Of a stretch of 64,000 nt of DNA, positions 1 to 64,000 are shown one piece after another. The DNA is from Actinomycetes bacterium (GTDB lineage: Bacteria > Actinomycetota > JAICYB01): positions 12,688 through 76,687 of the forward strand of contig JAICYB010000004.1 of NCBI GenBank assembly GCA_025934435.1, given 5' to 3'. Numbering within the stretch: position 1 is the first letter of the stretch; every line of letters begins with the position of its first letter. Below the pieces are notes generated by a model that was given only the letters and a program-made list of their open reading frames with translations, ran no database searches and had not been told where the DNA came from. A program made the position numbers and the translations under genes.

Positions 1-102
1 CGCCGAGCATCTCGGCGATCTCGGCCATGCCCATGAGGTGGTGCATGCAGGCACCATAAGCCAACTATTGCGCTATGTCAAGGGCTAACCCTTGACGATG
101 AG

Positions 103-510
103 CTAGCTCGCTGGGCCGAGGACGAAGAACTCGAGCGCGTTGTTGTCCGGGTCACGGAACGAAAGGCCCGCGCCGTAGGACGCCTCGACCACCCCGCCGT
201 GCTTGATCCCGATCTCGTCGAGCCGCGCTTCCCACGCCTTCAGCTCGTCGCGGTGCTGCAACGTGAAACCGACGTGATCGAGGCCGGGACGAAGCTCGTC
301 CATCGGATCGGTCGAGTGCAGGTTCTTGTGCTGATGGATGCCGAAGAGCGTTCCGTTCTCGAAGCCCCACACGACGTGGTGGTACGTGCCGGCGTCCTCC
401 ATCTCGTCGACGACCGGCTGCGCAGCGAACAGCTCCGAATACCACGGACGCGAAACTTCGAGATCGCGCACGGTCAACGCGACGTGGTGGATCCCATGGA
501 ACTCCGGCAT
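103..510 (-). CDS. VOC/glyoxalase-bleomycin resistance family protein
   Basis: 135-aa ORF; typical VOC-fold hallmarks (HHVAL..RDLE.S..WY, paired beta-alpha-beta-beta-beta modules). Confidence 0.75.
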   Translation of the reverse strand: MPEFHGIHHVALTVRDLEVSRPWYSELFAAQPVVDEMEDAGTYHHVVWGFENGTLFGIHQHKNLHSTDPMDELRPGLDHVGFTLQHRDELKAWEARLDEIGIKHGGVVEASYGAGLSFRDPDNNALEFFVLGPAS

Positions 511-522
511 CCTGCCCTCCTG

Positions 523-1377
523 TTAGACGAGTTGGTCGGCTACATCTTGCGGCAACAGGCCCACGGATGGAAGACGACGGAGGAGCTCTCTCCAGTGCCC
601 GGTCGGAGCGGCGTAGGCACGCTCGAGGAACGAACGTGCTTCGTCCACCTTGCCGAAGTTCGCGAGCATGACGCCCCGCCAGAACGTGAATTCCATGTTG
701 TCCGGCGCGCCTTCCTGCGCCACTTCGTACGCCTGCATCGCGGCTTCGAGGTCGCCCGCGGCGAGGTGGGCGTCCCCTTCGTTCATCGACACATACGACC
801 GGTGCACGCGGACGAGGCGACGCAGCTCGTGCAGCGGCTCGGGATCGTCCTCGACCCGCAGTTCGACGACGCCGGCGACGAGCAACGCCGACGACTGCCT
901 CCCGCGGATGTCGCCGCCCTCCGCCTCGGCGGCATCGAGCGCTGCGAGCAACCGATCGATCAGGTCGCCCGACGCGGCTTCGAAGGCCGATGCCATGGCG
1001 GACGGAACCGTGTCGCGAAGCATCATGTTCGCCTGGCACGAGTAGTTCTCGCCGACGACGTGGGACGCTTCGCCGAGGCACTCGGCCCCCGTGTGCGCGT
1101 GGACGTTCCCGGACGAATCGATCATCGCGACCTGCCGCCGTGACGACGCTTCGTCCGCGGCGAGGAGGGCGGACAACGCTTGCGGCGCCGTCTTGCCGCC
1201 CCGCATCAGCCCGAGGCCGAGCGGTCCGTAGGACGGCTCGCCGAAGGCTTGCGTCGCGACGGCGCCGACGCCCGGCTCGGCCCACGTGACGACCGAACCG
1301 GTCCCGAACCAGTGCGACTGGACGGCCACGCCGAGCTGCCCGGTGGACGGATCCCTCGCGACGATCGAATAGGTCAT
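523..1377 (-). CDS. DUF1028 family (Ntn-hydrolase-like) protein
   Basis: N-terminus MTYSIVARDPSTGQLGVAVQS is the characteristic DUF1028 start (Thr2 nucleophile). Confidence 0.65.
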   Translation of the reverse strand: MTYSIVARDPSTGQLGVAVQSHWFGTGSVVTWAEPGVGAVATQAFGEPSYGPLGLGLMRGGKTAPQALSALLAADEASSRRQVAMIDSSGNVHAHTGAECLGEASHVVGENYSCQANMMLRDTVPSAMASAFEAASGDLIDRLLAALDAAEAEGGDIRGRQSSALLVAGVVELRVEDDPEPLHELRRLVRVHRSYVSMNEGDAHLAAGDLEAAMQAYEVAQEGAPDNMEFTFWRGVMLANFGKVDEARSFLERAYAAPTGHWRELLRRLPSVGLLPQDVADQLV

Positions 1378-1394
1378 CTTTGGAATCTCCTTAG

Positions 1395-2366
1395 GTGGGT
1401 AATGTGCCCAGCGTGACGTACGAGCGCGGGTTGGTGCAGGTCGGCGACCGCACCTACGCGTTCCTCCAACCCGACGGCGGCTGGGGCTGGTCCAACGCAG
1501 GCCTCATCATCGGCAATGACGAGGCCGTCCTCGTGGATACCTTCATGGACCTCCGCAACACGCGCGAACTGCTCGACTCGATCGAATACGCGACCGATCG
1601 CCCCGTCCGCAACCTCGTGAACACGCATCACAACGCCGATCACACCTGGGGCAACCAGCTCGTCGAGGGCGCGCGGGTGATCGGACATCACCGCTGCCGC
1701 GCCGAGCTCATCACCGGGACGCAGCCGACGATGCTCGCCGCGCTCCAGAACGCCGATGACGTCGATGGCCCGCTGCGCTACATGAAGGAAGCGTTCGCGC
1801 CGTTCGATTTCAACGGGATCGACCTCGTTCCCCCGACCGTCACCTTCGAAGATCGGCTGTGGCTGCACCCGGGTGGCATCGGCGTGCGACTCGAGTACTT
1901 CGGTCCCTGCCACACGCTCGGCGACATCGTTGCGTGGGTGCCGGACGAGCGCGTGCTCTTCGCCGGCGACATCGCGTTCATCGAGTCGACCCCGCTCGTC
2001 TGGGAGGGGTCGATCCTGAACTGGATCGAAACGGTCGAAGCGCTGATCGCGCTGCGACCCGAGGTCATCGTTCCGGGACACGGCCCGGTCAGCGACATCA
2101 ACGGCCTGCGCTCGATGGAGGCGTATCTCCGGCATGTCGTGTCGGAGGGGGCCAAGCTCAAGGAGCAAGGGTTGACACCGCTCGAAGCCGCGTACGAGAT
2201 CGACCTCGGCGCCTACGCCTCGTGGACGGATCCCGAGCGCATCGTCCTCAACCTCATGCGCCTCTGGCTCGAGCTCGACGGACAGCGTCCCTCCACGCGT
2301 ATCGACGGTATCGACGCCTTCGGCGCGATGGCCGACTACAAAGGACGGCTACGCGCCGTTCCGTGA
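1395..2366 (+). CDS. MBL-fold metallo-hydrolase
   Basis: HHNADH (HxHxDH) zinc motif plus downstream His/Asp ligands; 323 aa. Confidence 0.8.
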   Translation: MGNVPSVTYERGLVQVGDRTYAFLQPDGGWGWSNAGLIIGNDEAVLVDTFMDLRNTRELLDSIEYATDRPVRNLVNTHHNADHTWGNQLVEGARVIGHHRCRAELITGTQPTMLAALQNADDVDGPLRYMKEAFAPFDFNGIDLVPPTVTFEDRLWLHPGGIGVRLEYFGPCHTLGDIVAWVPDERVLFAGDIAFIESTPLVWEGSILNWIETVEALIALRPEVIVPGHGPVSDINGLRSMEAYLRHVVSEGAKLKEQGLTPLEAAYEIDLGAYASWTDPERIVLNLMRLWLELDGQRPSTRIDGIDAFGAMADYKGRLRAVP

Positions 2367-2687
2367 GCCGTCGCGCAGCTTGCGACCGAGGAGCGTCTCG
2401 AGGATCTGGCGGTCGCCCGTCCAGTGCTCGGTCAGGAGCGGCTCCGGGATGCGACGGATCATCGCGCGCACGCCGACCGTGAGGACGACGAAGTCGTCCA
2501 GCTGACCGGCGATCGGGATCCAGTCCGGGATGACGTCGAACGGGAGCGCCAGGTAACCGGCGATCGCGATCAGTCCGCCGCGAACGGTCCAGGAGATGCG
2601 CTCGTCGCGCACCACGCGCCATAGCAGCCGGAGGATCTGCGGCAAGGCGAAGACAAGATCTCGTCGAGTCGCGTCACGGTCGCTCAT
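2349..2687 (-). CDS. DUF1232/YkvA-like small membrane protein
   Basis: Motif ALPFDVIPDWIPIAGQLDD typical of DUF1232; convergent 18-nt overlap with the MBL gene. Confidence 0.55.
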   Translation of the reverse strand: MSDRDATRRDLVFALPQILRLLWRVVRDERISWTVRGGLIAIAGYLALPFDVIPDWIPIAGQLDDFVVLTVGVRAMIRRIPEPLLTEHWTGDRQILETLLGRKLRDGSRNGA

Positions 2688-2737
2688 GGACGGGATGGTA
2701 CCCGGAACCTGCTGGTCTCGAATCTGTATCCTCCCGA

Positions 2738-3541
2738 GTGATGTTGACCGAAGAACGCCGGGGGCAGGTCCGCACCCGCGCGCGCGCAGCGATCGAACAG
2801 GCGACGCTCCGCAAGGACGCGTGGTGGGCCGAGCCGTTCGTCTCGATGGCCGTTCTCGGGATCTTCGTCGTCTACGCGACGTGGGCCGCGATCATCGGCA
2901 CGCACTACTACTCGGACCCGTACATCTCGCCCCTCTACGCGCCGTGCATCGCCGACCGCTGCGCGCACGTGTCGTTCCACATCATCGGATCATTCTGGCG
3001 CTGGTCGCCGGCGCTCCTGATCATCCTGTTCCCGCTCGGCTTCCGGACGACCTGCTACTTCTACCGTCGGGTCTACTACCGCGGGATGGGCATGCCGTCT
3101 GCGTGCGCGGTGCGCGAGCCGTGGCCGCGCTATCTCGGCGAGAGCAAGCGCCCGTTCATCGTCATGAACATCCACCGCTACTTCTTCTACGTCGCGTTCA
3201 TCCTCGCGCTGCTGCACTGGTCGGACTTCGTCCTGTCCTTCCACTTCAAAGCGGGATGGGGGATCGGCTTTGGGACGCTGCTCATGGGGCTCGACACGGT
3301 CCTGCTTTCGCTCTACGTCCTGTCGTGTCACGCCGGACGTCACTTCCTCGGCGGACACGTCGACAAGTTCTCGCAGGCGCCTATCCGTTACCGTCTCTGG
3401 AAGCTCTCGTCCTACTTCAACCCGAAGCACGGGCCGATCGCGTGGGCGAGTCTCGTGAGCGTCATGCTCGTCGACATCTACGTGCGGCTCCTCTCGTACG
3501 GCGTCTTCCACGACCCGCACCTCATCCTGCTGGGCAAGTGA
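2738..3541 (+). CDS. succinate dehydrogenase/fumarate reductase membrane anchor (cytochrome b-like) subunit
   Basis: Polytopic membrane protein with His-rich TM segments immediately upstream of sdhA/sdhB; mycobacterial Rv0249c-type three-gene arrangement. Confidence 0.55.
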   Translation: MMLTEERRGQVRTRARAAIEQATLRKDAWWAEPFVSMAVLGIFVVYATWAAIIGTHYYSDPYISPLYAPCIADRCAHVSFHIIGSFWRWSPALLIILFPLGFRTTCYFYRRVYYRGMGMPSACAVREPWPRYLGESKRPFIVMNIHRYFFYVAFILALLHWSDFVLSFHFKAGWGIGFGTLLMGLDTVLLSLYVLSCHAGRHFLGGHVDKFSQAPIRYRLWKLSSYFNPKHGPIAWASLVSVMLVDIYVRLLSYGVFHDPHLILLGK

Positions 3542-5346
3542 TGATCGATCACGAGACGCATACCTACGACGTCGTCGTCATCGGCGCGGGTGGTGCGGGG
3601 ATGCGAGCCGCGATCGAAGCCTCCGGCAACGGCGCGAAGACGGCCCTGGTGTGCAAGTCGCTCCTCGGCAAAGCACACACGGTGATGGCCGAGGGTGGGA
3701 TCGCCGCGGCGATGGGCAACGTCTACCCGCAGGACAACTGGAAGGTGCACTTCCGCGACACCATGCGTGGCGGGAAGTTCCTCAACAACTGGCGCATGGC
3801 GCAGCTGCACGCACAAGAAGCACCGGAACGGGTGTGGGAGCTCGAGGATTGGGGCGCGCTGTTCGACCGCACGGCCGACGGCAAGATCTCGCAGCGCGAC
3901 TTCGGCGGACATCGGTACGCACGCCTGGCGCATGTCGGCGACCGTTCGGGTCTCGAGATGATCAGGACGTTGCAGCAGCACGCCGTCGGTGAGGGTCAGA
4001 TCGACGTGTTCATGGAATGCACGTTGGTCGAGCTCCTGCTCGACGATTCGGGTGCCGTCTGCGGCGCGTTCGGCTACTGGCGTCCGACGGGTGACTTCAT
4101 CTCGTTCGCCTGCAAAGCCGTCGTGATGGCGACGGGCGGGATCGGACGAGCGTGGAAGGTCACCTCGAACTCGTGGGAGTACTCGGGGGACGGCCACGCG
4201 ATGGCGCTCCGCGCCGGCGCCGAGCTCATCGACATGGAATTCATCCAGTTCCACCCGACCGGGATGGTGTGGCCGCCTTCTATCCGCGGGGCGCTCGTGA
4301 CCGAGAGCGTTCGCGGCGACGGTGGGATCCTCACGAACAAGTTCGGCGACCGCTTCATGTTCAACTACGTCCCCGACCTGTTCCGCAAAGAGACGGCCGA
4401 AACCGAGGAGGAAGCCGACCTCTGGTACAAGGACCACTCCGCGGCTCGCCGTACACCCGACCTCCTCCCGCGCGACGAGGTAGCGCGAGCGATCAACGCC
4501 GAGGTGAAGGCCGGACGGGGCTCCCCGCACGGCGGTGTGTACCTCGACGTGTCGTCGCGTCTGTCCGCGGACGTGATCAAGCGCCGGCTCCCGTCGATGT
4601 ACCACCAGTTCCTCGAACTTGCCGACGTCGACATCACGAAGGAGCCGATGGAGATCGCTCCGACGTGTCACTACACGATGGGCGGCATCCGCGTCGATGC
4701 CGAAACCGAAGCGACGACCATCCCCGGCCTGTTCGCATGCGGCGAATCCGCGGGCGGCATGCACGGCGCGAACCGGCTCGGCGGGAACTCTCTTTCCGAT
4801 CTGCTGGTGTTCGGCAAGCGTGCGGGCGAGCACGCCGCGCAGTACGCGGCCGGCAAGGCCGGCGCGCCCACGATCCCGGAAACGCAGGTGACCGACGCCA
4901 CACGCGAAGTCCTCGCACCGTTCGAGCGCGTCGACGGTGAGAACCCCTACACGGTTCTGAACGACATGCAGGAGATGCTGCACAACCTTGTCGGCATCAT
5001 CCGGATCGAAGCCGAGCTGAAGGAAGCGCTCGAGCGCTTCGTCGAGCTCAAGGAGCGGGCCGGAAAGGTTCGCGTGATCGGGACGCGCGCGTACAACCCG
5101 GGATGGAACACGGCGATCGACCTGCGCAACATGCTCATGGTCGCCGAGGGCTGCACGAAAGCGGCGCTCGCCCGGCGGGAGAGCCGCGGCGGTCACACCC
5201 GCGAGGACTTCCCGGTCACCGATCCCGAGTTCGCGAAGATCAACCATGCGGTTCGCTACGAGAACGGCGAGGTGACGATCACACCGACACCGTTGCCGCA
5301 GATGCCGGACGATCTGCGTCAGATCGTCGAGGAGAACCCAGAGTGA
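3541..5346 (+). CDS. sdhA: succinate dehydrogenase/fumarate reductase flavoprotein subunit
   Basis: N-terminal FAD Rossmann motif (VVVIGAGGAGMRAAIEA); covalent-FAD His region; conserved active-site Arg/His residues; TGATG overlap with the anchor gene. The track ORF 2596..5346 is an upstream over-extension. Confidence 0.9.
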   Translation: MIDHETHTYDVVVIGAGGAGMRAAIEASGNGAKTALVCKSLLGKAHTVMAEGGIAAAMGNVYPQDNWKVHFRDTMRGGKFLNNWRMAQLHAQEAPERVWELEDWGALFDRTADGKISQRDFGGHRYARLAHVGDRSGLEMIRTLQQHAVGEGQIDVFMECTLVELLLDDSGAVCGAFGYWRPTGDFISFACKAVVMATGGIGRAWKVTSNSWEYSGDGHAMALRAGAELIDMEFIQFHPTGMVWPPSIRGALVTESVRGDGGILTNKFGDRFMFNYVPDLFRKETAETEEEADLWYKDHSAARRTPDLLPRDEVARAINAEVKAGRGSPHGGVYLDVSSRLSADVIKRRLPSMYHQFLELADVDITKEPMEIAPTCHYTMGGIRVDAETEATTIPGLFACGESAGGMHGANRLGGNSLSDLLVFGKRAGEHAAQYAAGKAGAPTIPETQVTDATREVLAPFERVDGENPYTVLNDMQEMLHNLVGIIRIEAELKEALERFVELKERAGKVRVIGTRAYNPGWNTAIDLRNMLMVAEGCTKAALARRESRGGHTREDFPVTDPEFAKINHAVRYENGEVTITPTPLPQMPDDLRQIVEENPE

Positions 5347-6161
5347 CCCTCATCCAGAAGGGAAGCGGCCTCGGGCAGTGGTCCGCGGAGCGCAAGGCGG
5401 AAGCCACCGGACAGAAGGTGGCGACGATGCGCGTGTGGCGCGGTGATGCGACCGGCGGACGATTCGAAGAGTTCCAGGTCCCCTACGAGGACGGCGAGGT
5501 CGTCCTCGACATCCTTCACCGCATCCAAGCGACGCAAGCGAGCGACCTCGCCGTGCGCTGGAACTGCAAAGCCGGCAAGTGCGGATCGTGCTCGGCGGAA
5601 GTCAACGGGAAGCCCCGTCTCACGTGCATGACGCGCATGTCGATCTTCGAGTCCGGCGATCCGATCACGGTCAATCCGCTGCGGACCTTCCCCGTCATCA
5701 AAGATCTCGTGACCGACGTTTCTTTCAACTACGAGGTCGCCGCGAAGATCCGCCCGCTGAAGCCCGTGGCGCCCGCCGGCGACGACGGTCACCACCGCAT
5801 GTTCCAGGAAGACGTCAACCGCGGGCAGGAGTTCCGCAAGTGCATCGAATGCTTCCTCTGCCAGAACGTGTGCCACGTGATCCGCGACCACGAGGAGAAC
5901 AAGCAACACTTCGCGGGGCCGCGCTTCTTCATCCGCATGGCCGAGCTCGATATGCACCCACTCGACACCGAGCCGAACCGCGCGGAGCGCGCACAGGACG
6001 ACTTCGGTCTCGGCTATTGCAACATCACGAAGTGCTGCACCGATGTCTGTCCGGAGCACATCCACATCACCGACAACGGGATCATCCCCATGAAGGAACG
6101 GGCCATGAGCGCGAAGTACGACCCGATCCCGTGGATCATCCGGAAGATCCGCCGGAGGTAG
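5343..6161 (+). CDS. sdhB: succinate dehydrogenase/fumarate reductase iron-sulfur subunit
   Basis: 2Fe-2S motif CKAGKCGSCSAEVNG; 4Fe-4S/3Fe-4S Cys clusters (CIECFLCQNVCH, CNITKCCTDVCP); GTG start overlapping the sdhA stop. Confidence 0.85.
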   Translation: MTLIQKGSGLGQWSAERKAEATGQKVATMRVWRGDATGGRFEEFQVPYEDGEVVLDILHRIQATQASDLAVRWNCKAGKCGSCSAEVNGKPRLTCMTRMSIFESGDPITVNPLRTFPVIKDLVTDVSFNYEVAAKIRPLKPVAPAGDDGHHRMFQEDVNRGQEFRKCIECFLCQNVCHVIRDHEENKQHFAGPRFFIRMAELDMHPLDTEPNRAERAQDDFGLGYCNITKCCTDVCPEHIHITDNGIIPMKERAMSAKYDPIPWIIRKIRRR

Positions 6162-6377
6162 TCAGCCCGCGAGGGCTTCGTCCTCGCCGTCCGGCTGGAA
6201 GATCTCTTCGATCTGCAGTTCGAAGAGGCTCGCGATCTTGAAGGCGAGTGGAAGGCTCGGGTCGTACTTCCCCTTCTCGATCGACACGATCGTTTGACGA
6301 GAAACGTCGAGCCGCTCCGCGAGATCGGCCTGCGTCCAATCACGCTCGGCGCGTAGGACCGGCAGCCGGTTCCTCAT
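6162..6377 (-). CDS. XRE-family HTH transcriptional regulator (small, Cro/C1-type)
   Basis: Motif QADLAERLDVSRQTIVSIEKGKYDPSLPLAFKIASLFELQIEEIF; probable start MRNRL internal to the track ORF 6162..6416; start overlaps the upstream membrane-protein stop. Confidence 0.7.
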   Translation of the reverse strand: MRNRLPVLRAERDWTQADLAERLDVSRQTIVSIEKGKYDPSLPLAFKIASLFELQIEEIFQPDGEDEALAG

Positions 6378-6943
6378 GTCCGCATGAGCCAGAGGACGAC
6401 GTACGTCACGAGCCACACGCCGGCGACGACCGGCACCACGATGAGCAGATCGGGGGCCGCGAAGTGGTAGACGCGGCCGAGGATCGCATAGCCGAGCCCG
6501 CCGACCACGAACGCGCCGAGCGCGACGACGGCTGATCGCGCGAGGACCGTACGTTGGAACTCGTCGCCCTGCTGTTCGACGAGGACTGCGAGGAGCGGGA
6601 GCGGCGCCAGGAAGAAGAGGACGGCGACGGCTCCAAGAACCGCATGGCTGGCGACGTTCGGATGACGTCCGATGGTGACGCCCAGCCCTACCGCAAAGAT
6701 GAAGGTCGACACCAACGTGAGAGGCTCGATCTTGCGCCCGCGACGACGACCGACGACCGACTGCGTCGTCATGCCGAGCAGGAAGAACGCGTCTCCGGCG
6801 ATCAAGAATCGAGCACCGCGGATCGAGTTGTCCGGCGCCGCAGCACCGAGACCGAGAAGGACGACAGCGACGGCGAAGATCACGAGGAACATCGCGCGCT
6901 CGGGCGCGCTGAACCGTCGCGAAGTGTCGCGCTGCTCGCTCAT
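6374..6943 (-). CDS. polytopic membrane protein; paralogue of the 7697..10243 family
   Basis: About 6 predicted TM helices and no soluble domain. Shares a C-terminal block with four upstream paralogues: DE.QR...S..AF...P.L....W. Confidence 0.55.
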   Translation of the reverse strand: MSEQRDTSRRFSAPERAMFLVIFAVAVVLLGLGAAAPDNSIRGARFLIAGDAFFLLGMTTQSVVGRRRGRKIEPLTLVSTFIFAVGLGVTIGRHPNVASHAVLGAVAVLFFLAPLPLLAVLVEQQGDEFQRTVLARSAVVALGAFVVGGLGYAILGRVYHFAAPDLLIVVPVVAGVWLVTYVVLWLMRT

Positions 6944-7629
6944 GCCGGCTCGATCAGATAGAGATGCCGCTGGCCGACGCCCTTGAGGTCGTGCGAGCCG
7001 GCGTCCTTCAGCGGTTCGTCCGTCGCCGTCGCCGTGGCCTCGGAAACGAGGATCTGCCCGCCCTTCGCCGCACTACAGACGCGGGCCGCTTCGTGGACCG
7101 CGAGACCAACGAAGCGGTTGCCGACAGCGAAGGCTTCGCCCGTGTGGATCCCGATGCGGATCTTCACCTGCGCGCCGCGCGGCCAAGATTCCGCGGCGAT
7201 CGCGCGTTGCGCCGCGAGCGCCGCCGCCATCGCATCTTCCGGACGTTCGAACGCGGCGAAGCTCGCGTCCCCCGAATCGTCGACGACGCGCCCACCGTGG
7301 GATGTCAGCGCCTCGATGAGGATCTCGCGGTGTCGTCGCAGGACGTCGACGTAATCTTCGCCGAGCTCGCTCGCGAGCGCCGTCGACTCCACGATGTCTG
7401 TCATCACGAATGTGGCGGTTGTCCGTTCGGTGTCTTCGGACGCCGCCGGGAAGATGTCCTCGACCGCTACGCGGAAGAAGCGAGCAAGTTCCTTCGCGAG
7501 CGGGAGGCTCGGATCGTACTTGCCCTTCTCGATCGAGACGATCGTCTGGCGCGAGACGTTGACGGCATCGGCGAGATCGGCCTGCGCGATGTCGCGCCGC
7601 GTCCTGAAGGCGGCAAGTCGGTTGAGCAT
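6940..7629 (-). CDS. XRE-HTH / class-III nucleotide cyclase fusion protein
   Basis: N-terminal HTH nearly identical to the 6162 regulator (VSRQTIVSIEKGKYDPSLPLA). C-terminal ~155 aa carry adenylate/guanylate cyclase catalytic-domain hallmarks (FVMTDIVEST...DDSGD...RIGIHTGEAFAVGNRFVGLAVHEAARV). ATGA overlap with the downstream membrane gene. Confidence 0.7.
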   Translation of the reverse strand: MLNRLAAFRTRRDIAQADLADAVNVSRQTIVSIEKGKYDPSLPLAKELARFFRVAVEDIFPAASEDTERTTATFVMTDIVESTALASELGEDYVDVLRRHREILIEALTSHGGRVVDDSGDASFAAFERPEDAMAAALAAQRAIAAESWPRGAQVKIRIGIHTGEAFAVGNRFVGLAVHEAARVCSAAKGGQILVSEATATATDEPLKDAGSHDLKGVGQRHLYLIEPA

Positions 7630-7696
7630 CAGGCCTCCGCCACCCGGACGGCAGCTTGGTCGATGAGCTCCGTCCGTCTGCGGTGCGTCCGGCGGA

Positions 7697-8314
7697 TCAC
7701 ATGCGCCTCTTCAGGACGAACAACGCGGCGAACCAAGCAACCGCTGCGGTGATGAAGACGTATGACGGCTCGAGCTTCGGGCCGATGTTCGAAGACTGCA
7801 GGAACGCGAACACCATCACGACCGCGAGCGTCGCGAGGAACGCGAATGCGAGGGAACCGTTGACGAGGGCGCGCTGACGCTCGTCCTCCGAGCGGCGCAA
7901 GCGGTACACACCGATGCCGACCGAAACGACGAGGCACAACAAGATCACGAGCGAGAACGCGGTCAACCACGCCGGCCGGCCGTGCGCGTAGTTCGCCGTC
8001 GCGCGGTCGAACGCGAGGAAGAGCGAGAGTGAGAAGCTCACGGTGATCGAACCGTCCGGCCGTGCCGTTGCTTGACGAGCCTTGCGCCAGAGATCCGCCA
8101 TATCGACCACGCCGCTGACGAAGAACCCCAGCGCCATCAGCCCGCGGTCGCGCGGTGTCCCTGTCTTGGATCCCGTCGCGATCCATGCGATGAGCGCCGC
8201 GACGAAGGCGCCATCACCGACGACCTTCACGAGCCATCCGAGCAGGCTCCGTTTGTCCTTCGCGACGTCGGTACTCACATGCGCCTCTGCAGGACGAACC
8301 ACGCACCGAACCAC
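7697..8314 (-). CDS. paralogous polytopic membrane protein 1
   Basis: 205-aa ORF, 4-5 TM helices; C-terminus ...SEDERQRALVNGSLAFAF...WFAALFVLKRRM is conserved with its neighbours. Confidence 0.5.
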   Translation of the reverse strand: MVRCVVRPAEAHVSTDVAKDKRSLLGWLVKVVGDGAFVAALIAWIATGSKTGTPRDRGLMALGFFVSGVVDMADLWRKARQATARPDGSITVSFSLSLFLAFDRATANYAHGRPAWLTAFSLVILLCLVVSVGIGVYRLRRSEDERQRALVNGSLAFAFLATLAVVMVFAFLQSSNIGPKLEPSYVFITAAVAWFAALFVLKRRM

Positions 8315-9069
8315 GACGTTGTCGCCGTCGCGATCACGTAGTCGGGACGTAGCGACGGCCCCACCTTCAGCGCTTCGAGCAACGAGAACGTGAGGACGAG
8401 GGTCATCGTCACGATGAAAGCGAACGCCAACGATCGGTTCGCGATCAGCGACTCTCGCTCGTCACTGCGCCGGATCCATTCGATCACGGCGTACGGGGTC
8501 GTTGCGATGAGCCCGACCACCAACACGATGCCGAGGGCCGTGAGCCACGCCGGCTGCGATCGATGTGGCTGGGGCGTCGTGAGCTCGAAGGCCATCGCGA
8601 GCCCAGCGAGTGCCGCGACCCCAACGGGAACGTGCCGACGGTTTCGCGATAGGGCGGAACCCTTGGAAGATCGAGCGGACGCGATCTCGGCCCCCGACCA
8701 CATGAGGAAGCAAATCGCGCCGGCGAGACGGATCAACGAATCGTGCCCATTCCCGGACTCCCACGCGTACGCCGCAAGCCCGGCGAGGAACGCGTACTCA
8801 CTGACGAACCTGAGGACGTTCTTGCCGAGCGACGCCGTGCCTCGTGAGCGCTTCTCGCCCGTGCGCGCGCGACTCCGAACGGCTCGCGCCCATCCCGCCG
8901 CGTATCCCGCGACGATGATGGTGGCGATGCCGGTATAGGACGCAGCGTCCCGATTCTTCTGCGGGACGAGGAACCCGACCATCGCCGCGAGACCGACGAC
9001 GACCGCGCCGGTCAGGAGGATGAAGATCAGGCGGTCCTCAGCCCAGAAGTCGCGGATCTTCGCCTTCAC
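8275..9069 (-). CDS. paralogous polytopic membrane protein 2
   Basis: Track ORF 8275..9675 is over-extended. A GTG at 9069 overlaps the upstream stop (GTGA); an alternative ATG lies near 8982. C-terminus ...SDERESLIANRSLAFAF...WFGAWFVLQRRM. Confidence 0.45.
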   Translation of the reverse strand: MKAKIRDFWAEDRLIFILLTGAVVVGLAAMVGFLVPQKNRDAASYTGIATIIVAGYAAGWARAVRSRARTGEKRSRGTASLGKNVLRFVSEYAFLAGLAAYAWESGNGHDSLIRLAGAICFLMWSGAEIASARSSKGSALSRNRRHVPVGVAALAGLAMAFELTTPQPHRSQPAWLTALGIVLVVGLIATTPYAVIEWIRRSDERESLIANRSLAFAFIVTMTLVLTFSLLEALKVGPSLRPDYVIATATTSWFGAWFVLQRRM

Positions 9070-9665
9070 GAGTACCTCCGCCGGAAGACCAGCGACGAGA
9101 CGACCCACGACACCATCCCGACGGTGAAGACGAGCCACATCGAAAGCTTCGGTGCTTTGAACCACGCTTCGAGGAGGCCGTACGACAGCGCGAAAAGCAT
9201 CGTGACGAAGAAGGCGATCGTGATCGACTCCGTGAACATGAGCCGGTCGACCTCTTTGCTCCGACGACCTCCAAGGAACGCGCTCAGCGTTCCGGCCACA
9301 GACGACACGATCGTCCCCGCGGCGATCGCGATGAGCGCCCACGTCGGCTGCGGCTTGTGCGACTGAAAGATGCTCCCCGCGCCGACGAGGACGAAGTAGA
9401 AGCCGAAGCAGGCGAGGCTTATCGAACGAGTCGCGGCGATGAGCGTCGAGACGAGCAGCGCCCCGATCACCATCGCGACGATCGCGACGGGCGTTCGCCA
9501 GGAGCGCGGGCCGAAGCCGGCGATCAGGCCGAGCGCCAAGCCGGAGATACCGACGGTGAACGTCAGGTATCGGAACCAGGCTCCAGCGAACTGACCGGCT
9601 CGGTACGCCTTGCTCGGTTCGTTCACGAGTACCGCCGCCTGAACAACCATTCGAGCGTCGCCCAC
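9066..9665 (-). CDS. paralogous polytopic membrane protein 3
   Basis: 199-aa ORF; C-terminus ...VDRLMFTESITIAFF...VSSLVFRRRYS. Confidence 0.5.
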   Translation of the reverse strand: MGDARMVVQAAVLVNEPSKAYRAGQFAGAWFRYLTFTVGISGLALGLIAGFGPRSWRTPVAIVAMVIGALLVSTLIAATRSISLACFGFYFVLVGAGSIFQSHKPQPTWALIAIAAGTIVSSVAGTLSAFLGGRRSKEVDRLMFTESITIAFFVTMLFALSYGLLEAWFKAPKLSMWLVFTVGMVSWVVSSLVFRRRYS

Positions 9666-10207
9666 ACCACCGCACCGAACACGGGTACCCAGATCAACCC
9701 GACCCGCGGCACTTTCACGAACAGCTCGAGCGCGCCGTAGATCCCCGCCGCGAGCACGGTCACGAAGAACGCGGCGGATGTCGCGTCGCTGAACAACCGC
9801 TGTTCTAGCTCGCGCACACGGCGCGAATAGAACAACGCGGTCCCGATCGCGAGGCTAAAGACCAACATGAAACTCACGGCTTCGAGCGCTCCCGACGTCG
9901 CCGTGTGGTGCCCGGCCGACTTATCGAGGACGCCGGCGATGATCCCGGGAGTCACCACAACGGGGATCAGGAGGCCGAGCCACGAACGCTTGTAGAGCGC
10001 ATAGCCGACGAAGGCCAACAAGATCACCCCGCCGACGATCCCTCCGGCGAGCGGATAGCGAGTCACCAGCGGCTCGAAGTGGCCGAGCCGGGCGATGATC
10101 ACCGCGGCGAGCGCTACCCCGCACGCAGCCCCGATGAAGAACGAGATCCGGTTCGAGTCCCGCTCGGACGGCGATGCCTTCTGCTTGCCCTGCCCTTCGT
10201 CCCCCAT
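9623..10207 (-). CDS. paralogous polytopic membrane protein 4
   Basis: C-terminus ...ELEQRLFSDATSAAFF...LEWLFRRRYS. Start is probably MGDEGQGK (ATG ~10207) rather than the track start 10243, because a TTGACA promoter-like hexamer lies inside the extended N-terminus. Confidence 0.45.
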   Translation of the reverse strand: MGDEGQGKQKASPSERDSNRISFFIGAACGVALAAVIIARLGHFEPLVTRYPLAGGIVGGVILLAFVGYALYKRSWLGLLIPVVVTPGIIAGVLDKSAGHHTATSGALEAVSFMLVFSLAIGTALFYSRRVRELEQRLFSDATSAAFFVTVLAAGIYGALELFVKVPRVGLIWVPVFGAVVWATLEWLFRRRYS

Positions 10208-10316
10208 GAACGCGAGAGTAAAGCAGGCTTTACTTCTTGTCAAGGCTCCTTTACGTCAGATCGCGACTTCGGTGCCTCGCCGTAGCAGAGCACCGTTGAA
10301 GCACCGAAGTCAGGGG

Positions 10317-11567
10317 TTAGGCCATCCGGTCGACGATGGCCTGTCCGAATTCGGAGCACTTCACCGGGTCGACCTGCGGCTGCATCAGCCGGGCGAAGTC
10401 GTAGGTCACGACCTTCTCCGCGATCGCGCGCTCGATGCCGTGCTCGATGAGATCGGCGGCGGCGTCCCAGCCCATGTGACGGAACATCATCACCCCGGAC
10501 AGGATCACGCTCGACGGGTTCACCTTGTCCTGGCCCGCGTACTTCGGCGCCGTGCCGTGCGTCGCCTCGAAGATGGCGTGCCCCGTGTCGTAGTTGATGT
10601 TGCCGCCCGGCGCGATGCCGATCCCCCCGACCTGCGCCGCGAGCGCGTCGGACAGGTAGTCGCCGTTCAGGTTCATCGTCGCGATGACGTCGAACTCATC
10701 GGGACGGGTCAGCACCTGTTGCAGCGTGATGTCCGCGATGTTGTCCCACACGAGTATCTGACCCTCGGGTGGTTTGCCGCCGCAGTCGTCCCACGTCACG
10801 GCGCGGCCCTCGAACTCCTTGTGCACGAGCCCGTAGCCCCAGTCACGGAACGCGCCTTCGGTGAACTTCATGATGTTGCCCTTGTGGACGAGGCACACAT
10901 TGCGCCGCTTGTAACGCAAGGCGTATTCGATCGCTGCGCGGACGAGGCGCTCCGTCCCTTCGCGCGACACCGGCTTGATGCCGATCCCCGACGTGTTCGG
11001 GAAACGGATCTTGTTCACGCCCATCTCGTCCTGGAGGAACTTGATCACCTTCTGCGCTTCCGGTGACTCCGCTTCCCACTCGACGCCGGCGTAGATGTCC
11101 TCGGTGTTCTCGCGGAAGATCACCATGTCGACCTTGCCCGGCTCCTTCACCGGCGACGGCACACCCTGGTACCAGCGGACGGGGCGCAGACACACGTACA
11201 GGTCGAGGATCTGGCGGAGCGCGACGTTCAGCGAGCGGATACCGCCGCCGACGGGCGTCGTGAGCGGACCCTTGATGCCGACGAGATAGGTGCGGAACGC
11301 TTCGATCGTGTCGTCCGGCAGCCAGTTTTCGAAGCGGTCGAAGGCGTCCTGTCCGGCGTGCACCTCGAACCAATTGATCTTCTTCTTGCCCCCGAAGGCT
11401 TTCTCGACGGCGGCATCGAAGACGAGCTGCGACGCATGCCAGATGTCCGGACCCGTCCCGTCCCCGCGGATGAACGGCATGATCGGGTCGTCGGGCACCT
11501 GCAGGACGCCGTCCGAGATCGAGATGGTGCCGCCCTGCGCAGGCGGGGTTACGTCTTTGAACGCCAT
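10317..11567 (-). CDS. icd: NADP-dependent isocitrate dehydrogenase
   Basis: 416 aa; full-length match to the prokaryotic dimeric IDH pattern ([34 protein letters not shown]). Confidence 0.95.
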
Positions 11568-11594
11568 GAAGGTCCTCCGGCTAACGTTTCGAGA

Positions 11595-12581
11595 GTGACG
11601 AGCCTAACCGCGCGTGACCTCCGGACGCTCCCGAAGACCGATCTGCATCTGCATTTCCAGGGGTCCGTCCGAATCGCGACGCTCCGCGAATTCGCGGCGA
11701 AGCACGGGACCGAGCTGCCGCCGGGGCTCGAGGGCGACAGCTACTCGTGGAACGACTTCATCGACTTCATCCGTCAGTACGGCATCGTTTGCAGCGCTTT
11801 GCAGGAGCCGGCCGACTTCGCACGCGTCGCGACCGAGATCTGCGAGGACCTCGCACCGCAGGGCGTCCGCTACGCGGAAGTGACGCTTTCGACACGCAGC
11901 AGATCGGACGTCTCCGCCGCGCTCGACGGCTTCGACGAAGGGTTCGACCGGTTCGGTGTCCGCTGCCGCCTCGTGCTCGATCACGTTCGGGGGTTCCCCG
12001 TCGAGTTCGCCGAGCAGACGCTCGACGCGGCGCTCGCGTACAAAGATCGCGGTGTCGTCGCGATCGGCCTCGGCGGGCCGGAACAGGTGCCCGGAGCATC
12101 GGCAGCCCCCGTCTTCAAGAAAGGGATCGACGCCGGCCTCCATTCCGTGCCGCACGCCGGAGAAGCCGCCGGTCCCGAGAGCATCCGGGAAGCGATCGAT
12201 CTTCTCGGGGCGGAACGGATCGGCCACGGCTTCCGCATCCTCGAGGACGAAGCTCTGGTCGACGAGGTCCGCGACCGCGGCATCGCACTCGAGGTCTGTC
12301 CGACGTCGAACGTTGCGCTTCGACTCATCGATTCGCTCGACGCGCACCCGCTTCCGCGCCTCATCGACGCCGGCCTCACGGTCACCTTGAATTCGGACGA
12401 CCCCGCGATGTTCGGTTCGTCCGCCCTCGGCGAATACGAGGCAGCGCGGGGGGCCTTCGGCATGCCGGACGAGGCCCTGGCGGCGCTCGCGCGGGCCGGG
12501 GTCCAAGCCTCGTACGCTGACGAGGACATCAAACGCCAGATGCTCGAAGGCATCGACGCCTGGATCAGGGAGGAAGCGTGA
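11595..12581 (+). CDS. add: adenosine deaminase
   Basis: [13 protein letters not shown] zinc-binding HxH; HAGE and SDDP motifs; GTG start chosen downstream of the divergent icd start. Track ORF 11358..12581 is over-extended. Confidence 0.85.
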
Positions 12582-13567
12582 GCAAGAAACCGGTCAAGGT
12601 CGCGATCAGCGGCGCCAGTGGGAACGTGAGCTACGCGTTGCTCTTCCGGATCGCGTCCGGACAACTCCTCGGGGACGACACACCCGTCGCGTTGCAACTT
12701 CTCGACATCGAGCCCGCGCTCCCCGCGCTCGAGGGCGTCGTGATGGAGCTCGACGACTGCGCGTTCCCACTCCTGCGCTCGGTCGAGATCACCTCCGACG
12801 CGAAAACCGCATTCAACGGCGTGTCGTGGGCGCTGCTCGTCGGGTCGATCCCACGCAAAGAAGGCATGGAGCGCAAGGACCTGCTCACGATCAACGGCGG
12901 CATCTTCGGTCCGTACGGTCAAGCGCTTGCGTCAGCGGCCGCGAGCGACGTACGCATCCTCGTCGTCGGCAATCCGTGCAACACGAACTGCCTCATCGCG
13001 CGCGAGAACGGACGTGACATCCCGGCCGACCGCTGGTTCGCGATGACGCGCCTCGACGAGAATCGGGCCAAGGCGCAGCTCGCGAAGAAGTCCGGAACCG
13101 ACGTGAAGGACGTGACGAACCTCGCCATCTGGGGCAACCACTCGGCGACGCAGTTCCCCGATTTCCAGAACGCGCGCATCGACGGCAAGCGCGCGCCGAA
13201 GGTGATCGACGACGACGCGTGGTTGCAAGGTGAATTCATCGCGACGATCCAGCAACGGGGCGCCGCGATCATCAAGGCGCGCGGACAATCCTCTGCCGCT
13301 TCCGCGGCAAACGCCGCCGTCGACTCCGTCGTGAGCATCTGGCAGAAGACGGACAAGGACGACTGCGTTTCGCTCGCCGTCTGCAGCGACGGCTCGTACG
13401 GCGTTCCCGAAGGGTTGCAGTTCAGCTTCCCGGTGAGGAGTAAAGGCGACTCGTGGAAGATCGTCGACGATTTCACCCACGACGACTTCGCGAAAGAGAA
13501 GATCAAAGTCACGACCCAGGAACTGATCGAAGAGCGTGATGCGGTGAAGGAGCTGCTGCCGGCGTAA
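12578..13567 (+). CDS. mdh: malate dehydrogenase (LDH-like, cytosolic type)
   Basis: [16 protein letters not shown] Rossmann motif; GNPCNTN and IWGNHS catalytic motifs; 329 aa; ATGA overlap with add. Confidence 0.95.
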
Positions 13568-13584
13568 CCGAAGAGGAGGCAGAG

Positions 13585-14181
13585 ATGTTCGCACAGGTGA
13601 TCAGAGCCACCGTCAAGGACACCGCCGCGGTCGCCGCGGCGAGCGAGAAGTGGCAGAAGGAACTGAAGCCGGGGGCCAAGGGCTACCTCGGCGTCACCAG
13701 CGGCGCTACGGACGACGGCAAGTCGATCACGATCGTGCGCTTCGAGTCGGCGGAGGCCGCGCAGGCGAACTCGGAGCGCCCGGAGCAGGGCGAGTGGTTC
13801 AACAATGAGCTCGCACCGCACCTGGAGAACGTTTCCTTCTTCAACTGCAGCGAGGTCGACCTCTTCATGGGCGGCGGGGACGATTCCGCCGGCTTCGTCC
13901 AAGTCATGGTGTACAAGCCATCCGATCTCGGCGCGATACGCGATGTCGCGAAGACCTTCGAGAACGTCGCGGGTGAACGCCCGGACATCCTCGGCGGCAT
14001 GATGGTCATCGCCGACGACGGAACGATCTTCGATGCGAATTACTTCACGTCGGAAGCGGACGCCCGAGCGGCCGAGGGTAAACCGATGTCGGACGAAGTG
14101 AAAGCCGCGATGGAGAAGTTCCGCCAGGTCGCCGGCGAAGTCGAGTTCCTCGACCTCAAGAGCCCGGAGCTTCGTTCGTGA
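13585..14181 (+). CDS. hypothetical protein, possibly tandem ABM/Dabb-like ferredoxin-fold halves
   Basis: Two ~95-aa halves with similar beta-alpha-beta patterning; no catalytic motif recognised. Confidence 0.35.
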   Translation: MFAQVIRATVKDTAAVAAASEKWQKELKPGAKGYLGVTSGATDDGKSITIVRFESAEAAQANSERPEQGEWFNNELAPHLENVSFFNCSEVDLFMGGGDDSAGFVQVMVYKPSDLGAIRDVAKTFENVAGERPDILGGMMVIADDGTIFDANYFTSEADARAAEGKPMSDEVKAAMEKFRQVAGEVEFLDLKSPELRS

Positions 14182-14633
14182 CGCTGGCGAAGCTCATGTT
14201 GACCGGACACATCCTGTCCGTCGTCACCTGGGTCGGCGGCGGGATCATGATGCAAGCGCTCGCGGCGCGTGCGCGCGCCGCCGGTCCGGACGACGTCTAC
14301 GGCTTCGCGCAGAGCGCCGCGTGGGCCGGCAACCGCGTGTTCATGCCGGCGTCCGTCGCGACGCTCGCTTTCGGACTGGCGACCGTCGCGACCGAACACT
14401 GGACGTTCAAGCCCCTGTGGATCAAGCTCGGCCTCCTCGGCTGGCTCCTGACCGCGGTGAACGGCGGCGCCGTGCTCGGTCGTCTCTCCCGCAAGATGAA
14501 GAACCTCGGCGCGGAGCGCGGACCGACGGATCCGAGCGTGCAAGCCGCGTCACGGAAGCTGCTCGCGGCGATGAACATCGATCTCGTGATCGTGATCCTC
14601 GTGATCGCCGACATGGTGTTCAAGCCCTCGTAG
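14178..14633 (+). CDS. DUF2269-like integral membrane protein
   Basis: 151 aa with 4 TM helices; ATGA-type overlap with the upstream gene. Confidence 0.5.
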   Translation: MTLAKLMLTGHILSVVTWVGGGIMMQALAARARAAGPDDVYGFAQSAAWAGNRVFMPASVATLAFGLATVATEHWTFKPLWIKLGLLGWLLTAVNGGAVLGRLSRKMKNLGAERGPTDPSVQAASRKLLAAMNIDLVIVILVIADMVFKPS

Positions 14634-15016
14634 TGCGCATCGTCGCGACCGTAGTGAGCGTCTGGATCGCATGGCGCTGGATCGGGTTCTTCGTCGGGAT
14701 CGTGCGTGTGCGCGGCTTCGAGAAAGGCGCGGACCGCCGCGAAGCGCGTCGAAGCGTCATCGCGCGCGGCGCGATCAACGTGTTCCTGTCGGTTGCGGTG
14801 CTCTACCTATGGGCGTCCGTCGAACATCAACAACCGAACGACGTCTTCGTGGGATTCCTCGCCGCGGCGATGATGTGCTCGCTCGCGATCGGCGTCGCCA
14901 CGGCGTTCATGCAGCCACAGGAACGCAACCCGGAAACGCTGAACATCTGCAGCGTCTTCAGACGGAAAGCTCGGCCGCCCGAACCGTATTCCACATCAGC
15001 ATCGTCCGAGTCATAG
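14633..15016 (+). CDS. small hypothetical membrane protein
   Basis: GTG overlapping the previous stop; three hydrophobic helices (VATVVSVWIAWRWIGFFVGIV...). The track ORF 14321..15016 extends upstream in this frame. Confidence 0.3.
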   Translation: MRIVATVVSVWIAWRWIGFFVGIVRVRGFEKGADRREARRSVIARGAINVFLSVAVLYLWASVEHQQPNDVFVGFLAAAMMCSLAIGVATAFMQPQERNPETLNICSVFRRKARPPEPYSTSASSES

Positions 15017-15815
15017 GACCGACGCCGCCGGGAACCGGCGTGATCGCGCGGACCTTCTGCGAAACCGCGTCGAAGTCGACGTCGCCGATGAGCTTGCCCT
15101 CGGCGTTCGCCGTCGTGCCGACGTCGATGACGACACAGTCCTGCGTGACGTGATCGGCCGTGATCATCCCCGGCGAGCCGGCGGCGGCCACGAGGATATC
15201 GGCCGTCAGCGTGTAGCGCGAAAGGTCTTTCGTTCCGGTGTGGCAGAGCGTGACCGTCGCGTTCGCGTCGGCCATCTTCGACGAGAGCAACACCGAGAGC
15301 GGACGACCCACCAGGTTGCTTCGTCCGACGATCACGACGTGTTTGCCTTCGATCTCGTAACCGCTCCGTACGAGCAGCTGCTGCACCCCGTACGGCGTGC
15401 ACGAGATGAAGCGCGGCTGACCGCGCATGAGCATGCCTTGGTTGCGTGAGGTCAGGCCGTCGACGTCTTTGTTCGGGTCGATGCGCTCGAGGAACGCGGG
15501 TTCGTCCAAGTGCTTCGGGATGGGCGTCTGCAGGAGGATGCCGTGGATGGACGGATCCGCGTTCAGCGAATCGATGAGCTCTTCGAGATCGTCCGGCTCG
15601 GTCCCCGGCGGCATCTTGTAGGTGACGGCTTCGATGTCCGTCTTCTGCGCGTCGCTGTTCTTGAGGCGCACGTAGGTCGCGGACGCTGGGTCGTCGCCGA
15701 CGAGGATCACGGCGAGGCCCGGCTGAACTCCCTTGTCACGAAGGACGGCCACGCGGTCCTTGAGTTCCGCGCGGATCTCTTTGGCGACCTTCTTGCCGTC
15801 GATGATCTCGGCCAT
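14958..15815 (-). CDS. folD: bifunctional methylenetetrahydrofolate dehydrogenase / methenyltetrahydrofolate cyclohydrolase
   Basis: 285 aa; conserved motifs IDGKKVA, YVRLKNSDAQ-like region, GRSNLVGRPL, PVPGGVGPMT. Confidence 0.9.
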   Translation of the reverse strand: MAEIIDGKKVAKEIRAELKDRVAVLRDKGVQPGLAVILVGDDPASATYVRLKNSDAQKTDIEAVTYKMPPGTEPDDLEELIDSLNADPSIHGILLQTPIPKHLDEPAFLERIDPNKDVDGLTSRNQGMLMRGQPRFISCTPYGVQQLLVRSGYEIEGKHVVIVGRSNLVGRPLSVLLSSKMADANATVTLCHTGTKDLSRYTLTADILVAAAGSPGMITADHVTQDCVVIDVGTTANAEGKLIGDVDFDAVSQKVRAITPVPGGVGPMTRTMLMWNTVRAAELSV

Positions 15816-15889
15816 GGACCCGTAGCGTACTTCGGGTCGCCGACGCCGGTGAACCGAACGACCGCCTGCGGTGTCGTAACAGATGAGGG

Positions 15890-16360
15890 ATGCACGAAGA
15901 CGAGCGGATAGCGCGGATCGAGCAGTGGGTCGCCGAGTTCCAGCCGGTGATCTACCGCGCCGCCTATCTGATCCTCCGCGACAGATCGGGGGCCGAAGAC
16001 GTGGCGCAAGAGACCTTCATCAGAGCCTTCAAGGCTCTCGACCGGACGGACCCCGGCCACGGTGCGCGCCCATGGCTCTACAAGATCGCGGTCAACACCG
16101 CGCTGAACGAGCTGCGACGCCGGAAGCGTGAATCGTCCGCGTACGCCAAGGTCGGTGAGGCTGCGCCGTCGGAAGCCATCGCGAGTTCCGAAAAGCTCCC
16201 GGACAATCTGCGCGTTGCCGTCATCTGCCGCTACTTCCTCGACCTCTCCGAAGTTGAGATGGGGTCGGTGATCGGCGTGCGGGCGGGCACGGTGAAGTCT
16301 CGTCTCCACCTCGCACGCAAAGCGCTCGCCGGCGATCTCGAGATGGCGGTGGAGCGATGA
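15890..16360 (+). CDS. RNA polymerase sigma-70 factor, ECF subfamily
   Basis: Region 2 (DVAQETFIRAFKAL) and region 4 HTH (LSEVEMGSVIGVRAGTVKSRLHLARKAL); 156 aa. Confidence 0.85.
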   Translation: MHEDERIARIEQWVAEFQPVIYRAAYLILRDRSGAEDVAQETFIRAFKALDRTDPGHGARPWLYKIAVNTALNELRRRKRESSAYAKVGEAAPSEAIASSEKLPDNLRVAVICRYFLDLSEVEMGSVIGVRAGTVKSRLHLARKALAGDLEMAVER

Positions 16361-17430
16361 CGTACGAAACCGACGTGCGGATGGCGCTCGCCGTCATGGC
16401 GCACGAGGTCGATGTTCCGAGCGATCTCGCTGGACGGACCATCGCCGCCCTTCGCGCGATAGAGCCTCGCCAGCGCCCGACGTTCCGGCGCTGGGCGTAC
16501 GTCGCGGTCGCAGGCGCCGCGGCGATCTTGATGCTCGTCATCGGGACGTTCGTTGCGGTGCGGCGCCCGCCGCCGGCAGCTGGGCATTCCCCTCGGACCA
16601 ACCAGTACAGCGCGGCGACCGGTGGAACCACGAATTCCTTCGTCGGGGCCAACAGCGACGCCGGGACGTCCAAGAGCGGCGACGCCGTCGCCGGACAGGT
16701 CGGGGCCGTCGTATCGGGCGGGCGGTCTAGTGCCCCCGCCGCGGTCGCGGGCCCCGCGACGCTCGCTCCGCTCCCGTCAATCGTGAGGACGGCGAGCATC
16801 AGCGTTCGGGTGAAGGACTTCGAGAAGTCGTGGAAGGACGCGACGGACGTCGGCCCGAACGACGGTGGTTACGTCACGAACTCGAACACGTCCGAGTCGG
16901 GTGGCCAGGTCGGCAGCGGCACGATGACGATCCGCGTTCCGAGCGACCGCCTCGAGCGCACGCTTCGCGATCTGCGCGAGCTCGGCACGATGACGGCGCT
17001 CGCGACCAACGGCAACGACGTCACGTCACAGATGACCGATCTCCGCGCGCGACTCCGTGATGCGCAAGCGGAAGAGACGCAGCTCGTGAACCTGATGAAT
17101 CAAGCCGGGAGCCTCGGTGACGTGATCGACATCCGCAACCAGCTGAACGACACGCGCACGGAGGTCGAGAAGCTCCAATCGCAGCTCAACTCGTACCAGG
17201 ACGAGGTCGATTACTCGACGATCACGGCCACGGTCTTCGAGAAGGGGACGCAACCCGGGAAACCGATCCTCGGAACGGGCACGCTCGGTCACGCCGTTCG
17301 AACGTCGGCACACGTCGCGGTCGCCCTCGTCGCAGGCTTGCTCATCCTGCTCGGCGGGTTGCTGCCGCTGGCCGCTCTCGTGCTACTCGGTTGGTTCGTG
17401 GTACGGCGCATACGCGAACGCCGCCCGTAG
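16357..17430 (+). CDS. putative anti-sigma factor / DUF4349 domain membrane protein
   Basis: ATGA-coupled to the ECF sigma gene; single TM after an N-terminal cytoplasmic segment; extracytoplasmic coiled-coil DUF4349-like region and a C-terminal TM. Confidence 0.55.
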   Translation: MTYETDVRMALAVMAHEVDVPSDLAGRTIAALRAIEPRQRPTFRRWAYVAVAGAAAILMLVIGTFVAVRRPPPAAGHSPRTNQYSAATGGTTNSFVGANSDAGTSKSGDAVAGQVGAVVSGGRSSAPAAVAGPATLAPLPSIVRTASISVRVKDFEKSWKDATDVGPNDGGYVTNSNTSESGGQVGSGTMTIRVPSDRLERTLRDLRELGTMTALATNGNDVTSQMTDLRARLRDAQAEETQLVNLMNQAGSLGDVIDIRNQLNDTRTEVEKLQSQLNSYQDEVDYSTITATVFEKGTQPGKPILGTGTLGHAVRTSAHVAVALVAGLLILLGGLLPLAALVLLGWFVVRRIRERRP

Positions 17431-17450
17431 CTCGGTAGTCTCACCGGACC

Positions 17451-18425
17451 GTGCGGATCGTTCTGGCGAATCACTCGAGCTACCCGCGTGTTGCGTCGGC
17501 GGGCGACGGCACTCGGCTGCGGCGCGCGTACGCGAACCGCGAGACGGGCAAGATCACCGGCGCGGACTATGACGAGGTCGCGCGCGACTACACGGCCGAG
17601 ATCGTCAAGGAGCAAGAAGACGCCGGCGTCGAGCTCGTCACCGACGGTCTCGTCACGTGGTACGACCTGATGTCCCGTCCCGCGTCGCGGCTCGGGGGCG
17701 TCACGATCAACGGCCTCGTCCGCTTCTTCGACACGAACACCTACGTGCGGCAACCCGAGGTCGTCGGCGATGTCTCCGGCCAGTTCGGCCTCGCGGACGA
17801 CTTCGCGGCGGCTTCCGAGATCGCGACCGCAGAGCTGAAGGCCGTCGTGACCGGGCCGTATACGCTCGCCCGCCACTCGATCATCAAGACGGACGCCGAT
17901 ATCTCGACAGTCGCCCTCGGCTACGCCGAAGCGCTCCGCCGCGAGCTCGTCGCGCTCGCGAAGGTCGGGGCGCGGGTGGTGCAGATCGATGAACCATCGC
18001 TCCTGAAGTTCCCCGAGGACGCCGAGCTCGTGCGGTCGGTGCTCGGACGCGCGATGGAATCGAAGGGCGACCTCTTCGTCAGCCTCGCGACGTATTTCGG
18101 CGACGCCACGACGATCTACGGTGAACTCCTCAAGATGCCGGTCGACATGATCGCGCTCGACCTCGTCTACGGCGAGCGTTTGATCGAGACGATCCTTCAC
18201 GAAGGAGCGGACAAACCACTCGCGCTCGGTCTCATCGACGGACGGAACACGAAACTCGACGACGTAACGTCGACGGCCGATAGGTTGAAGCGCATCGTCG
18301 ACGCGCTCGACGCGCGCGGCGTGCCCGAGGTGCATCTCCAACCGTCGTGCGGTCTCGAGTTCCTGCCGCGCGACCGCGCGCGACGGAAGCTCGAACGCAT
18401 GCGCGAGATCAAAGAGGCTCTATGA
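17451..18425 (+). CDS. cobalamin-independent methionine synthase (MetE)-like UROD-fold protein, N-domain-like
   Basis: 324 aa; C-terminal SCGLEFLPRDRARRKLERM resembles the MetE C-terminal DCGLKTR tail; lacks the His/Cys zinc-ligand block. Confidence 0.55.
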   Translation: MRIVLANHSSYPRVASAGDGTRLRRAYANRETGKITGADYDEVARDYTAEIVKEQEDAGVELVTDGLVTWYDLMSRPASRLGGVTINGLVRFFDTNTYVRQPEVVGDVSGQFGLADDFAAASEIATAELKAVVTGPYTLARHSIIKTDADISTVALGYAEALRRELVALAKVGARVVQIDEPSLLKFPEDAELVRSVLGRAMESKGDLFVSLATYFGDATTIYGELLKMPVDMIALDLVYGERLIETILHEGADKPLALGLIDGRNTKLDDVTSTADRLKRIVDALDARGVPEVHLQPSCGLEFLPRDRARRKLERMREIKEAL

Positions 18426-19441
18426 GCAAGGGACGGGACAAACTCAAGCAGCTCGGCATCGAGCTCCCGATGCTCCCGATCACGGCGGTCGGGAGCTACG
18501 CGAAGCCGCGCTCGCTCGTGCAGGCGCGCGCGAGGTTCGTCCGAGGCGACATCGACGCTGCCGCGCTGCGGGCCGAGCAAGAAGAAGCGACGGCCATGTG
18601 GATGGGGTTCCAGAACGAGATCGGCGTGGACGTCCCCGTCGACGGTGAGATGTACCGCACGGACATGGTCGAATTCTTCGCCGAGAACATGGACGGCTTC
18701 GAAGTCGGCGACTGGGTCCGCAGCTACGGCAATCGTTACTACCGCAAGCCGATCGTCACCGGCGAGGTGCGCTGGCGCGGTCCGATGACCGTCGACTGGT
18801 GGCGTTTCGCGCAATCACTGACGGACAAACCCGTGAAGGGGATGTTCACCGGCGGGTACACGACGATGGACTGGTCGTTCAACGAGCACTACCCCGATCG
18901 CCGCGCTACCGCCCTCGCGCTCGCGCACGAGTTCCGTAAGGAAGTCGAAGCGCTCGTCGAAGCCGGATGCAAGATCATCCAGGTGGACGAACCCGCGGTA
19001 TCGGTTCGTCCCGACGAGATAGACATCGCCCTCGAAGCCACAGCGATCACCTGCGAAGGCATCGACGCGTACTTCATCACGCACGCGCTCGAGTACGGCT
19101 ACCCGCAAACGGTCTTCCCCGACGTCTTGCATCTCGCCGTCGACAACTTCGACATGGAGTTCGCGAACTCCGACTTCGTCTTCCTCGAAGCACTGAAGGA
19201 CTTCGGCTTCGACAAGGACCTCTCGCTCGGTCTCGTCGACAGCCACACGCACGAGATCGAGTCCGTCGACCTCGTCGCGGAGCGCCTCCGGCGAGCCGTC
19301 GACATCCTCCCGCCCGATACCATCTGGCCCGACCCGGACTGCGGGCTCAAGACGCGGACGGTGGAGGAATCCATGGGCAAGATGCGGGTGATCGCACAGG
19401 CGACGAAGCAGGTGCGGACGGAGCTCGCTTCACGTGGCTGA
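18422..19441 (+). CDS. MetE C-terminal-domain-like methyltransferase
   Basis: Motifs GSYAKP, IQVDEPA, PDCGLKTR; ATGA overlap with the preceding paralogue. The expected HxC zinc-ligand block reads THALEYG (Cys appears replaced by Leu). Confidence 0.65.
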   Translation: MSKGRDKLKQLGIELPMLPITAVGSYAKPRSLVQARARFVRGDIDAAALRAEQEEATAMWMGFQNEIGVDVPVDGEMYRTDMVEFFAENMDGFEVGDWVRSYGNRYYRKPIVTGEVRWRGPMTVDWWRFAQSLTDKPVKGMFTGGYTTMDWSFNEHYPDRRATALALAHEFRKEVEALVEAGCKIIQVDEPAVSVRPDEIDIALEATAITCEGIDAYFITHALEYGYPQTVFPDVLHLAVDNFDMEFANSDFVFLEALKDFGFDKDLSLGLVDSHTHEIESVDLVAERLRRAVDILPPDTIWPDPDCGLKTRTVEESMGKMRVIAQATKQVRTELASRG

Positions 19442-20183
19442 GCTCAGCGGCCGCGTCGCGATCGTCACCGGTTCGTCCCGCGGCATGGGACGAGGCACCG
19501 CCGCGCACCTGGCGAAGCTCGGGGCGAACGTCGCGGTGTGCTACGTCCGGTCGAAAGATCTTGCGGAGGAGCTGTCGGAAGAGATCCGCGGCGCCGGCGG
19601 CAACGCGCAGGCCTTCGGTGCCGATCTGACGACGGAGGACGGCGCGCAAGGACTCATCGACTCCGTAGTCGCGCACTACGGTCACCTCGACACACTCGTG
19701 TGCAACGTCGGCGGTTTCCTTCGCAAGCCCTTCGACGAAACGACGACGGACGAGTGGCGCGAGCAGTTCGCGCAGAACACCGACACGATGTTCTTCTGCA
19801 TCCGCGCGGCACTCCCGCATCTGCGCGCGTCGAAGTCCGGACGCATCGTCAACTTCGCCGCGTCGGGGGCCGATCAAGCAGCACGGCAGACGAACTTCGC
19901 CGCGTATGCCGCAGCGAAGTCGGCCGTGGTTGGCTTCTCGCGTGCCCTCGCGCGCGAACTCGCACCCGACGGCATCACCGTCAACGTGATCGCGCCGGGG
20001 ATCGTGTCGGACAACGCACCGACCCGCGACGCGGCTCGCGCGATCGGTGCCGTCAAGCACACGCCGGTCGGGCGCGTCGGTTCCTTCGAAGACGTGGCGG
20101 AAGCGGTCGCGTTCCTCGTTCGTCCGGAAGCCGACTACATCACGGGGGCGCTGCTCGAGATCGCCGGGGGCTGGCGGATCTAG
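19434..20183 (+). CDS. SDR-family oxidoreductase
   Basis: TGSSRGMG Rossmann motif; catalytic YxxxK (YAAAKSAV); 249 aa. Confidence 0.85.
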   Translation: MAELSGRVAIVTGSSRGMGRGTAAHLAKLGANVAVCYVRSKDLAEELSEEIRGAGGNAQAFGADLTTEDGAQGLIDSVVAHYGHLDTLVCNVGGFLRKPFDETTTDEWREQFAQNTDTMFFCIRAALPHLRASKSGRIVNFAASGADQAARQTNFAAYAAAKSAVVGFSRALARELAPDGITVNVIAPGIVSDNAPTRDAARAIGAVKHTPVGRVGSFEDVAEAVAFLVRPEADYITGALLEIAGGWRI

Positions 20184-20431
20184 CGCTTCAGCACGATCGC
20201 GACGATCATCCCGGCAAGGCCGAGGAACAGCGTGATGTTGAACGTCACCATCCGCTGGGAGATCCGAGCCTCCAACGCATGGAGATCGGCCCGCATCGCG
20301 AGCTGAAAGTGCTCGAGGTCCGACTTCGTCGCGATCTGGTCCGACAAGGGCATCGACTCAGCGATCATCTTCGCCGCCTCCTCGCCCACCGTGGGCTTCA
20401 AGGCTTCGTACAACTCGAGGCCTGTGGCCAT
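20180..20431 (-). CDS. small C-terminally membrane-anchored coiled-coil protein
   Basis: 83 aa from ATG 20431, with a GGAGG RBS 7 nt upstream; C-terminal TM (ITLFLGLAGMIVAIVL). The track ORF 20180..21028 is an over-extension. Confidence 0.4.
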   Translation of the reverse strand: MATGLELYEALKPTVGEEAAKMIAESMPLSDQIATKSDLEHFQLAMRADLHALEARISQRMVTFNITLFLGLAGMIVAIVLKR

Positions 20432-20507
20432 CGTAGTACCTCCGTGACGGGGGAAGTCCGGAGGGGAAGAGGCGCAGCGTAGGGCGGAGCACCGACAGTA
20501 CGCTCGC

Positions 20508-21356
20508 GTGATGAAGATCGGTTTCGTCGGGCTCGGCACGATGGGCGCGCCGATGGCGGGCAACCTCGTCGCCGCCGGGTTCGACGTCACCGTGCACAAC
20601 CGCACGCGGCAGCGCGAGGAAGGCTTCGAGAAGCGCGCTTCGTCGCCCGCCGAAGTCGCGAGCGACAAAGACCTTGTCGTCATGATGGTCTCCGACACGC
20701 CGGACGTCGAGGAGGTGCTCTTCGGCCCCCACGGAGTCGTGCACGGTGCTCCGCCCGGTGCGCTCATCGTCGACATGTCGACGATCTCCGCCGACGCGAC
20801 GAAAGACTTCGGCGCGCGGCTGGCCGAACACGACATAGCCATGATCGACGCGCCCGTCTCCGGGGGATCGGAGGGAGCCGAGAAAGGGACGCTCACCATC
20901 ATGGTCGGCGGGGACGAAGCCGACGTCGAACGCGCACGCCCCGTGCTCGACGTGCTCGGTGGGAAGGTCACGCACATCGGTCCACTCGGATCGGGGCAGC
21001 TCACGAAAGCTGTCAACCAGGTGATCATCTCCGGCTATTTCGAAGGCGTCGCCGAGGGACTCGTCCTCGCGATGAAGTCCGGGCTCGATCCGTACAAGGT
21101 CGTCGAAGCGCTGTCGGCCGGGATGGCGCGATCGGCCGTCCTCGAGATGCGCGCGAAGAACATGATCGAGCAGACGTACCCACTCGGCTTCAAGCTCGCG
21201 CTCCACCTGAAGGACCTGAAGATCGCGCTCGAATCGGGGATCGACCTCCCCGTCGCGCGGATGGTGAAGGAGACCGAAGAGCGGCTCGTCGCCGAGCATG
21301 GAGACGAGGACATGTCAGCATTGGCGATCGAAGTCAGGAGAAAGGCAGGGCTATGA
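20508..21356 (+). CDS. NAD(P)-dependent oxidoreductase, 3-hydroxyisobutyrate dehydrogenase/tartronate-semialdehyde reductase family
   Basis: IGFVGLGTMGAPMAGNL Rossmann motif; conserved catalytic Lys region (GSGQLTKAVNQ). Confidence 0.85.
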   Translation: MMKIGFVGLGTMGAPMAGNLVAAGFDVTVHNRTRQREEGFEKRASSPAEVASDKDLVVMMVSDTPDVEEVLFGPHGVVHGAPPGALIVDMSTISADATKDFGARLAEHDIAMIDAPVSGGSEGAEKGTLTIMVGGDEADVERARPVLDVLGGKVTHIGPLGSGQLTKAVNQVIISGYFEGVAEGLVLAMKSGLDPYKVVEALSAGMARSAVLEMRAKNMIEQTYPLGFKLALHLKDLKIALESGIDLPVARMVKETEERLVAEHGDEDMSALAIEVRRKAGL

Positions 21357-22387
21357 CGATCCCGACCGACGTGCGATCGATGGAGGCGGCCGCACGAGAG
21401 CTCATCTCGCCCGTCGCCTACGCCTACTACTCCGCGGGTTCGTACGCCGAGTGGAGCGTCGTCGAGAACGTGACGGCCTGGTCGCGGTGGTACGTCCGGC
21501 CGCGCATGGGAGTGAACGTCCAGTCGATCGACACGTCGACGACGATCCTCGGCACGCCGATCTCCATGCCCGTGTTCACCGCGCCCTGCGGCTTCAACCG
21601 GCTCGCGCACGACGACGGCGAGTTCGGCGTGGCGCGTGCGTGCGCGGCCGTCGGGACCGTGCAAGTGCTATCGACGGCCACCGGACTCGACCCGAAGACC
21701 GTCGCCGACGCGAGTGACGCAGCGAAATGGTTCCAGCTCTACGCGGACAACGACGCCGCCGTCACCGACGAACGCGTCGCGCGCGCGGCGGACGCCGGCT
21801 TCGAAGCCGTCGTGATCACCGTCGACACACCGACGCTCGGCGTGCGCTACCAGGGTCTCGCCGACGTGGTCGAGTTCCTCAACGAACTCGAACGGAAAGA
21901 GGTCACGAACCCCGTGCTCACGTTCTGCGACCGTCTCGACTGGACGGAACTCGAACGCATCGCGGCGAACACGACGCTCCCGGTCGTGTTGAAAGGGATC
22001 CTCCATCCCGAGGACGCCCGCCGCGCGCCCGATCACGGCGCGAGCGCGGTGATCGTGAGCAACCACGGTGGCCGACAGATGGACGGATCCGTCCCGCCGG
22101 CGCTTGCGCTTCCCGACGTCGTCGACGCCGCGGACGGACGGATCGAGGTCTACGTCGACGGCGGCGTCCGCACGGGTGTCGACGTACTGCGCGCGCTCGC
22201 ACTCGGCGCGCGTGCGTGTCTGATCGGACGACCCTACCTGTGGGCGCTCGCGATCGCCGGTGAAGATGGCGTCCGGGAGCTGCTGGAGCGGTTCAAGGCC
22301 GAGCTCGCGAACGCGATGGCGCTGTCGGGGCAGACGGATGCGAAAGCGATCGATCCGTCGATCGTCGTGAGTGCGTCGAAGTACTAA
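21353..22387 (+). CDS. FMN-dependent alpha-hydroxy-acid dehydrogenase/oxidase (glycolate oxidase / L-lactate dehydrogenase family)
   Basis: TIM-barrel FMN motifs (VSNHGGRQMDG, VYVDGGVRTGVDVLRALALGA); ATGA overlap with the upstream gene. Confidence 0.85.
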   Translation: MTIPTDVRSMEAAARELISPVAYAYYSAGSYAEWSVVENVTAWSRWYVRPRMGVNVQSIDTSTTILGTPISMPVFTAPCGFNRLAHDDGEFGVARACAAVGTVQVLSTATGLDPKTVADASDAAKWFQLYADNDAAVTDERVARAADAGFEAVVITVDTPTLGVRYQGLADVVEFLNELERKEVTNPVLTFCDRLDWTELERIAANTTLPVVLKGILHPEDARRAPDHGASAVIVSNHGGRQMDGSVPPALALPDVVDAADGRIEVYVDGGVRTGVDVLRALALGARACLIGRPYLWALAIAGEDGVRELLERFKAELANAMALSGQTDAKAIDPSIVVSASKY

Positions 22388-22616
22388 GACCTAAGCGGCC
22401 GTCCGTTGCATATGCGCTGGGTTACGCCCCGTAATCACCCGAAGGGATGACGAGGGTCGACCGCTCGTAGGCGTGCGACGGTCAACGCAGTGATGTAGAT
22501 TCTCCGAGCCACGGTTGGGGGACTGTGGTGCGGGGACCGATCGACGCGCGGGGGCAGCCTCGTGTCGCGCGATCCATGGGTGAACCTGGGCGGGGGCCCA
22601 GCTTGGGGAGGCGGGG

Positions 22617-25600
22617 ATGCGACCCTTCTTTCAGCGGCGCTTGTTCCGTCGTGTGTCGTTCCGTTCGAGGTCGGCGGCTAGTAAGCGATCGTCCCGGAAA
22701 CGCGAGCGCGTGCGTCTTTCAGCCGCCGCGCTGATCACGCTGTGTGCGCTTCTGGCAACGAGCGTCCAACCGGCGAACGCTTCGGTATCGCGCCCGAAGG
22801 CGCAGAAACCTCTCAAGAAGGTCGAGATTCTTCACTCGAGGCACCCACGCGCGATTCGGCCGAGGGTGTCGGGCGTGGCGCCGGTCACGTTCCATTCGGG
22901 CGATCGGAAGCGTCAGAAGCACCGTGCCGTGCGAGAACTGCGCTCGGACCGAACCGCGCTGTTGCGCGCCTTCGCCAACGACGACGGCACCATCACCATC
23001 CAGAACTATCTGACGCCGATCTTCCACAAGACGCACCGGGGCTGGGTGCCGATCCACAACGACATCGTGCGCCGTGGTCACCTGCTCGAAACGACAGGGA
23101 ACGCGTGGCGGACTGCGTTTGATGCGACGAAGTCCGGCATGAAGCTCAGCGCGCCGGAAGGAACGGTTCGCATCGTTCCCGTCGGGCCGAGGGGCAACGC
23201 CCGGCCGGATGTCATCAGCTCGCCGAACCGTCTGCGCTTCAGGAGTGCCCGCGGAACCTTGGCGCACACGGCGATCCCGCCTGCCGGCCTCGTCGGCTAC
23301 AGGGGGGTTTGGCGCGACGTCGACCTCCGCTACGAGGTCAGCGGGAACGGCTTGAAGGAGAACATCCAAGTCCGTTCGAGTAAGGCGCCCGCGGCATACG
23401 CCTTCGACGTCCTCGGCGCCATCTTGAAAGCAGACAAGCGTGGGGGCCTCGCTCTCGCCGGGCCACTCGGTCGGCGGTTCTACATACCTGCGTTGATGGT
23501 TCGGGGTGCGGACGGATCGCTGCTTACGTCGCCGTCGCGTGCGCGCTACGGGCTCACCGCTCTTCCTCACGGCAAAGGCACACGCGTTACGGTCACTCTC
23601 GATCAGTGGTGGCTGCGCTCACTTCCGAACAAGGCCTTCCCGCTCGACGTCGATCCGACCTTCGGCGACTGCCGTGGCACGGTCGGCGAATGCCCTGATA
23701 CGAACGCCATCACCCTCGGTAGCAACGGGTTCTCGAGCTCGAATACGACGGTGGACGTCGGACGCGACAGCTCCGGGAACATCTTTCGCGCGGCCATGTA
23801 CTTCCAGGACTACGAAACCTGGCTGAAGCAGGACTACCGCGTCTACGACTCACAGCTCGCGTTGAACGTCAGCCCGGGCGTCGGCACGCTCACCGTCGCC
23901 GATCAAGGATCGAACGATCCGACGTCACCGACATGGACCTACACGCAGCTTTCCAACGCGGGCGTTCCCATCGTCGGGACGTGGGATTCGACCATCCCCG
24001 GCAGCTCGACGGTGTTCGACGCGACCAATACCGTCGACCAGTGGTACGCCGGAAACCTGACCAAGCGCTGGTTCGGTATCACCGGGACGGAGACGGGGAG
24101 CTCGAACACCGAAGATTCGATGAACGGCTTCCTCACACTCGACGTGTACTTCCAACCGGCGGCGTCTCGGGTCACGAACCTTACGGCCAACCAGATCCTG
24201 TCGACGACGACACCGTCGCTTCAGGCCTTCGCCATACAGCCTGCGCCAAACACCGAATTCGCCAATGGCGGTTACGAGCCGATCTACGACTACGAGATCA
24301 CCACGTCGCCGGTCCCGGGCAAGAGCATCGTGGCGTCGTCGGGCGACCTCGGGTGTTCGAACAGCGATCCCGGGGTCTGGTCGTGTTCGCAGGACACCGA
24401 CGGCGGCGGACCGATCCCGACGTGGAACGTGCCGCCCGGCGCGCTGCAGGACGGCGTCACCTATTACGCCTGGGTCCTGACTGACTGGTCGAACAGGCCG
24501 TATGCGCTGTTCCACGACGGCGCGCCGGAAACCACGCCGCCCGCGTCGTGGGGCGTTCCCTTCAAGGTCGATCTCGGTCTCGGCAACGGCGGCAACTTCC
24601 CGACGGATGCCGTCGGCGCCGTTCCCGGAAGCGCGCAGACGCCCTCGGAGGGAGCACCGAACCCCGCGCTGCCGCCGTCGAAGGTCACGGTGAACCTCGT
24701 CGACGGCAACGCTGCCATCGCAGTCGACAACCCCAAGCTCGAGACCGTTTCCGGCGGAGCGCAGCTTCGCTTCACCTACAACTCGCTGGCGACGGCGCAG
24801 GAAGGCGTGCGCGGTCTGCAGGGCGACTACTACAACGACACCAACGGCAACGGCACGCTCGATCCGGGCACCGACGCCCTCGTGGCCGAGCGCACCGATC
24901 CGTCGGTGTGGTTCAACACGGGCTTCCCCGTGCAAGGCATCGTCGACGCGCAAAGCCCGGCGAAGGCCTTGGCCGAGTGGACCGGGTTTCTCACGCTGCC
25001 GAACTCGGATTCGTGGGAGATCGGCGACATCTCCTCCGACGGCGTGACGGCCACCGTGAACGGCGTCAGCCGGTTGAGCGACTTCGGCCCGCACGCCGCA
25101 CAGCCCAAGCCGACGTTCGGAACGAGCTTCGCGGCCACGCCGCAGATGCCCATCAAGATCGATTGGCACCACTCGAGCGGTCGTCCGTCGGTCATCGCCA
25201 TGTACGCCAAGGACATGGCCACCTGCGACGCGAACGGCAACAACTGCAAGGTCTACGCGCTCGACCCTTCTTGGCTCACGAGGGCACCGAAGACGCTTCC
25301 GGCCGGGTGGGCCTTCAACTCGACGGCCGCAACCGCGCAGTGGACGCGGCTTGTCGATCACGGCGACCTCGTCACCTTGTATGCCGACGACGGGACAGGC
25401 CATGTATTCACCCGCGCATCGGGTGGTCGCTACGTCGCGCCTCCAGAGACACCCCAAGACCTGCTGACGAACGTCGGGAACGGACAGTTCAACCTCGTGT
25501 CAGGCGGATACACCTACACCTTCGGTCCGACGGGCGACGCGATCTCCATCGTCACGACCAGCGACGATCTCCACCCGGCGGCCCCCCAGCACTCGTTCAC

Positions 25601-28600
25601 GGGCACGCCGCCGCTCCTACACACGATCACCGATCCGGTGCGATGCGCCGGCGCCGTCCCCTGCCCGTCGTCGAGCCAGGTGTCGCTCAACTACGGCGGC
25701 GATGCCGGCGCACCGGCGGAGTGCAACGGTGCGCCGAGCGGGATGCTCTGCTACATCTCGTACTTCGACGCCTCGGCCACGATCATCACCTACGACAGCT
25801 TCGGCAACCTCAGCCGCATCATCGAGCCGGGCAACGTCGTGTACGACTTCGCTTACGACTCGCTCGGGCGAGTGACGGATGTGCGCGACCCGTTGGCCTA
25901 CAACGCCATCCAGGCTGGTGTACGCGTGGACGATGCCACGGCCAAGACGCATATCACCTACGACTCGTCGTCGGCGACGGGGCGCGTGCAAACGATCACG
26001 CAGCCGGCGCCTGCCGCCGGCGGTGCGCGTCCCGAGCGTTTGTACTGTTACGGATCGGCCAAGGCGTACTCGGCCGGCGCGCCGTCGTGCAACACGGCGC
26101 AGGCGAACACGACATCGGTCGGCGTGTACGGCTTCAACCCGACCGTGGGCTACGCGTATCAAGAGCAGTACGACTCGCGGAACCGCAAGGTCGCTTCCTT
26201 CGACTCAGCCGGCCTGAAGACGAGCTACACGTGGGACGACAAGGACCGCCAGGTGACGACGGTCGATCCTGCCGGCCTCGAAACCTCGACCATCTACGAC
26301 GCGCTCGGTCACGCCGTGACGAACTACGGACCGGCGGCGAAGGCGTTGTTCAACGCCGACGGCACGCTTATCACACCGGGCAGCGCGCCGACGACGCAGA
26401 AAACCTACGACGGCGGCATCACGGGTCTCGCGGCGTCGTGGTATCCGACGACCGATCTCAGCGGATCAGCCGCCTACCACACGACGTCGAACCTGGCGGA
26501 CACGTGGTCGGGGGCGTGCAACTCGCCGTCGGCATGCAACGGCGGCGGCACGGTCATCCCAGCCTCCGGATTCTCGGGCGATCTCAGCGGGAAAGTGACG
26601 CTTCCTTCACCGGGCCGGATCAGCTTCGACGGCGACGGCGGCCGCGTGCTCGTCGACGGACATCTCGTTGTGGATCAGAAGGACGGACCTCTATCGGCGG
26701 CCGTGCGTGCCGATCATCCGCTCGACTTCTGGCGCCTGGCCGACGCGACGGGATCGACGCTCGCCGCCGACTCGAGCGGCGCCCTCGCCGGCACCTACAG
26801 TCCGTCCGGTACGACGCGAGGGGTTGGCGGGCCGGCAAGCGGCGACAACGCGACGGCCGCGACATTCGACGGAACGGCCGGCAACATCACCATCCCAGAC
26901 GATCCGACCCTTCGCTTCGACCGTCTCCAGCCGTTCTCCGTCGAGGCGTGGATCAAGACGTCGAGCGCCACGACGCAAGTCATCGCGTCCAAGCTTCCCA
27001 ACGCCGGCAGCGGCTGGGAGCTCGATGTGTCGAGCGGGAAGCTGCTGTTCCTGCTGACGAACTCCTATCCGTCCAACACCATCCAGCGCTCGGGATCCGT
27101 AACTCTCACCGACGGCAACTGGCATCACGTCGCGGTGACCTACGACGGATCATCGACGGCCGCCGGCGTGACGTTCTACGAGGACGGCGTAGCCGATCCG
27201 GCGCCGGTGACGAACGTCGACACCCTGACCTCGGACCCGCGGGGAACGTCGGGACTCAACATCGGGTCACGTCCGGCCGACGGCTTCTTCTTCAACGGGA
27301 CCATCGCCGACGTCGCCGTCTACAACCAGCAGGTGAGCGCCGCCCGCATCGCCGCGCACAAAGCCGCCGCCGCCTTACTGTCGAGCGCGGCGGCGAGCCC
27401 GATCATCTACAACTCGCCCTACCCCACCGCTGTGGACGCGAATTCACCGACGTCGTTCTGGCGTCTCGGCGAAGCATCGGGAACCACCGCGACAGATTCC
27501 AACGGTTCGAGCAACGGCATGTACACGGGGTCGGTGACCTTGAACCAGCCCGGACCGATACCTGGAGACCCGTCGACGTCGGCGATCTTCGGCGGCGGCA
27601 CCGGAACGGTGAGCGTTCCAGATTCGCCGGCGCTGCGTGTCAACCAGTCGCAGCCGTTCAGCGTCGAAGCGTGGGTGAAGACCACCACGTCGAGCCAGAT
27701 GGCCATCGCTTCGAAAATGCCGGGCACGGGCTCATTGCAGGGTTGGGAGTTCGGGCTCGCGTCGGGCAAGCCGTATCTCACGGTGATCAATACGGTCGCT
27801 ACGAACTGGATCGATGTCGCCGCTTCGACGAGCGTCGTGGACGGCCGCTGGCATCATCTGGTCGGAACCTACGACGGCAGCTCGAGAGCATCGGGCGTGC
27901 ATCTGTACATCGACGGCCACATCGACGGCGGTCCCGGCCTCATCTTCGGCGATTCGCTTTCGGCATCGTCGGCATCGTCGGTGCCGCTGTACATCGGTTC
28001 GCGGGCAGCGAACAGCCTGTGGTTCTTCGGGAACCTGGCCAACGTCGCCATGTATCCGAATGCGCTCGGCGCCGACGACGTCGCGCGTCATGCTGTAGCC
28101 GGTCAAGGTCCCGTGCCGCTCACCGTGCAGCAGGACGGCGCCGCCTCGTATTGGCGGCTTGGCGAGTCGCTCCCGCAGGTCAAGGCGCTCGATATGACGG
28201 GCGCCAACAACGCTACGTACAGCCCCCTCGGGTGCGGACAGACAACGGGCGGGTTGAACGGCGATGCGAACGGTGCCACCACCTTCGACGGCACGAACTG
28301 CAACGTAAGCGTCGGGGAGATGCCGAGCCTTCGGGTCGGGCGTACGCAGGCGGCGAGCATCGAGGCATGGGTCAAGACGACGGCGGCGGTAACGCAAGTG
28401 ATCGCAGCCAAGATGGCCAACACGTCTCCGTTCACCGGCTGGGACTTCGTGATGAATCCCAGTGGTCAGCTCTACTTCCAGCTCATCTCGAGCTGGACGG
28501 CAAGCGCCATCGAGGTCGACGGGACGAAGGTGCTGAAGGACGGTGCATGGCACCACGTCGCTGCGACCTATGACGGCAGCGGAGTCGCTGCCGGCGTCAA

Positions 28601-31600
28601 GCTCTATGCCGACGGTGTCGCCGATACGGTGACCATCTCGCACGACACGCTCGGCACGACGAACCCGACGAATTCCTCGAACCCGTTCACCATCGGGTCG
28701 CGCGCGACGGGTCTGAACTTCAACGGATCGATGTCCGACGTCGCCTTCTACGACCGCGCACTGTCGAGCGACCAGGTGGCGAACCACCGCAATGCCGGCA
28801 TCACCGCGCCACCGGCTCCGGTCACCGATCACCGCATCGACGTGCAGGACCAGCAGTTCGTCGCCGGCGGTCACCTCACGGTCACGTCGGCGGCAGCGAC
28901 GTTCGGTCCGAACTACGGGCTGCTCACCCAGACCACCGACCCCGACGGCAAGATCACGCAGACGCAGTACGCCGACGCGGTGAACGGCATCGACCCGAAG
29001 TTCGGCCTGCCCACGGCGACCATCCAGGACCCGAGCACGCTGAATCTCAAGACGTCGACCGCCTACGAGCCGCCGGGCGCGACGAGCTTCCTGCGGCGTG
29101 TATCGAAGACGCTTCCTGCCGGCAACCAGACGACGTATGCGAACTACGCGGGAAACGATCCGCCCATCGCCAACGTGTGCGGGGTCACGGCGTCCACGCT
29201 GCAAGCCGGGCTTCCCAAACAAGAGACCGATCCCGTTCCGGCCGTCGGTTCGGCGCGCGTCGAGCAGTACGTCTACGACTCGCTCGGCCGCGAGGCCGGA
29301 CACCGCATCGGCACGACAGCCACCATCTCGTCGGTCGGCTGGGACTGCACGACCTACGACGCCGCGGGTCGCATGGTGACGCAGTCGTGGCCGGCCTTCG
29401 GATCGCAGCCGTCACGCACCGCCACGTACACATACGGCGTCGGCTCCCCGACGCCGAATCCGCTCGTCAACTCGGTGACCGATACGACGTGGCCGGCGCA
29501 GTCCATCTCGACGACCGTCGACCTGCTCGGCCGGACCGTGAGCTACAGCGACATCTGGGGACAGACGACGACGACGACCTTCGACCAAGCGGGCCGGGTC
29601 ACCGACACCGCCGGACCAGTCGGGGCGCGCCACACCGACTACGACGGCGCCGGACGAGTCTCAGATCAGATGCTCGGCGCTCAGAAGGTCGCTGTGCCCG
29701 GCTACGACGCGCCGACCGGACGGATGACGAGCGTGTCCTACCCGACGGGGACCGGCAACGGCGGCAACGGCAGCAACCTCGCCATCGGATACGACGCCAA
29801 CGGCCGCCAGAATTCCTTGAGCGCCACGGGGCCGGGTTCAGCCCTCATCACCTCAGACAGCGACGTCTTCAGCGCTGGCGCGCGGGTGAGCTCGGAGACC
29901 ATCGACGGCAACTCCGGCAGTCCTTCTTCCTTCGGCTACGACGGCGCCGGCCGGCTCACGACGGCCACCGTCCCCGGCCACACCCTCACCTACAACTACG
30001 CCGCCACCGGCGGATGCGGTCCTGAAGCGGCGGCGGGAAACAACACGAACCGCACGAGCGTGGTCGACGGCGCGACGACCACGACGTACTGCTACGACAA
30101 CGCGGACCGTCTCACTTCGACCTCCGACGCCCGCTACACGACGCCGACCTACGACGATCATGGCAACACGTCTTCGATCGGCGACGAGACCATCACCTAC
30201 GACGCCGCCGACCGCCACCTGGCCACGACGACGACCGGCGGTGCCTTGCCGACCACGGTCAATTACCTCCGCGATCCCCTCGACCGCATCGCCGAGCGCG
30301 ACGCCACCGTGATCCCGCCGCTCGGCCGCCGCACGCCTGGGACCATCGCCACGACATCGACCACGGTGACGAGCATCGCTGTCCCGAAACCGGCAGGAAC
30401 CGTTTCCGGCGACTTCCTGCTCGCCGACATCTCCGAACGCGGGACGCCGACCATCACCCCGCCGTCGGGATGGACACTGCTCAACTCGACGGCGAGCGGC
30501 ACGACGGTGACCGATGCCGTCTACTACAAGGTCGCGGGATCGAGCGAGCCGGCGTCGTACACCTTCTCGTTTTCGACAGCTACCTCGGCCACCGGAGCGA
30601 TCATGGGCTACGTGGGCGTCGATACCACGAACCCCATCGACACTTCGGGTGTCGTGACGGACACCAACGTGACCTCGCACACCGCTCCCGCCGTGACCAC
30701 GACGAGCCCTGACGACATGCTGCTCGTCATCTTGGCCTCCGACGGCAACAGCACCGTCACCAAGGACGCGCAGACCACGCAGCAGTGGTTCCTCAAGAGC
30801 GCCGCGGCCAGCAACAACGTGGAGTCCGACGGCGCCGACCAGGTCGTCACCAAGACCGGCTCGACAGGTACGCGCAGCGTCACCACGGCCACGGCGCAGA
30901 GCTCGGTCGTGCGCTCCATCGCCTTGAAGTCGCGCCCGGTGGCGCCCATCGCCTTCCGCGACGTTGCCACGGCCACCACCGGAGCCTCGATCCTCACACC
31001 GCTCGTCGTGCCGAGACCGGCCAAGGCCCTGCCGGGCGATCTGCTCGTTGCCGACGTCTCCCTTGTCGGCGCACCGACCATCACCACGCCGCCGGGATGG
31101 ACGGCGTTGCCGCCCCAGGTCATCGCGGGCCTGCTCACCGACGAGATCTTCTACAAGGTGGCGACCTCCTCCGAGCCGACCTCGTACTCCTTCGCCTTCT
31201 CGGCGGCCACCTCGGCCACCGGCGCCATCACCGCCTACTCGGGCGTCGATCCGCTCAACCCCATCGACGTCTCAGCCGTGGCCACCGACGGCTCGACGAC
31301 GACGACGCACACGGCGCCGAGCGTCACGACGACCTCGCCCGCCGACACCGCGCTGTTCATCCTCGACGCAGCCGGTAACAGTGCCGTCACCCCGGACGCG
31401 CAGACGACGCAGCGCTGGAACCTGGCGACGACGGCAGCCACCAACGTGCAGAGCAACGGCGCCGACCAGCTGATCGCGGCCGCCGGCGCAACGGGCACAC
31501 GAACGATCAAGACGGCGACCGCGGCGCGCGGGATCATGCGCTCCATCGCCCTTCGGCCGCAGGCCGTGAGCCGCACACGCTACGGCTACGAGGGCCACGA

Positions 31601-32348
31601 CGACTCACCGTCACTCGAGATGGACGGCGCGGGCAGCATTATCGACCGCACGGTGTCGCTCGCCGGTGGCGTGGTCGTCACGCGCACCGTCGCCACGGCA
31701 ACCTCCACCGACACCTGGAGCTACCCGAACGTGCATGGAGACGTGGCTGCGACGGCGAACGGCAGCGGCGCCAAGGTTGGGTCGACACTCACCTACGATC
31801 CGTATGGTCAGCCGCTCGCGGGAAACGCGTCCGATACGTCGAGCAACTTCTCGTTCGGCTGGGAAGGATCGAAAGAGAAGCTGACGGAGCATCAAGACGA
31901 CATCGCGACCATCGAGATGGGAGCGCGTCAGTATGTCTCGGGTCTCGGGAGATTCCTCAGCGTTGATCCGGTTGAAGGTGGGTGTGCGAACGCGTACGTC
32001 TTTGCGTTCGGTGATCCTGTCAGCTATCCCGATCTCAATGGCTTGCGGTCAAAGCCGTGTAGCTCTAAGCACCACCACGGCTTGGGTTTCTATATAGGCG
32101 TTGCAGTTGTCGGCGGTTTTGTAGCAGGCGCGGCGGCAGCGGGCAGTGTCGCCGCCGGCGGTGCGGCAATTGCTACCGTTGCTAGCGCGGTTCTTGCGGG
32201 AAACGCTCCGCTCATCCCCGACGCGGTCTCCGACGTCGCCCGAGCAGTAGTCACTGCCGCGACCTTCCTCGGGGGCGCAGCGGGCGCGGTCGGAACGCAC
32301 AACGAGATTTGTAATGGTCAACGTCATGTGGAGGCGCCGCAGCCGTGA
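22617..32348 (+). CDS. secreted RHS/YD-repeat polymorphic toxin (WapA/teneurin-like), 3243 aa
   Basis: GGAGG RBS 7 nt upstream of the ATG. N-terminal signal-peptide-like segment (RKRERVRLSAAALITLCALLATSVQPANA). Two PA14-like domains (GLQGDYYNDTNGNG...; ASWYP...VLVDGHLVVD). Three LamG/ConA-like repeats (WRL..[AS]G....D..G...G.Y...Q.FSVEAW[IV]KT...WHH...TYDG). Numerous YD repeats (YDSLGR.., YDAAGR.., FGYDGAGRLT..). RHS terminal repeat (WSYPNVHGDVAATANGSGAKVGSTLTYDPYGQPL) and core (GARQYVSGLGRFLSVDPVEGG.NAYVFAFGDPVSYPDLNGL) followed by a short variable tip. Confidence 0.9.
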   Translation: MRPFFQRRLFRRVSFRSRSAASKRSSRKRERVRLSAAALITLCALLATSVQPANASVSRPKAQKPLKKVEILHSRHPRAIRPRVSGVAPVTFHSGDRKRQKHRAVRELRSDRTALLRAFANDDGTITIQNYLTPIFHKTHRGWVPIHNDIVRRGHLLETTGNAWRTAFDATKSGMKLSAPEGTVRIVPVGPRGNARPDVISSPNRLRFRSARGTLAHTAIPPAGLVGYRGVWRDVDLRYEVSGNGLKENIQVRSSKAPAAYAFDVLGAILKADKRGGLALAGPLGRRFYIPALMVRGADGSLLTSPSRARYGLTALPHGKGTRVTVTLDQWWLRSLPNKAFPLDVDPTFGDCRGTVGECPDTNAITLGSNGFSSSNTTVDVGRDSSGNIFRAAMYFQDYETWLKQDYRVYDSQLALNVSPGVGTLTVADQGSNDPTSPTWTYTQLSNAGVPIVGTWDSTIPGSSTVFDATNTVDQWYAGNLTKRWFGITGTETGSSNTEDSMNGFLTLDVYFQPAASRVTNLTANQILSTTTPSLQAFAIQPAPNTEFANGGYEPIYDYEITTSPVPGKSIVASSGDLGCSNSDPGVWSCSQDTDGGGPIPTWNVPPGALQDGVTYYAWVLTDWSNRPYALFHDGAPETTPPASWGVPFKVDLGLGNGGNFPTDAVGAVPGSAQTPSEGAPNPALPPSKVTVNLVDGNAAIAVDNPKLETVSGGAQLRFTYNSLATAQEGVRGLQGDYYNDTNGNGTLDPGTDALVAERTDPSVWFNTGFPVQGIVDAQSPAKALAEWTGFLTLPNSDSWEIGDISSDGVTATVNGVSRLSDFGPHAAQPKPTFGTSFAATPQMPIKIDWHHSSGRPSVIAMYAKDMATCDANGNNCKVYALDPSWLTRAPKTLPAGWAFNSTAATAQWTRLVDHGDLVTLYADDGTGHVFTRASGGRYVAPPETPQDLLTNVGNGQFNLVSGGYTYTFGPTGDAISIVTTSDDLHPAAPQHSFTGTPPLLHTITDPVRCAGAVPCPSSSQVSLNYGGDAGAPAECNGAPSGMLCYISYFDASATIITYDSFGNLSRIIEPGNVVYDFAYDSLGRVTDVRDPLAYNAIQAGVRVDDATAKTHITYDSSSATGRVQTITQPAPAAGGARPERLYCYGSAKAYSAGAPSCNTAQANTTSVGVYGFNPTVGYAYQEQYDSRNRKVASFDSAGLKTSYTWDDKDRQVTTVDPAGLETSTIYDALGHAVTNYGPAAKALFNADGTLITPGSAPTTQKTYDGGITGLAASWYPTTDLSGSAAYHTTSNLADTWSGACNSPSACNGGGTVIPASGFSGDLSGKVTLPSPGRISFDGDGGRVLVDGHLVVDQKDGPLSAAVRADHPLDFWRLADATGSTLAADSSGALAGTYSPSGTTRGVGGPASGDNATAATFDGTAGNITIPDDPTLRFDRLQPFSVEAWIKTSSATTQVIASKLPNAGSGWELDVSSGKLLFLLTNSYPSNTIQRSGSVTLTDGNWHHVAVTYDGSSTAAGVTFYEDGVADPAPVTNVDTLTSDPRGTSGLNIGSRPADGFFFNGTIADVAVYNQQVSAARIAAHKAAAALLSSAAASPIIYNSPYPTAVDANSPTSFWRLGEASGTTATDSNGSSNGMYTGSVTLNQPGPIPGDPSTSAIFGGGTGTVSVPDSPALRVNQSQPFSVEAWVKTTTSSQMAIASKMPGTGSLQGWEFGLASGKPYLTVINTVATNWIDVAASTSVVDGRWHHLVGTYDGSSRASGVHLYIDGHIDGGPGLIFGDSLSASSASSVPLYIGSRAANSLWFFGNLANVAMYPNALGADDVARHAVAGQGPVPLTVQQDGAASYWRLGESLPQVKALDMTGANNATYSPLGCGQTTGGLNGDANGATTFDGTNCNVSVGEMPSLRVGRTQAASIEAWVKTTAAVTQVIAAKMANTSPFTGWDFVMNPSGQLYFQLISSWTASAIEVDGTKVLKDGAWHHVAATYDGSGVAAGVKLYADGVADTVTISHDTLGTTNPTNSSNPFTIGSRATGLNFNGSMSDVAFYDRALSSDQVANHRNAGITAPPAPVTDHRIDVQDQQFVAGGHLTVTSAAATFGPNYGLLTQTTDPDGKITQTQYADAVNGIDPKFGLPTATIQDPSTLNLKTSTAYEPPGATSFLRRVSKTLPAGNQTTYANYAGNDPPIANVCGVTASTLQAGLPKQETDPVPAVGSARVEQYVYDSLGREAGHRIGTTATISSVGWDCTTYDAAGRMVTQSWPAFGSQPSRTATYTYGVGSPTPNPLVNSVTDTTWPAQSISTTVDLLGRTVSYSDIWGQTTTTTFDQAGRVTDTAGPVGARHTDYDGAGRVSDQMLGAQKVAVPGYDAPTGRMTSVSYPTGTGNGGNGSNLAIGYDANGRQNSLSATGPGSALITSDSDVFSAGARVSSETIDGNSGSPSSFGYDGAGRLTTATVPGHTLTYNYAATGGCGPEAAAGNNTNRTSVVDGATTTTYCYDNADRLTSTSDARYTTPTYDDHGNTSSIGDETITYDAADRHLATTTTGGALPTTVNYLRDPLDRIAERDATVIPPLGRRTPGTIATTSTTVTSIAVPKPAGTVSGDFLLADISERGTPTITPPSGWTLLNSTASGTTVTDAVYYKVAGSSEPASYTFSFSTATSATGAIMGYVGVDTTNPIDTSGVVTDTNVTSHTAPAVTTTSPDDMLLVILASDGNSTVTKDAQTTQQWFLKSAAASNNVESDGADQVVTKTGSTGTRSVTTATAQSSVVRSIALKSRPVAPIAFRDVATATTGASILTPLVVPRPAKALPGDLLVADVSLVGAPTITTPPGWTALPPQVIAGLLTDEIFYKVATSSEPTSYSFAFSAATSATGAITAYSGVDPLNPIDVSAVATDGSTTTTHTAPSVTTTSPADTALFILDAAGNSAVTPDAQTTQRWNLATTAATNVQSNGADQLIAAAGATGTRTIKTATAARGIMRSIALRPQAVSRTRYGYEGHDDSPSLEMDGAGSIIDRTVSLAGGVVVTRTVATATSTDTWSYPNVHGDVAATANGSGAKVGSTLTYDPYGQPLAGNASDTSSNFSFGWEGSKEKLTEHQDDIATIEMGARQYVSGLGRFLSVDPVEGGCANAYVFAFGDPVSYPDLNGLRSKPCSSKHHHGLGFYIGVAVVGGFVAGAAAAGSVAAGGAAIATVASAVLAGNAPLIPDAVSDVARAVVTAATFLGGAAGAVGTHNEICNGQRHVEAPQP

Positions 32349-32737
32349 GCTGGTACTTGCGCAACAGAGTAGCAATCCATCTCGGCACCGTCCTTGTCGC
32401 AGGTTTGAATCTGCTCTTGGCGCTCCATCTCCGCATTTACGGAGGCATCCTTGCTCTGGATGTCGCCTTTGTCGTGTTCGGATTGATAGCCGGACCGATC
32501 CTTGGGCGAGTTCTCGTCCGGACGGAGAATCGACCTTCCCGACCCCGAACGCGACGGGCGTCCCTCGTGAGGTGGGTCATATTCGGCGTAGTTGCCGGAG
32601 GAACGATCGCTATCAGCATTGCGATCATTGTTTCCAACGTAGGTTGGCTACCTTTCGCCCTGATCTTCGGTCCTTTCGCAACTGCGATGACCTTCTTCCT
32701 CCTTAAACGCTGGCACGCTCGCTCGTCGAGGTCATGA
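32345..32737 (+). CDS. putative immunity protein (polytopic membrane protein) for the RHS C-terminal toxin
   Basis: GTG start overlapping the RHS stop (GTGA); 130 aa with 4 hydrophobic helices; position and coupling typical of cognate immunity genes. Confidence 0.5.
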   Translation: MSWYLRNRVAIHLGTVLVAGLNLLLALHLRIYGGILALDVAFVVFGLIAGPILGRVLVRTENRPSRPRTRRASLVRWVIFGVVAGGTIAISIAIIVSNVGWLPFALIFGPFATAMTFFLLKRWHARSSRS

Positions 32738-33167
32738 CTGGCGACATGGACCATGATCCATGACTGTCCGTACCTCCGTGAGAACGCATGACACCCAGCC
32801 GGCGAAATGTAACGTGGTGCTCAAGCAGCTTGACGTCGCGTCGGCTGCTGATGCCGACGCCTGATGTGATGTCACGATTCACCGTTTAGAAAGAGTGTTC
32901 GTTGCGGATTTCTCGCTAGCAACGCCGTCAGCATCCGGTGCGGCTCCCCGCGAACGGAGCCGGCGGCATCCATGGAGCGAAGTCGGCGCTCAGGTCGTAA
33001 TCGACGCACTCGACTGCGTGCCGTGCGGCGCGCCACCGCGCCGACCGCCGCTGCAGGAGTGCGGAGCGCGCGGGCCGGATGTGACGGGCTCACCCTCTCG
33101 GACCCGGCTGCTCCGGACCGATGAAATCGCCGGTCACGAACGTCGTCGCTCAACAGATCGACGCCGT

Positions 33168-34199
33168 CTATGCCGTGAGTTCCGCCATCATCTCGAAGGT
33201 CTCACGGCGGCCCCCGCCGAGCAGCAGCACCGTGCACGGCGATTCCTTCCACGCCTCGAGCCGGTCCTTGATGCGCGCTTTCGGTCCGACGAGCGACACT
33301 GCGTCCGCGAGTTCGTCCGGAACGGCGGCGATCGCTTCGGCCTTCTTGCCGTCGAGGTAGAGATCCTGGATCTGCTTCGCCGCCGCCTCGAAACCGTAGC
33401 GGCACGCGAGGTCGTTGTAGAAGTTGCGTCCGCGCGCGCCCATGCCCCCGATGTAGAGCGCGAGTCCGGGCTTCACGAAACCGAGCGCTTGCTGGATGTC
33501 GTCCGTTTCGATCACGGCCGCGCTCGCGTAGACGTCGAACTCCGACGACGGACGAAGATCGCTTGCGCGTCGCTTGAATCCTTGCGCGAGCGGCTCGTTG
33601 AACACTTCGGACTTGTACGGGTTGAAGAACGCCGGGATGAAACCGTCGGCGATCTCACCGGACAGCGCGATGTTCTTGGGACCGATCGCCGCGATGACGA
33701 TCGGGATGTCCGCGCGCGGATGCAGGATCGACTTCAGCGGTTTGCCGAGGCCCGTTGCGTTCGGTCCCGCGTACGGGATCTGGTAGTGCTCGCCTTCGAA
33801 CTCGAGCGGCTTCTCCCGCTTCCAGATCGCGCGGAGGATCTCGACGTACTCGCGCGTCTTCACGAGCGGCTTCCCGTACGGCATCCCGTGCCAGCCTTCG
33901 ACGACTTGGGGGCCGGAGAGTCCGATCCCGCAGATGAATCGTCCGCCGGAGAGCGCGTCGAGCGTCGCCGCGGTCATCGCGGTCATCGCCGGTGTGCGCG
34001 CGGGCATCTGCATGATCCCCGTCGCGAGCTTCACGTTCGTCGTGTGCGCGCCCATCCAGACGAGCGGCGAGATCGCGTCGGAACCGTAGGCCTCCGCCGT
34101 CCAGATCGAATGGAACCCCAGCTCATCGGCGAGTTTCGCGGCGTTGACGCTGTCGGACACACCCGCGCCCGAATAGCCGATCTGCATCCCGAGCTTCAT
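33168..34199 (-). CDS. LLM-class F420-dependent (luciferase-like) oxidoreductase
   Basis: Start MKLGMQIGY with a GGAGG RBS; luciferase-like TIM-barrel pattern. The track ORF extends 39 codons upstream. The antisense track ORF 32895..34325 is rejected. Confidence 0.8.
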   Translation of the reverse strand: MKLGMQIGYSGAGVSDSVNAAKLADELGFHSIWTAEAYGSDAISPLVWMGAHTTNVKLATGIMQMPARTPAMTAMTAATLDALSGGRFICGIGLSGPQVVEGWHGMPYGKPLVKTREYVEILRAIWKREKPLEFEGEHYQIPYAGPNATGLGKPLKSILHPRADIPIVIAAIGPKNIALSGEIADGFIPAFFNPYKSEVFNEPLAQGFKRRASDLRPSSEFDVYASAAVIETDDIQQALGFVKPGLALYIGGMGARGRNFYNDLACRYGFEAAAKQIQDLYLDGKKAEAIAAVPDELADAVSLVGPKARIKDRLEAWKESPCTVLLLGGGRRETFEMMAELTA

Positions 34200-34291
34200 T
34201 TGCGCCTCCGCTTCGCTGCGGCGTGGTCTTGTCCGGCCCAGTCTGCCAAGTTCCGTGACATCGCCGCGCTGCTGGTCGAACCTGGGTCCGG

Positions 34292-35218
34292 ATGGCGTTC
34301 CGCCGAGTCTTCCCAATCCTCGTGATCGCCGCCGGGGTCCTCATACCGGCCAGATCGGCCTCCGCCGGTGACGTCGAATCACAGGTGTTCGCGATGATCA
34401 ACGCCGGACGAGGCACCGGACTCGTCCTCCACCACGGGCTCCTCGGCGACGCCGAGTCCCACTCGCAGTACATGGCGTCGACGGGCAACCTCAACCACGA
34501 CGACGCGCAGGAACGCGTCGACAACGCCGCCCCCGACCCGGCCGAAGCGAACGGCGCCCCGGACGACGGCTTCAACCTCTACGGCTGGTGCGAGAACGCG
34601 ACTTACGTCACGCCGGCGCAAGGCGACCCCGCGACGGCGATCTACAACAACTGGAAGAACTCGCCCCCGCACAACGCGTGCATGAACAACACGGGCAAGA
34701 ACGTCGGCGCGGTCGGCATCTACTGGGACGGCAGCACGTACTGGGCAACCTTCGTCGCCGAGTCGGACACGACACCGCCGGGCGGCGCGAGCACCGGACC
34801 GCGAACGCAGGACGTCACGAACCCGAGCAACCCGACGAAGGTGCAACCGCAGCTCCCGAGCGGCGTGTCGACGCCGACGAGAACGGCGCCCCCGGCGACG
34901 TCGTCGACATCGCACTACTACCCGTCGGCTCCCGCGTATCAGGCGCCCGTGACGACGGCGGCTCCCAGCGCGACGCCCGCGCCGAAACCTGCGGTTGTCG
35001 CAGTACCGAGGACGGACCTCCTCTCACCTTCGACCGTCGATAACGCACAGCCCGCGCGCGCTCAGGGATTCGGCATGCCGGAGCTCGCGGCGGCGATCGC
35101 GTGTCTCGTCCTCGGATGCCTGTTGCTCGAGCGACGGATGTACGTGCCGACCGAGTTCGCCGTGCAGGACGAACCACTGCCGAGCAAAGAGCTCGCGCTG
35201 TCGACTACTTCAAGCTGA
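34292..35218 (+). CDS. secreted CAP/SCP/PR-1-like domain protein with Pro/Thr-rich linker and C-terminal hydrophobic anchor
   Basis: Signal peptide (PILVIAAGVLIPARSASA); CAP-domain motifs (HHGLLGDAESHSQYMA...GHY.QVVW-like YWATFV); PT-rich low-complexity segment; C-terminal TM. Confidence 0.65.
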   Translation: MAFRRVFPILVIAAGVLIPARSASAGDVESQVFAMINAGRGTGLVLHHGLLGDAESHSQYMASTGNLNHDDAQERVDNAAPDPAEANGAPDDGFNLYGWCENATYVTPAQGDPATAIYNNWKNSPPHNACMNNTGKNVGAVGIYWDGSTYWATFVAESDTTPPGGASTGPRTQDVTNPSNPTKVQPQLPSGVSTPTRTAPPATSSTSHYYPSAPAYQAPVTTAAPSATPAPKPAVVAVPRTDLLSPSTVDNAQPARAQGFGMPELAAAIACLVLGCLLLERRMYVPTEFAVQDEPLPSKELALSTTSS

Positions 35219-35618
35219 ACGTTCCGGTCATCCCGGACGCGCGGTGGTACTTGCAGTAGAACGGCACGGACGCCGCGCTCCCGAGCGGCACCGTCACCTT
35301 CGCGGTGTGTCCCGGATCGACATCGGTGTCGATGTGCGCGGACACGATCGTCAGGTTGTGCTTCACGGTTCCGACGTTGCGCACGGTGATGGTCGCCGTC
35401 GATCCTTTCACTGCTTCGATCTTCGCGGGAGTGAAGTAGTAGCCCGCGGTATCGTTCCCGGCATCGAGCGTGAAGCTGAACGCGGCCGCGTGGAAGCTCG
35501 CGACACCCGGGACCGGCGTGGCGGGGGACGACGGCGGTCCTTCGAGCGCCGGCGACTCACCCGACGAGCAGGCCGCGACGACGACGAGGAGCGCGGCCGC
35601 GACGAAGAGCTTGCGCAT
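35205..35618 (-). CDS. cupredoxin-like lipoprotein (blue-copper fold)
   Basis: Lipobox VVAACSS. C-terminal copper-ligand motif YCKYHRASGMTGT (Cys, His, Met) with an upstream His. Confidence 0.7.
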   Translation of the reverse strand: MRKLFVAAALLVVVAACSSGESPALEGPPSSPATPVPGVASFHAAAFSFTLDAGNDTAGYYFTPAKIEAVKGSTATITVRNVGTVKHNLTIVSAHIDTDVDPGHTAKVTVPLGSAASVPFYCKYHRASGMTGTFSLK

Positions 35619-35677
35619 CGCTACAAGCCTGCCCGATTTCTCGCTCGGCGCGGCAACTCATTAGGCTCGCGAGCAAG

Positions 35678-37066
35678 GTGACGGAACGCATCTTCGAACG
35701 GGACGCCTACGAGATCGCCGACCTCGTCCGCGGCGGCGAGCTCGCGGCGAAGGAAGTCCTCGAAGCGTTCGTCGAGCGCATCGAGACCTACAACGAAGAG
35801 CTGAACGCGCTCGTCTATCTCGACATCGATCGCGCCCGAGCGGACGCCGCGGAGATCGACGCGCGCATCGCGAAGGGCGACGACCCCGGCCCCCTCGCCG
35901 GCGCACCCATCGGGATCAAGGACCTCGAAGACGTGGCCGGTATGCCGACGACCTACGGCTCCGTCCCCTACGCCGACAACGTCCCGCAAGCCGACGGCAT
36001 CCAAACGGCTCGCCTCCGCGAGGCGGGCGCGATCATCGTCGGCAAGACCGCCGCGCCGGAGTTCGGCGCGGAAGCGATGACGCGGACGATCCTCCACGGC
36101 ACGACACGCAACCCATGGAACCTCGAGCGAACACCGGGCGGTTCGTCCGGCGGATCGGCCGCGGCCGTCGCCGCCGCGATCCTTCCCATCGCGAGCGGAT
36201 CGGACGGCGGCGGGTACATCCGCATCCCCGCGTCGTACTCGGGACTCGCCGGCATGAAAGGCACGTTCGGACGGATCCCGAAGGGCGGCGTCGATGCGTC
36301 CATGACGACCGCATACGGCTGCATGGCGCGCTCACTTCGCGACACCGCGCGCTACTGGGACTGCGTCGTCGGCCCTCACGAACGCGATGCGCTCTCGCTG
36401 CCGCATCCCGGCTTCTCCTACGAAGCTGTGCTGGACGAAACACCACGTGTGCGCGCGACATGGTCGGACGATCTCGGTTACCAGCAGTGCCGGAACGACA
36501 TCCTCGAGATGACGCGCGCGGCCGCGCAAGCGCTCGACGTCGATCTCGTGGATCGTCCCGTTGCGCTGAAGGACATGTCGGCGGCGTGGGGACTGTTCAA
36601 CATGCCGGGAACGTGGCTCGAAGTGAAGGACTTCTGGCCGGATCGCGAGCACGACTTCACGCCGGTCATCCGCGCCGGCGTGCGGAGCCAGGATCGGTTC
36701 ACCGTCGAGCAGGTCGCGCGAGCGGTCGAACGGCGCCAGGAGAACAACGCGATCCTCGCCGAGGTCTTCCGCGACGTCGACATCATCCTCACGCCGACGA
36801 CGGGTACCACCGCGTTCCGCGCGGAAGGGCCGATGCCGACCGAGATCGACGGACGGCCCATCAAGGCGATGCACTCGATCTATACCTATCCCTTCAACGT
36901 CTCCGGACACCCCGCGTGCAGCGTCCCGTGCGGACTCGACGCCGACGGGCTCCCCGTCGCGTTGCAGATCATCGGACGACGCCACGAAGACCACGTCGTG
37001 ATGCAGCTCGCGCGCGCGTTCGAGCGCGCTCGTCCGTGGCCGAAGATCGCCCCGAATTACCTGTGA
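35678..37066 (+). CDS. amidase (amidase-signature family)
   Basis: GGSSGGSAAAVA signature; catalytic Ser-cisSer-Lys triad context; 462 aa; GTG start. Confidence 0.85.
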   Translation: MTERIFERDAYEIADLVRGGELAAKEVLEAFVERIETYNEELNALVYLDIDRARADAAEIDARIAKGDDPGPLAGAPIGIKDLEDVAGMPTTYGSVPYADNVPQADGIQTARLREAGAIIVGKTAAPEFGAEAMTRTILHGTTRNPWNLERTPGGSSGGSAAAVAAAILPIASGSDGGGYIRIPASYSGLAGMKGTFGRIPKGGVDASMTTAYGCMARSLRDTARYWDCVVGPHERDALSLPHPGFSYEAVLDETPRVRATWSDDLGYQQCRNDILEMTRAAAQALDVDLVDRPVALKDMSAAWGLFNMPGTWLEVKDFWPDREHDFTPVIRAGVRSQDRFTVEQVARAVERRQENNAILAEVFRDVDIILTPTTGTTAFRAEGPMPTEIDGRPIKAMHSIYTYPFNVSGHPACSVPCGLDADGLPVALQIIGRRHEDHVVMQLARAFERARPWPKIAPNYL

Positions 37067-38343
37067 CGATCGAGGTTCCGACCGAACGCATCGCCTTCCC
37101 GGACGGCTTCGCGTGGGGATCGGCCGCGTGCGCGCACCAGACCGAAGGCGGGAACTGGAACAGCGATTGGTGGGAGTGGGAGCACCGTCCGGGAACGCCC
37201 TGCATCGAAGTCTCGGGCGATGCGATCGACCACTACAACCGGTACGACTCCGACTTCGAGCTGCTTGCCTCACTCGGCCACAACGCCCACCGTTTCGGCA
37301 TCGAGTGGGCGCGCATCGAGCCCGAGCCGGGCGAGATCAGCAAGGCGGCGCTCGATCACTACGCGCGCGTGATCGAAAGTCTCCACCGCAACAACCTCAC
37401 GCCGTTCATGACGCTCCACCATTTCTCCTCGCCGCGTTGGTTCGCGGCTGAGGGTGGATGGGCATCCGAGACGGCGGTGGACCGCTTCCGCCGCTTCGCC
37501 GAGGTCGTCGCGAAACGGCTCGAGGTTCCGTTCGTGTGCACGATCAACGAACCACAGATCGTCGCCCAGATCGGCTACCAGGGCACCGGCTTCCCGCCCG
37601 GCGCCGGGGAGAACTACCTGTTCGGTCCCGTGACGCGGAACTTCATCGCGTCGCACGGCGCGGCGGTCGAGGTCTTCAAGGAGCATCAGCCGAGCGCGCA
37701 GATCGGCCTCGTCCTCGCGACCGCCGATTACCAGGCCGCGAACGAAGAATCGGTGAAGCTCCGCGACCGCGTGCATCACCGCATGGTCGGCGTCTATCAC
37801 GACGCGCTGCGTACCGGGGTCTTCACGGGATTCGGCGACGACGAGGAGCTCCGCGGCGTCGGCGGAACGTCCGACTTCGTCGGTGTGAATTACTACACCC
37901 GCACGGTGATCGACGTGAACGAACGCGGGAACGCCCAGATGCCGAAGCCCGGAGCCGAGACGACGCAGATGGGCTACGAGGTCGTCCCCGAGTGCTTCGT
38001 CACCGTGCTGAAGCTCGCGCACGAGAAGACCGGGCTCCCGGTCTACGTCACCGAGAACGGCATCGGGACGGACGACGACCATCAGCGCGTCCGGTTCATC
38101 GCGCGGCATCTCACGGCGGTCCGCCAAGCGATCGACGAGGGCGCCGACGTGCGCGGCTACATGTACTGGTGCCCGATGGACAACTTCGAGTGGACGTTCG
38201 GCTTCTCACGCACGTTCGGACTCATCGCCGTCGACCGCACGACATTCGAGCGCACACCGAAGCCGTCGGCGTCCTATTTCGCGGAGATCTGCCGCGCGAA
38301 CGCGATCGACCCCGTGGTTACGGCCTCGTACCTCGAGTCCTGA
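37063..38343 (+). CDS. GH1-family beta-glucosidase
   Basis: FAWGSAACAHQTEGG N-terminal signature; TINEP acid/base motif; YVTENG nucleophile motif; GTG start overlapping the amidase stop. The track ORF 36115..38343 is an out-of-context extension. Confidence 0.8.
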   Translation: MTIEVPTERIAFPDGFAWGSAACAHQTEGGNWNSDWWEWEHRPGTPCIEVSGDAIDHYNRYDSDFELLASLGHNAHRFGIEWARIEPEPGEISKAALDHYARVIESLHRNNLTPFMTLHHFSSPRWFAAEGGWASETAVDRFRRFAEVVAKRLEVPFVCTINEPQIVAQIGYQGTGFPPGAGENYLFGPVTRNFIASHGAAVEVFKEHQPSAQIGLVLATADYQAANEESVKLRDRVHHRMVGVYHDALRTGVFTGFGDDEELRGVGGTSDFVGVNYYTRTVIDVNERGNAQMPKPGAETTQMGYEVVPECFVTVLKLAHEKTGLPVYVTENGIGTDDDHQRVRFIARHLTAVRQAIDEGADVRGYMYWCPMDNFEWTFGFSRTFGLIAVDRTTFERTPKPSASYFAEICRANAIDPVVTASYLES

Positions 38344-38995
38344 AGAACAGGAGCGCACCACCGGCCGCGGCCAGCGCCACGGCGGCGATCGCGATCCCGA
38401 TCAGCGGACCACGGTTCGACTTGGTCGTCGTCCCGAAAGCGATCGGCGACGAGAACGGCGAACCGATCGGCGACACAGCCGCTCCGAGCGTGGCGACCGG
38501 TGTCGCGGTCGCCGTCGGTGAAGGCGGCGCGGTCGTCGGCGCCGCCGTTCGAGCGACGGGAGCGACCGTCGGCTTGGCCGTCGGGGTTGCCGTCTTCGGC
38601 GGCAGCGTCACCTTCGGGGTCGGTGTCGCGGCCTTCGGTTCGACGATCACCTTGCCGTGCATGCTGCTGTGCACCGTGCAGTGATAGAGGAACGTGCCGG
38701 CCTTGTTGAAGGAGACGGAGAAGCGGTCGCCGGGCGCCATGCATCCGCTCATCACACTCGGAGAGCACGTCTGACCGGCCTTCGTCGAATTGAAGCTGCC
38801 GTCGTCGGCCGTGACGCTGTGGCCGGTGCTCGTGTCGTTGTTCGTCCACGTCACCTTGTCGCCGAACTTCACGGTGATCGTCGACGGGTTGTACTGGATG
38901 TTCTTGATGCTGACGTTCGCCGTCGCGGCGAAGGCCGGCAGGCAGATCAGCGCGACGACGCAGACGGCGAAGGCAACCACCAGTCGTTTCGTCAT
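38318..38995 (-). CDS. secreted cupredoxin-domain protein with Pro/Thr-rich linker and C-terminal membrane anchor
   Basis: Signal peptide; plastocyanin-like ligands (H...YHCTVHSSMHG); PT-rich linker; C-terminal TM plus RTRGTRP basic tail. Confidence 0.7.
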   Translation of the reverse strand: MTKRLVVAFAVCVVALICLPAFAATANVSIKNIQYNPSTITVKFGDKVTWTNNDTSTGHSVTADDGSFNSTKAGQTCSPSVMSGCMAPGDRFSVSFNKAGTFLYHCTVHSSMHGKVIVEPKAATPTPKVTLPPKTATPTAKPTVAPVARTAAPTTAPPSPTATATPVATLGAAVSPIGSPFSSPIAFGTTTKSNRGPLIGIAIAAVALAAAGGALLFFRTRGTRP

Positions 38996-39306
38996 AGGAG
39001 GTCGTCCAACGACTTCTTCTTCTTGGGCTCCCGTGCCATGAGGTCTCCGAGGTCACCTTTCGGTTTCGTTGCTTCTTCCGACAATCGGGCTTCGAGCTGC
39101 GCCGACTTCCCCTTGATATCCCCCGCCGCTTCCATCAACTCCTCGAGCGACTTCCGTGGCCCGCCCTCGATACGGATCCGGAGCGCCGCGAGGACGTCCG
39201 CGTGCCGGTCGATCAGCCCCTGCGTCCGGTCGATCTCCGCGAGCACCGCCTCCGCCTTCCGCAGCAGGCCAAGATCCGCATCGTCTTGCTTGGCTTTCTC
39301 CGCCAC
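38992..39306 (-). CDS. hypothetical coiled-coil protein
   Basis: 104-aa charged, helical-looking ORF; ATGA overlap with the downstream cupredoxin gene. Confidence 0.35.
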   Translation of the reverse strand: MAEKAKQDDADLGLLRKAEAVLAEIDRTQGLIDRHADVLAALRIRIEGGPRKSLEELMEAAGDIKGKSAQLEARLSEEATKPKGDLGDLMAREPKKKKSLDDLL

Positions 39307-39368
39307 GCTCCCAGCCTATCGGCTTGCTGAGGCCCGTTACCCTTGATGGTCCGAGAGGGGGCTTTGAG

Positions 39369-40830
39369 TTGACGAGAGAACGCCTGACACCTGCCGACGC
39401 GATGTTCCTCCACCTGGAGGACGACGTCACGCACATGCATGTCGCCTCGGTGACGATCTTCGAAGGTTCGGTCGATTACACCGAAGCCGTCGAACATCTG
39501 CGCAAGCGACTCCACCTCGTTCCTCGCTTCCGTCAACGACTCGCATCCGTTCCGCTCGGAGCGGGCCGTCCCGTGTGGGTGGACGATCCTCATTTCAATC
39601 TCGAATACCACCTTCGTCACACCGCGCTCCCCGAACCGGGATCGGAGGAACAGCTCAAGAACCTGACCGGACGGCTCATGTCCCAACAGCTCGACCGGAC
39701 GAAGCCCCTCTGGGAGATCTGGCTCGTCGACAAGCTCGCGGGCAACCGGTTCGCGATGATCAGCAAGACGCACCACTGCCTCGTCGACGGCGTCTCCGGT
39801 GCGGACATCACCGCCGTCCTCCTCGATCTCGAAGCCGATCCGCCCGACGTGGAGCAGCAGCCGTGGACACCGGAACCGGAGCCGACTCCCGCGCAGCTCC
39901 TCACCGAAGCCCTCGTCGAGCGCGCAACGGAACCGGTGGAGATCGCACGTAACATCCGCCGCACGCTGCGGACGCCCCGCCGGATCGCGAAGCAGGCGAC
40001 GGACGTCCTCGAAGCACTCGGCGCACTCGCGTGGGCGGGCCTGAATCCCGCCCCGCACACGGCGCTGAACGTCCCGATCGGCCCCCACCGTCGCGTCGAA
40101 TTCGTGCGGGCGTCGCTCGCCGACTTCAAAGCGATCAAGAACGTGCTCGGTGGCACGGTGAACGACGTCGTACTCGCCGTCGTGACCGGTGCGCTCCGTC
40201 GGTTCCTCCAGCACCGCGGCGTCGACGTCCGCGGTCTCGAGATGAAGGCCATGGTGCCGGTGTCGACGCGCGCCGAAGAGCAGCAAGGCGCGCTCGGCAA
40301 CCGCGTCACGGCGATGGCGGCTCCGCTCCCCGTCTACGAAGAGGAGCCCGCGCTGCGTCTCGCGATCGTCCGCGAGTCGATGAAGGACGTGAAAGAGAGC
40401 AAGCAGGCCGTCGGCGCCGAGATGATCACCTCGCTCTCCGGTTTCGCGCCTCCGACGATCCTCGGTCAAGCCGCGCGTCTGCAGAACAACCAACGCTTCT
40501 TCAACCTGCTCGTGACGAACGTCCCCGGCCCCCAGTTCCCACTGTGGTCGGGCGGACATCCGCTCATCGATCTCTTCCCGATCGCACCGCTCTCGTCGAA
40601 CCAGGCACTGAACGTGGCCGTCATGTCGTACAACGGCCAGTTCGGCTTCGGTCTGCTCGCCGATTACGACGCGATCCCCGACCTCGGCGTGTTCGCCGAG
40701 GGCCTCGAGAAGTCGATCGGCGAGCTCCTCCAAGCCGCGGAAGAGATCAGTGCGCGTGGTTCGTCCGACGGAGCCGCGGTGATGGACGAAGCCGCCATCG
40801 CCGAAGCAGCGGATCGCGAAGTTTCACCGC

Positions 40831-40838
<8 letters not shown>
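39369..40838 (+). CDS. wax ester synthase / acyl-CoA:diacylglycerol acyltransferase (WS/DGAT)
   Basis: Catalytic HHCLVDG (HHxxxDG) motif; ~489 aa from a TTG (alternative ATG at 39402). The track ORF 39156..40838 is over-extended. Confidence 0.8.
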
Positions 40839-41521
<683 letters not shown>

Positions 41522-42760
41522 CTAGCCTCCCGTACCCGCCGCGTAGGCGGTCTCCCCGTGCTGCGAGAGGTCGAGTCCGACGTTCTCCTCATCCACAGTT
41601 ACCCGGAGACCGATCGTCCAGTCGACCGCCTTCAGGATGATGAAGCTGAGCGCGAATGACCAACCGGTCACGATCAACGAGGCAAGCGCCTGCTTGCCGA
41701 CCTGCGTGAACGTCCCCGAGTAGACAAGGCCGACCTTCGCAGCGAACACGCCGGTCAGCAGAGCGCCGACGAGGCCTCCCACGTAATGGACCCCGACGAC
41801 GTCGAGCGCGTCGTCGTAGTTGAACCGTCGCTTCAGGTTCACGGCGAAATAGCAGATGAACCCGGCCAGTCCGCCGATCACGAGCGCCGCCCACGGCCGG
41901 ACGAATCCCGACGCCGGCGTGATCGCGACGAGTCCGGCGACCGCGCCGGTCGCGGCGCCGACGGTCGTCGGCTTGCCGTGCTCGGCCCACTCGGGGATCA
42001 GCCATCCGAAGATCGCAGCCGCCGCCGCGAGGTGCGTGTTCGTGAACGCGAGAGCGGCGAGCGCGCCGGACGCGAGCGCGCTCCCACCGTTGAACCCGAA
42101 CCATCCGAACCAAAGGATCGACGCACCGAGCACGACGTAGGGCACGTTGTGGGGGACGAACTCACCCTCCGGCCATCCCTTCCGCTTGCCGAGGACGAGG
42201 ATCGCCGCGAGCGCGGCGATACCTGCGTTCTGATGGACGACGGTCCCACCGGCGAAATCGAGTGCGCCGAGACCGTGGGGGCCGAGGAGCCCGTTACCCC
42301 AGACCCAATGTGCGACCGGCGCGTACACGACGAGCACCCACACGGCGGTGAAGATGACGTACGCACTGAACTTGAACCGCTCGGCATATGCGCCCGCGAT
42401 GAGTGCGGGCGTGATCACCGCGAACATCATCTGGTACGACGCATACGCGAGATGCGGCACGGTCGGCGCGAGTCCGATCGGGGCCGCGCCGACGTTCCGG
42501 AAACCGAGGAAGTCCAGTCCGCCGATCCAGCCGCCGTTCCCGATCGCTTTCCCGATGTCGGGACCGAACGCAAGAGTGTGCCCGATCAGCACCCAGAGCA
42601 CTGTGACGATGCCGAGGGCCATGAAGCAGTACATGATCGTCGACAGGACGTTCGTCGTCCGGACGAGGCCCCCGTAGAAGAACGCCAGACCCGGCGTCAT
42701 GAACATGACGAGCGCCGCCGAAGCGAGCAGCCACGCCGTATCACCCGCACTGATATGCAT
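41522..42760 (-). CDS. amt: ammonium transporter
   Basis: 412 aa from ATG 42760; Amt/MEP signatures (DFAGGTVVH, twin-His). The track ORF 41522..43684 is over-extended through glnK2. Confidence 0.9.
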   Translation of the reverse strand: MHISAGDTAWLLASAALVMFMTPGLAFFYGGLVRTTNVLSTIMYCFMALGIVTVLWVLIGHTLAFGPDIGKAIGNGGWIGGLDFLGFRNVGAAPIGLAPTVPHLAYASYQMMFAVITPALIAGAYAERFKFSAYVIFTAVWVLVVYAPVAHWVWGNGLLGPHGLGALDFAGGTVVHQNAGIAALAAILVLGKRKGWPEGEFVPHNVPYVVLGASILWFGWFGFNGGSALASGALAALAFTNTHLAAAAAIFGWLIPEWAEHGKPTTVGAATGAVAGLVAITPASGFVRPWAALVIGGLAGFICYFAVNLKRRFNYDDALDVVGVHYVGGLVGALLTGVFAAKVGLVYSGTFTQVGKQALASLIVTGWSFALSFIILKAVDWTIGLRVTVDEENVGLDLSQHGETAYAAGTGG

Positions 42761-42785
42761 GCCCACCGACTTTCTAGCACAAAGA

Positions 42786-42817
42786 AGGGGCGCGGCCTCC
42801 GAAGAAGCCGCGCCCCT
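42786..42817 (-). terminator. GC-rich hairpin downstream of glnK copy 2 (intrinsic terminator candidate)
   Basis: 10-bp stem aggggcgcgg / ccgcgcccct with a 12-nt loop, followed on the minus strand by a T-rich tract; sits ~25 nt upstream of the amt copy-1 start. Confidence 0.5.
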
Positions 42818-42831
42818 CGAACCGTTCGAAC

Positions 42832-43179
<348 letters not shown>

Positions 43180-44808
43180 CTAACTCACCGACTCGGACGA
43201 CTGCGAACTGCGGGGCTTCGTCGCGGCGACCTCGTCTGGACGAAGCGCTCCGGACGACTGGTGCAACACGAAGTCCGGGTAGCACGCCGCACCGAACTCC
43301 GGCACGTCGAGACCTTCGATCTCGGCCTCGGGCGACACACGAACCTGCGCGAACATCTTCCAGATGGAGAACAGGATGAACATCATGCCGAACGCCCAGA
43401 TGAAACCGACGACGACGTCGACGACCTGCGCACCGAACTGTCCGAAGTCGCCGTAGAGAAGACCCTTCACGTTGCCGGCGACGCCGTTCCAACCGGCACC
43501 GTACGTGCCGTCGGCGAAGATGCCCGTGCACAGCACACCGAACGCGCCGCACACGCCGTGCACGGAGATCGCACCGCAGGGGTCGTCCACCTTCATGCGG
43601 TCCCAGAAGTAGACGCTTCCGACCACGATGAATCCCGCCATCGTTCCGATCAGTGCCGCGGCCCAGGGCGCGATGAACGCACACGGAGCCGTCACGGCGA
43701 CGAGGCCGGCGAGCATCCCGTTACACGACATCGAGATGTCCGGCTTGCCTTGCGTCCAGTTCGTGACGGCCATCGCCACGATGAAGCCGAAGCACGCGGC
43801 GAGCAGCGTGTTGACGGCGACGATCGAGATACGGAGGTCCGTCCCACCGAGCGTCGACCCCGGGTTGAACCCCATCCAACCGAACACGAGGATGAGCGTC
43901 CCGAGGACCACGTAGCCGATGTTGTGTCCGGGGAACGCGTGCGGCCTGCCGTCTTTGTCGAACTTCCCGATGCGCGGACCGAGCACGATCGCGAGCGCCA
44001 GTGCGGCCCATCCTCCCGTCGCGTGCACCACCCCCGAACCGGCGAAGTCCACCGCGCCGTGTCCCAAGTGATACGTCTGGCCGAGGTGTGCGAGGAAACC
44101 GCCGCCCCACACCCAGTTGCCGAAGATCGGGTAGATCACCGCGCCGATGCAGATCTCCGCGAAGATGAATCCCGCGAAGCTGATCCGCTCGGCGATGGCG
44201 CCGACGATGATGTAACCGGCCGTCTCCATGAAGACGACTTCGAACAGGAACAGACACGCCGTACCGACGTCGTAGGTGTGTCCGCTCTGCAGGAAGAAGC
44301 CCTTGAGTCCGATGAGGCCCCAGTTCCCGGTGGGGAACAGGTGGGATAACGGCGCAACACCGCCCAGGTTCGCTATCGGAGCGATCCCGCCGAACTGGAA
44401 CGCGAAACCGACGACGTAGTACGCGACGAACGCGATCGCGAACGCCGCGATATTCATCATCATCATGTGGGACGCGTTCTTCGCGCGCGTGAGGCCTGTG
44501 ACGAGCATCGCGAAACCGACCTGCATGAACAGGACGAGGAAGCCCGTCATGAGCGTCCACATGAAGTTGATGGACACCCGTGCGTGGCCCGCTTCGTTCG
44601 CGAGCTGGTTCACGCCGACCTGCGAGATCTGCACGCCCTTCGCGAACGAGTCGGCCGCCACTCCCGTCGCCGTGCCTGTGGCGTCGCCGGTGTGGTGGTT
44701 GAACATCGCCCCGACGACGATGAGTGCTATGAACGTCAGCACCGACAGCGCTACGAGCTTCTTGCCGTTCGACAAGTGTGCCTCCCTGTCCTGGACCGGC
44801 CACGGCAT
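43180..44808 (-). CDS. amt: ammonium transporter (copy 2, with N- and C-terminal extensions)
   Basis: 542 aa; Amt signatures (DFAGSGVVH...); ~50-aa C-terminal tail. Confidence 0.85.
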   Translation of the reverse strand: MPWPVQDREAHLSNGKKLVALSVLTFIALIVVGAMFNHHTGDATGTATGVAADSFAKGVQISQVGVNQLANEAGHARVSINFMWTLMTGFLVLFMQVGFAMLVTGLTRAKNASHMMMMNIAAFAIAFVAYYVVGFAFQFGGIAPIANLGGVAPLSHLFPTGNWGLIGLKGFFLQSGHTYDVGTACLFLFEVVFMETAGYIIVGAIAERISFAGFIFAEICIGAVIYPIFGNWVWGGGFLAHLGQTYHLGHGAVDFAGSGVVHATGGWAALALAIVLGPRIGKFDKDGRPHAFPGHNIGYVVLGTLILVFGWMGFNPGSTLGGTDLRISIVAVNTLLAACFGFIVAMAVTNWTQGKPDISMSCNGMLAGLVAVTAPCAFIAPWAAALIGTMAGFIVVGSVYFWDRMKVDDPCGAISVHGVCGAFGVLCTGIFADGTYGAGWNGVAGNVKGLLYGDFGQFGAQVVDVVVGFIWAFGMMFILFSIWKMFAQVRVSPEAEIEGLDVPEFGAACYPDFVLHQSSGALRPDEVAATKPRSSQSSESVS

Positions 44809-44860
44809 CCCGCGCCGGAACGGACAGTAGGCGGTGAATGTGTCCTGACCTTTGCCCTTT

Positions 44861-44876
44861 GTTACAGCGGTGTTAC
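44861..44876 (-). promoter_or_regulatory. GTTAC-n6-GTTAC direct repeat upstream of amt copy 2 (GlnR-box-like operator candidate)
   Basis: gttacagcggtgttac, with 11-bp periodicity, in the 144-bp glnK3-amt2 intergenic region. Confidence 0.4.
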
Positions 44877-44952
44877 GGGTTGGACGCGCGTCGAGACCGC
44901 CCGGAAGGCACTCCGGACGGCCTGAACGCGCTGGTCGTCGGACCTCTTCTTG

Positions 44953-46856
<1,904 letters not shown>

Positions 46857-46901
46857 GCGGACGAACCTATGGAACGCGCATTTCCCGTCCGTGTCGGAGT
46901 G

Positions 46902-46920
46902 TTAAGAGCACGTTAAGAGG
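46902..46920 (-). promoter_or_regulatory. GTTAAGAG-n3-GTTAAGAG direct repeat upstream of amt copy 3 (nitrogen-regulator operator candidate)
   Basis: Perfect 8-bp direct repeat with 11-bp periodicity, ~45 bp upstream of the amt3 start codon. Confidence 0.4.
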
Positions 46921-46997
46921 GTGTAGCGGTACGATTCCGATCCGGGAGTGCCGGGAAGCCTGGTCGGCACCGATGCAGCGTGCGACCAGGAGGAACG

Positions 46998-48227
46998 ATG
47001 AAAGTCTCGCTTCACACCAAGGAAGCTCTCCGGACGAATCTCTGGTTCGTACCGGCATGTCTCGTCGCTTCGGCCGTCGCGCTCTTCGTGGTGACGGCAA
47101 TGGTCGACCGGTCGGGCCTCGTCCATTCGAAGATCGCCGCCGACGCCGGCCGGCAGATCCTGACGGCCATGGGCGCGGCCGTCATCACCGTCGTCGGGCT
47201 CGTGTTCTCGATCGTCATCGTGGCGTTGACCTTGGCGGCGACGCAGTTCGGTCCCCGGATGCTGCGCAACTTCATCCGCGACCGCGGGACACAGTTCACG
47301 CTCGGGGCGTTCGTCGCGACGTTCGTCTACTGCGTCTTGTCGCTGGCGACGAACGTGCGGCTTTCCGTGTGGGTCGCGTTCGCGCTCGTGCTCGTTGACT
47401 CCGTTCTTCTCATCTACTTCATCCATCACATCGCCCGGTCGATCCAGCTTCCGGTCGTCGTCGCCGACATCGCCGCCGACCTGAAGCACGCGATCGACGC
47501 GCACGCCGGGCACGAGAAGCCGCCCGAACTGCCGGACGGAGCACCGATCGTCGCGCGAACGAGCGGGTACCTGCAGTTCGTAGAGCACGACCGGTTGGTA
47601 CGCATCGCCGTGGAAGAAGACGCCGTCGTACGGTTGCTCTATCGACCGGGGCATTTCGTGACGAGCGGATCCGCATTCGCGATCGTCGATCCGCCCACTG
47701 CGGCCGCCGCCTTCGAACGCGAGCTGGACCGCGCGCACATCACCGGTCCGTACCGAACGCTCGCCCAAGACCTCACCTTCGCGATCGATCAGATCGTCGA
47801 GATCGCGATACGCGCACTGTCCCCCGCGGTCAACGACACGTTCACCGCGATGACGTGCGTCGACTGGCTCGGTGACGGGCTGTCGGATATCACGACGCGC
47901 GGACTCGAACCGCTGATCCATCGCGACCGCGGCGGTGTCGTCCGCGTCGTCGATGCGACGATCGGCTACGACCGTATCGTCGACCGCGCGTTCGACAAGA
48001 TCCGTCAAGCCGGTGTCGGCATGCCCGCGATCGCGATCCGTCAGCTGGCGATGCTTGCGCGCGTCATGCGCGTCGCGACCACGAATGAGCAGCGAGACGT
48101 CCTGCAGTCGCAGGCGGACATGATCCTGCGATCGAGCGAGTCGTCCATACCGGAAAGAAACGATCGAGCGGACGTGCGCCGCCGTTATGACGCCGTGCTC
48201 GAGGCAGCTGCCCTCGGAGCGCGGTAG
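46998..48227 (+). CDS. DUF2254-family membrane protein
   Basis: N-terminal TM bundle then a soluble domain; ATG preceded by an AGGAGGA RBS. The track start 46980 (GTG) would place the RBS inside the ORF. Confidence 0.55.
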   Translation: MKVSLHTKEALRTNLWFVPACLVASAVALFVVTAMVDRSGLVHSKIAADAGRQILTAMGAAVITVVGLVFSIVIVALTLAATQFGPRMLRNFIRDRGTQFTLGAFVATFVYCVLSLATNVRLSVWVAFALVLVDSVLLIYFIHHIARSIQLPVVVADIAADLKHAIDAHAGHEKPPELPDGAPIVARTSGYLQFVEHDRLVRIAVEEDAVVRLLYRPGHFVTSGSAFAIVDPPTAAAAFERELDRAHITGPYRTLAQDLTFAIDQIVEIAIRALSPAVNDTFTAMTCVDWLGDGLSDITTRGLEPLIHRDRGGVVRVVDATIGYDRIVDRAFDKIRQAGVGMPAIAIRQLAMLARVMRVATTNEQRDVLQSQADMILRSSESSIPERNDRADVRRRYDAVLEAAALGAR

Positions 48228-48451
48228 GACGACCGCGCGGCACCCTCACCGAACCCATCATCGACTCGTACCGCGACATCACCGACCTCAGCGAACCGTT
48301 CCAACTCGACGACTTGTCGGGCTCGACCTATGTCAACAACGTCTACGAGGTGCCCGGACGCGCCATCACAGTGACGGCCCACTGCGTGCCCGGGCCGTGC
48401 GATCAGCTCGACCTGCTGATCTCGGGCAGATCCAACGCGTAACGTTCCTAT

Positions 48452-49381
48452 GTGATCTCGCGTTGGTGGTGGGGCCCGACGACGGCCGGTCAGCTCTGGG
48501 TGAAGGACCGGTCCGTGCGGTCTTTCGACGGCGCGACCATCCGTTACTGCGTGCGTGGTTCGTCCGGCCCCGTGGTTGCGCTGTGCGCCGGATTCGTCTG
48601 CGCGGATTCGTATTGGAAGTACCTCGTGCCCGCTCTCGAGACCGATCACCGCGTGATCGTTTTCAACTACCGCGGCATCGGTGTGTCGGAGCTGCCTCGG
48701 CCGCCGGGATTCCACACGCACGCGATCCGTCCCGACGATCTGAGCATCGAGGTCAACGCGAAGGACCTCCGGGCGATCCTCGATGCCGAAGGCGTCGACC
48801 AAGCAGCGCTCATCGGACACTCGATGGGCGTCCAGGTGATCCTCGAGGCGTACGAGCAGTACGCCGGGCGCGTCGCCGCTCTGGTCTCGATCGCCGGCCC
48901 ATACGAGACGCCGCTGCGTACGTTCTACGGCACGGACGCGAGCGCGCGACTCGCACCTGTCGCTCTACCTTTGCTGCATCTCCTTCCGCGTCTTTCGCTG
49001 CTCGCATGGCGCGGGATCGTCAACAGTCCCCTCTCCTACGACGCGGGACGGCTCGCTCGCGCGATCGGCTCCCGGACGAAGAGATCGGACATGACCGGCT
49101 ACTTCGATCACGTGTCGCGGATCGACCCGCTGATCATCTCGAAGATGATCCGCGGCATGCACGCGCACAGCGCCGAGTCGTTGCTCCCGAAGATCGACGT
49201 TCCCGTCCTCATCTGCCACGGCACGGCCGACCCGTTCACGCCGATCGGCGTCGCACGCGAGATGGCCGACCGCATCCGCGGCGCGAAGCTCGTCGTCTTC
49301 GAGGACGGATCACACACGCTCCCCATCGAATATCCGGACGAGATCGCCTCCGAGGTGCGCGCGTTCCTCAGCTCGCTTTGA
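48452..49381 (+). CDS. alpha/beta-fold hydrolase
   Basis: GHSMG nucleophile elbow; C-terminal Asp/His (ICHGTADP...GSHTL). Confidence 0.7.
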   Translation: MISRWWWGPTTAGQLWVKDRSVRSFDGATIRYCVRGSSGPVVALCAGFVCADSYWKYLVPALETDHRVIVFNYRGIGVSELPRPPGFHTHAIRPDDLSIEVNAKDLRAILDAEGVDQAALIGHSMGVQVILEAYEQYAGRVAALVSIAGPYETPLRTFYGTDASARLAPVALPLLHLLPRLSLLAWRGIVNSPLSYDAGRLARAIGSRTKRSDMTGYFDHVSRIDPLIISKMIRGMHAHSAESLLPKIDVPVLICHGTADPFTPIGVAREMADRIRGAKLVVFEDGSHTLPIEYPDEIASEVRAFLSSL

Positions 49382-50228
49382 CCTTCGTCCCTTCGGGGAC
49401 AGGACCGAGCGTCGCGGACGCATCACCGGCGCCGAGGACTGCGCCTTCGGCGAGTTCGCTCCGGGCCATGCCGATCCCGACCAGGCCGAATCGCGGGGAG
49501 GACGCGAACGACGTGACGCGTCCGACGCTTTCGCCGTCGAGCGTGAGGTCGGTCCCGGGAGTCGTTTCCCGATCGAAGCGAAGCGTCCGAAGCACTTTGT
49601 TGATGTGTCCGCGGAAGTGGATGCGCGCGACGGTTTCCTGCCCGACGTAACAGCCCTTCTCCATCGCGAGCGTCCGGGTGAGACCGGCTTCCTGCGGGAG
49701 CGTGCGAACTTCGTAGTCGACGCCGTAGCGCGCGACGCCGGCTTCGATACGAAGCAGTTCGTACAGCTCGAGTGGTGCGTCCGGCGTGTCGTCGCTTCCG
49801 AACCGATCGATGATCGGGACCTCACCGAGCGAACGTGGAAACGACACGGGCACGAACCCGTCGCCCGCGGCGCCGAGGAGCGTACGCAGTGGGTCGTCGC
49901 GCAGCTCGATCTCGACTTTCGTCCGGAACCGCCGCGAGACGAACCAGTCGGCAAGCCTCGCGCCGTACGCGGGCTCGTCGGCGATCCAGATCTCCTCGCC
50001 GGCGATCCCACAGAAGAAGTGCGCGAAGACACGTCCCTTCTCATCGAGGAGGCAGGACTCGACCACGTCGCCCGGCGACGCGCCCTCGATATCGGCCGTC
50101 ACCGTGTTCTGCAGGAACCAGTCCCGCTGGGGACCGGCCAGGCGGATCAGACGCGAGACAGGCGGATGCTCGACGCACACGACACCGCCGCCGGTCACGA
50201 TGTCGTAGGCGTCGGCGAGCGTCCTCAC
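49368..50228 (-). CDS. YgfZ-type folate-binding protein (GcvT-like fold)
   Basis: KGCYVGQE signature near the C-terminal third. Confidence 0.6.
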   Translation of the reverse strand: MRTLADAYDIVTGGGVVCVEHPPVSRLIRLAGPQRDWFLQNTVTADIEGASPGDVVESCLLDEKGRVFAHFFCGIAGEEIWIADEPAYGARLADWFVSRRFRTKVEIELRDDPLRTLLGAAGDGFVPVSFPRSLGEVPIIDRFGSDDTPDAPLELYELLRIEAGVARYGVDYEVRTLPQEAGLTRTLAMEKGCYVGQETVARIHFRGHINKVLRTLRFDRETTPGTDLTLDGESVGRVTSFASSPRFGLVGIGMARSELAEGAVLGAGDASATLGPVPEGTKVKAS

Positions 50229-50250
50229 GCGTCAACGCTAACCTGAGTTC

Positions 50251-51615
50251 GTGCTACGCCTGCGGAACGAGCTCACGCGTGAGGTGGAAGACGTTCCGGT
50301 GCGCGACGGCGTCGTCCGTATGTACTCGTGCGGGCCCACGGTCTACCGGCCGCAGCACATCGGCAACATGCGGTCGTTCCTGCTCCCCGACCTCATCGCG
50401 CGGACACTTCGTGTCCACGGCGTCGAGGTCCGGCGTTTGATGAACATCACCGACGTCGGACACATGACCGACGAGCTGTCCGAAGCCGGCCGCGACAAGA
50501 TGCTCCTCGCAGCCGACGACGAAGGTCTCACGACCCAGGGCATCGCGGAGAAGTACACGCAGCTCTTCCTCGACCACACCGACGCGATCAATATCGTCCG
50601 CGCCGACCTCTATCCGAAAGCGACCGAGCACATCGCCCAGATCATCGAAGTCGTCACGAAGCTGATCGAGCGCGGACACGCCTACGAGATCGAAGGCAGC
50701 ATCTACTACGACGTCACGACGTTCCCGGCGTACGGCGCGCTGTCCGGGCAGTCACTCGATGCGATGCGTGCGGCGCACCGCCTCGATGCCGTCGATCCGC
50801 GCAAGCGCAACCATCAGGATTTCGTCCTGTGGGTCCACGCCGGTCCGCGCCGCGAGCTCGTCTACGGCTCGCCCTGGGGGCCGGGGTACCCCGGCTGGCA
50901 CATCGAATGTTCGGCGATGTCGCTCCATCACTTCGGCGAGCGGTTCGAGATCCACACCGGCGGCATCGACAATCGCTTCCCCCACCACGAAGACGAGATC
51001 GCGCAATCCGAAGGTGCGGTCGGGCATCGCGTCGTCGACATGTGGGTCTACGGCGAGCACCTGCTCATGGGCAGCGCGAAGATGGCGAAGTCCGCCGGCA
51101 ACGTCGTGACGATCGGCACGCTCATCGAGCGCGGCTACGACCCGCTGGCCTTCCGCTATCTCTGCTTCAACGGACGCTACCGCCGTCAGGTCGATTTCAC
51201 CGACGACGCACTCGATTCGGCGGCGACGACGCTTCGCCGATTGCGGGAGCGCATCGCCATGCTGGGCCCGCCGTCGACGACGGTGAACGAGACATATGAC
51301 AACAGGTTCATGGCCGCCGTCGACGACGACCTCGATCTTCCGGCCGCGGTGAAGGTGCTGCACGAAGCCTTGTCGGACGAATCCGTGCCGCCGTCCGAGC
51401 GTTCCGCACTCGTCGCACGCTGGGACGCCATCCTCGGTCTCGACCTCGCGCCGGACGCATCACTCGACGACGAACTCACGTCTCTCATCGCCGAGCGCGA
51501 AGAGGCGCGGCGAGCGAAAGACTTCGCGCGTGCCGACGCGATCAGGGACCGGCTGCGTGAGCGAGGGATCGAACTTCTCGATTCAGGGCAGGGAACGACG
51601 TGGGTACGTCGCTAA
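50251..51615 (+). CDS. cysS: cysteine--tRNA ligase (class I); an MshC-type cysteine ligase paralogue is not excluded
   Basis: MYSCGPTVY...HIGN; KMAKS (KMSKS) motif; zinc/cysteine-binding Cys and His residues; 454 aa, closer to CysRS than to the shorter MshC. Confidence 0.75.
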   Translation: MLRLRNELTREVEDVPVRDGVVRMYSCGPTVYRPQHIGNMRSFLLPDLIARTLRVHGVEVRRLMNITDVGHMTDELSEAGRDKMLLAADDEGLTTQGIAEKYTQLFLDHTDAINIVRADLYPKATEHIAQIIEVVTKLIERGHAYEIEGSIYYDVTTFPAYGALSGQSLDAMRAAHRLDAVDPRKRNHQDFVLWVHAGPRRELVYGSPWGPGYPGWHIECSAMSLHHFGERFEIHTGGIDNRFPHHEDEIAQSEGAVGHRVVDMWVYGEHLLMGSAKMAKSAGNVVTIGTLIERGYDPLAFRYLCFNGRYRRQVDFTDDALDSAATTLRRLRERIAMLGPPSTTVNETYDNRFMAAVDDDLDLPAAVKVLHEALSDESVPPSERSALVARWDAILGLDLAPDASLDDELTSLIAEREEARRAKDFARADAIRDRLRERGIELLDSGQGTTWVRR

Positions 51616-52595
51616 CGCCGCGTCCGACGAAGTCCTCGCTCGAAGAACTTCTCGCGAACGCGACGTCCCGCGAGCAGTGGAAGACCGCTGAGTCGCTCTC
51701 AGGAAGCATGCTCGAGCGCATCGAGATCGAGGGCGAGCCGTTCGTCTTGAAGCACATGCACGTCGACGACGACTGGATCCAGCGTTCGATGGGCGATCTG
51801 TACACGAAGCCGCTCGAGATGTGGCGGTCGGGCCTCTTCGACGCACTTCCGCCGTCCATCGACCACACGATCGTCGACGTCGCCTGCGGTCTCGGGCGCA
51901 ACGGATGGGGTTGCGCGGTCTTGATGCGGGACGTGTCCTCGTCGATGCTCCCGATCGACACGATCCCGATCGACCTCCAACTCCAGTTCCTCGATCACAT
52001 GGCGGAGCTCCACGCTCGCTTCTGGGGCTTCGAGGACACCGTCGGCCTGCTCCCGGTGAGCAATCGGTACTTCTTGTTGTCGCCGCTGATGGCGTCCTTG
52101 GAAGCGGAGCGCGAAGCGGTCGACGTCGTACCGTCGATCGTTCCACAGGGATGGGCAACTACCTTCGATTCCTCCGCGGTCGTCGCGAAGTTCGTCCGCC
52201 CGCTGCTGGCCGATCCCTTCCCGCTGGTGCAAGCGCAGGCGTCCGACCCGCAATGCCTCGTCCACAGCGATTGGAAGGCCGGCAATCTCGGTGCGACACC
52301 CGACGGGCGGACGGTGCTCATCGACTGGGCGCTACCCGGGCAAGCTTCGGTCACGGTCGACATCGCCGACTACCTCGCGGTGAACTGCGATCTCTTGCCC
52401 GTTTCGAAGGAAGAGACGATCGCGCAGTATCGCGAAGCACTCGAACGGCGCGGGATCGCCACGGAAGCTTGGTTCGAGAGATCGCTCGACCTGTCGCTCC
52501 TCGGGCTCACGGTGTTGATGGCGTGGTCGAAGCAGGGCGACGAGCTCGCATGGTGGGAAGAACGCGTCGAGCGCGCTATGCGCTACTTCGACTGA
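51600..52595 (+). CDS. phosphotransferase-family (APH/kinase-like fold) protein
   Basis: Brenner-type motif VHSDWKAGNLG (HxDxxxxN); DWA Mg-binding region (LIDWALPG). Confidence 0.6.
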   Translation: MGTSLTPRPTKSSLEELLANATSREQWKTAESLSGSMLERIEIEGEPFVLKHMHVDDDWIQRSMGDLYTKPLEMWRSGLFDALPPSIDHTIVDVACGLGRNGWGCAVLMRDVSSSMLPIDTIPIDLQLQFLDHMAELHARFWGFEDTVGLLPVSNRYFLLSPLMASLEAEREAVDVVPSIVPQGWATTFDSSAVVAKFVRPLLADPFPLVQAQASDPQCLVHSDWKAGNLGATPDGRTVLIDWALPGQASVTVDIADYLAVNCDLLPVSKEETIAQYREALERRGIATEAWFERSLDLSLLGLTVLMAWSKQGDELAWWEERVERAMRYFD

Positions 52596-55138
52596 GCGAC
52601 GGCCGTGTGCAGGTGCGCCTCGAGCTCGGCGATGCGCGCCGGGTCCGTGAGCTTGTGTCCCGCGAGATCGCGCACATAGAAGACGTCGACGACGTCCAGG
52701 CCGTACGTCGCCACCTTCGCGAGCGACAGGTCACATCCGGCGTCCGCCAGAACCTTCGTGATCACGCGGAGCAAACCGACCCTGTCACGCGTGTGGATCT
52801 CCACGACGGTGTGGGACTCCGACGCGGCATTGTCGACGACGACCTCGGCGTCCGATGGCGACGCCGGCGCGACGCGCCGCCGCCGCGTCTGCGCGGTCTT
52901 GCGTGCCAGTTCCGCGTCGAGGTCCAGTGAACCGTCCAATACGGCGATCACGTCCGAGCGGACGCGCGCCCACCGGTCCTCCGGGATCGGTCCGTGCGCG
53001 CCGATCACGCGGAAGATCTCGACCGCGATGCCGTCCGAACGTGTGTAGATCTCCGCATCGTGCACGTCGATCCCGCGGAGCGCGAGTGCGCCCGTGACCA
53101 TCGAGAACAGACCCGGCCTATCGTGCGCGACGAGCACGAACTCCTCCGCGTCCTCGACGGTCGCCGTCGCCGTCCGAACCTCTCCCGCTGCGAGCGGTTG
53201 ATAGAGCAACACGAGCTGACGCGCGGCCGAAGCCACATCGACGCTCCGCATCCAGCTCTCGGGCATCGGTCCGGCGAGACGCAAGGCCTCGGCGGCGTCG
53301 ATGTCGAGCGCGGCCGCGATCTCGTTCAACCTGGTCGATGCCGCGTCGTCGTCGACCCTCACACCTTCGAGGTGCTCCAGTGCCTTCGCGTAGAGCTCTC
53401 GTATGAGCGATGCACGGAAGGACGACCACGCCTCGGCCCCCGTCGCGAGCGAGTCGGCTCGCGTCAGCAGGAAGAGCATCGCCAGACGCCGGGCGTCGCC
53501 GACGCGTGACGTCACCTCTTCGATCGTCTTCGGATCGCTCAGGTCGCGCCGCGTGGCGAGCGTCGGGAGCAAGAGGTGGGCTTCGACGAGGAACGCGGCG
53601 TCTGCACGTTGATCGTCGCGAAGATTCATCGATATGGCGGCCTTCGCCACGATCTCGGCACCGAGCGCGCTGTGATCGGTGTCGCGGCCCTTCCCGATGT
53701 CGTGGAGGAAGGTCGCGAGAACGAGCGCGTGCGCATCGTCGACACGCGTCCATGCGTCCCGCACGTAGGCGTCGTCGCTGCTGCGACTCGACGCGAGCTC
53801 GGCGACGGCCTCGATCAGATGCCGGTCGACCGTGAACCGGTGGTAGAGATCTCGCTGCGGGTAAGCGCGGATCGCCCTCCACGGCTCGAACAGCGTCGTG
53901 ATGAGGCCCGCGCGATCCATCGCTTCGAGCGCGTCCGACCCCGGACGTCCCGACTCGAGGATGTCGAAGAACGCTTCGCGTGCTTCGGGCGTCCAACGCA
54001 CGGTGCCGGACGACTCGAGTTCGTCGTGCAACCGGTTGATCGACGCGCGGCCGATCGGCGCATCCGCACGGACCGACCGACGGAAGACGCGGAGCCATCC
54101 GGCGGGATCGTCCGCGACGTGCGTCACGGCAACGACCTCGAGGCGGCCGTCCTGCAGGACGCATCCATCGCCGACCGATTCCGACGACGAGCGTCGCAAC
54201 CGTCGGCGACGCGTCGCATGCAGGATCTGATCCCAGAAGCTGGACGCGATCGCATCGACGTTCCGCGCGTGCTCGTAGACGTCCCGCATCAAGATGTCAC
54301 CGGCGCGCCGCGGTGGTTCGTCCACATAGCCGAGGTTCTCGGCGATCGGGTCCTGATCGGCGAGATAGAGCTGATCCTGATGCCGCGAGGTCCGGAGATG
54401 GAGGTCGATGCGGATCCGCAACAGGACGCGGCGAGCGTTGCCCAGCATGACGGCGTCGCGTTCACTGAGATAGCCGGATTGCGCGAGCGCGTCGATGCCG
54501 TCGCCCCCGCGCAGGCAGCGCGACGCCCACGCGACGGACTGGATGTCGCGGAGGCCGCCCGCGGAATCCCGGATGTTCGGCTCGAGAAGGTGTCCGGCAT
54601 GGCCGAAACGGTGATGGCGCTCCTCGCTCGCCGCCGCAAGATCGCGCAGGAACGCATGCCGGTTGCGTTCGAGATGACGGCGGACCTGATCCTCGAGATC
54701 GGCGAACAAACCCTCGTCTCCCGCGAGGAACCGAGTGTCGAGCAACGCGCAGAGCTCGTCGACCCGATCGATGTTGCGAAGTGCCTCGCGCGGCGTGCGG
54801 ACGCGGTCGCCGAGATCGCGCCCCGAATCCCAGAGCGGGTACATCACGGCGCGATTCAGCGTGTTGATGTCCGCCGGTTTCAAACCGCCGTGCAACAAGA
54901 CGAGATCGAGATCGGACCCCGTCGAGAGCTCGCGACGTCCGTATCCGCCGAGGGCAACGAGGGCGACGGGTCCGGGAACGGATCCGGACGCGAGCGCGCG
55001 TTCGAACGTCTCGATCACGAGTCCGTCGGCGTCCGCCGTATGCGCGTGGAGGATCTCGTCGGGTTCCGCGCCGCTTCGCTGCATATGCTCAACGCGTTCG
55101 CGTGCGCGATCGAACGAAGCGCGGATCTCTTCCGTCAC
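52583..55138 (-). CDS. glnD: [protein-PII] uridylyltransferase / uridylyl-removing enzyme
   Basis: 851 aa; N-terminal nucleotidyltransferase (GGYGRRELSTGSDLDL); HD domain (HDIGKG); two C-terminal ACT domains. Confidence 0.9.
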   Translation of the reverse strand: MTEEIRASFDRARERVEHMQRSGAEPDEILHAHTADADGLVIETFERALASGSVPGPVALVALGGYGRRELSTGSDLDLVLLHGGLKPADINTLNRAVMYPLWDSGRDLGDRVRTPREALRNIDRVDELCALLDTRFLAGDEGLFADLEDQVRRHLERNRHAFLRDLAAASEERHHRFGHAGHLLEPNIRDSAGGLRDIQSVAWASRCLRGGDGIDALAQSGYLSERDAVMLGNARRVLLRIRIDLHLRTSRHQDQLYLADQDPIAENLGYVDEPPRRAGDILMRDVYEHARNVDAIASSFWDQILHATRRRRLRRSSSESVGDGCVLQDGRLEVVAVTHVADDPAGWLRVFRRSVRADAPIGRASINRLHDELESSGTVRWTPEAREAFFDILESGRPGSDALEAMDRAGLITTLFEPWRAIRAYPQRDLYHRFTVDRHLIEAVAELASSRSSDDAYVRDAWTRVDDAHALVLATFLHDIGKGRDTDHSALGAEIVAKAAISMNLRDDQRADAAFLVEAHLLLPTLATRRDLSDPKTIEEVTSRVGDARRLAMLFLLTRADSLATGAEAWSSFRASLIRELYAKALEHLEGVRVDDDAASTRLNEIAAALDIDAAEALRLAGPMPESWMRSVDVASAARQLVLLYQPLAAGEVRTATATVEDAEEFVLVAHDRPGLFSMVTGALALRGIDVHDAEIYTRSDGIAVEIFRVIGAHGPIPEDRWARVRSDVIAVLDGSLDLDAELARKTAQTRRRRVAPASPSDAEVVVDNAASESHTVVEIHTRDRVGLLRVITKVLADAGCDLSLAKVATYGLDVVDVFYVRDLAGHKLTDPARIAELEAHLHTAVAQSK

Positions 55139-55176
55139 GTCAACAGTGTGACTGCTATCACGCGTGGAAAAGGAAA

Positions 55177-55206
55177 CTCCCGGCGGGTCTCCGCCGGGAG
55201 TTTTGG
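55177..55206. terminator. GC-rich hairpin flanked by A-run (5') and T-run (3'): bidirectional intrinsic terminator candidate
   Basis: ctcccggcgg-gtct-ccgccgggag followed by ttttggttt; lies between the repeat-protein stop and the glnD start. Confidence 0.6.
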
Positions 55207-55225
55207 TTTCCTTGATAACCGCGCG

Positions 55226-55699
55226 TTACTTCTTCTTGCGCGGGCGCTTCATTGCGATCTCAGGAGCAGCCGCAGCCTTGCGACGACGTCCTGCGGACTT
55301 CTTACGACCGCCGGCCTTCTTGCGTCCGGTGGCCTTCTTACGGCCGGTCGCCTTCTTGCGGCCGGTCGCCTTCTTACGGCCAGTGGCCTTCTTGCGGCCG
55401 GTCGCCTTCTTGCGTCCGGTGGCCTTCTTACGACCGCCGGCCTTCTTGCGGCCCGTGGCCTTCTTACGGCCGGTCGCCTTCTTGCGTCCGGTGGACTTCT
55501 TGCGACCCGCGGCCTTCTTGCGACCAGTGGTCTTCTTGCGGCCGGTCGCCTTCTTGCGACCAGCAGCCTTCTTACGACCTGTCGACTTCTTACGAGCAGT
55601 CGACTTCTTGCGAGCCGGAGACTTACGCGCCGTCGACTTCTTGCGCGCAGCCGGCTTACGCTTCGATCGCTTCGCAGCCTTGCGTGGCATTCGGTTCAC
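55226..55699 (-). CDS. histone-H1-like repetitive basic protein (Lys/Arg-rich hexapeptide repeats)
   Basis: 157 aa made almost entirely of [AST]GRKK[AKS] hexapeptide repeats. A strong GGAGGGAGG RBS precedes the in-frame ATG (~55690); the track start is a GTG 9 nt upstream. Rho-independent terminator immediately downstream. Confidence 0.55.
   Translation of the reverse strand: MNRMPRKAAKRSKRKPAARKKSTARKSPARKKSTARKKSTGRKKAAGRKKATGRKKTTGRKKAAGRKKSTGRKKATGRKKATGRKKAGGRKKATGRKKATGRKKATGRKKATGRKKATGRKKATGRKKAGGRKKSAGRRRKAAAAPEIAMKRPRKKK
55290..55650. repeat. ~20 tandem copies of an 18-bp unit (coding repeats of 55226..55699)
   Basis: ggccttcttgcg[tg]ccgg[tc]c units visible directly on the plus strand. 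Confidence 0.8.
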
Positions 55700-55879
55700 C
55701 TCCCTCCTACTTGGTCAGATGACCTCTGCATGCATCCAACAAACACGCAGATGCATAACCCACTAACGAGGTCAAGATTCACCATAGCGACAAGTCGTGC
55801 GTATGTGAAGGGTTTTCACGAAACTCATTCGAACGAGTTCTTCGCACGATCAACAGGTCGGTAACGCGTTTCGCGCGTG

Positions 55880-56212
55880 CTACGACGCAACGCGCGTGCG
55901 CGGTCGACGACCGATGCGCACGGCAGCAACGCGTGAAAGCACGTCGCGGATGTCTTCACCATCCGCGATGAGTGCGAACAAGCGCTGCGCTTGTCGACGC
56001 AAACGTGTGCGTTCGCGTTCAGTAAGTCCGCCCCAGATCCCGTAACGTTCGCTGTTCGCGAGTGCGTATTCGAGACAGTCGAGACGTACGGAACAATTCA
56101 CGCAAACACGTTTCGCTGAATCGCCGGGACTTCCACGTTCGGGGAAGAACAGATCTGCATCTTCACCACGGCACAGTGCGTGCTCTTGCCAGTCGTAACG
56201 GATCCGCCACAC
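55880..56212 (-). CDS. whiB: WhiB-family transcriptional regulator
   Basis: Four Cys (C..C..C.....C) plus the GIWGG turn; 110 aa. Confidence 0.85.
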   Translation of the reverse strand: MWRIRYDWQEHALCRGEDADLFFPERGSPGDSAKRVCVNCSVRLDCLEYALANSERYGIWGGLTERERTRLRRQAQRLFALIADGEDIRDVLSRVAAVRIGRRPRTRVAS

Positions 56213-56309
56213 GCCCGATCTTCTCCCTGCGAGGGGCCACAGGTCTGTAATTACGCTCGTGTCATTTTAGAGACGATGCTGATTCTGTCAAGACCCGCGT
56301 TCAGTCGGC

Positions 56310-56735
56310 TCAGCTGAGGTAGCGGCGCCAGATCCAGAAGGACGACATCAGCATCGCGCCCGAACCGAACAACCCGAGGATCGCGAGGCCGCGATTGGGG
56401 GTCGCCGCCGGCGTCGGCGTCGGGCTCGGCGTCGGGGTCGGCGAAGCGGTCGCCGTCGGTGTCGGTGAAGCGATCGGCGCCGTGCTGTGCGAGGGGATCG
56501 GCGTGAAGGTATGGAAGAACGTGCGCACGGGCGTCTTCGTCGGAACCGGCGTCGGCTTCACCGTCGGAGACGGTGTCGGCGTCGGGCAATTGAACCCCGG
56601 TATGCACGCCGGCGTGGGCGTCGGCGTGGCGGTGACCGTCGGCGTCGGGAAGGTGATCTGCGCCTGTGCGATCGCCGCGCCACCAAGTGCAAAAAGCACG
56701 ATGAACAGGGCAGATATGGCGATCCGGCGCGTCAT
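56310..56735 (-). CDS. secreted Pro/Thr-rich protein with C-terminal hydrophobic anchor
   Basis: Signal peptide (AIAQAQ); low-complexity TPTPTP repeats; C-terminal TM plus RRYLS basic tail. Confidence 0.4.
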   Translation of the reverse strand: MTRRIAISALFIVLFALGGAAIAQAQITFPTPTVTATPTPTPACIPGFNCPTPTPSPTVKPTPVPTKTPVRTFFHTFTPIPSHSTAPIASPTPTATASPTPTPSPTPTPAATPNRGLAILGLFGSGAMLMSSFWIWRRYLS

Positions 56736-56780
56736 GACGTGGTCGCCAGAGTGTAGCGCTCGGCAATAGCATGACTGGCA

Positions 56781-57302
56781 GTGGCGCGTGTTCTGCTCAC
56801 CGGCGCACCAGGTTCAGGAAAGACGACACTCACGCGCCGCGTCGTCGAGGTGCTCCGCGAACGCGGTGAAGTGCTCGCAGGATTCACGACGTCCGAGATA
56901 CGCCGCGGCGGACGACGCACCGGGTTCGTCGTCACCGGTATCGGTGGACTCGAGCGGACGCTCGCGCTGCGAGGTGCGAACGGTCCGCGCGTCGGCACAT
57001 ACGGCGTCGACGTCGCAGCCTTCGATGAAGTCGCACTGCTCGAGATCTCGAACGGCATCGAGCTCGGATCCACGCTCGTCGTGGACGAGATCGGGAAGAT
57101 GGAACTCCTCTCGGACGGCTTCCGGGCCCTCATCGGCCGGATCTTCGAGTGTCCGCGCGTCCTCGCGACCGTTCCGGCGGCCGCGGTCCCGCTCGTCGAC
57201 GACCTCAAAGCACGGCCGGACGTGACCCTCATAACCGTGGATCCGTCCGTCGATCCCGAGCACGTCGCCCGGCTGGTCGTCGACGACGGCGATTTCCGAT
57301 AG
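56781..57302 (+). CDS. P-loop NTPase (THEP1/NTPCR-like)
   Basis: Walker A GAPGSGKTT; Walker B VVDEIGKME; 173 aa. Confidence 0.6.
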   Translation: MARVLLTGAPGSGKTTLTRRVVEVLRERGEVLAGFTTSEIRRGGRRTGFVVTGIGGLERTLALRGANGPRVGTYGVDVAAFDEVALLEISNGIELGSTLVVDEIGKMELLSDGFRALIGRIFECPRVLATVPAAAVPLVDDLKARPDVTLITVDPSVDPEHVARLVVDDGDFR

Positions 57303-57348
57303 GATTCGGTTCCAAATCTGTACCGGGGGGGACCGGTTCGGACCGCCG

Positions 57349-58050
57349 TTGGAGGACAGTAAAGGTATGCCCGAGACCCGTCTGGAGACCCCGGCCGCGT
57401 GGCCACTACCTCCCGAGGTCTCCGAACCACAGCCGCCGCAGGAGCGCCGGTCCTGGGGCAAGGTCTCCCATTCCGAGCGGTACAAGCGCCAGCGCCGCGA
57501 CCTGCTCCGCGCCGCGAGCCGCCTCGCGGCCCGCGACGGCTACGAGCGGACGCGCGTGGCCGACATCGTGGCCGAAGCCGGCCTCTCGAAGAGCACCTTC
57601 TATGAGCACTTCACGTCCAAAGAGGAATGCTTCGTCGATCTCTACCGCCGGACGAGCGGACAGATGCTCCGCGGAGCGGTCGAGACGGCCGAGGCGACGA
57701 TCCACCTCGGCCCCCACGAGTGCCTGCTCTCGGTGATCCGGGCCCTCGTCGGCTACTCCGAGCGCAACCCGCGCCTCGCGGAAGCGCTTCGCGTCTCGCT
57801 CGGCGCGATGGACGCGAACGTCATCGATACGAGCTATGACAACATGCGCCGGATCATCCACTTCTTCGTCGCGCTCGCGCACCGGCTCGATTCACCGCTC
57901 GAAGGAGACGACTTGGAGCTGACGGCAACGGTCATGGTGCGCGGCGTCACGGACATCCTCGGCACGTTGCGCAGTGATCCGTCCACCCTCGACGACCGGC
58001 TGGACCAGGTCGCCCGGATGGGCGTCCGAGCATTCGGGTTCGCGCCGTGA
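57349..58050 (+). CDS. TetR/AcrR-family transcriptional regulator
   Basis: N-terminal HTH TRVADIVAEAGLSKSTFYEHFTSKEE; acidic/Pro-rich N-terminal leader. Confidence 0.8.
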   Translation: MEDSKGMPETRLETPAAWPLPPEVSEPQPPQERRSWGKVSHSERYKRQRRDLLRAASRLAARDGYERTRVADIVAEAGLSKSTFYEHFTSKEECFVDLYRRTSGQMLRGAVETAEATIHLGPHECLLSVIRALVGYSERNPRLAEALRVSLGAMDANVIDTSYDNMRRIIHFFVALAHRLDSPLEGDDLELTATVMVRGVTDILGTLRSDPSTLDDRLDQVARMGVRAFGFAP

Positions 58051-59807
58051 GGTGGAAGCAATACAAGCGCCTCCTCGGTGACGCGCGTCCGTATCTCGGG
58101 AAACTCGCGCTCGCCCTCGTCGGTGCGGTGATCGTCGCCGTGATCGTTCCGATCGTTCCTTTGTTCGTCCGCGCCGTGATCGACAAAGGCATCACGCCCC
58201 GTCACTACAAGGTCGTGACGGAGCTCGTGCTGGCGATGATCGGGATCAGCGTGATCAAGGCCATCGGGTTCGGCACCCGCCGGCAGATGGCGGGCGAGAT
58301 ATCGATCGGTGTCGAGGGCGACCTCCGGCAGAAGATCTACAACCACGTCCAGGCGCTCGACGCCGGCTATCACGAGCGCGTTTCGACCGGGCAGATCATG
58401 TCGCGCGCGACGAGTGACATCAACGCGATCCGCCAGTACATGATGTCGCTCGGCTGGTCGGTGACCTTGGTCCTCCAGGTCGTCGCGATGTTCGCGATCA
58501 TGTTCATCATCGCGCCGCAGCTCGCGTTGATCTTCCTCATCGCGGCACCGTTCGTCGGTTACTACACCTACCGCTTCGCCGACCGCTTCGACCCCGTCGT
58601 GTGGCGCATGCAACAGAATCTCGGCGAGTTCGCGGCCGTCGTCGAAGAGACGGTCGTCGGCATCCGCATCGTCAAGGCCTTCGGTCGCGAGAAGGACCAG
58701 GTCCGCAAGCTCACGAAAGATGCCGACGCGGTCTACGACGCGGCGATGGAGTCCATCAACCTCCGCGCGCGGTTCGTCCCCTTCTTCAACCTCGTCCCGA
58801 CACTCGGTCTCGCCGCCGTGCTCTGGGTCGGCGGGAACATGGCGATCCACGGACGCCTGACCGCCGGGACCATCGTCGCGCTCTTCCAGTACCTCTTCCT
58901 GATGATCCAGCCGCTGCGCTCGATCGGGATGATCATCGCGTGGGGCCAGCGCGCGGTCACGGCGTCGACGCGCATCTACGAGATCCTCGAGACCGAGCCG
59001 GGCATCGCCGACCACGACGGAGCGAACAAGATCGATGTCACCGGCGCCGGCGTGCACTTCGAAGACGTGCACTTCGCGTATCCCGACGGCGGCCCGGTCC
59101 TCGACGGCGTCACGCTCGACGTGCCGGCCGGTTCGTCCGTCGCGCTCGTCGGACAGACGGGGTGCGGCAAGTCGACGCTCATGCGCCTCCTCCCGCGCTT
59201 CATCGAACCCGCGCGAGGAACGGTCACGATCGACGGACAGAACGTGTCCAACGTCACGCTCCGTTCGCTTCGCGCGCAGATCGGGATCGTGTTCGAAGAC
59301 ACGCTGCTGTTCAGTGACACGATCGCGCAGAACATCGCGTTCGGCCGTCCGGATGCGAGCGTCGAGGAGATCGTCCGTGCCGCCGCGATCGCCCAAGCGC
59401 ACGAATTCATCGAGGAACTGCCCGAGGGTTACGACACGGTCGTCGGTGAGCACGGCTACACGCTGTCCGGCGGGCAGCGTCAGCGCATCGCGATCGCGCG
59501 CGCGATCCTGCTGAACCCGCGCATCCTGATCCTGGACGACGCCACGTCGAACGTCGACGCGCGGGTCGAGGCGGCGATCCGCAAGGGCCTCGTCCAAGCG
59601 ATGAAGGGACGCACCACCATCATCGTCGCGCGCCGTCCGCAGACGGCCGCGCTCGCCGATCACGTCGCGCTGATGGACCACGGACGCATCGTCGACTTCG
59701 GAACGCACGCAGATCTCTGGCGAGAGAACACGGCGTATCGCGAGACGCTGCTCTCGTCGGTCGGCGTCGACGAGATCAAGGCCGCGCAGGAAGTCGAGCG
59801 CGTCTGA
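58047..59807 (+). CDS. ABC transporter permease/ATP-binding protein (type I exporter half-transporter)
   Basis: 6-TM domain plus NBD with Walker A GQTGCGKST, signature LSGGQRQR and Walker B ILILDDATS. Confidence 0.9.
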   Translation: MRWKQYKRLLGDARPYLGKLALALVGAVIVAVIVPIVPLFVRAVIDKGITPRHYKVVTELVLAMIGISVIKAIGFGTRRQMAGEISIGVEGDLRQKIYNHVQALDAGYHERVSTGQIMSRATSDINAIRQYMMSLGWSVTLVLQVVAMFAIMFIIAPQLALIFLIAAPFVGYYTYRFADRFDPVVWRMQQNLGEFAAVVEETVVGIRIVKAFGREKDQVRKLTKDADAVYDAAMESINLRARFVPFFNLVPTLGLAAVLWVGGNMAIHGRLTAGTIVALFQYLFLMIQPLRSIGMIIAWGQRAVTASTRIYEILETEPGIADHDGANKIDVTGAGVHFEDVHFAYPDGGPVLDGVTLDVPAGSSVALVGQTGCGKSTLMRLLPRFIEPARGTVTIDGQNVSNVTLRSLRAQIGIVFEDTLLFSDTIAQNIAFGRPDASVEEIVRAAAIAQAHEFIEELPEGYDTVVGEHGYTLSGGQRQRIAIARAILLNPRILILDDATSNVDARVEAAIRKGLVQAMKGRTTIIVARRPQTAALADHVALMDHGRIVDFGTHADLWRENTAYRETLLSSVGVDEIKAAQEVERV

Positions 59808-61642
59808 TGCGTCCGCCACCTTCTTCCCTCGGACGCGCGATCGGCCAACAAGCCGAGCAAGACGATTCGCAGGCTCGCTTCGGAAAGAGCGAGCTGAGGC
59901 TCCTCTGGCCGCACCTGCGGCCGCACCTGCGGTATGGAGTGATCGCCTCGATCGCGCTCATGTTCTCCCAGGCGGGCGCGCTCGCCGCACCGTGGCTCGT
60001 CGGCCGAGGCGTCGACAAAGGCATCCTCTCGCGGAACGAACGCGCGCTCGAGGTGTACGTCCTCGCGATCGTGGCGACGGGGATCGTCACGTGGATCACG
60101 CTCAGGATCGCGACGTCCGTCGGCGGACGGTTCGGTGAGAGCGCGCTCCGCTCGATCCGCATCAACGTCTTCGATCATCTCGTGCACCTCGACATGAGCT
60201 TCTTCGAGCGCGAGAAGGTCGGCCGTCTCGTCGCGCGCCTCACGTCCGACGTCGAAACGATCGAGGTTCTCGTGACCGAGGGCCTCGTCCAGATGAGCGC
60301 GATGTTCATGTACCTGATCGGATCCGTCCTCGTGCTCGTGGCGATCAACTTGCGACTCGCGCTCGTGACGCTGGCCGTCTCGATGCCGCTCATGCTCGTC
60401 GGGACGATCATCTTCCGTGGGTTCTCGGAGCGCGCGTACCGGAAAGTTCGCGACCGCATCGCGTCGGTGCTCACCTTCATGCAGGAGACCGTTCGCGGTG
60501 TGCACGTCGTGCAAGCGTTCGGCCGCGAGCGCTTCAACTCGCGACGCTTCCAGCAGGTGAACGACGACTGGCGCGACGCGAACGTCCGGTCGTTCTGGCC
60601 CGGCGCGATCTACTTCCCGCTCGCGGAGCTCTTCGGCCTTCTCGGCCTTGCCGCCGTCTTGATGTACGGCGGATACCTCGCGATGCACGGACACACGGTC
60701 AACCACAAGTTCATTCCGTTCGTGACCGTCGGCGTGCTCGCGTCCTTCGTGCTCTACCAAGCGGCGACGCTCGACCCGATCCAACAGCTCTCGCAGCTCT
60801 ACGACACGTTCCAGCAGGCGATGTCCGGACTCGCGAAGCTCTCGTTACTGCTCGACGAACGCTCGAAGATCGTGGACACCGCGGAGGCGGTCGCACTGGA
60901 CGGCGGCCACGGCGGCGCAGCGTTCGACGACGTGAACTTCCACTACCGCGACGATCTTCCGCTCGCGCTCGCCGATGTCAACATCGAGATCTCGCCCGGT
61001 GAGGTGCTCGCGCTCGTCGGTCCGACCGGCGCCGGCAAGTCGTCCATCGCCAAGCTGCTGCTCCGCTTCTACGATCCGACCACCGGTTCGGTGTCGCTCG
61101 ACTCACTCGACCTGCGCAACGTCACCGTCGAGTCGTTCCGGTCGCAGACGTCGATGGTGCCGCAGGAAGCGTTCCTCTTCCGCGGGACGATTCGCGACAA
61201 CATCCGTTTCGGCAAACCGGAGGCGACCGATCACGAGGTCGAAAGCGTCTGCCGCCTCCTCGGCATCGACGAGGCGATCCACCGCCTGCCGCAGGGCTAC
61301 GACACCGAGGTGCGCGAACGAGGAGCGGCGCTCTCCGGCGGAGAGCGCCAGCTGATCGCTCTCGCCCGTGCCGTCCTCGTCGATCCGAAGCTCATGATCT
61401 TGGACGAAGCCACCTCGAACCTCGACGCCGCGACGGAAGCGCACGTCGAGCAAGCCCTCCGGCTCGCGTCGGCCGGCCGGACGACCATCGTCATCGCCCA
61501 CCGGCTCTCGACGGCCGCGCGCTCGAATCGAGTCGCGGTCTGCGACCACGGCCGGATCATCGAGCTCGGAACGCACGACGAGCTGCTCGCGCGCCCGGAC
61601 GGGCTGTACGCCAAGCTCTACGCGCACTGGCTCGCGAACTGA
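59807..61642 (+). CDS. ABC transporter permease/ATP-binding protein (partner half-transporter)
   Basis: Walker A GPTGAGKSS; signature LSGGERQ; Walker B MILDEATS; start overlaps the upstream stop (heterodimeric exporter). Confidence 0.9.
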   Translation: MRPPPSSLGRAIGQQAEQDDSQARFGKSELRLLWPHLRPHLRYGVIASIALMFSQAGALAAPWLVGRGVDKGILSRNERALEVYVLAIVATGIVTWITLRIATSVGGRFGESALRSIRINVFDHLVHLDMSFFEREKVGRLVARLTSDVETIEVLVTEGLVQMSAMFMYLIGSVLVLVAINLRLALVTLAVSMPLMLVGTIIFRGFSERAYRKVRDRIASVLTFMQETVRGVHVVQAFGRERFNSRRFQQVNDDWRDANVRSFWPGAIYFPLAELFGLLGLAAVLMYGGYLAMHGHTVNHKFIPFVTVGVLASFVLYQAATLDPIQQLSQLYDTFQQAMSGLAKLSLLLDERSKIVDTAEAVALDGGHGGAAFDDVNFHYRDDLPLALADVNIEISPGEVLALVGPTGAGKSSIAKLLLRFYDPTTGSVSLDSLDLRNVTVESFRSQTSMVPQEAFLFRGTIRDNIRFGKPEATDHEVESVCRLLGIDEAIHRLPQGYDTEVRERGAALSGGERQLIALARAVLVDPKLMILDEATSNLDAATEAHVEQALRLASAGRTTIVIAHRLSTAARSNRVAVCDHGRIIELGTHDELLARPDGLYAKLYAHWLAN

Positions 61643-61681
61643 CGGTACAGACGGCCCTGTTCGTCCGATACTGGTAACGCT

Positions 61682-61954
61682 TTGCTCGGTCTCCTGGTCA
61701 AACTCTGGCTGTTCATCATCGGCGCCGTCGCCATCCTGCTCGTCGTGCTCAACATCACCGGGGTCTTCAAGCCGGGAACGATCTCGCTGCACAAGCCGGA
61801 CGGGACACCGTGCCAGCGGATCGCCGCCGCCGATGTGAACCATCCACGGATCGCCGAGGTGCGCTGGCTCTGGAACCCGAAGGCGTACGGGTGGGGCTGC
61901 TACTTCGAATACGACATCGGCGACTCCCGGACCGTCGCACCGATGCCGAAGTAG
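61682..61954 (+). CDS. small hypothetical protein with N-terminal TM helix
   Basis: 90-aa ORF; hydrophobic N-terminus LVKLWLFIIGAVAILLVVL. Confidence 0.3.
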   Translation: MLGLLVKLWLFIIGAVAILLVVLNITGVFKPGTISLHKPDGTPCQRIAAADVNHPRIAEVRWLWNPKAYGWGCYFEYDIGDSRTVAPMPK

Positions 61955-61964
61955 CGTCTCGGTC

Positions 61965-62687
61965 GTGAGCGACTGGGACGCCGCCACCTACGACAAGGTC
62001 TCCGATCCGCAAGCGCGGTGGGCGCTCGCGGTCATCGAGCGCATCGAAGGATCGCCCGCGCGCATCCTCGACGCGGGCTGCGGATCCGGACGAGTCACCG
62101 AACTCCTGATCGAGCGCTTCCCGCAAGCGCGCGTCTTCGCCGTCGACGCCTCGCAGGCGATGGTCGAACGAGCGCGGCAGAGGCTCGGCAGCCGGGCCGA
62201 AGTCCTGCAAGGCAACCTGACCGATCCGTTGCACATCGACGCCGTGGATGCCGTCTTCTCGAACGCGGTGTTCCACTGGATCGACGATCACCCGAAGCTG
62301 TTCGCCAACCTGGCCTCGCTGCTGCGTCCCGACGGACAGCTCGTGGCGCAGTGGGGCGGGTTCGGCAACATCGAGAACATGCTCGAAGTGACGCGCCGGC
62401 TCGGCGGCCCGCAGCCGTACGAGCGGAACTTCGCAACGCCGGAGGAAACGAAGCACCGTCTCGAGGTTGCCGGCTTCGGCGACGTACAGGCATGGCTCGA
62501 GCCCGCTCCGACGCAGTTCGACTCCCGGGACGCGTTCGCGACTTACTTGCGTACGGTTTGCCTTCGCGTGCATCTCGATCTGCTGCCGCCGGACGAACAG
62601 GACGCCTACGTCGACGCCGTTGTCGATGCGATGCCGGACCTCCGTATCGATTACGTGCGCCTGAACGCGGTGGCCCGCCGGGCATGA
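61965..62687 (+). CDS. class I SAM-dependent methyltransferase (Tam-like)
   Basis: Motif I ILDAGCGSGRVT; motif II/III spacing; 240 aa. Confidence 0.8.
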   Translation: MSDWDAATYDKVSDPQARWALAVIERIEGSPARILDAGCGSGRVTELLIERFPQARVFAVDASQAMVERARQRLGSRAEVLQGNLTDPLHIDAVDAVFSNAVFHWIDDHPKLFANLASLLRPDGQLVAQWGGFGNIENMLEVTRRLGGPQPYERNFATPEETKHRLEVAGFGDVQAWLEPAPTQFDSRDAFATYLRTVCLRVHLDLLPPDEQDAYVDAVVDAMPDLRIDYVRLNAVARRA

Positions 62688-63979
62688 CCGACCCGCGGCG
62701 CAAGCTTCCGCAGGTCGACCGGCTGGTCGGTGAGCTCGACCATCTGGGTCTGCCACGTCCCGTGGTGGTCGATGCGGTGAGGCGCGTCGTCGACGCGCAG
62801 CGTCGACGAGCGCGCCGGACGAAGCAGGTTCCGTCGGAAGATGAGCTCATCGCGGTGTGCCGCGATGAGCTCATCCGCACCCACCGCAGCGTACTCCGTC
62901 CCGTCATCACCGCGACCGGCGTCCTCCTTCACACGTACCTCGGACGCGCTCCGTTGTCGCACGGCGCGTTCGACGCCGTCGCGACCGTCGCCCGCGGCTA
63001 TTCGAACCTCGAGTTCGATCTCACCGGCGGACGGCGCGGCGATCGTTTCGTCCACGTCGAGCCGATGCTCGCGGCGCTCACGGGGGCCGAAGCGGCTCTC
63101 GTCGTCAACAACAACGCGGCGGCCGTCCTGCTCGTGTGCGCCGCACTCGCATCCGGGAAGGAAGTCGTCATCTCACGCGGAGAGCTCATCGAGATCGGCG
63201 GTTCCTTCCGCATCCCGGACGTCCTCGCGCAGTCCGGCGCGCTCCTCCGCGAGGTCGGTACGACGAACAGGACGCACGTCCGCGATTACGAGCGTGCGGT
63301 CTCGGAGAACACCGCGTTCATCCTGAAGGTGCACCCATCCAACTACCGCGTCGTCGGTTTCACCGCATCGCCGTCGACCGAAGCGCTCGGCAAGCTCGGC
63401 GTCCCCGTCGTGTACGACATCGGGTCAGGACTCTTCGGACGAACCATCGCCGACGAACCCACCATCGACGGTGCGCTCGCGGCCGGCGCGTCGCTCGTCT
63501 GCTTCTCGGGCGACAAGCTCTTCGGCGGGCCACAAGCCGGGATCGTCGTGGGCCGCGCCGACCTCGTGGCGGCGCTCCGCACGCATCCGCTGCTGCGGGC
63601 GCTCCGTCCCGACAAGATGCAGCTCGCGGCGCTGGGCGCGACCGTTGAGTCCTACCTGCGCGACGCCGGCGACATCCCGGTTGCGCGCATGCTCGACGCA
63701 GGCTCCGGCGAGATCGCGGGCCGGGCGCGCAAAGTCATTCGGGGCATCGACGATGCGTCGCTCGTCGACGGCGAGTCGATGACGGGCGGGGGCTCCGTCC
63801 CGGGCGAAGGCATCGCGACGACGTTGATCGCGATCCCCGACGCGAAGCTCGCGGAACGCCTGCGCGACGGCGACCCGCCGATCATCGTGCGCGTCGAGAA
63901 GGGCCGCGTCCTCATCGATCTCAGAACCGTCGATCCCCGCGACGACAAGATCGTCGCGTCCGCGCTCGCTAACCGATAA
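62684..63979 (+). CDS. selA: L-seryl-tRNA(Sec) selenium transferase
   Basis: ATG overlapping the methyltransferase stop (ATGA). SelA hallmarks: YSNLEFDL..G.RG.R, LTGAEAALVVNNNAAA, SRGELIEIGGSFRIP, EVGTTNRT, PLP-Lys in FSGDKLFGGPQAG. The track ORF 62018..63979 is over-extended. Confidence 0.8.
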   Translation: MTDPRRKLPQVDRLVGELDHLGLPRPVVVDAVRRVVDAQRRRARRTKQVPSEDELIAVCRDELIRTHRSVLRPVITATGVLLHTYLGRAPLSHGAFDAVATVARGYSNLEFDLTGGRRGDRFVHVEPMLAALTGAEAALVVNNNAAAVLLVCAALASGKEVVISRGELIEIGGSFRIPDVLAQSGALLREVGTTNRTHVRDYERAVSENTAFILKVHPSNYRVVGFTASPSTEALGKLGVPVVYDIGSGLFGRTIADEPTIDGALAAGASLVCFSGDKLFGGPQAGIVVGRADLVAALRTHPLLRALRPDKMQLAALGATVESYLRDAGDIPVARMLDAGSGEIAGRARKVIRGIDDASLVDGESMTGGGSVPGEGIATTLIAIPDAKLAERLRDGDPPIIVRVEKGRVLIDLRTVDPRDDKIVASALANR

Positions 63980-64000
63980 GCGCGGCGACCCGGGTCTTCG

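Follow-up and report, generated by a model that had tools for sequence, protein, structure and literature searches.

Organization of the locus

The stretch of DNA analysed here (the window) comprises 64 kb from an Actinomycetes bacterium. On its minus strand, a gene for a polycationic repeat protein (55226..55690, with its ATG at 55690..55688 and its TAA at 55228..55226; delimited from translation, orthologs, and codon bias) is positioned between a whiB paralog upstream (55880..56212, minus strand; PF02467, 88.5 bits) and glnD, encoding a PII uridylyl/adenylyl-transferase, downstream (52583..55138, minus strand; TIGR01693, 606.6 bits). These family matches on both sides bear out the location given in an earlier note on this DNA. 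The WhiB paralog carries a conserved 35-aa C-terminal extension that ends in an AT-hook-like GRRPR, and a gene for a conserved, PT-rich membrane protein lies upstream of whiB. The amtB and P-II genes are found 7–13 kb from glnD and are not adjacent to it. Elsewhere, the window encodes an RHS/LamG protein of 3243 aa (22617..32348).

The repeat gene has its own set of expression signals. A sigma-70-type promoter (TTCACA-17-TATGGT; 55781..55809, minus strand) was located by a promoter scan and by an alignment of the spacers between whiB and the repeat gene, which measure 171–238 nt and can be aligned across clades. In this alignment the block CCTTCACA-N17-GCTAT(G/C)GT is nearly invariant among orthologs; written as AAAACCCTTCACA-N17-GCTAT(G/C)GT it corresponds to the TTCACA-17-TATGGT site, and the independent promoter scan gives the same place. 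The 5′ UTR contains a 12-nt palindrome (GGTCATCTGACC; 55713..55724, minus strand, identified from motif counts) just upstream of the Shine-Dalgarno element (SD) GGAGGGAGG (55699..55707, minus strand, recognized from its sequence), which in turn lies 8 nt upstream of the ATG. The GGAGGTGA core of the SD is kept in all orthologous loci, 5–8 nt before the ATG, which supports the strong ribosome-binding site described earlier.

Beyond the stop codon lies an intrinsic terminator (55160..55207, minus strand) in which a GC-rich hairpin with a 13-bp stem (55173..55204) precedes UUUCCUUUUCC; the hairpin starts 21 nt past the TAA, and the U-tract ends ~25 nt before the glnD start. Such a terminator had also been noticed previously, and every ortholog has one in the form of a perfect 13–15-bp GC hairpin (−27 to −33 kcal/mol) with a U-tract, while the stem sequences differ between loci. 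This conservation was judged from individual folds, and column-wise covariation was dropped because the stems are of unequal length and the alignment runs out of register. From its sequence features, the gene is probably monocistronic and highly expressed.

A polypeptide built from basic hexapeptides

The first start codon given by the ORF tool is a GTG at 55699, which sits within the SD itself, whereas the ATG at 55690 follows the SD by 8 nt and is the start in all orthologs. For these two reasons we take the ORF to be 465 nt long and the protein to have 154 aa rather than 157. The earlier description of a stand-alone gene for a 157-aa protein thus holds in its first part, given the separate ribosome-binding site, terminator, and conserved promoter, but three of the codons counted in it belong to the ribosome-binding site.

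The protein consists of 31% Lys, 18% Arg, 18% Ala, 12% Gly, 10% Thr, and 3% Pro. Its combined Lys and Arg content of 49% (76 codons) is higher than the ~40% estimated before, and with a single acidic residue the net charge amounts to +75. It is laid out as MPRKAAKRSKRKP-(A/T)ARKKS x ~4-(GRKKxx) x 17-AAAPEIAMKRPRKKK. Repeats begin at residue 14; the ~4 degenerate A/T-ARKK-S units come first, followed by the 17 GRKKxx units at residues 38–139, in line with the ~20 GRKK-type units counted earlier. Each six-residue unit contributes a triplet of positive charges and one Ser/Thr, so that the triplets are regularly spaced. AlphaFold, run on the single sequence, places no helix or strand anywhere (pTM 0.11), and the protein is accordingly modelled as fully disordered. 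Together with searches of Pfam, NCBIfam, and the PDB, none of which returned a match at threshold for the window protein, this supports the view that a globular domain is absent.

At the DNA level, Tandem Repeats Finder reports an imperfect tandem array (55298..55618, minus strand; period 18, 17.8 copies, 80% matches, 0% indels) that encodes GRKK(A/S/T)(T/A/G) hexapeptides. The 18-bp periodicity noted before is therefore strict, but the repeats are not perfect: they are 80% identical, and the longest exact repeat inside the tract is 32 nt. Variation between units is concentrated at the third codon position (entropy 0.86, compared with 0.29 at position 1 and 0.09 at position 2). Units of the array are gained by duplication and lost by deletion, and as a result every clade carries a homogenized unit and a length of its own.

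Related loci and turnover of the repeat core

Relatives were collected through the neighboring genes. A glnD-based scan of species-representative genomes yielded one locus (L001, from an uncultured Actinomycetes MAG whose GlnD is 59% identical), a whiB-based scan of metagenomes gave 12 loci, and exact look-ups of WhiB homologs added L017–L025. The relatives of the extended WhiB, whose genes are 85–99% identical in the related loci, come from metagenome assemblies or MAGs of Actinomycetota. Wherever enough sequence was available downstream of this distinctive whiB (about 14 related loci), a K/R-rich ORF made of repeats lies there, oriented like whiB.

We defined a whiB-linked group by a same-strand gene directly downstream of the extended whiB, the GGAGGTGA SD, an MP(R/K/T/M/A)K start, in-frame K/R-rich repeats, and a GC hairpin terminator. 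These features occur together in the window and in L001, L005–L008, L010–L015, L017, L019, L020, L022, and L023, and the group also shares the conserved promoter block and the 5′-UTR palindrome GGTCATCYGAYC, as seen in the alignment, the motif counts, and the list of UTRs. The gene downstream of the repeat gene is glnD in L001, L005, L006, L008, L010, L013–L015, L017, and L023, while L020 has an unrelated membrane protein gene instead; linkage to whiB is therefore universal, and linkage to glnD is frequent but dispensable. Judged by this synteny, the gene belongs to an undescribed group of an uncultured soil Actinomycetota lineage.

The orthologs are 82–155 aa long and resemble each other at their ends. 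Their N-termini read MP(R/K/T/M/A)K..AAKR, most clades end in AP(E/A)(I/V)AMKRPRKKK, and the window clade shares the C-terminal end APEIAMKRPRKKK with the AKRKP clades. The core between these ends is made of clade-specific units (GRKKAT, AKRKPARRKKA, AAKKP, or GAKKT). In loci with a whiB 98–99% identical to that of the window, the units are GRKK(A/S)T, and the protein has 82 aa in L005 and 155 aa in L006 and L017. The next clades (L001, L008, L010, L011/12, and L023) have AKRKPARRKKA-type units of 30–33 bp, L014 and L015 have AKRKP-type units, and those of L013, L019/20, and L022 are of the classical AAKKP/GAKKT type, with almost no Arg. The copy-number variation anticipated from the periodicity is thus found between close relatives (82 vs. 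154–155 aa at 98–99% whiB identity), and the type of repeat varies as well.

In these comparisons, each lineage has replaced and homogenized the core, while the termini and signals stay. Constant termini around a changing core are what unequal recombination or slippage should produce if only charge and frame are selected, and the protein is under selection for its pattern of charges and its reading frame rather than for its sequence.

Some of the length differences may be assembly artefacts, since L023, a MAG, has a run of Ns inside the tract and L007 departs from L006 inside the tract to end in unrelated sequence. The same explanation is unlikely for the window, because no exact repeat in it is longer than 32 nt and because a version of 155 aa that is nearly identical to it (L006 and L017) is the same in two data sets, the JGI and ENA assemblies. 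Likewise, L014 and L015, from different samples, are of equal length and differ by two substitutions. The worry about collapsed or expanded repeats raised by the earlier note concerns a real risk in the relatives and a small one in the window tract.

Evidence that the ORF is a gene

Low-complexity DNA of this kind could also be tandemly repeated without coding, could encode an ORF on the opposite strand (FLRPVA frame, 55164..55766, plus strand), or could be an artefact of short-read assembly. An open frame is no argument here, as no stop codon interrupts any of the three plus-strand frames within the tract either. Codon differences within the repeats are no more informative: 72% of them are synonymous in the sense frame and 71% in the antisense frame that shares its wobble position, so counts of synonymous and non-synonymous differences inside the repeats do not separate the two. 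With the antisense frame similarly synonymous, the decision has to come from the termini, the codon-family switches, and the signals.

These all point to the minus strand. The SD, ATG, promoter, and terminator share that orientation and are conserved across clades, and the termini are retained while the repeats change. A comparison of the window with L006 and L005 over the 22 codons at the end of the gene shows five synonymous changes and no non-synonymous ones. In the conserved MKRP, the Arg codon CGC alternates with AGG, AGA, CGA, and CGG among loci, which supports the sense frame because two-position switches such as CGC to AGG keep Arg only there. The antisense frame would in addition need rare TTG Leu codons. 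In our reading of the sequences, the wobble-sharing antisense frame is excluded only by the rare-codon content, the codon-family switches, and the signals for start and stop. Repeat periods are multiples of three in all clades (18/36, 30, 33, and 63). The breaks of short-read assemblies within orthologous tracts (the N run of L023 and the aberrant L007) would fit an artefact; the short exact repeats of the window tract and the agreement of L006 with L017, and of L014 with L015 in length, argue in the other direction.

Codon usage differs from that of the surroundings. The repeat gene uses AAG for all 48 of its Lys codons, CGG and GGG for none of its residues (0% each), CGT at 39%, GCT at 32%, and ACC at 60%, while neighboring genes use CGG at 9–33% and ACG at 43–74%. 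In high-GC actinobacteria, such a pattern is a signature of highly expressed genes. The full avoidance of AAA also means that slippery poly-A runs are avoided. Chance is excluded as the origin of the tract, because the repeat ORF is the sole Lys-rich ORF in the 64-kb window and its orthologs recur in independent assemblies. Taken together, the signals and comparisons make it almost certain that the ORF is a translated gene, and a non-coding repeat, antisense ORF, or artefact is very improbable.

Database searches

Looked up as exact sequences, neither the 154-aa and 157-aa versions of the protein nor GlnD had an entry. When 5.8 billion proteins were searched with the single sequence and with a profile of the orthologs, and 1.84 billion representatives with phmmer, no full-length homolog appeared; the matches that did come up reflect repeats or periodicity, namely tails on other domains and unrelated hexapeptide repeats. 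PHROGs gave periodicity matches only. Among the tails, GRKK(S/T)T and AKRKPARKK repeats are attached to DNA-binding domains (BlaI/MecI/CopY, ribbon-helix-helix, SWIB, DUF1918, DUF6496, and a DdbA-like DksA protein), and several of these proteins carry Pfam HC2 annotations. The DdbA-like architecture (P0024) was recovered with the ortholog profile.

The window protein has no match to PF07382 or NF038052 even at E ≤ 10, nor one to NF038053 (cut-off 80 bits), to which its orthologs score 19–33 bits. The orthologs with classical units come closer: L013 reaches 37.8 bits against PF07382 (cut-off 40), L020 reaches 35 bits against NF038052 (cut-off 135) and 32.7 bits against NF038053 (cut-off 80), and the matches to NF038052/NF038053 have E-values of ~1e-8, with scores below the cut-offs. 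The similarity of the group to the Hc2 and H1-like families is compositional and stays under every curated threshold.

Comparison with known polycationic proteins

By analogy, the closest functional counterparts of the window protein would be Hc2 and BpH1. Hc2 of Chlamydia binds DNA and consists of Lys-rich pentamers; like Bordetella BpH1, it is rich in Lys, made largely of repeats, and variable in size (PMC2848022). Like the window protein, Hc2 (HctB, PF07382/NF038052) is small and consists almost entirely of consecutive basic repeats of 5–6 residues with evenly spaced charges, and in both groups gain and loss of repeats changes the size while the frame is kept (PMC2848022). The units themselves differ: that of Hc2 is an Ala-rich pentamer with two charges, whereas the GRKKAT of the window carries three charges per six residues and is rich in Gly/Thr and poor in Pro. 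A classification as Hc2 by its pentamers with two basic residues each was rejected for this reason, and AAKKP/AKKT-type units are found only in L013, L020, and L022. The window protein is also set apart by its phylum, its conserved termini, and its whiB/glnD synteny, and DNA binding, established for Hc2, would be a property that it has by analogy. BpH1 and the Burkholderia H1-like proteins (NF038053) share Lys-rich repeats and a length that varies between strains with the window group, whose orthologs match them weakly, but the repeats are unrelated.

A second type of counterpart is formed by AlgP and PhaF of Pseudomonas, which likewise contain a disordered, polycationic tandem-repeat region of ~150 aa. 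Their KPAA repeat peptides bind DNA, and the disordered Lys-rich repeat domain of AlgP is needed for the spacing of polyphosphate (polyP) granules in nitrogen starvation (PMC9239181), while the disordered KPAA region of PhaF binds RNA upstream of the SD and activates translation (PMC12818456). The AlgP and PhaF regions, with DNA, polyP granules, or mRNA as ligands, are hot spots of mutation in the number of repeats (PMC9239181, PMC12818456). Trypsin cuts proteins of this kind into very small pieces, as noted for AlgP and PhaF (PMC9239181). AlgP and PhaF, however, combine a folded or helical N-terminal domain with KPAA tetrapeptides, whereas the window protein consists of GRKKAT hexapeptides and lacks such a domain. 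The lack of helix or strand in the AlphaFold model, of KPAA, and of any Pfam domain rules out membership in this type.

Within the same phylum, the tails of HupB/MDP1, HupS, DdbA, and TopA are low-complexity modules of Lys/Ala/Pro type, and the H1-like Lys repeats of DdbA, TopA, and HupB are reported to bind DNA. In these proteins the repeats extend a scaffold (HU, DksA, or topoisomerase), while in the window the repeat module is the whole protein. The premise of the earlier note that basic tails usually sit on scaffolds is therefore right in part but overstated, because Hc2 and BpH1 are themselves scaffold-free, repeat-built, and size-variable.

Three further assignments were considered and set aside. 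An HU protein with a basic tail (HupB/MDP1/HupS) does not fit, as there is no Bac_DNA_binding match and the repeats already start at residue 14. An AT-hook protein would carry RGRP or GRP, and both are absent from the window protein, which has G-R-K-K. A eukaryotic linker histone H1 is ruled out by the absence of a Linker_histone match and of predicted structure, and by the content of Pro (3%) and Gly (12%). The C-terminal domain of linker histones, with its S/TPKK motifs, and protamines are disordered and very basic, place Ser/Thr next to basic pairs, and condense DNA by charge neutralization. Compared with these, the window protein has no winged helix, has T-G-R-K-K in place of S/T-P-K-K, and is bacterial.

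Proposed function

We propose, with a probability of roughly 0.6, that the gene encodes a scaffold-free, H1/Hc2-like nucleoid-associated protein of evolvable length that coats polyanions, most probably chromosomal DNA. The protein would coat its ligand by multivalent electrostatic contacts, leading to charge neutralization and to compaction or bridging of DNA in the manner of histone-H1/Hc2-like nucleoid-associated proteins, with the number of repeats setting the valency. Chromosomal DNA is favored as the ligand because fusions of the module to DNA-binding domains recur and because the precedents bind DNA (Hc2, the KPAA repeats of AlgP/PhaF, and the tails of DdbA/TopA/HupB). Equally basic repeat domains bind polyP granules (AlgP) or mRNA (PhaF), so sequence by itself does not assign the ligand.

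One possible alternative, which we hold to be considerably less probable, is that the protein organizes polyP granules or another polyanion. The role of the Lys-rich repeat domain of AlgP in granule spacing during nitrogen starvation provides a precedent (PMC9239181), and the neighborhood of the window gene is one of nitrogen regulation, in which glnD lies next to it and amtB and P-II are no more than 13 kb away; a protein with a charge of +75 and no sequence-specific element would, moreover, bind any polyanion. AlgP, however, has a helical N-terminal domain of 124 aa (PMC9239181) that has no equivalent in the window protein, the window repeats share no sequence with KPAA, and the window ORFs examined include neither ppk nor another polyP gene.

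About equally doubtful is an RNA- or ribosome-binding disordered protein, that is, a PhaF-like translation regulator or RNA chaperone, that perhaps regulates its own synthesis via the conserved 5′-UTR element. The activation of translation by the PhaF KPAA region from a site upstream of the SD (PMC12818456) resembles the arrangement here, in which the palindrome occurs once per locus in 16 related loci, invariant and always directly 5′ of the SD, and in which an anti-SD-like ACCUC is conserved near the predicted mRNA 5′ end. RNAalifold pairs this ACCUC with the SD in a weak structure, but the alignment contains no compensatory pairs for any 5′-UTR structure, and for this reason no RNA structure is claimed; Rfam yielded sub-threshold chance matches at the locus and nothing else. 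The palindrome occurs once in the 64-kb window when no mismatch is allowed, without a second copy, so that no regulon can be inferred from it, and nothing in the sequence separates RNA binding from DNA binding.

The nucleoid-associated reading, for its part, does not in its simple coating form account for the conserved C-terminal motif and the 5′-UTR palindrome. A more elaborate version is conceivable, though improbable: an undescribed, WhiB-controlled chromatin component of actinobacteria, a 'bacterial protamine/H1' without a scaffold, in which fast turnover of the repeats would adjust the valency, whose transcription unit would be coupled to glnD through a leaky terminator, and for which the palindrome would serve as an autoregulatory RNA site. 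If it were true, the state of the nucleoid or of another polyanion, or a Lys/Arg nitrogen reserve, would be linked to nitrogen status.

Relation to glnD expression

The first 18 residues of GlnD are conserved among relatives and the U-tract of the terminator ends ~25 nt before its GTG, from which we infer that glnD expression depends either on read-through or on a weak promoter that overlaps the terminator. A CACACT at −12..−7 of the GTG fits a leaderless transcript. With a strong promoter and a terminator immediately in front of glnD, the basic protein would be made in large amounts, and glnD would have low read-through or a separate, weak initiation.

This arrangement also brings up the idea that the ORF acts as a leader-like sensor of Lys/Arg that controls read-through into glnD, or that its product is a Lys/Arg-rich nitrogen reserve. 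The terminator between ORF and glnD with little room for a separate promoter, the presence of glnD downstream in at least nine loci, and the ~1.86 N atoms per residue (calculated from the composition) would be in keeping with such roles. The gene and its signals nonetheless persist in L020, where glnD is not downstream, and the hairpin follows the stop at a distance of at least 17–21 nt without a conserved antiterminator having been found. With 154 aa the protein is ten times as long as known leader peptides, its termini are conserved at the amino-acid level, and the CACACT is a plausible leaderless −10 for glnD. We therefore regard a leader or reserve function as highly unlikely, and retain the nucleoid-associated polyanion coat as the preferred reading.

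Implications

Most known H1-like proteins of bacteria come from Chlamydia, Bordetella/Burkholderia, and Pseudomonas, and in Actinobacteria they are known as tails on HU, TopA, and DdbA. In the locus described here, an uncultured lineage of soil Actinomycetota has a version that stands by itself. Such proteins escape gene finders and family models, as no orthologous family was found among billions of predicted proteins, and repeat numbers in MAGs are unreliable. In our assessment the gene is solidly real and evolutionarily instructive, and its likely function, judged by analogy, is unsurprising. Its core has been replaced repeatedly with charge and frame kept, while expression signals and termini are conserved, and the orthologs form a natural series for the effects of valency, charge spacing, and Arg/Lys ratio on the condensation of DNA, RNA, or polyP.

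Nitrogen genes and other neighbors

Besides glnD, the window encodes an ammonium transporter (PF00909; ~41522..42800, minus strand) and a P-II protein (PF00543; ~44953..45291, minus strand), both assigned by Pfam family. These lie 7–13 kb from glnD, and other genes separate them from glnD and from each other; the arrangement differs from the canonical amtB-glnK-glnD operon. On the plus strand, a 3243-aa open reading frame (ORF; 22617..32348) contains three LamG/ConA-like domains and RHS repeats; its large product is probably toxin-like and either secreted or displayed at the surface. Further plus-strand ORFs carry SelA (selenocysteine synthase, PF03841; 62018..63979) and WS/DGAT wax-ester synthase (39156..40838) domains, which bear on the metabolism of the organism as context only.

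Orthologous repeat tracts

In the related metagenome-assembled genome (MAG) locus L023 (GCA_040905525.1), the ortholog of the GRKKAT-repeat basic protein is called as a 62-aa fragment because an N-run (scaffold gap; 4757..4857) breaks its repeat tract. The same locus has three direct repeats of 27 bp (AAGGATGCCGCGAAGCGGCCCCTTCT; 5150..5230) between the terminator and glnD. L007 (717..1100), on a contig of 1.1 kb, agrees with L006, which encodes a 155-aa version of the protein, from the gene start through nucleotide 113; past this point, it drifts inside the repeats before finishing in sequence of no relation (…GARNVTDLLRRIFGQGLPAQI), probably because the repeat tract was misassembled.

The 5′ UTR and upstream genes

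Just upstream of the Shine-Dalgarno (SD) sequence of the basic-protein gene, the 5′ UTR contains a palindrome, GGTCATCTGACC (55713..55724, minus strand), that is present in a single copy in the window. Each of 16 related loci likewise has one copy, without any change. The palindrome complements GGTGA(A)CC, a stretch that shares bases with the SD at the latter's 3′ end, and both sides of this complementarity are invariant. It may function either as an operator or as an RNA element.

Further upstream lie a whiB paralog (55880..56212, minus strand) and an ORF for a 141-aa Pro/Thr-rich protein (56310..56735, minus strand), with an N-terminal hydrophobic segment and the C-terminal segment GLAILGLFGSGAMLMSSFWIWRRYLS. 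The latter gave no match in a Pfam search and is kept upstream of whiB in the related loci L001, L005, L006, L008, L009, L011 and L012. Comparison with relatives showed that the WhiB paralog has a conserved C-terminal extension of ~35 aa (…LFALIADGEDIRDVLSRVAAVRIGRRPRTRVAS) with an AT-hook-like GRRPR at its end. Matches over the full length (75–99% identity) come from metagenome assemblies or MAGs labeled no more finely than 'Actinomycetota bacterium'; named WhiBs of Acidimicrobiales and Streptomyces match over the core domain only. Because an A-tract (AAAAC) lies immediately upstream of the −35 element in the predicted basic-protein promoter, the extended WhiB paralog might activate this promoter.
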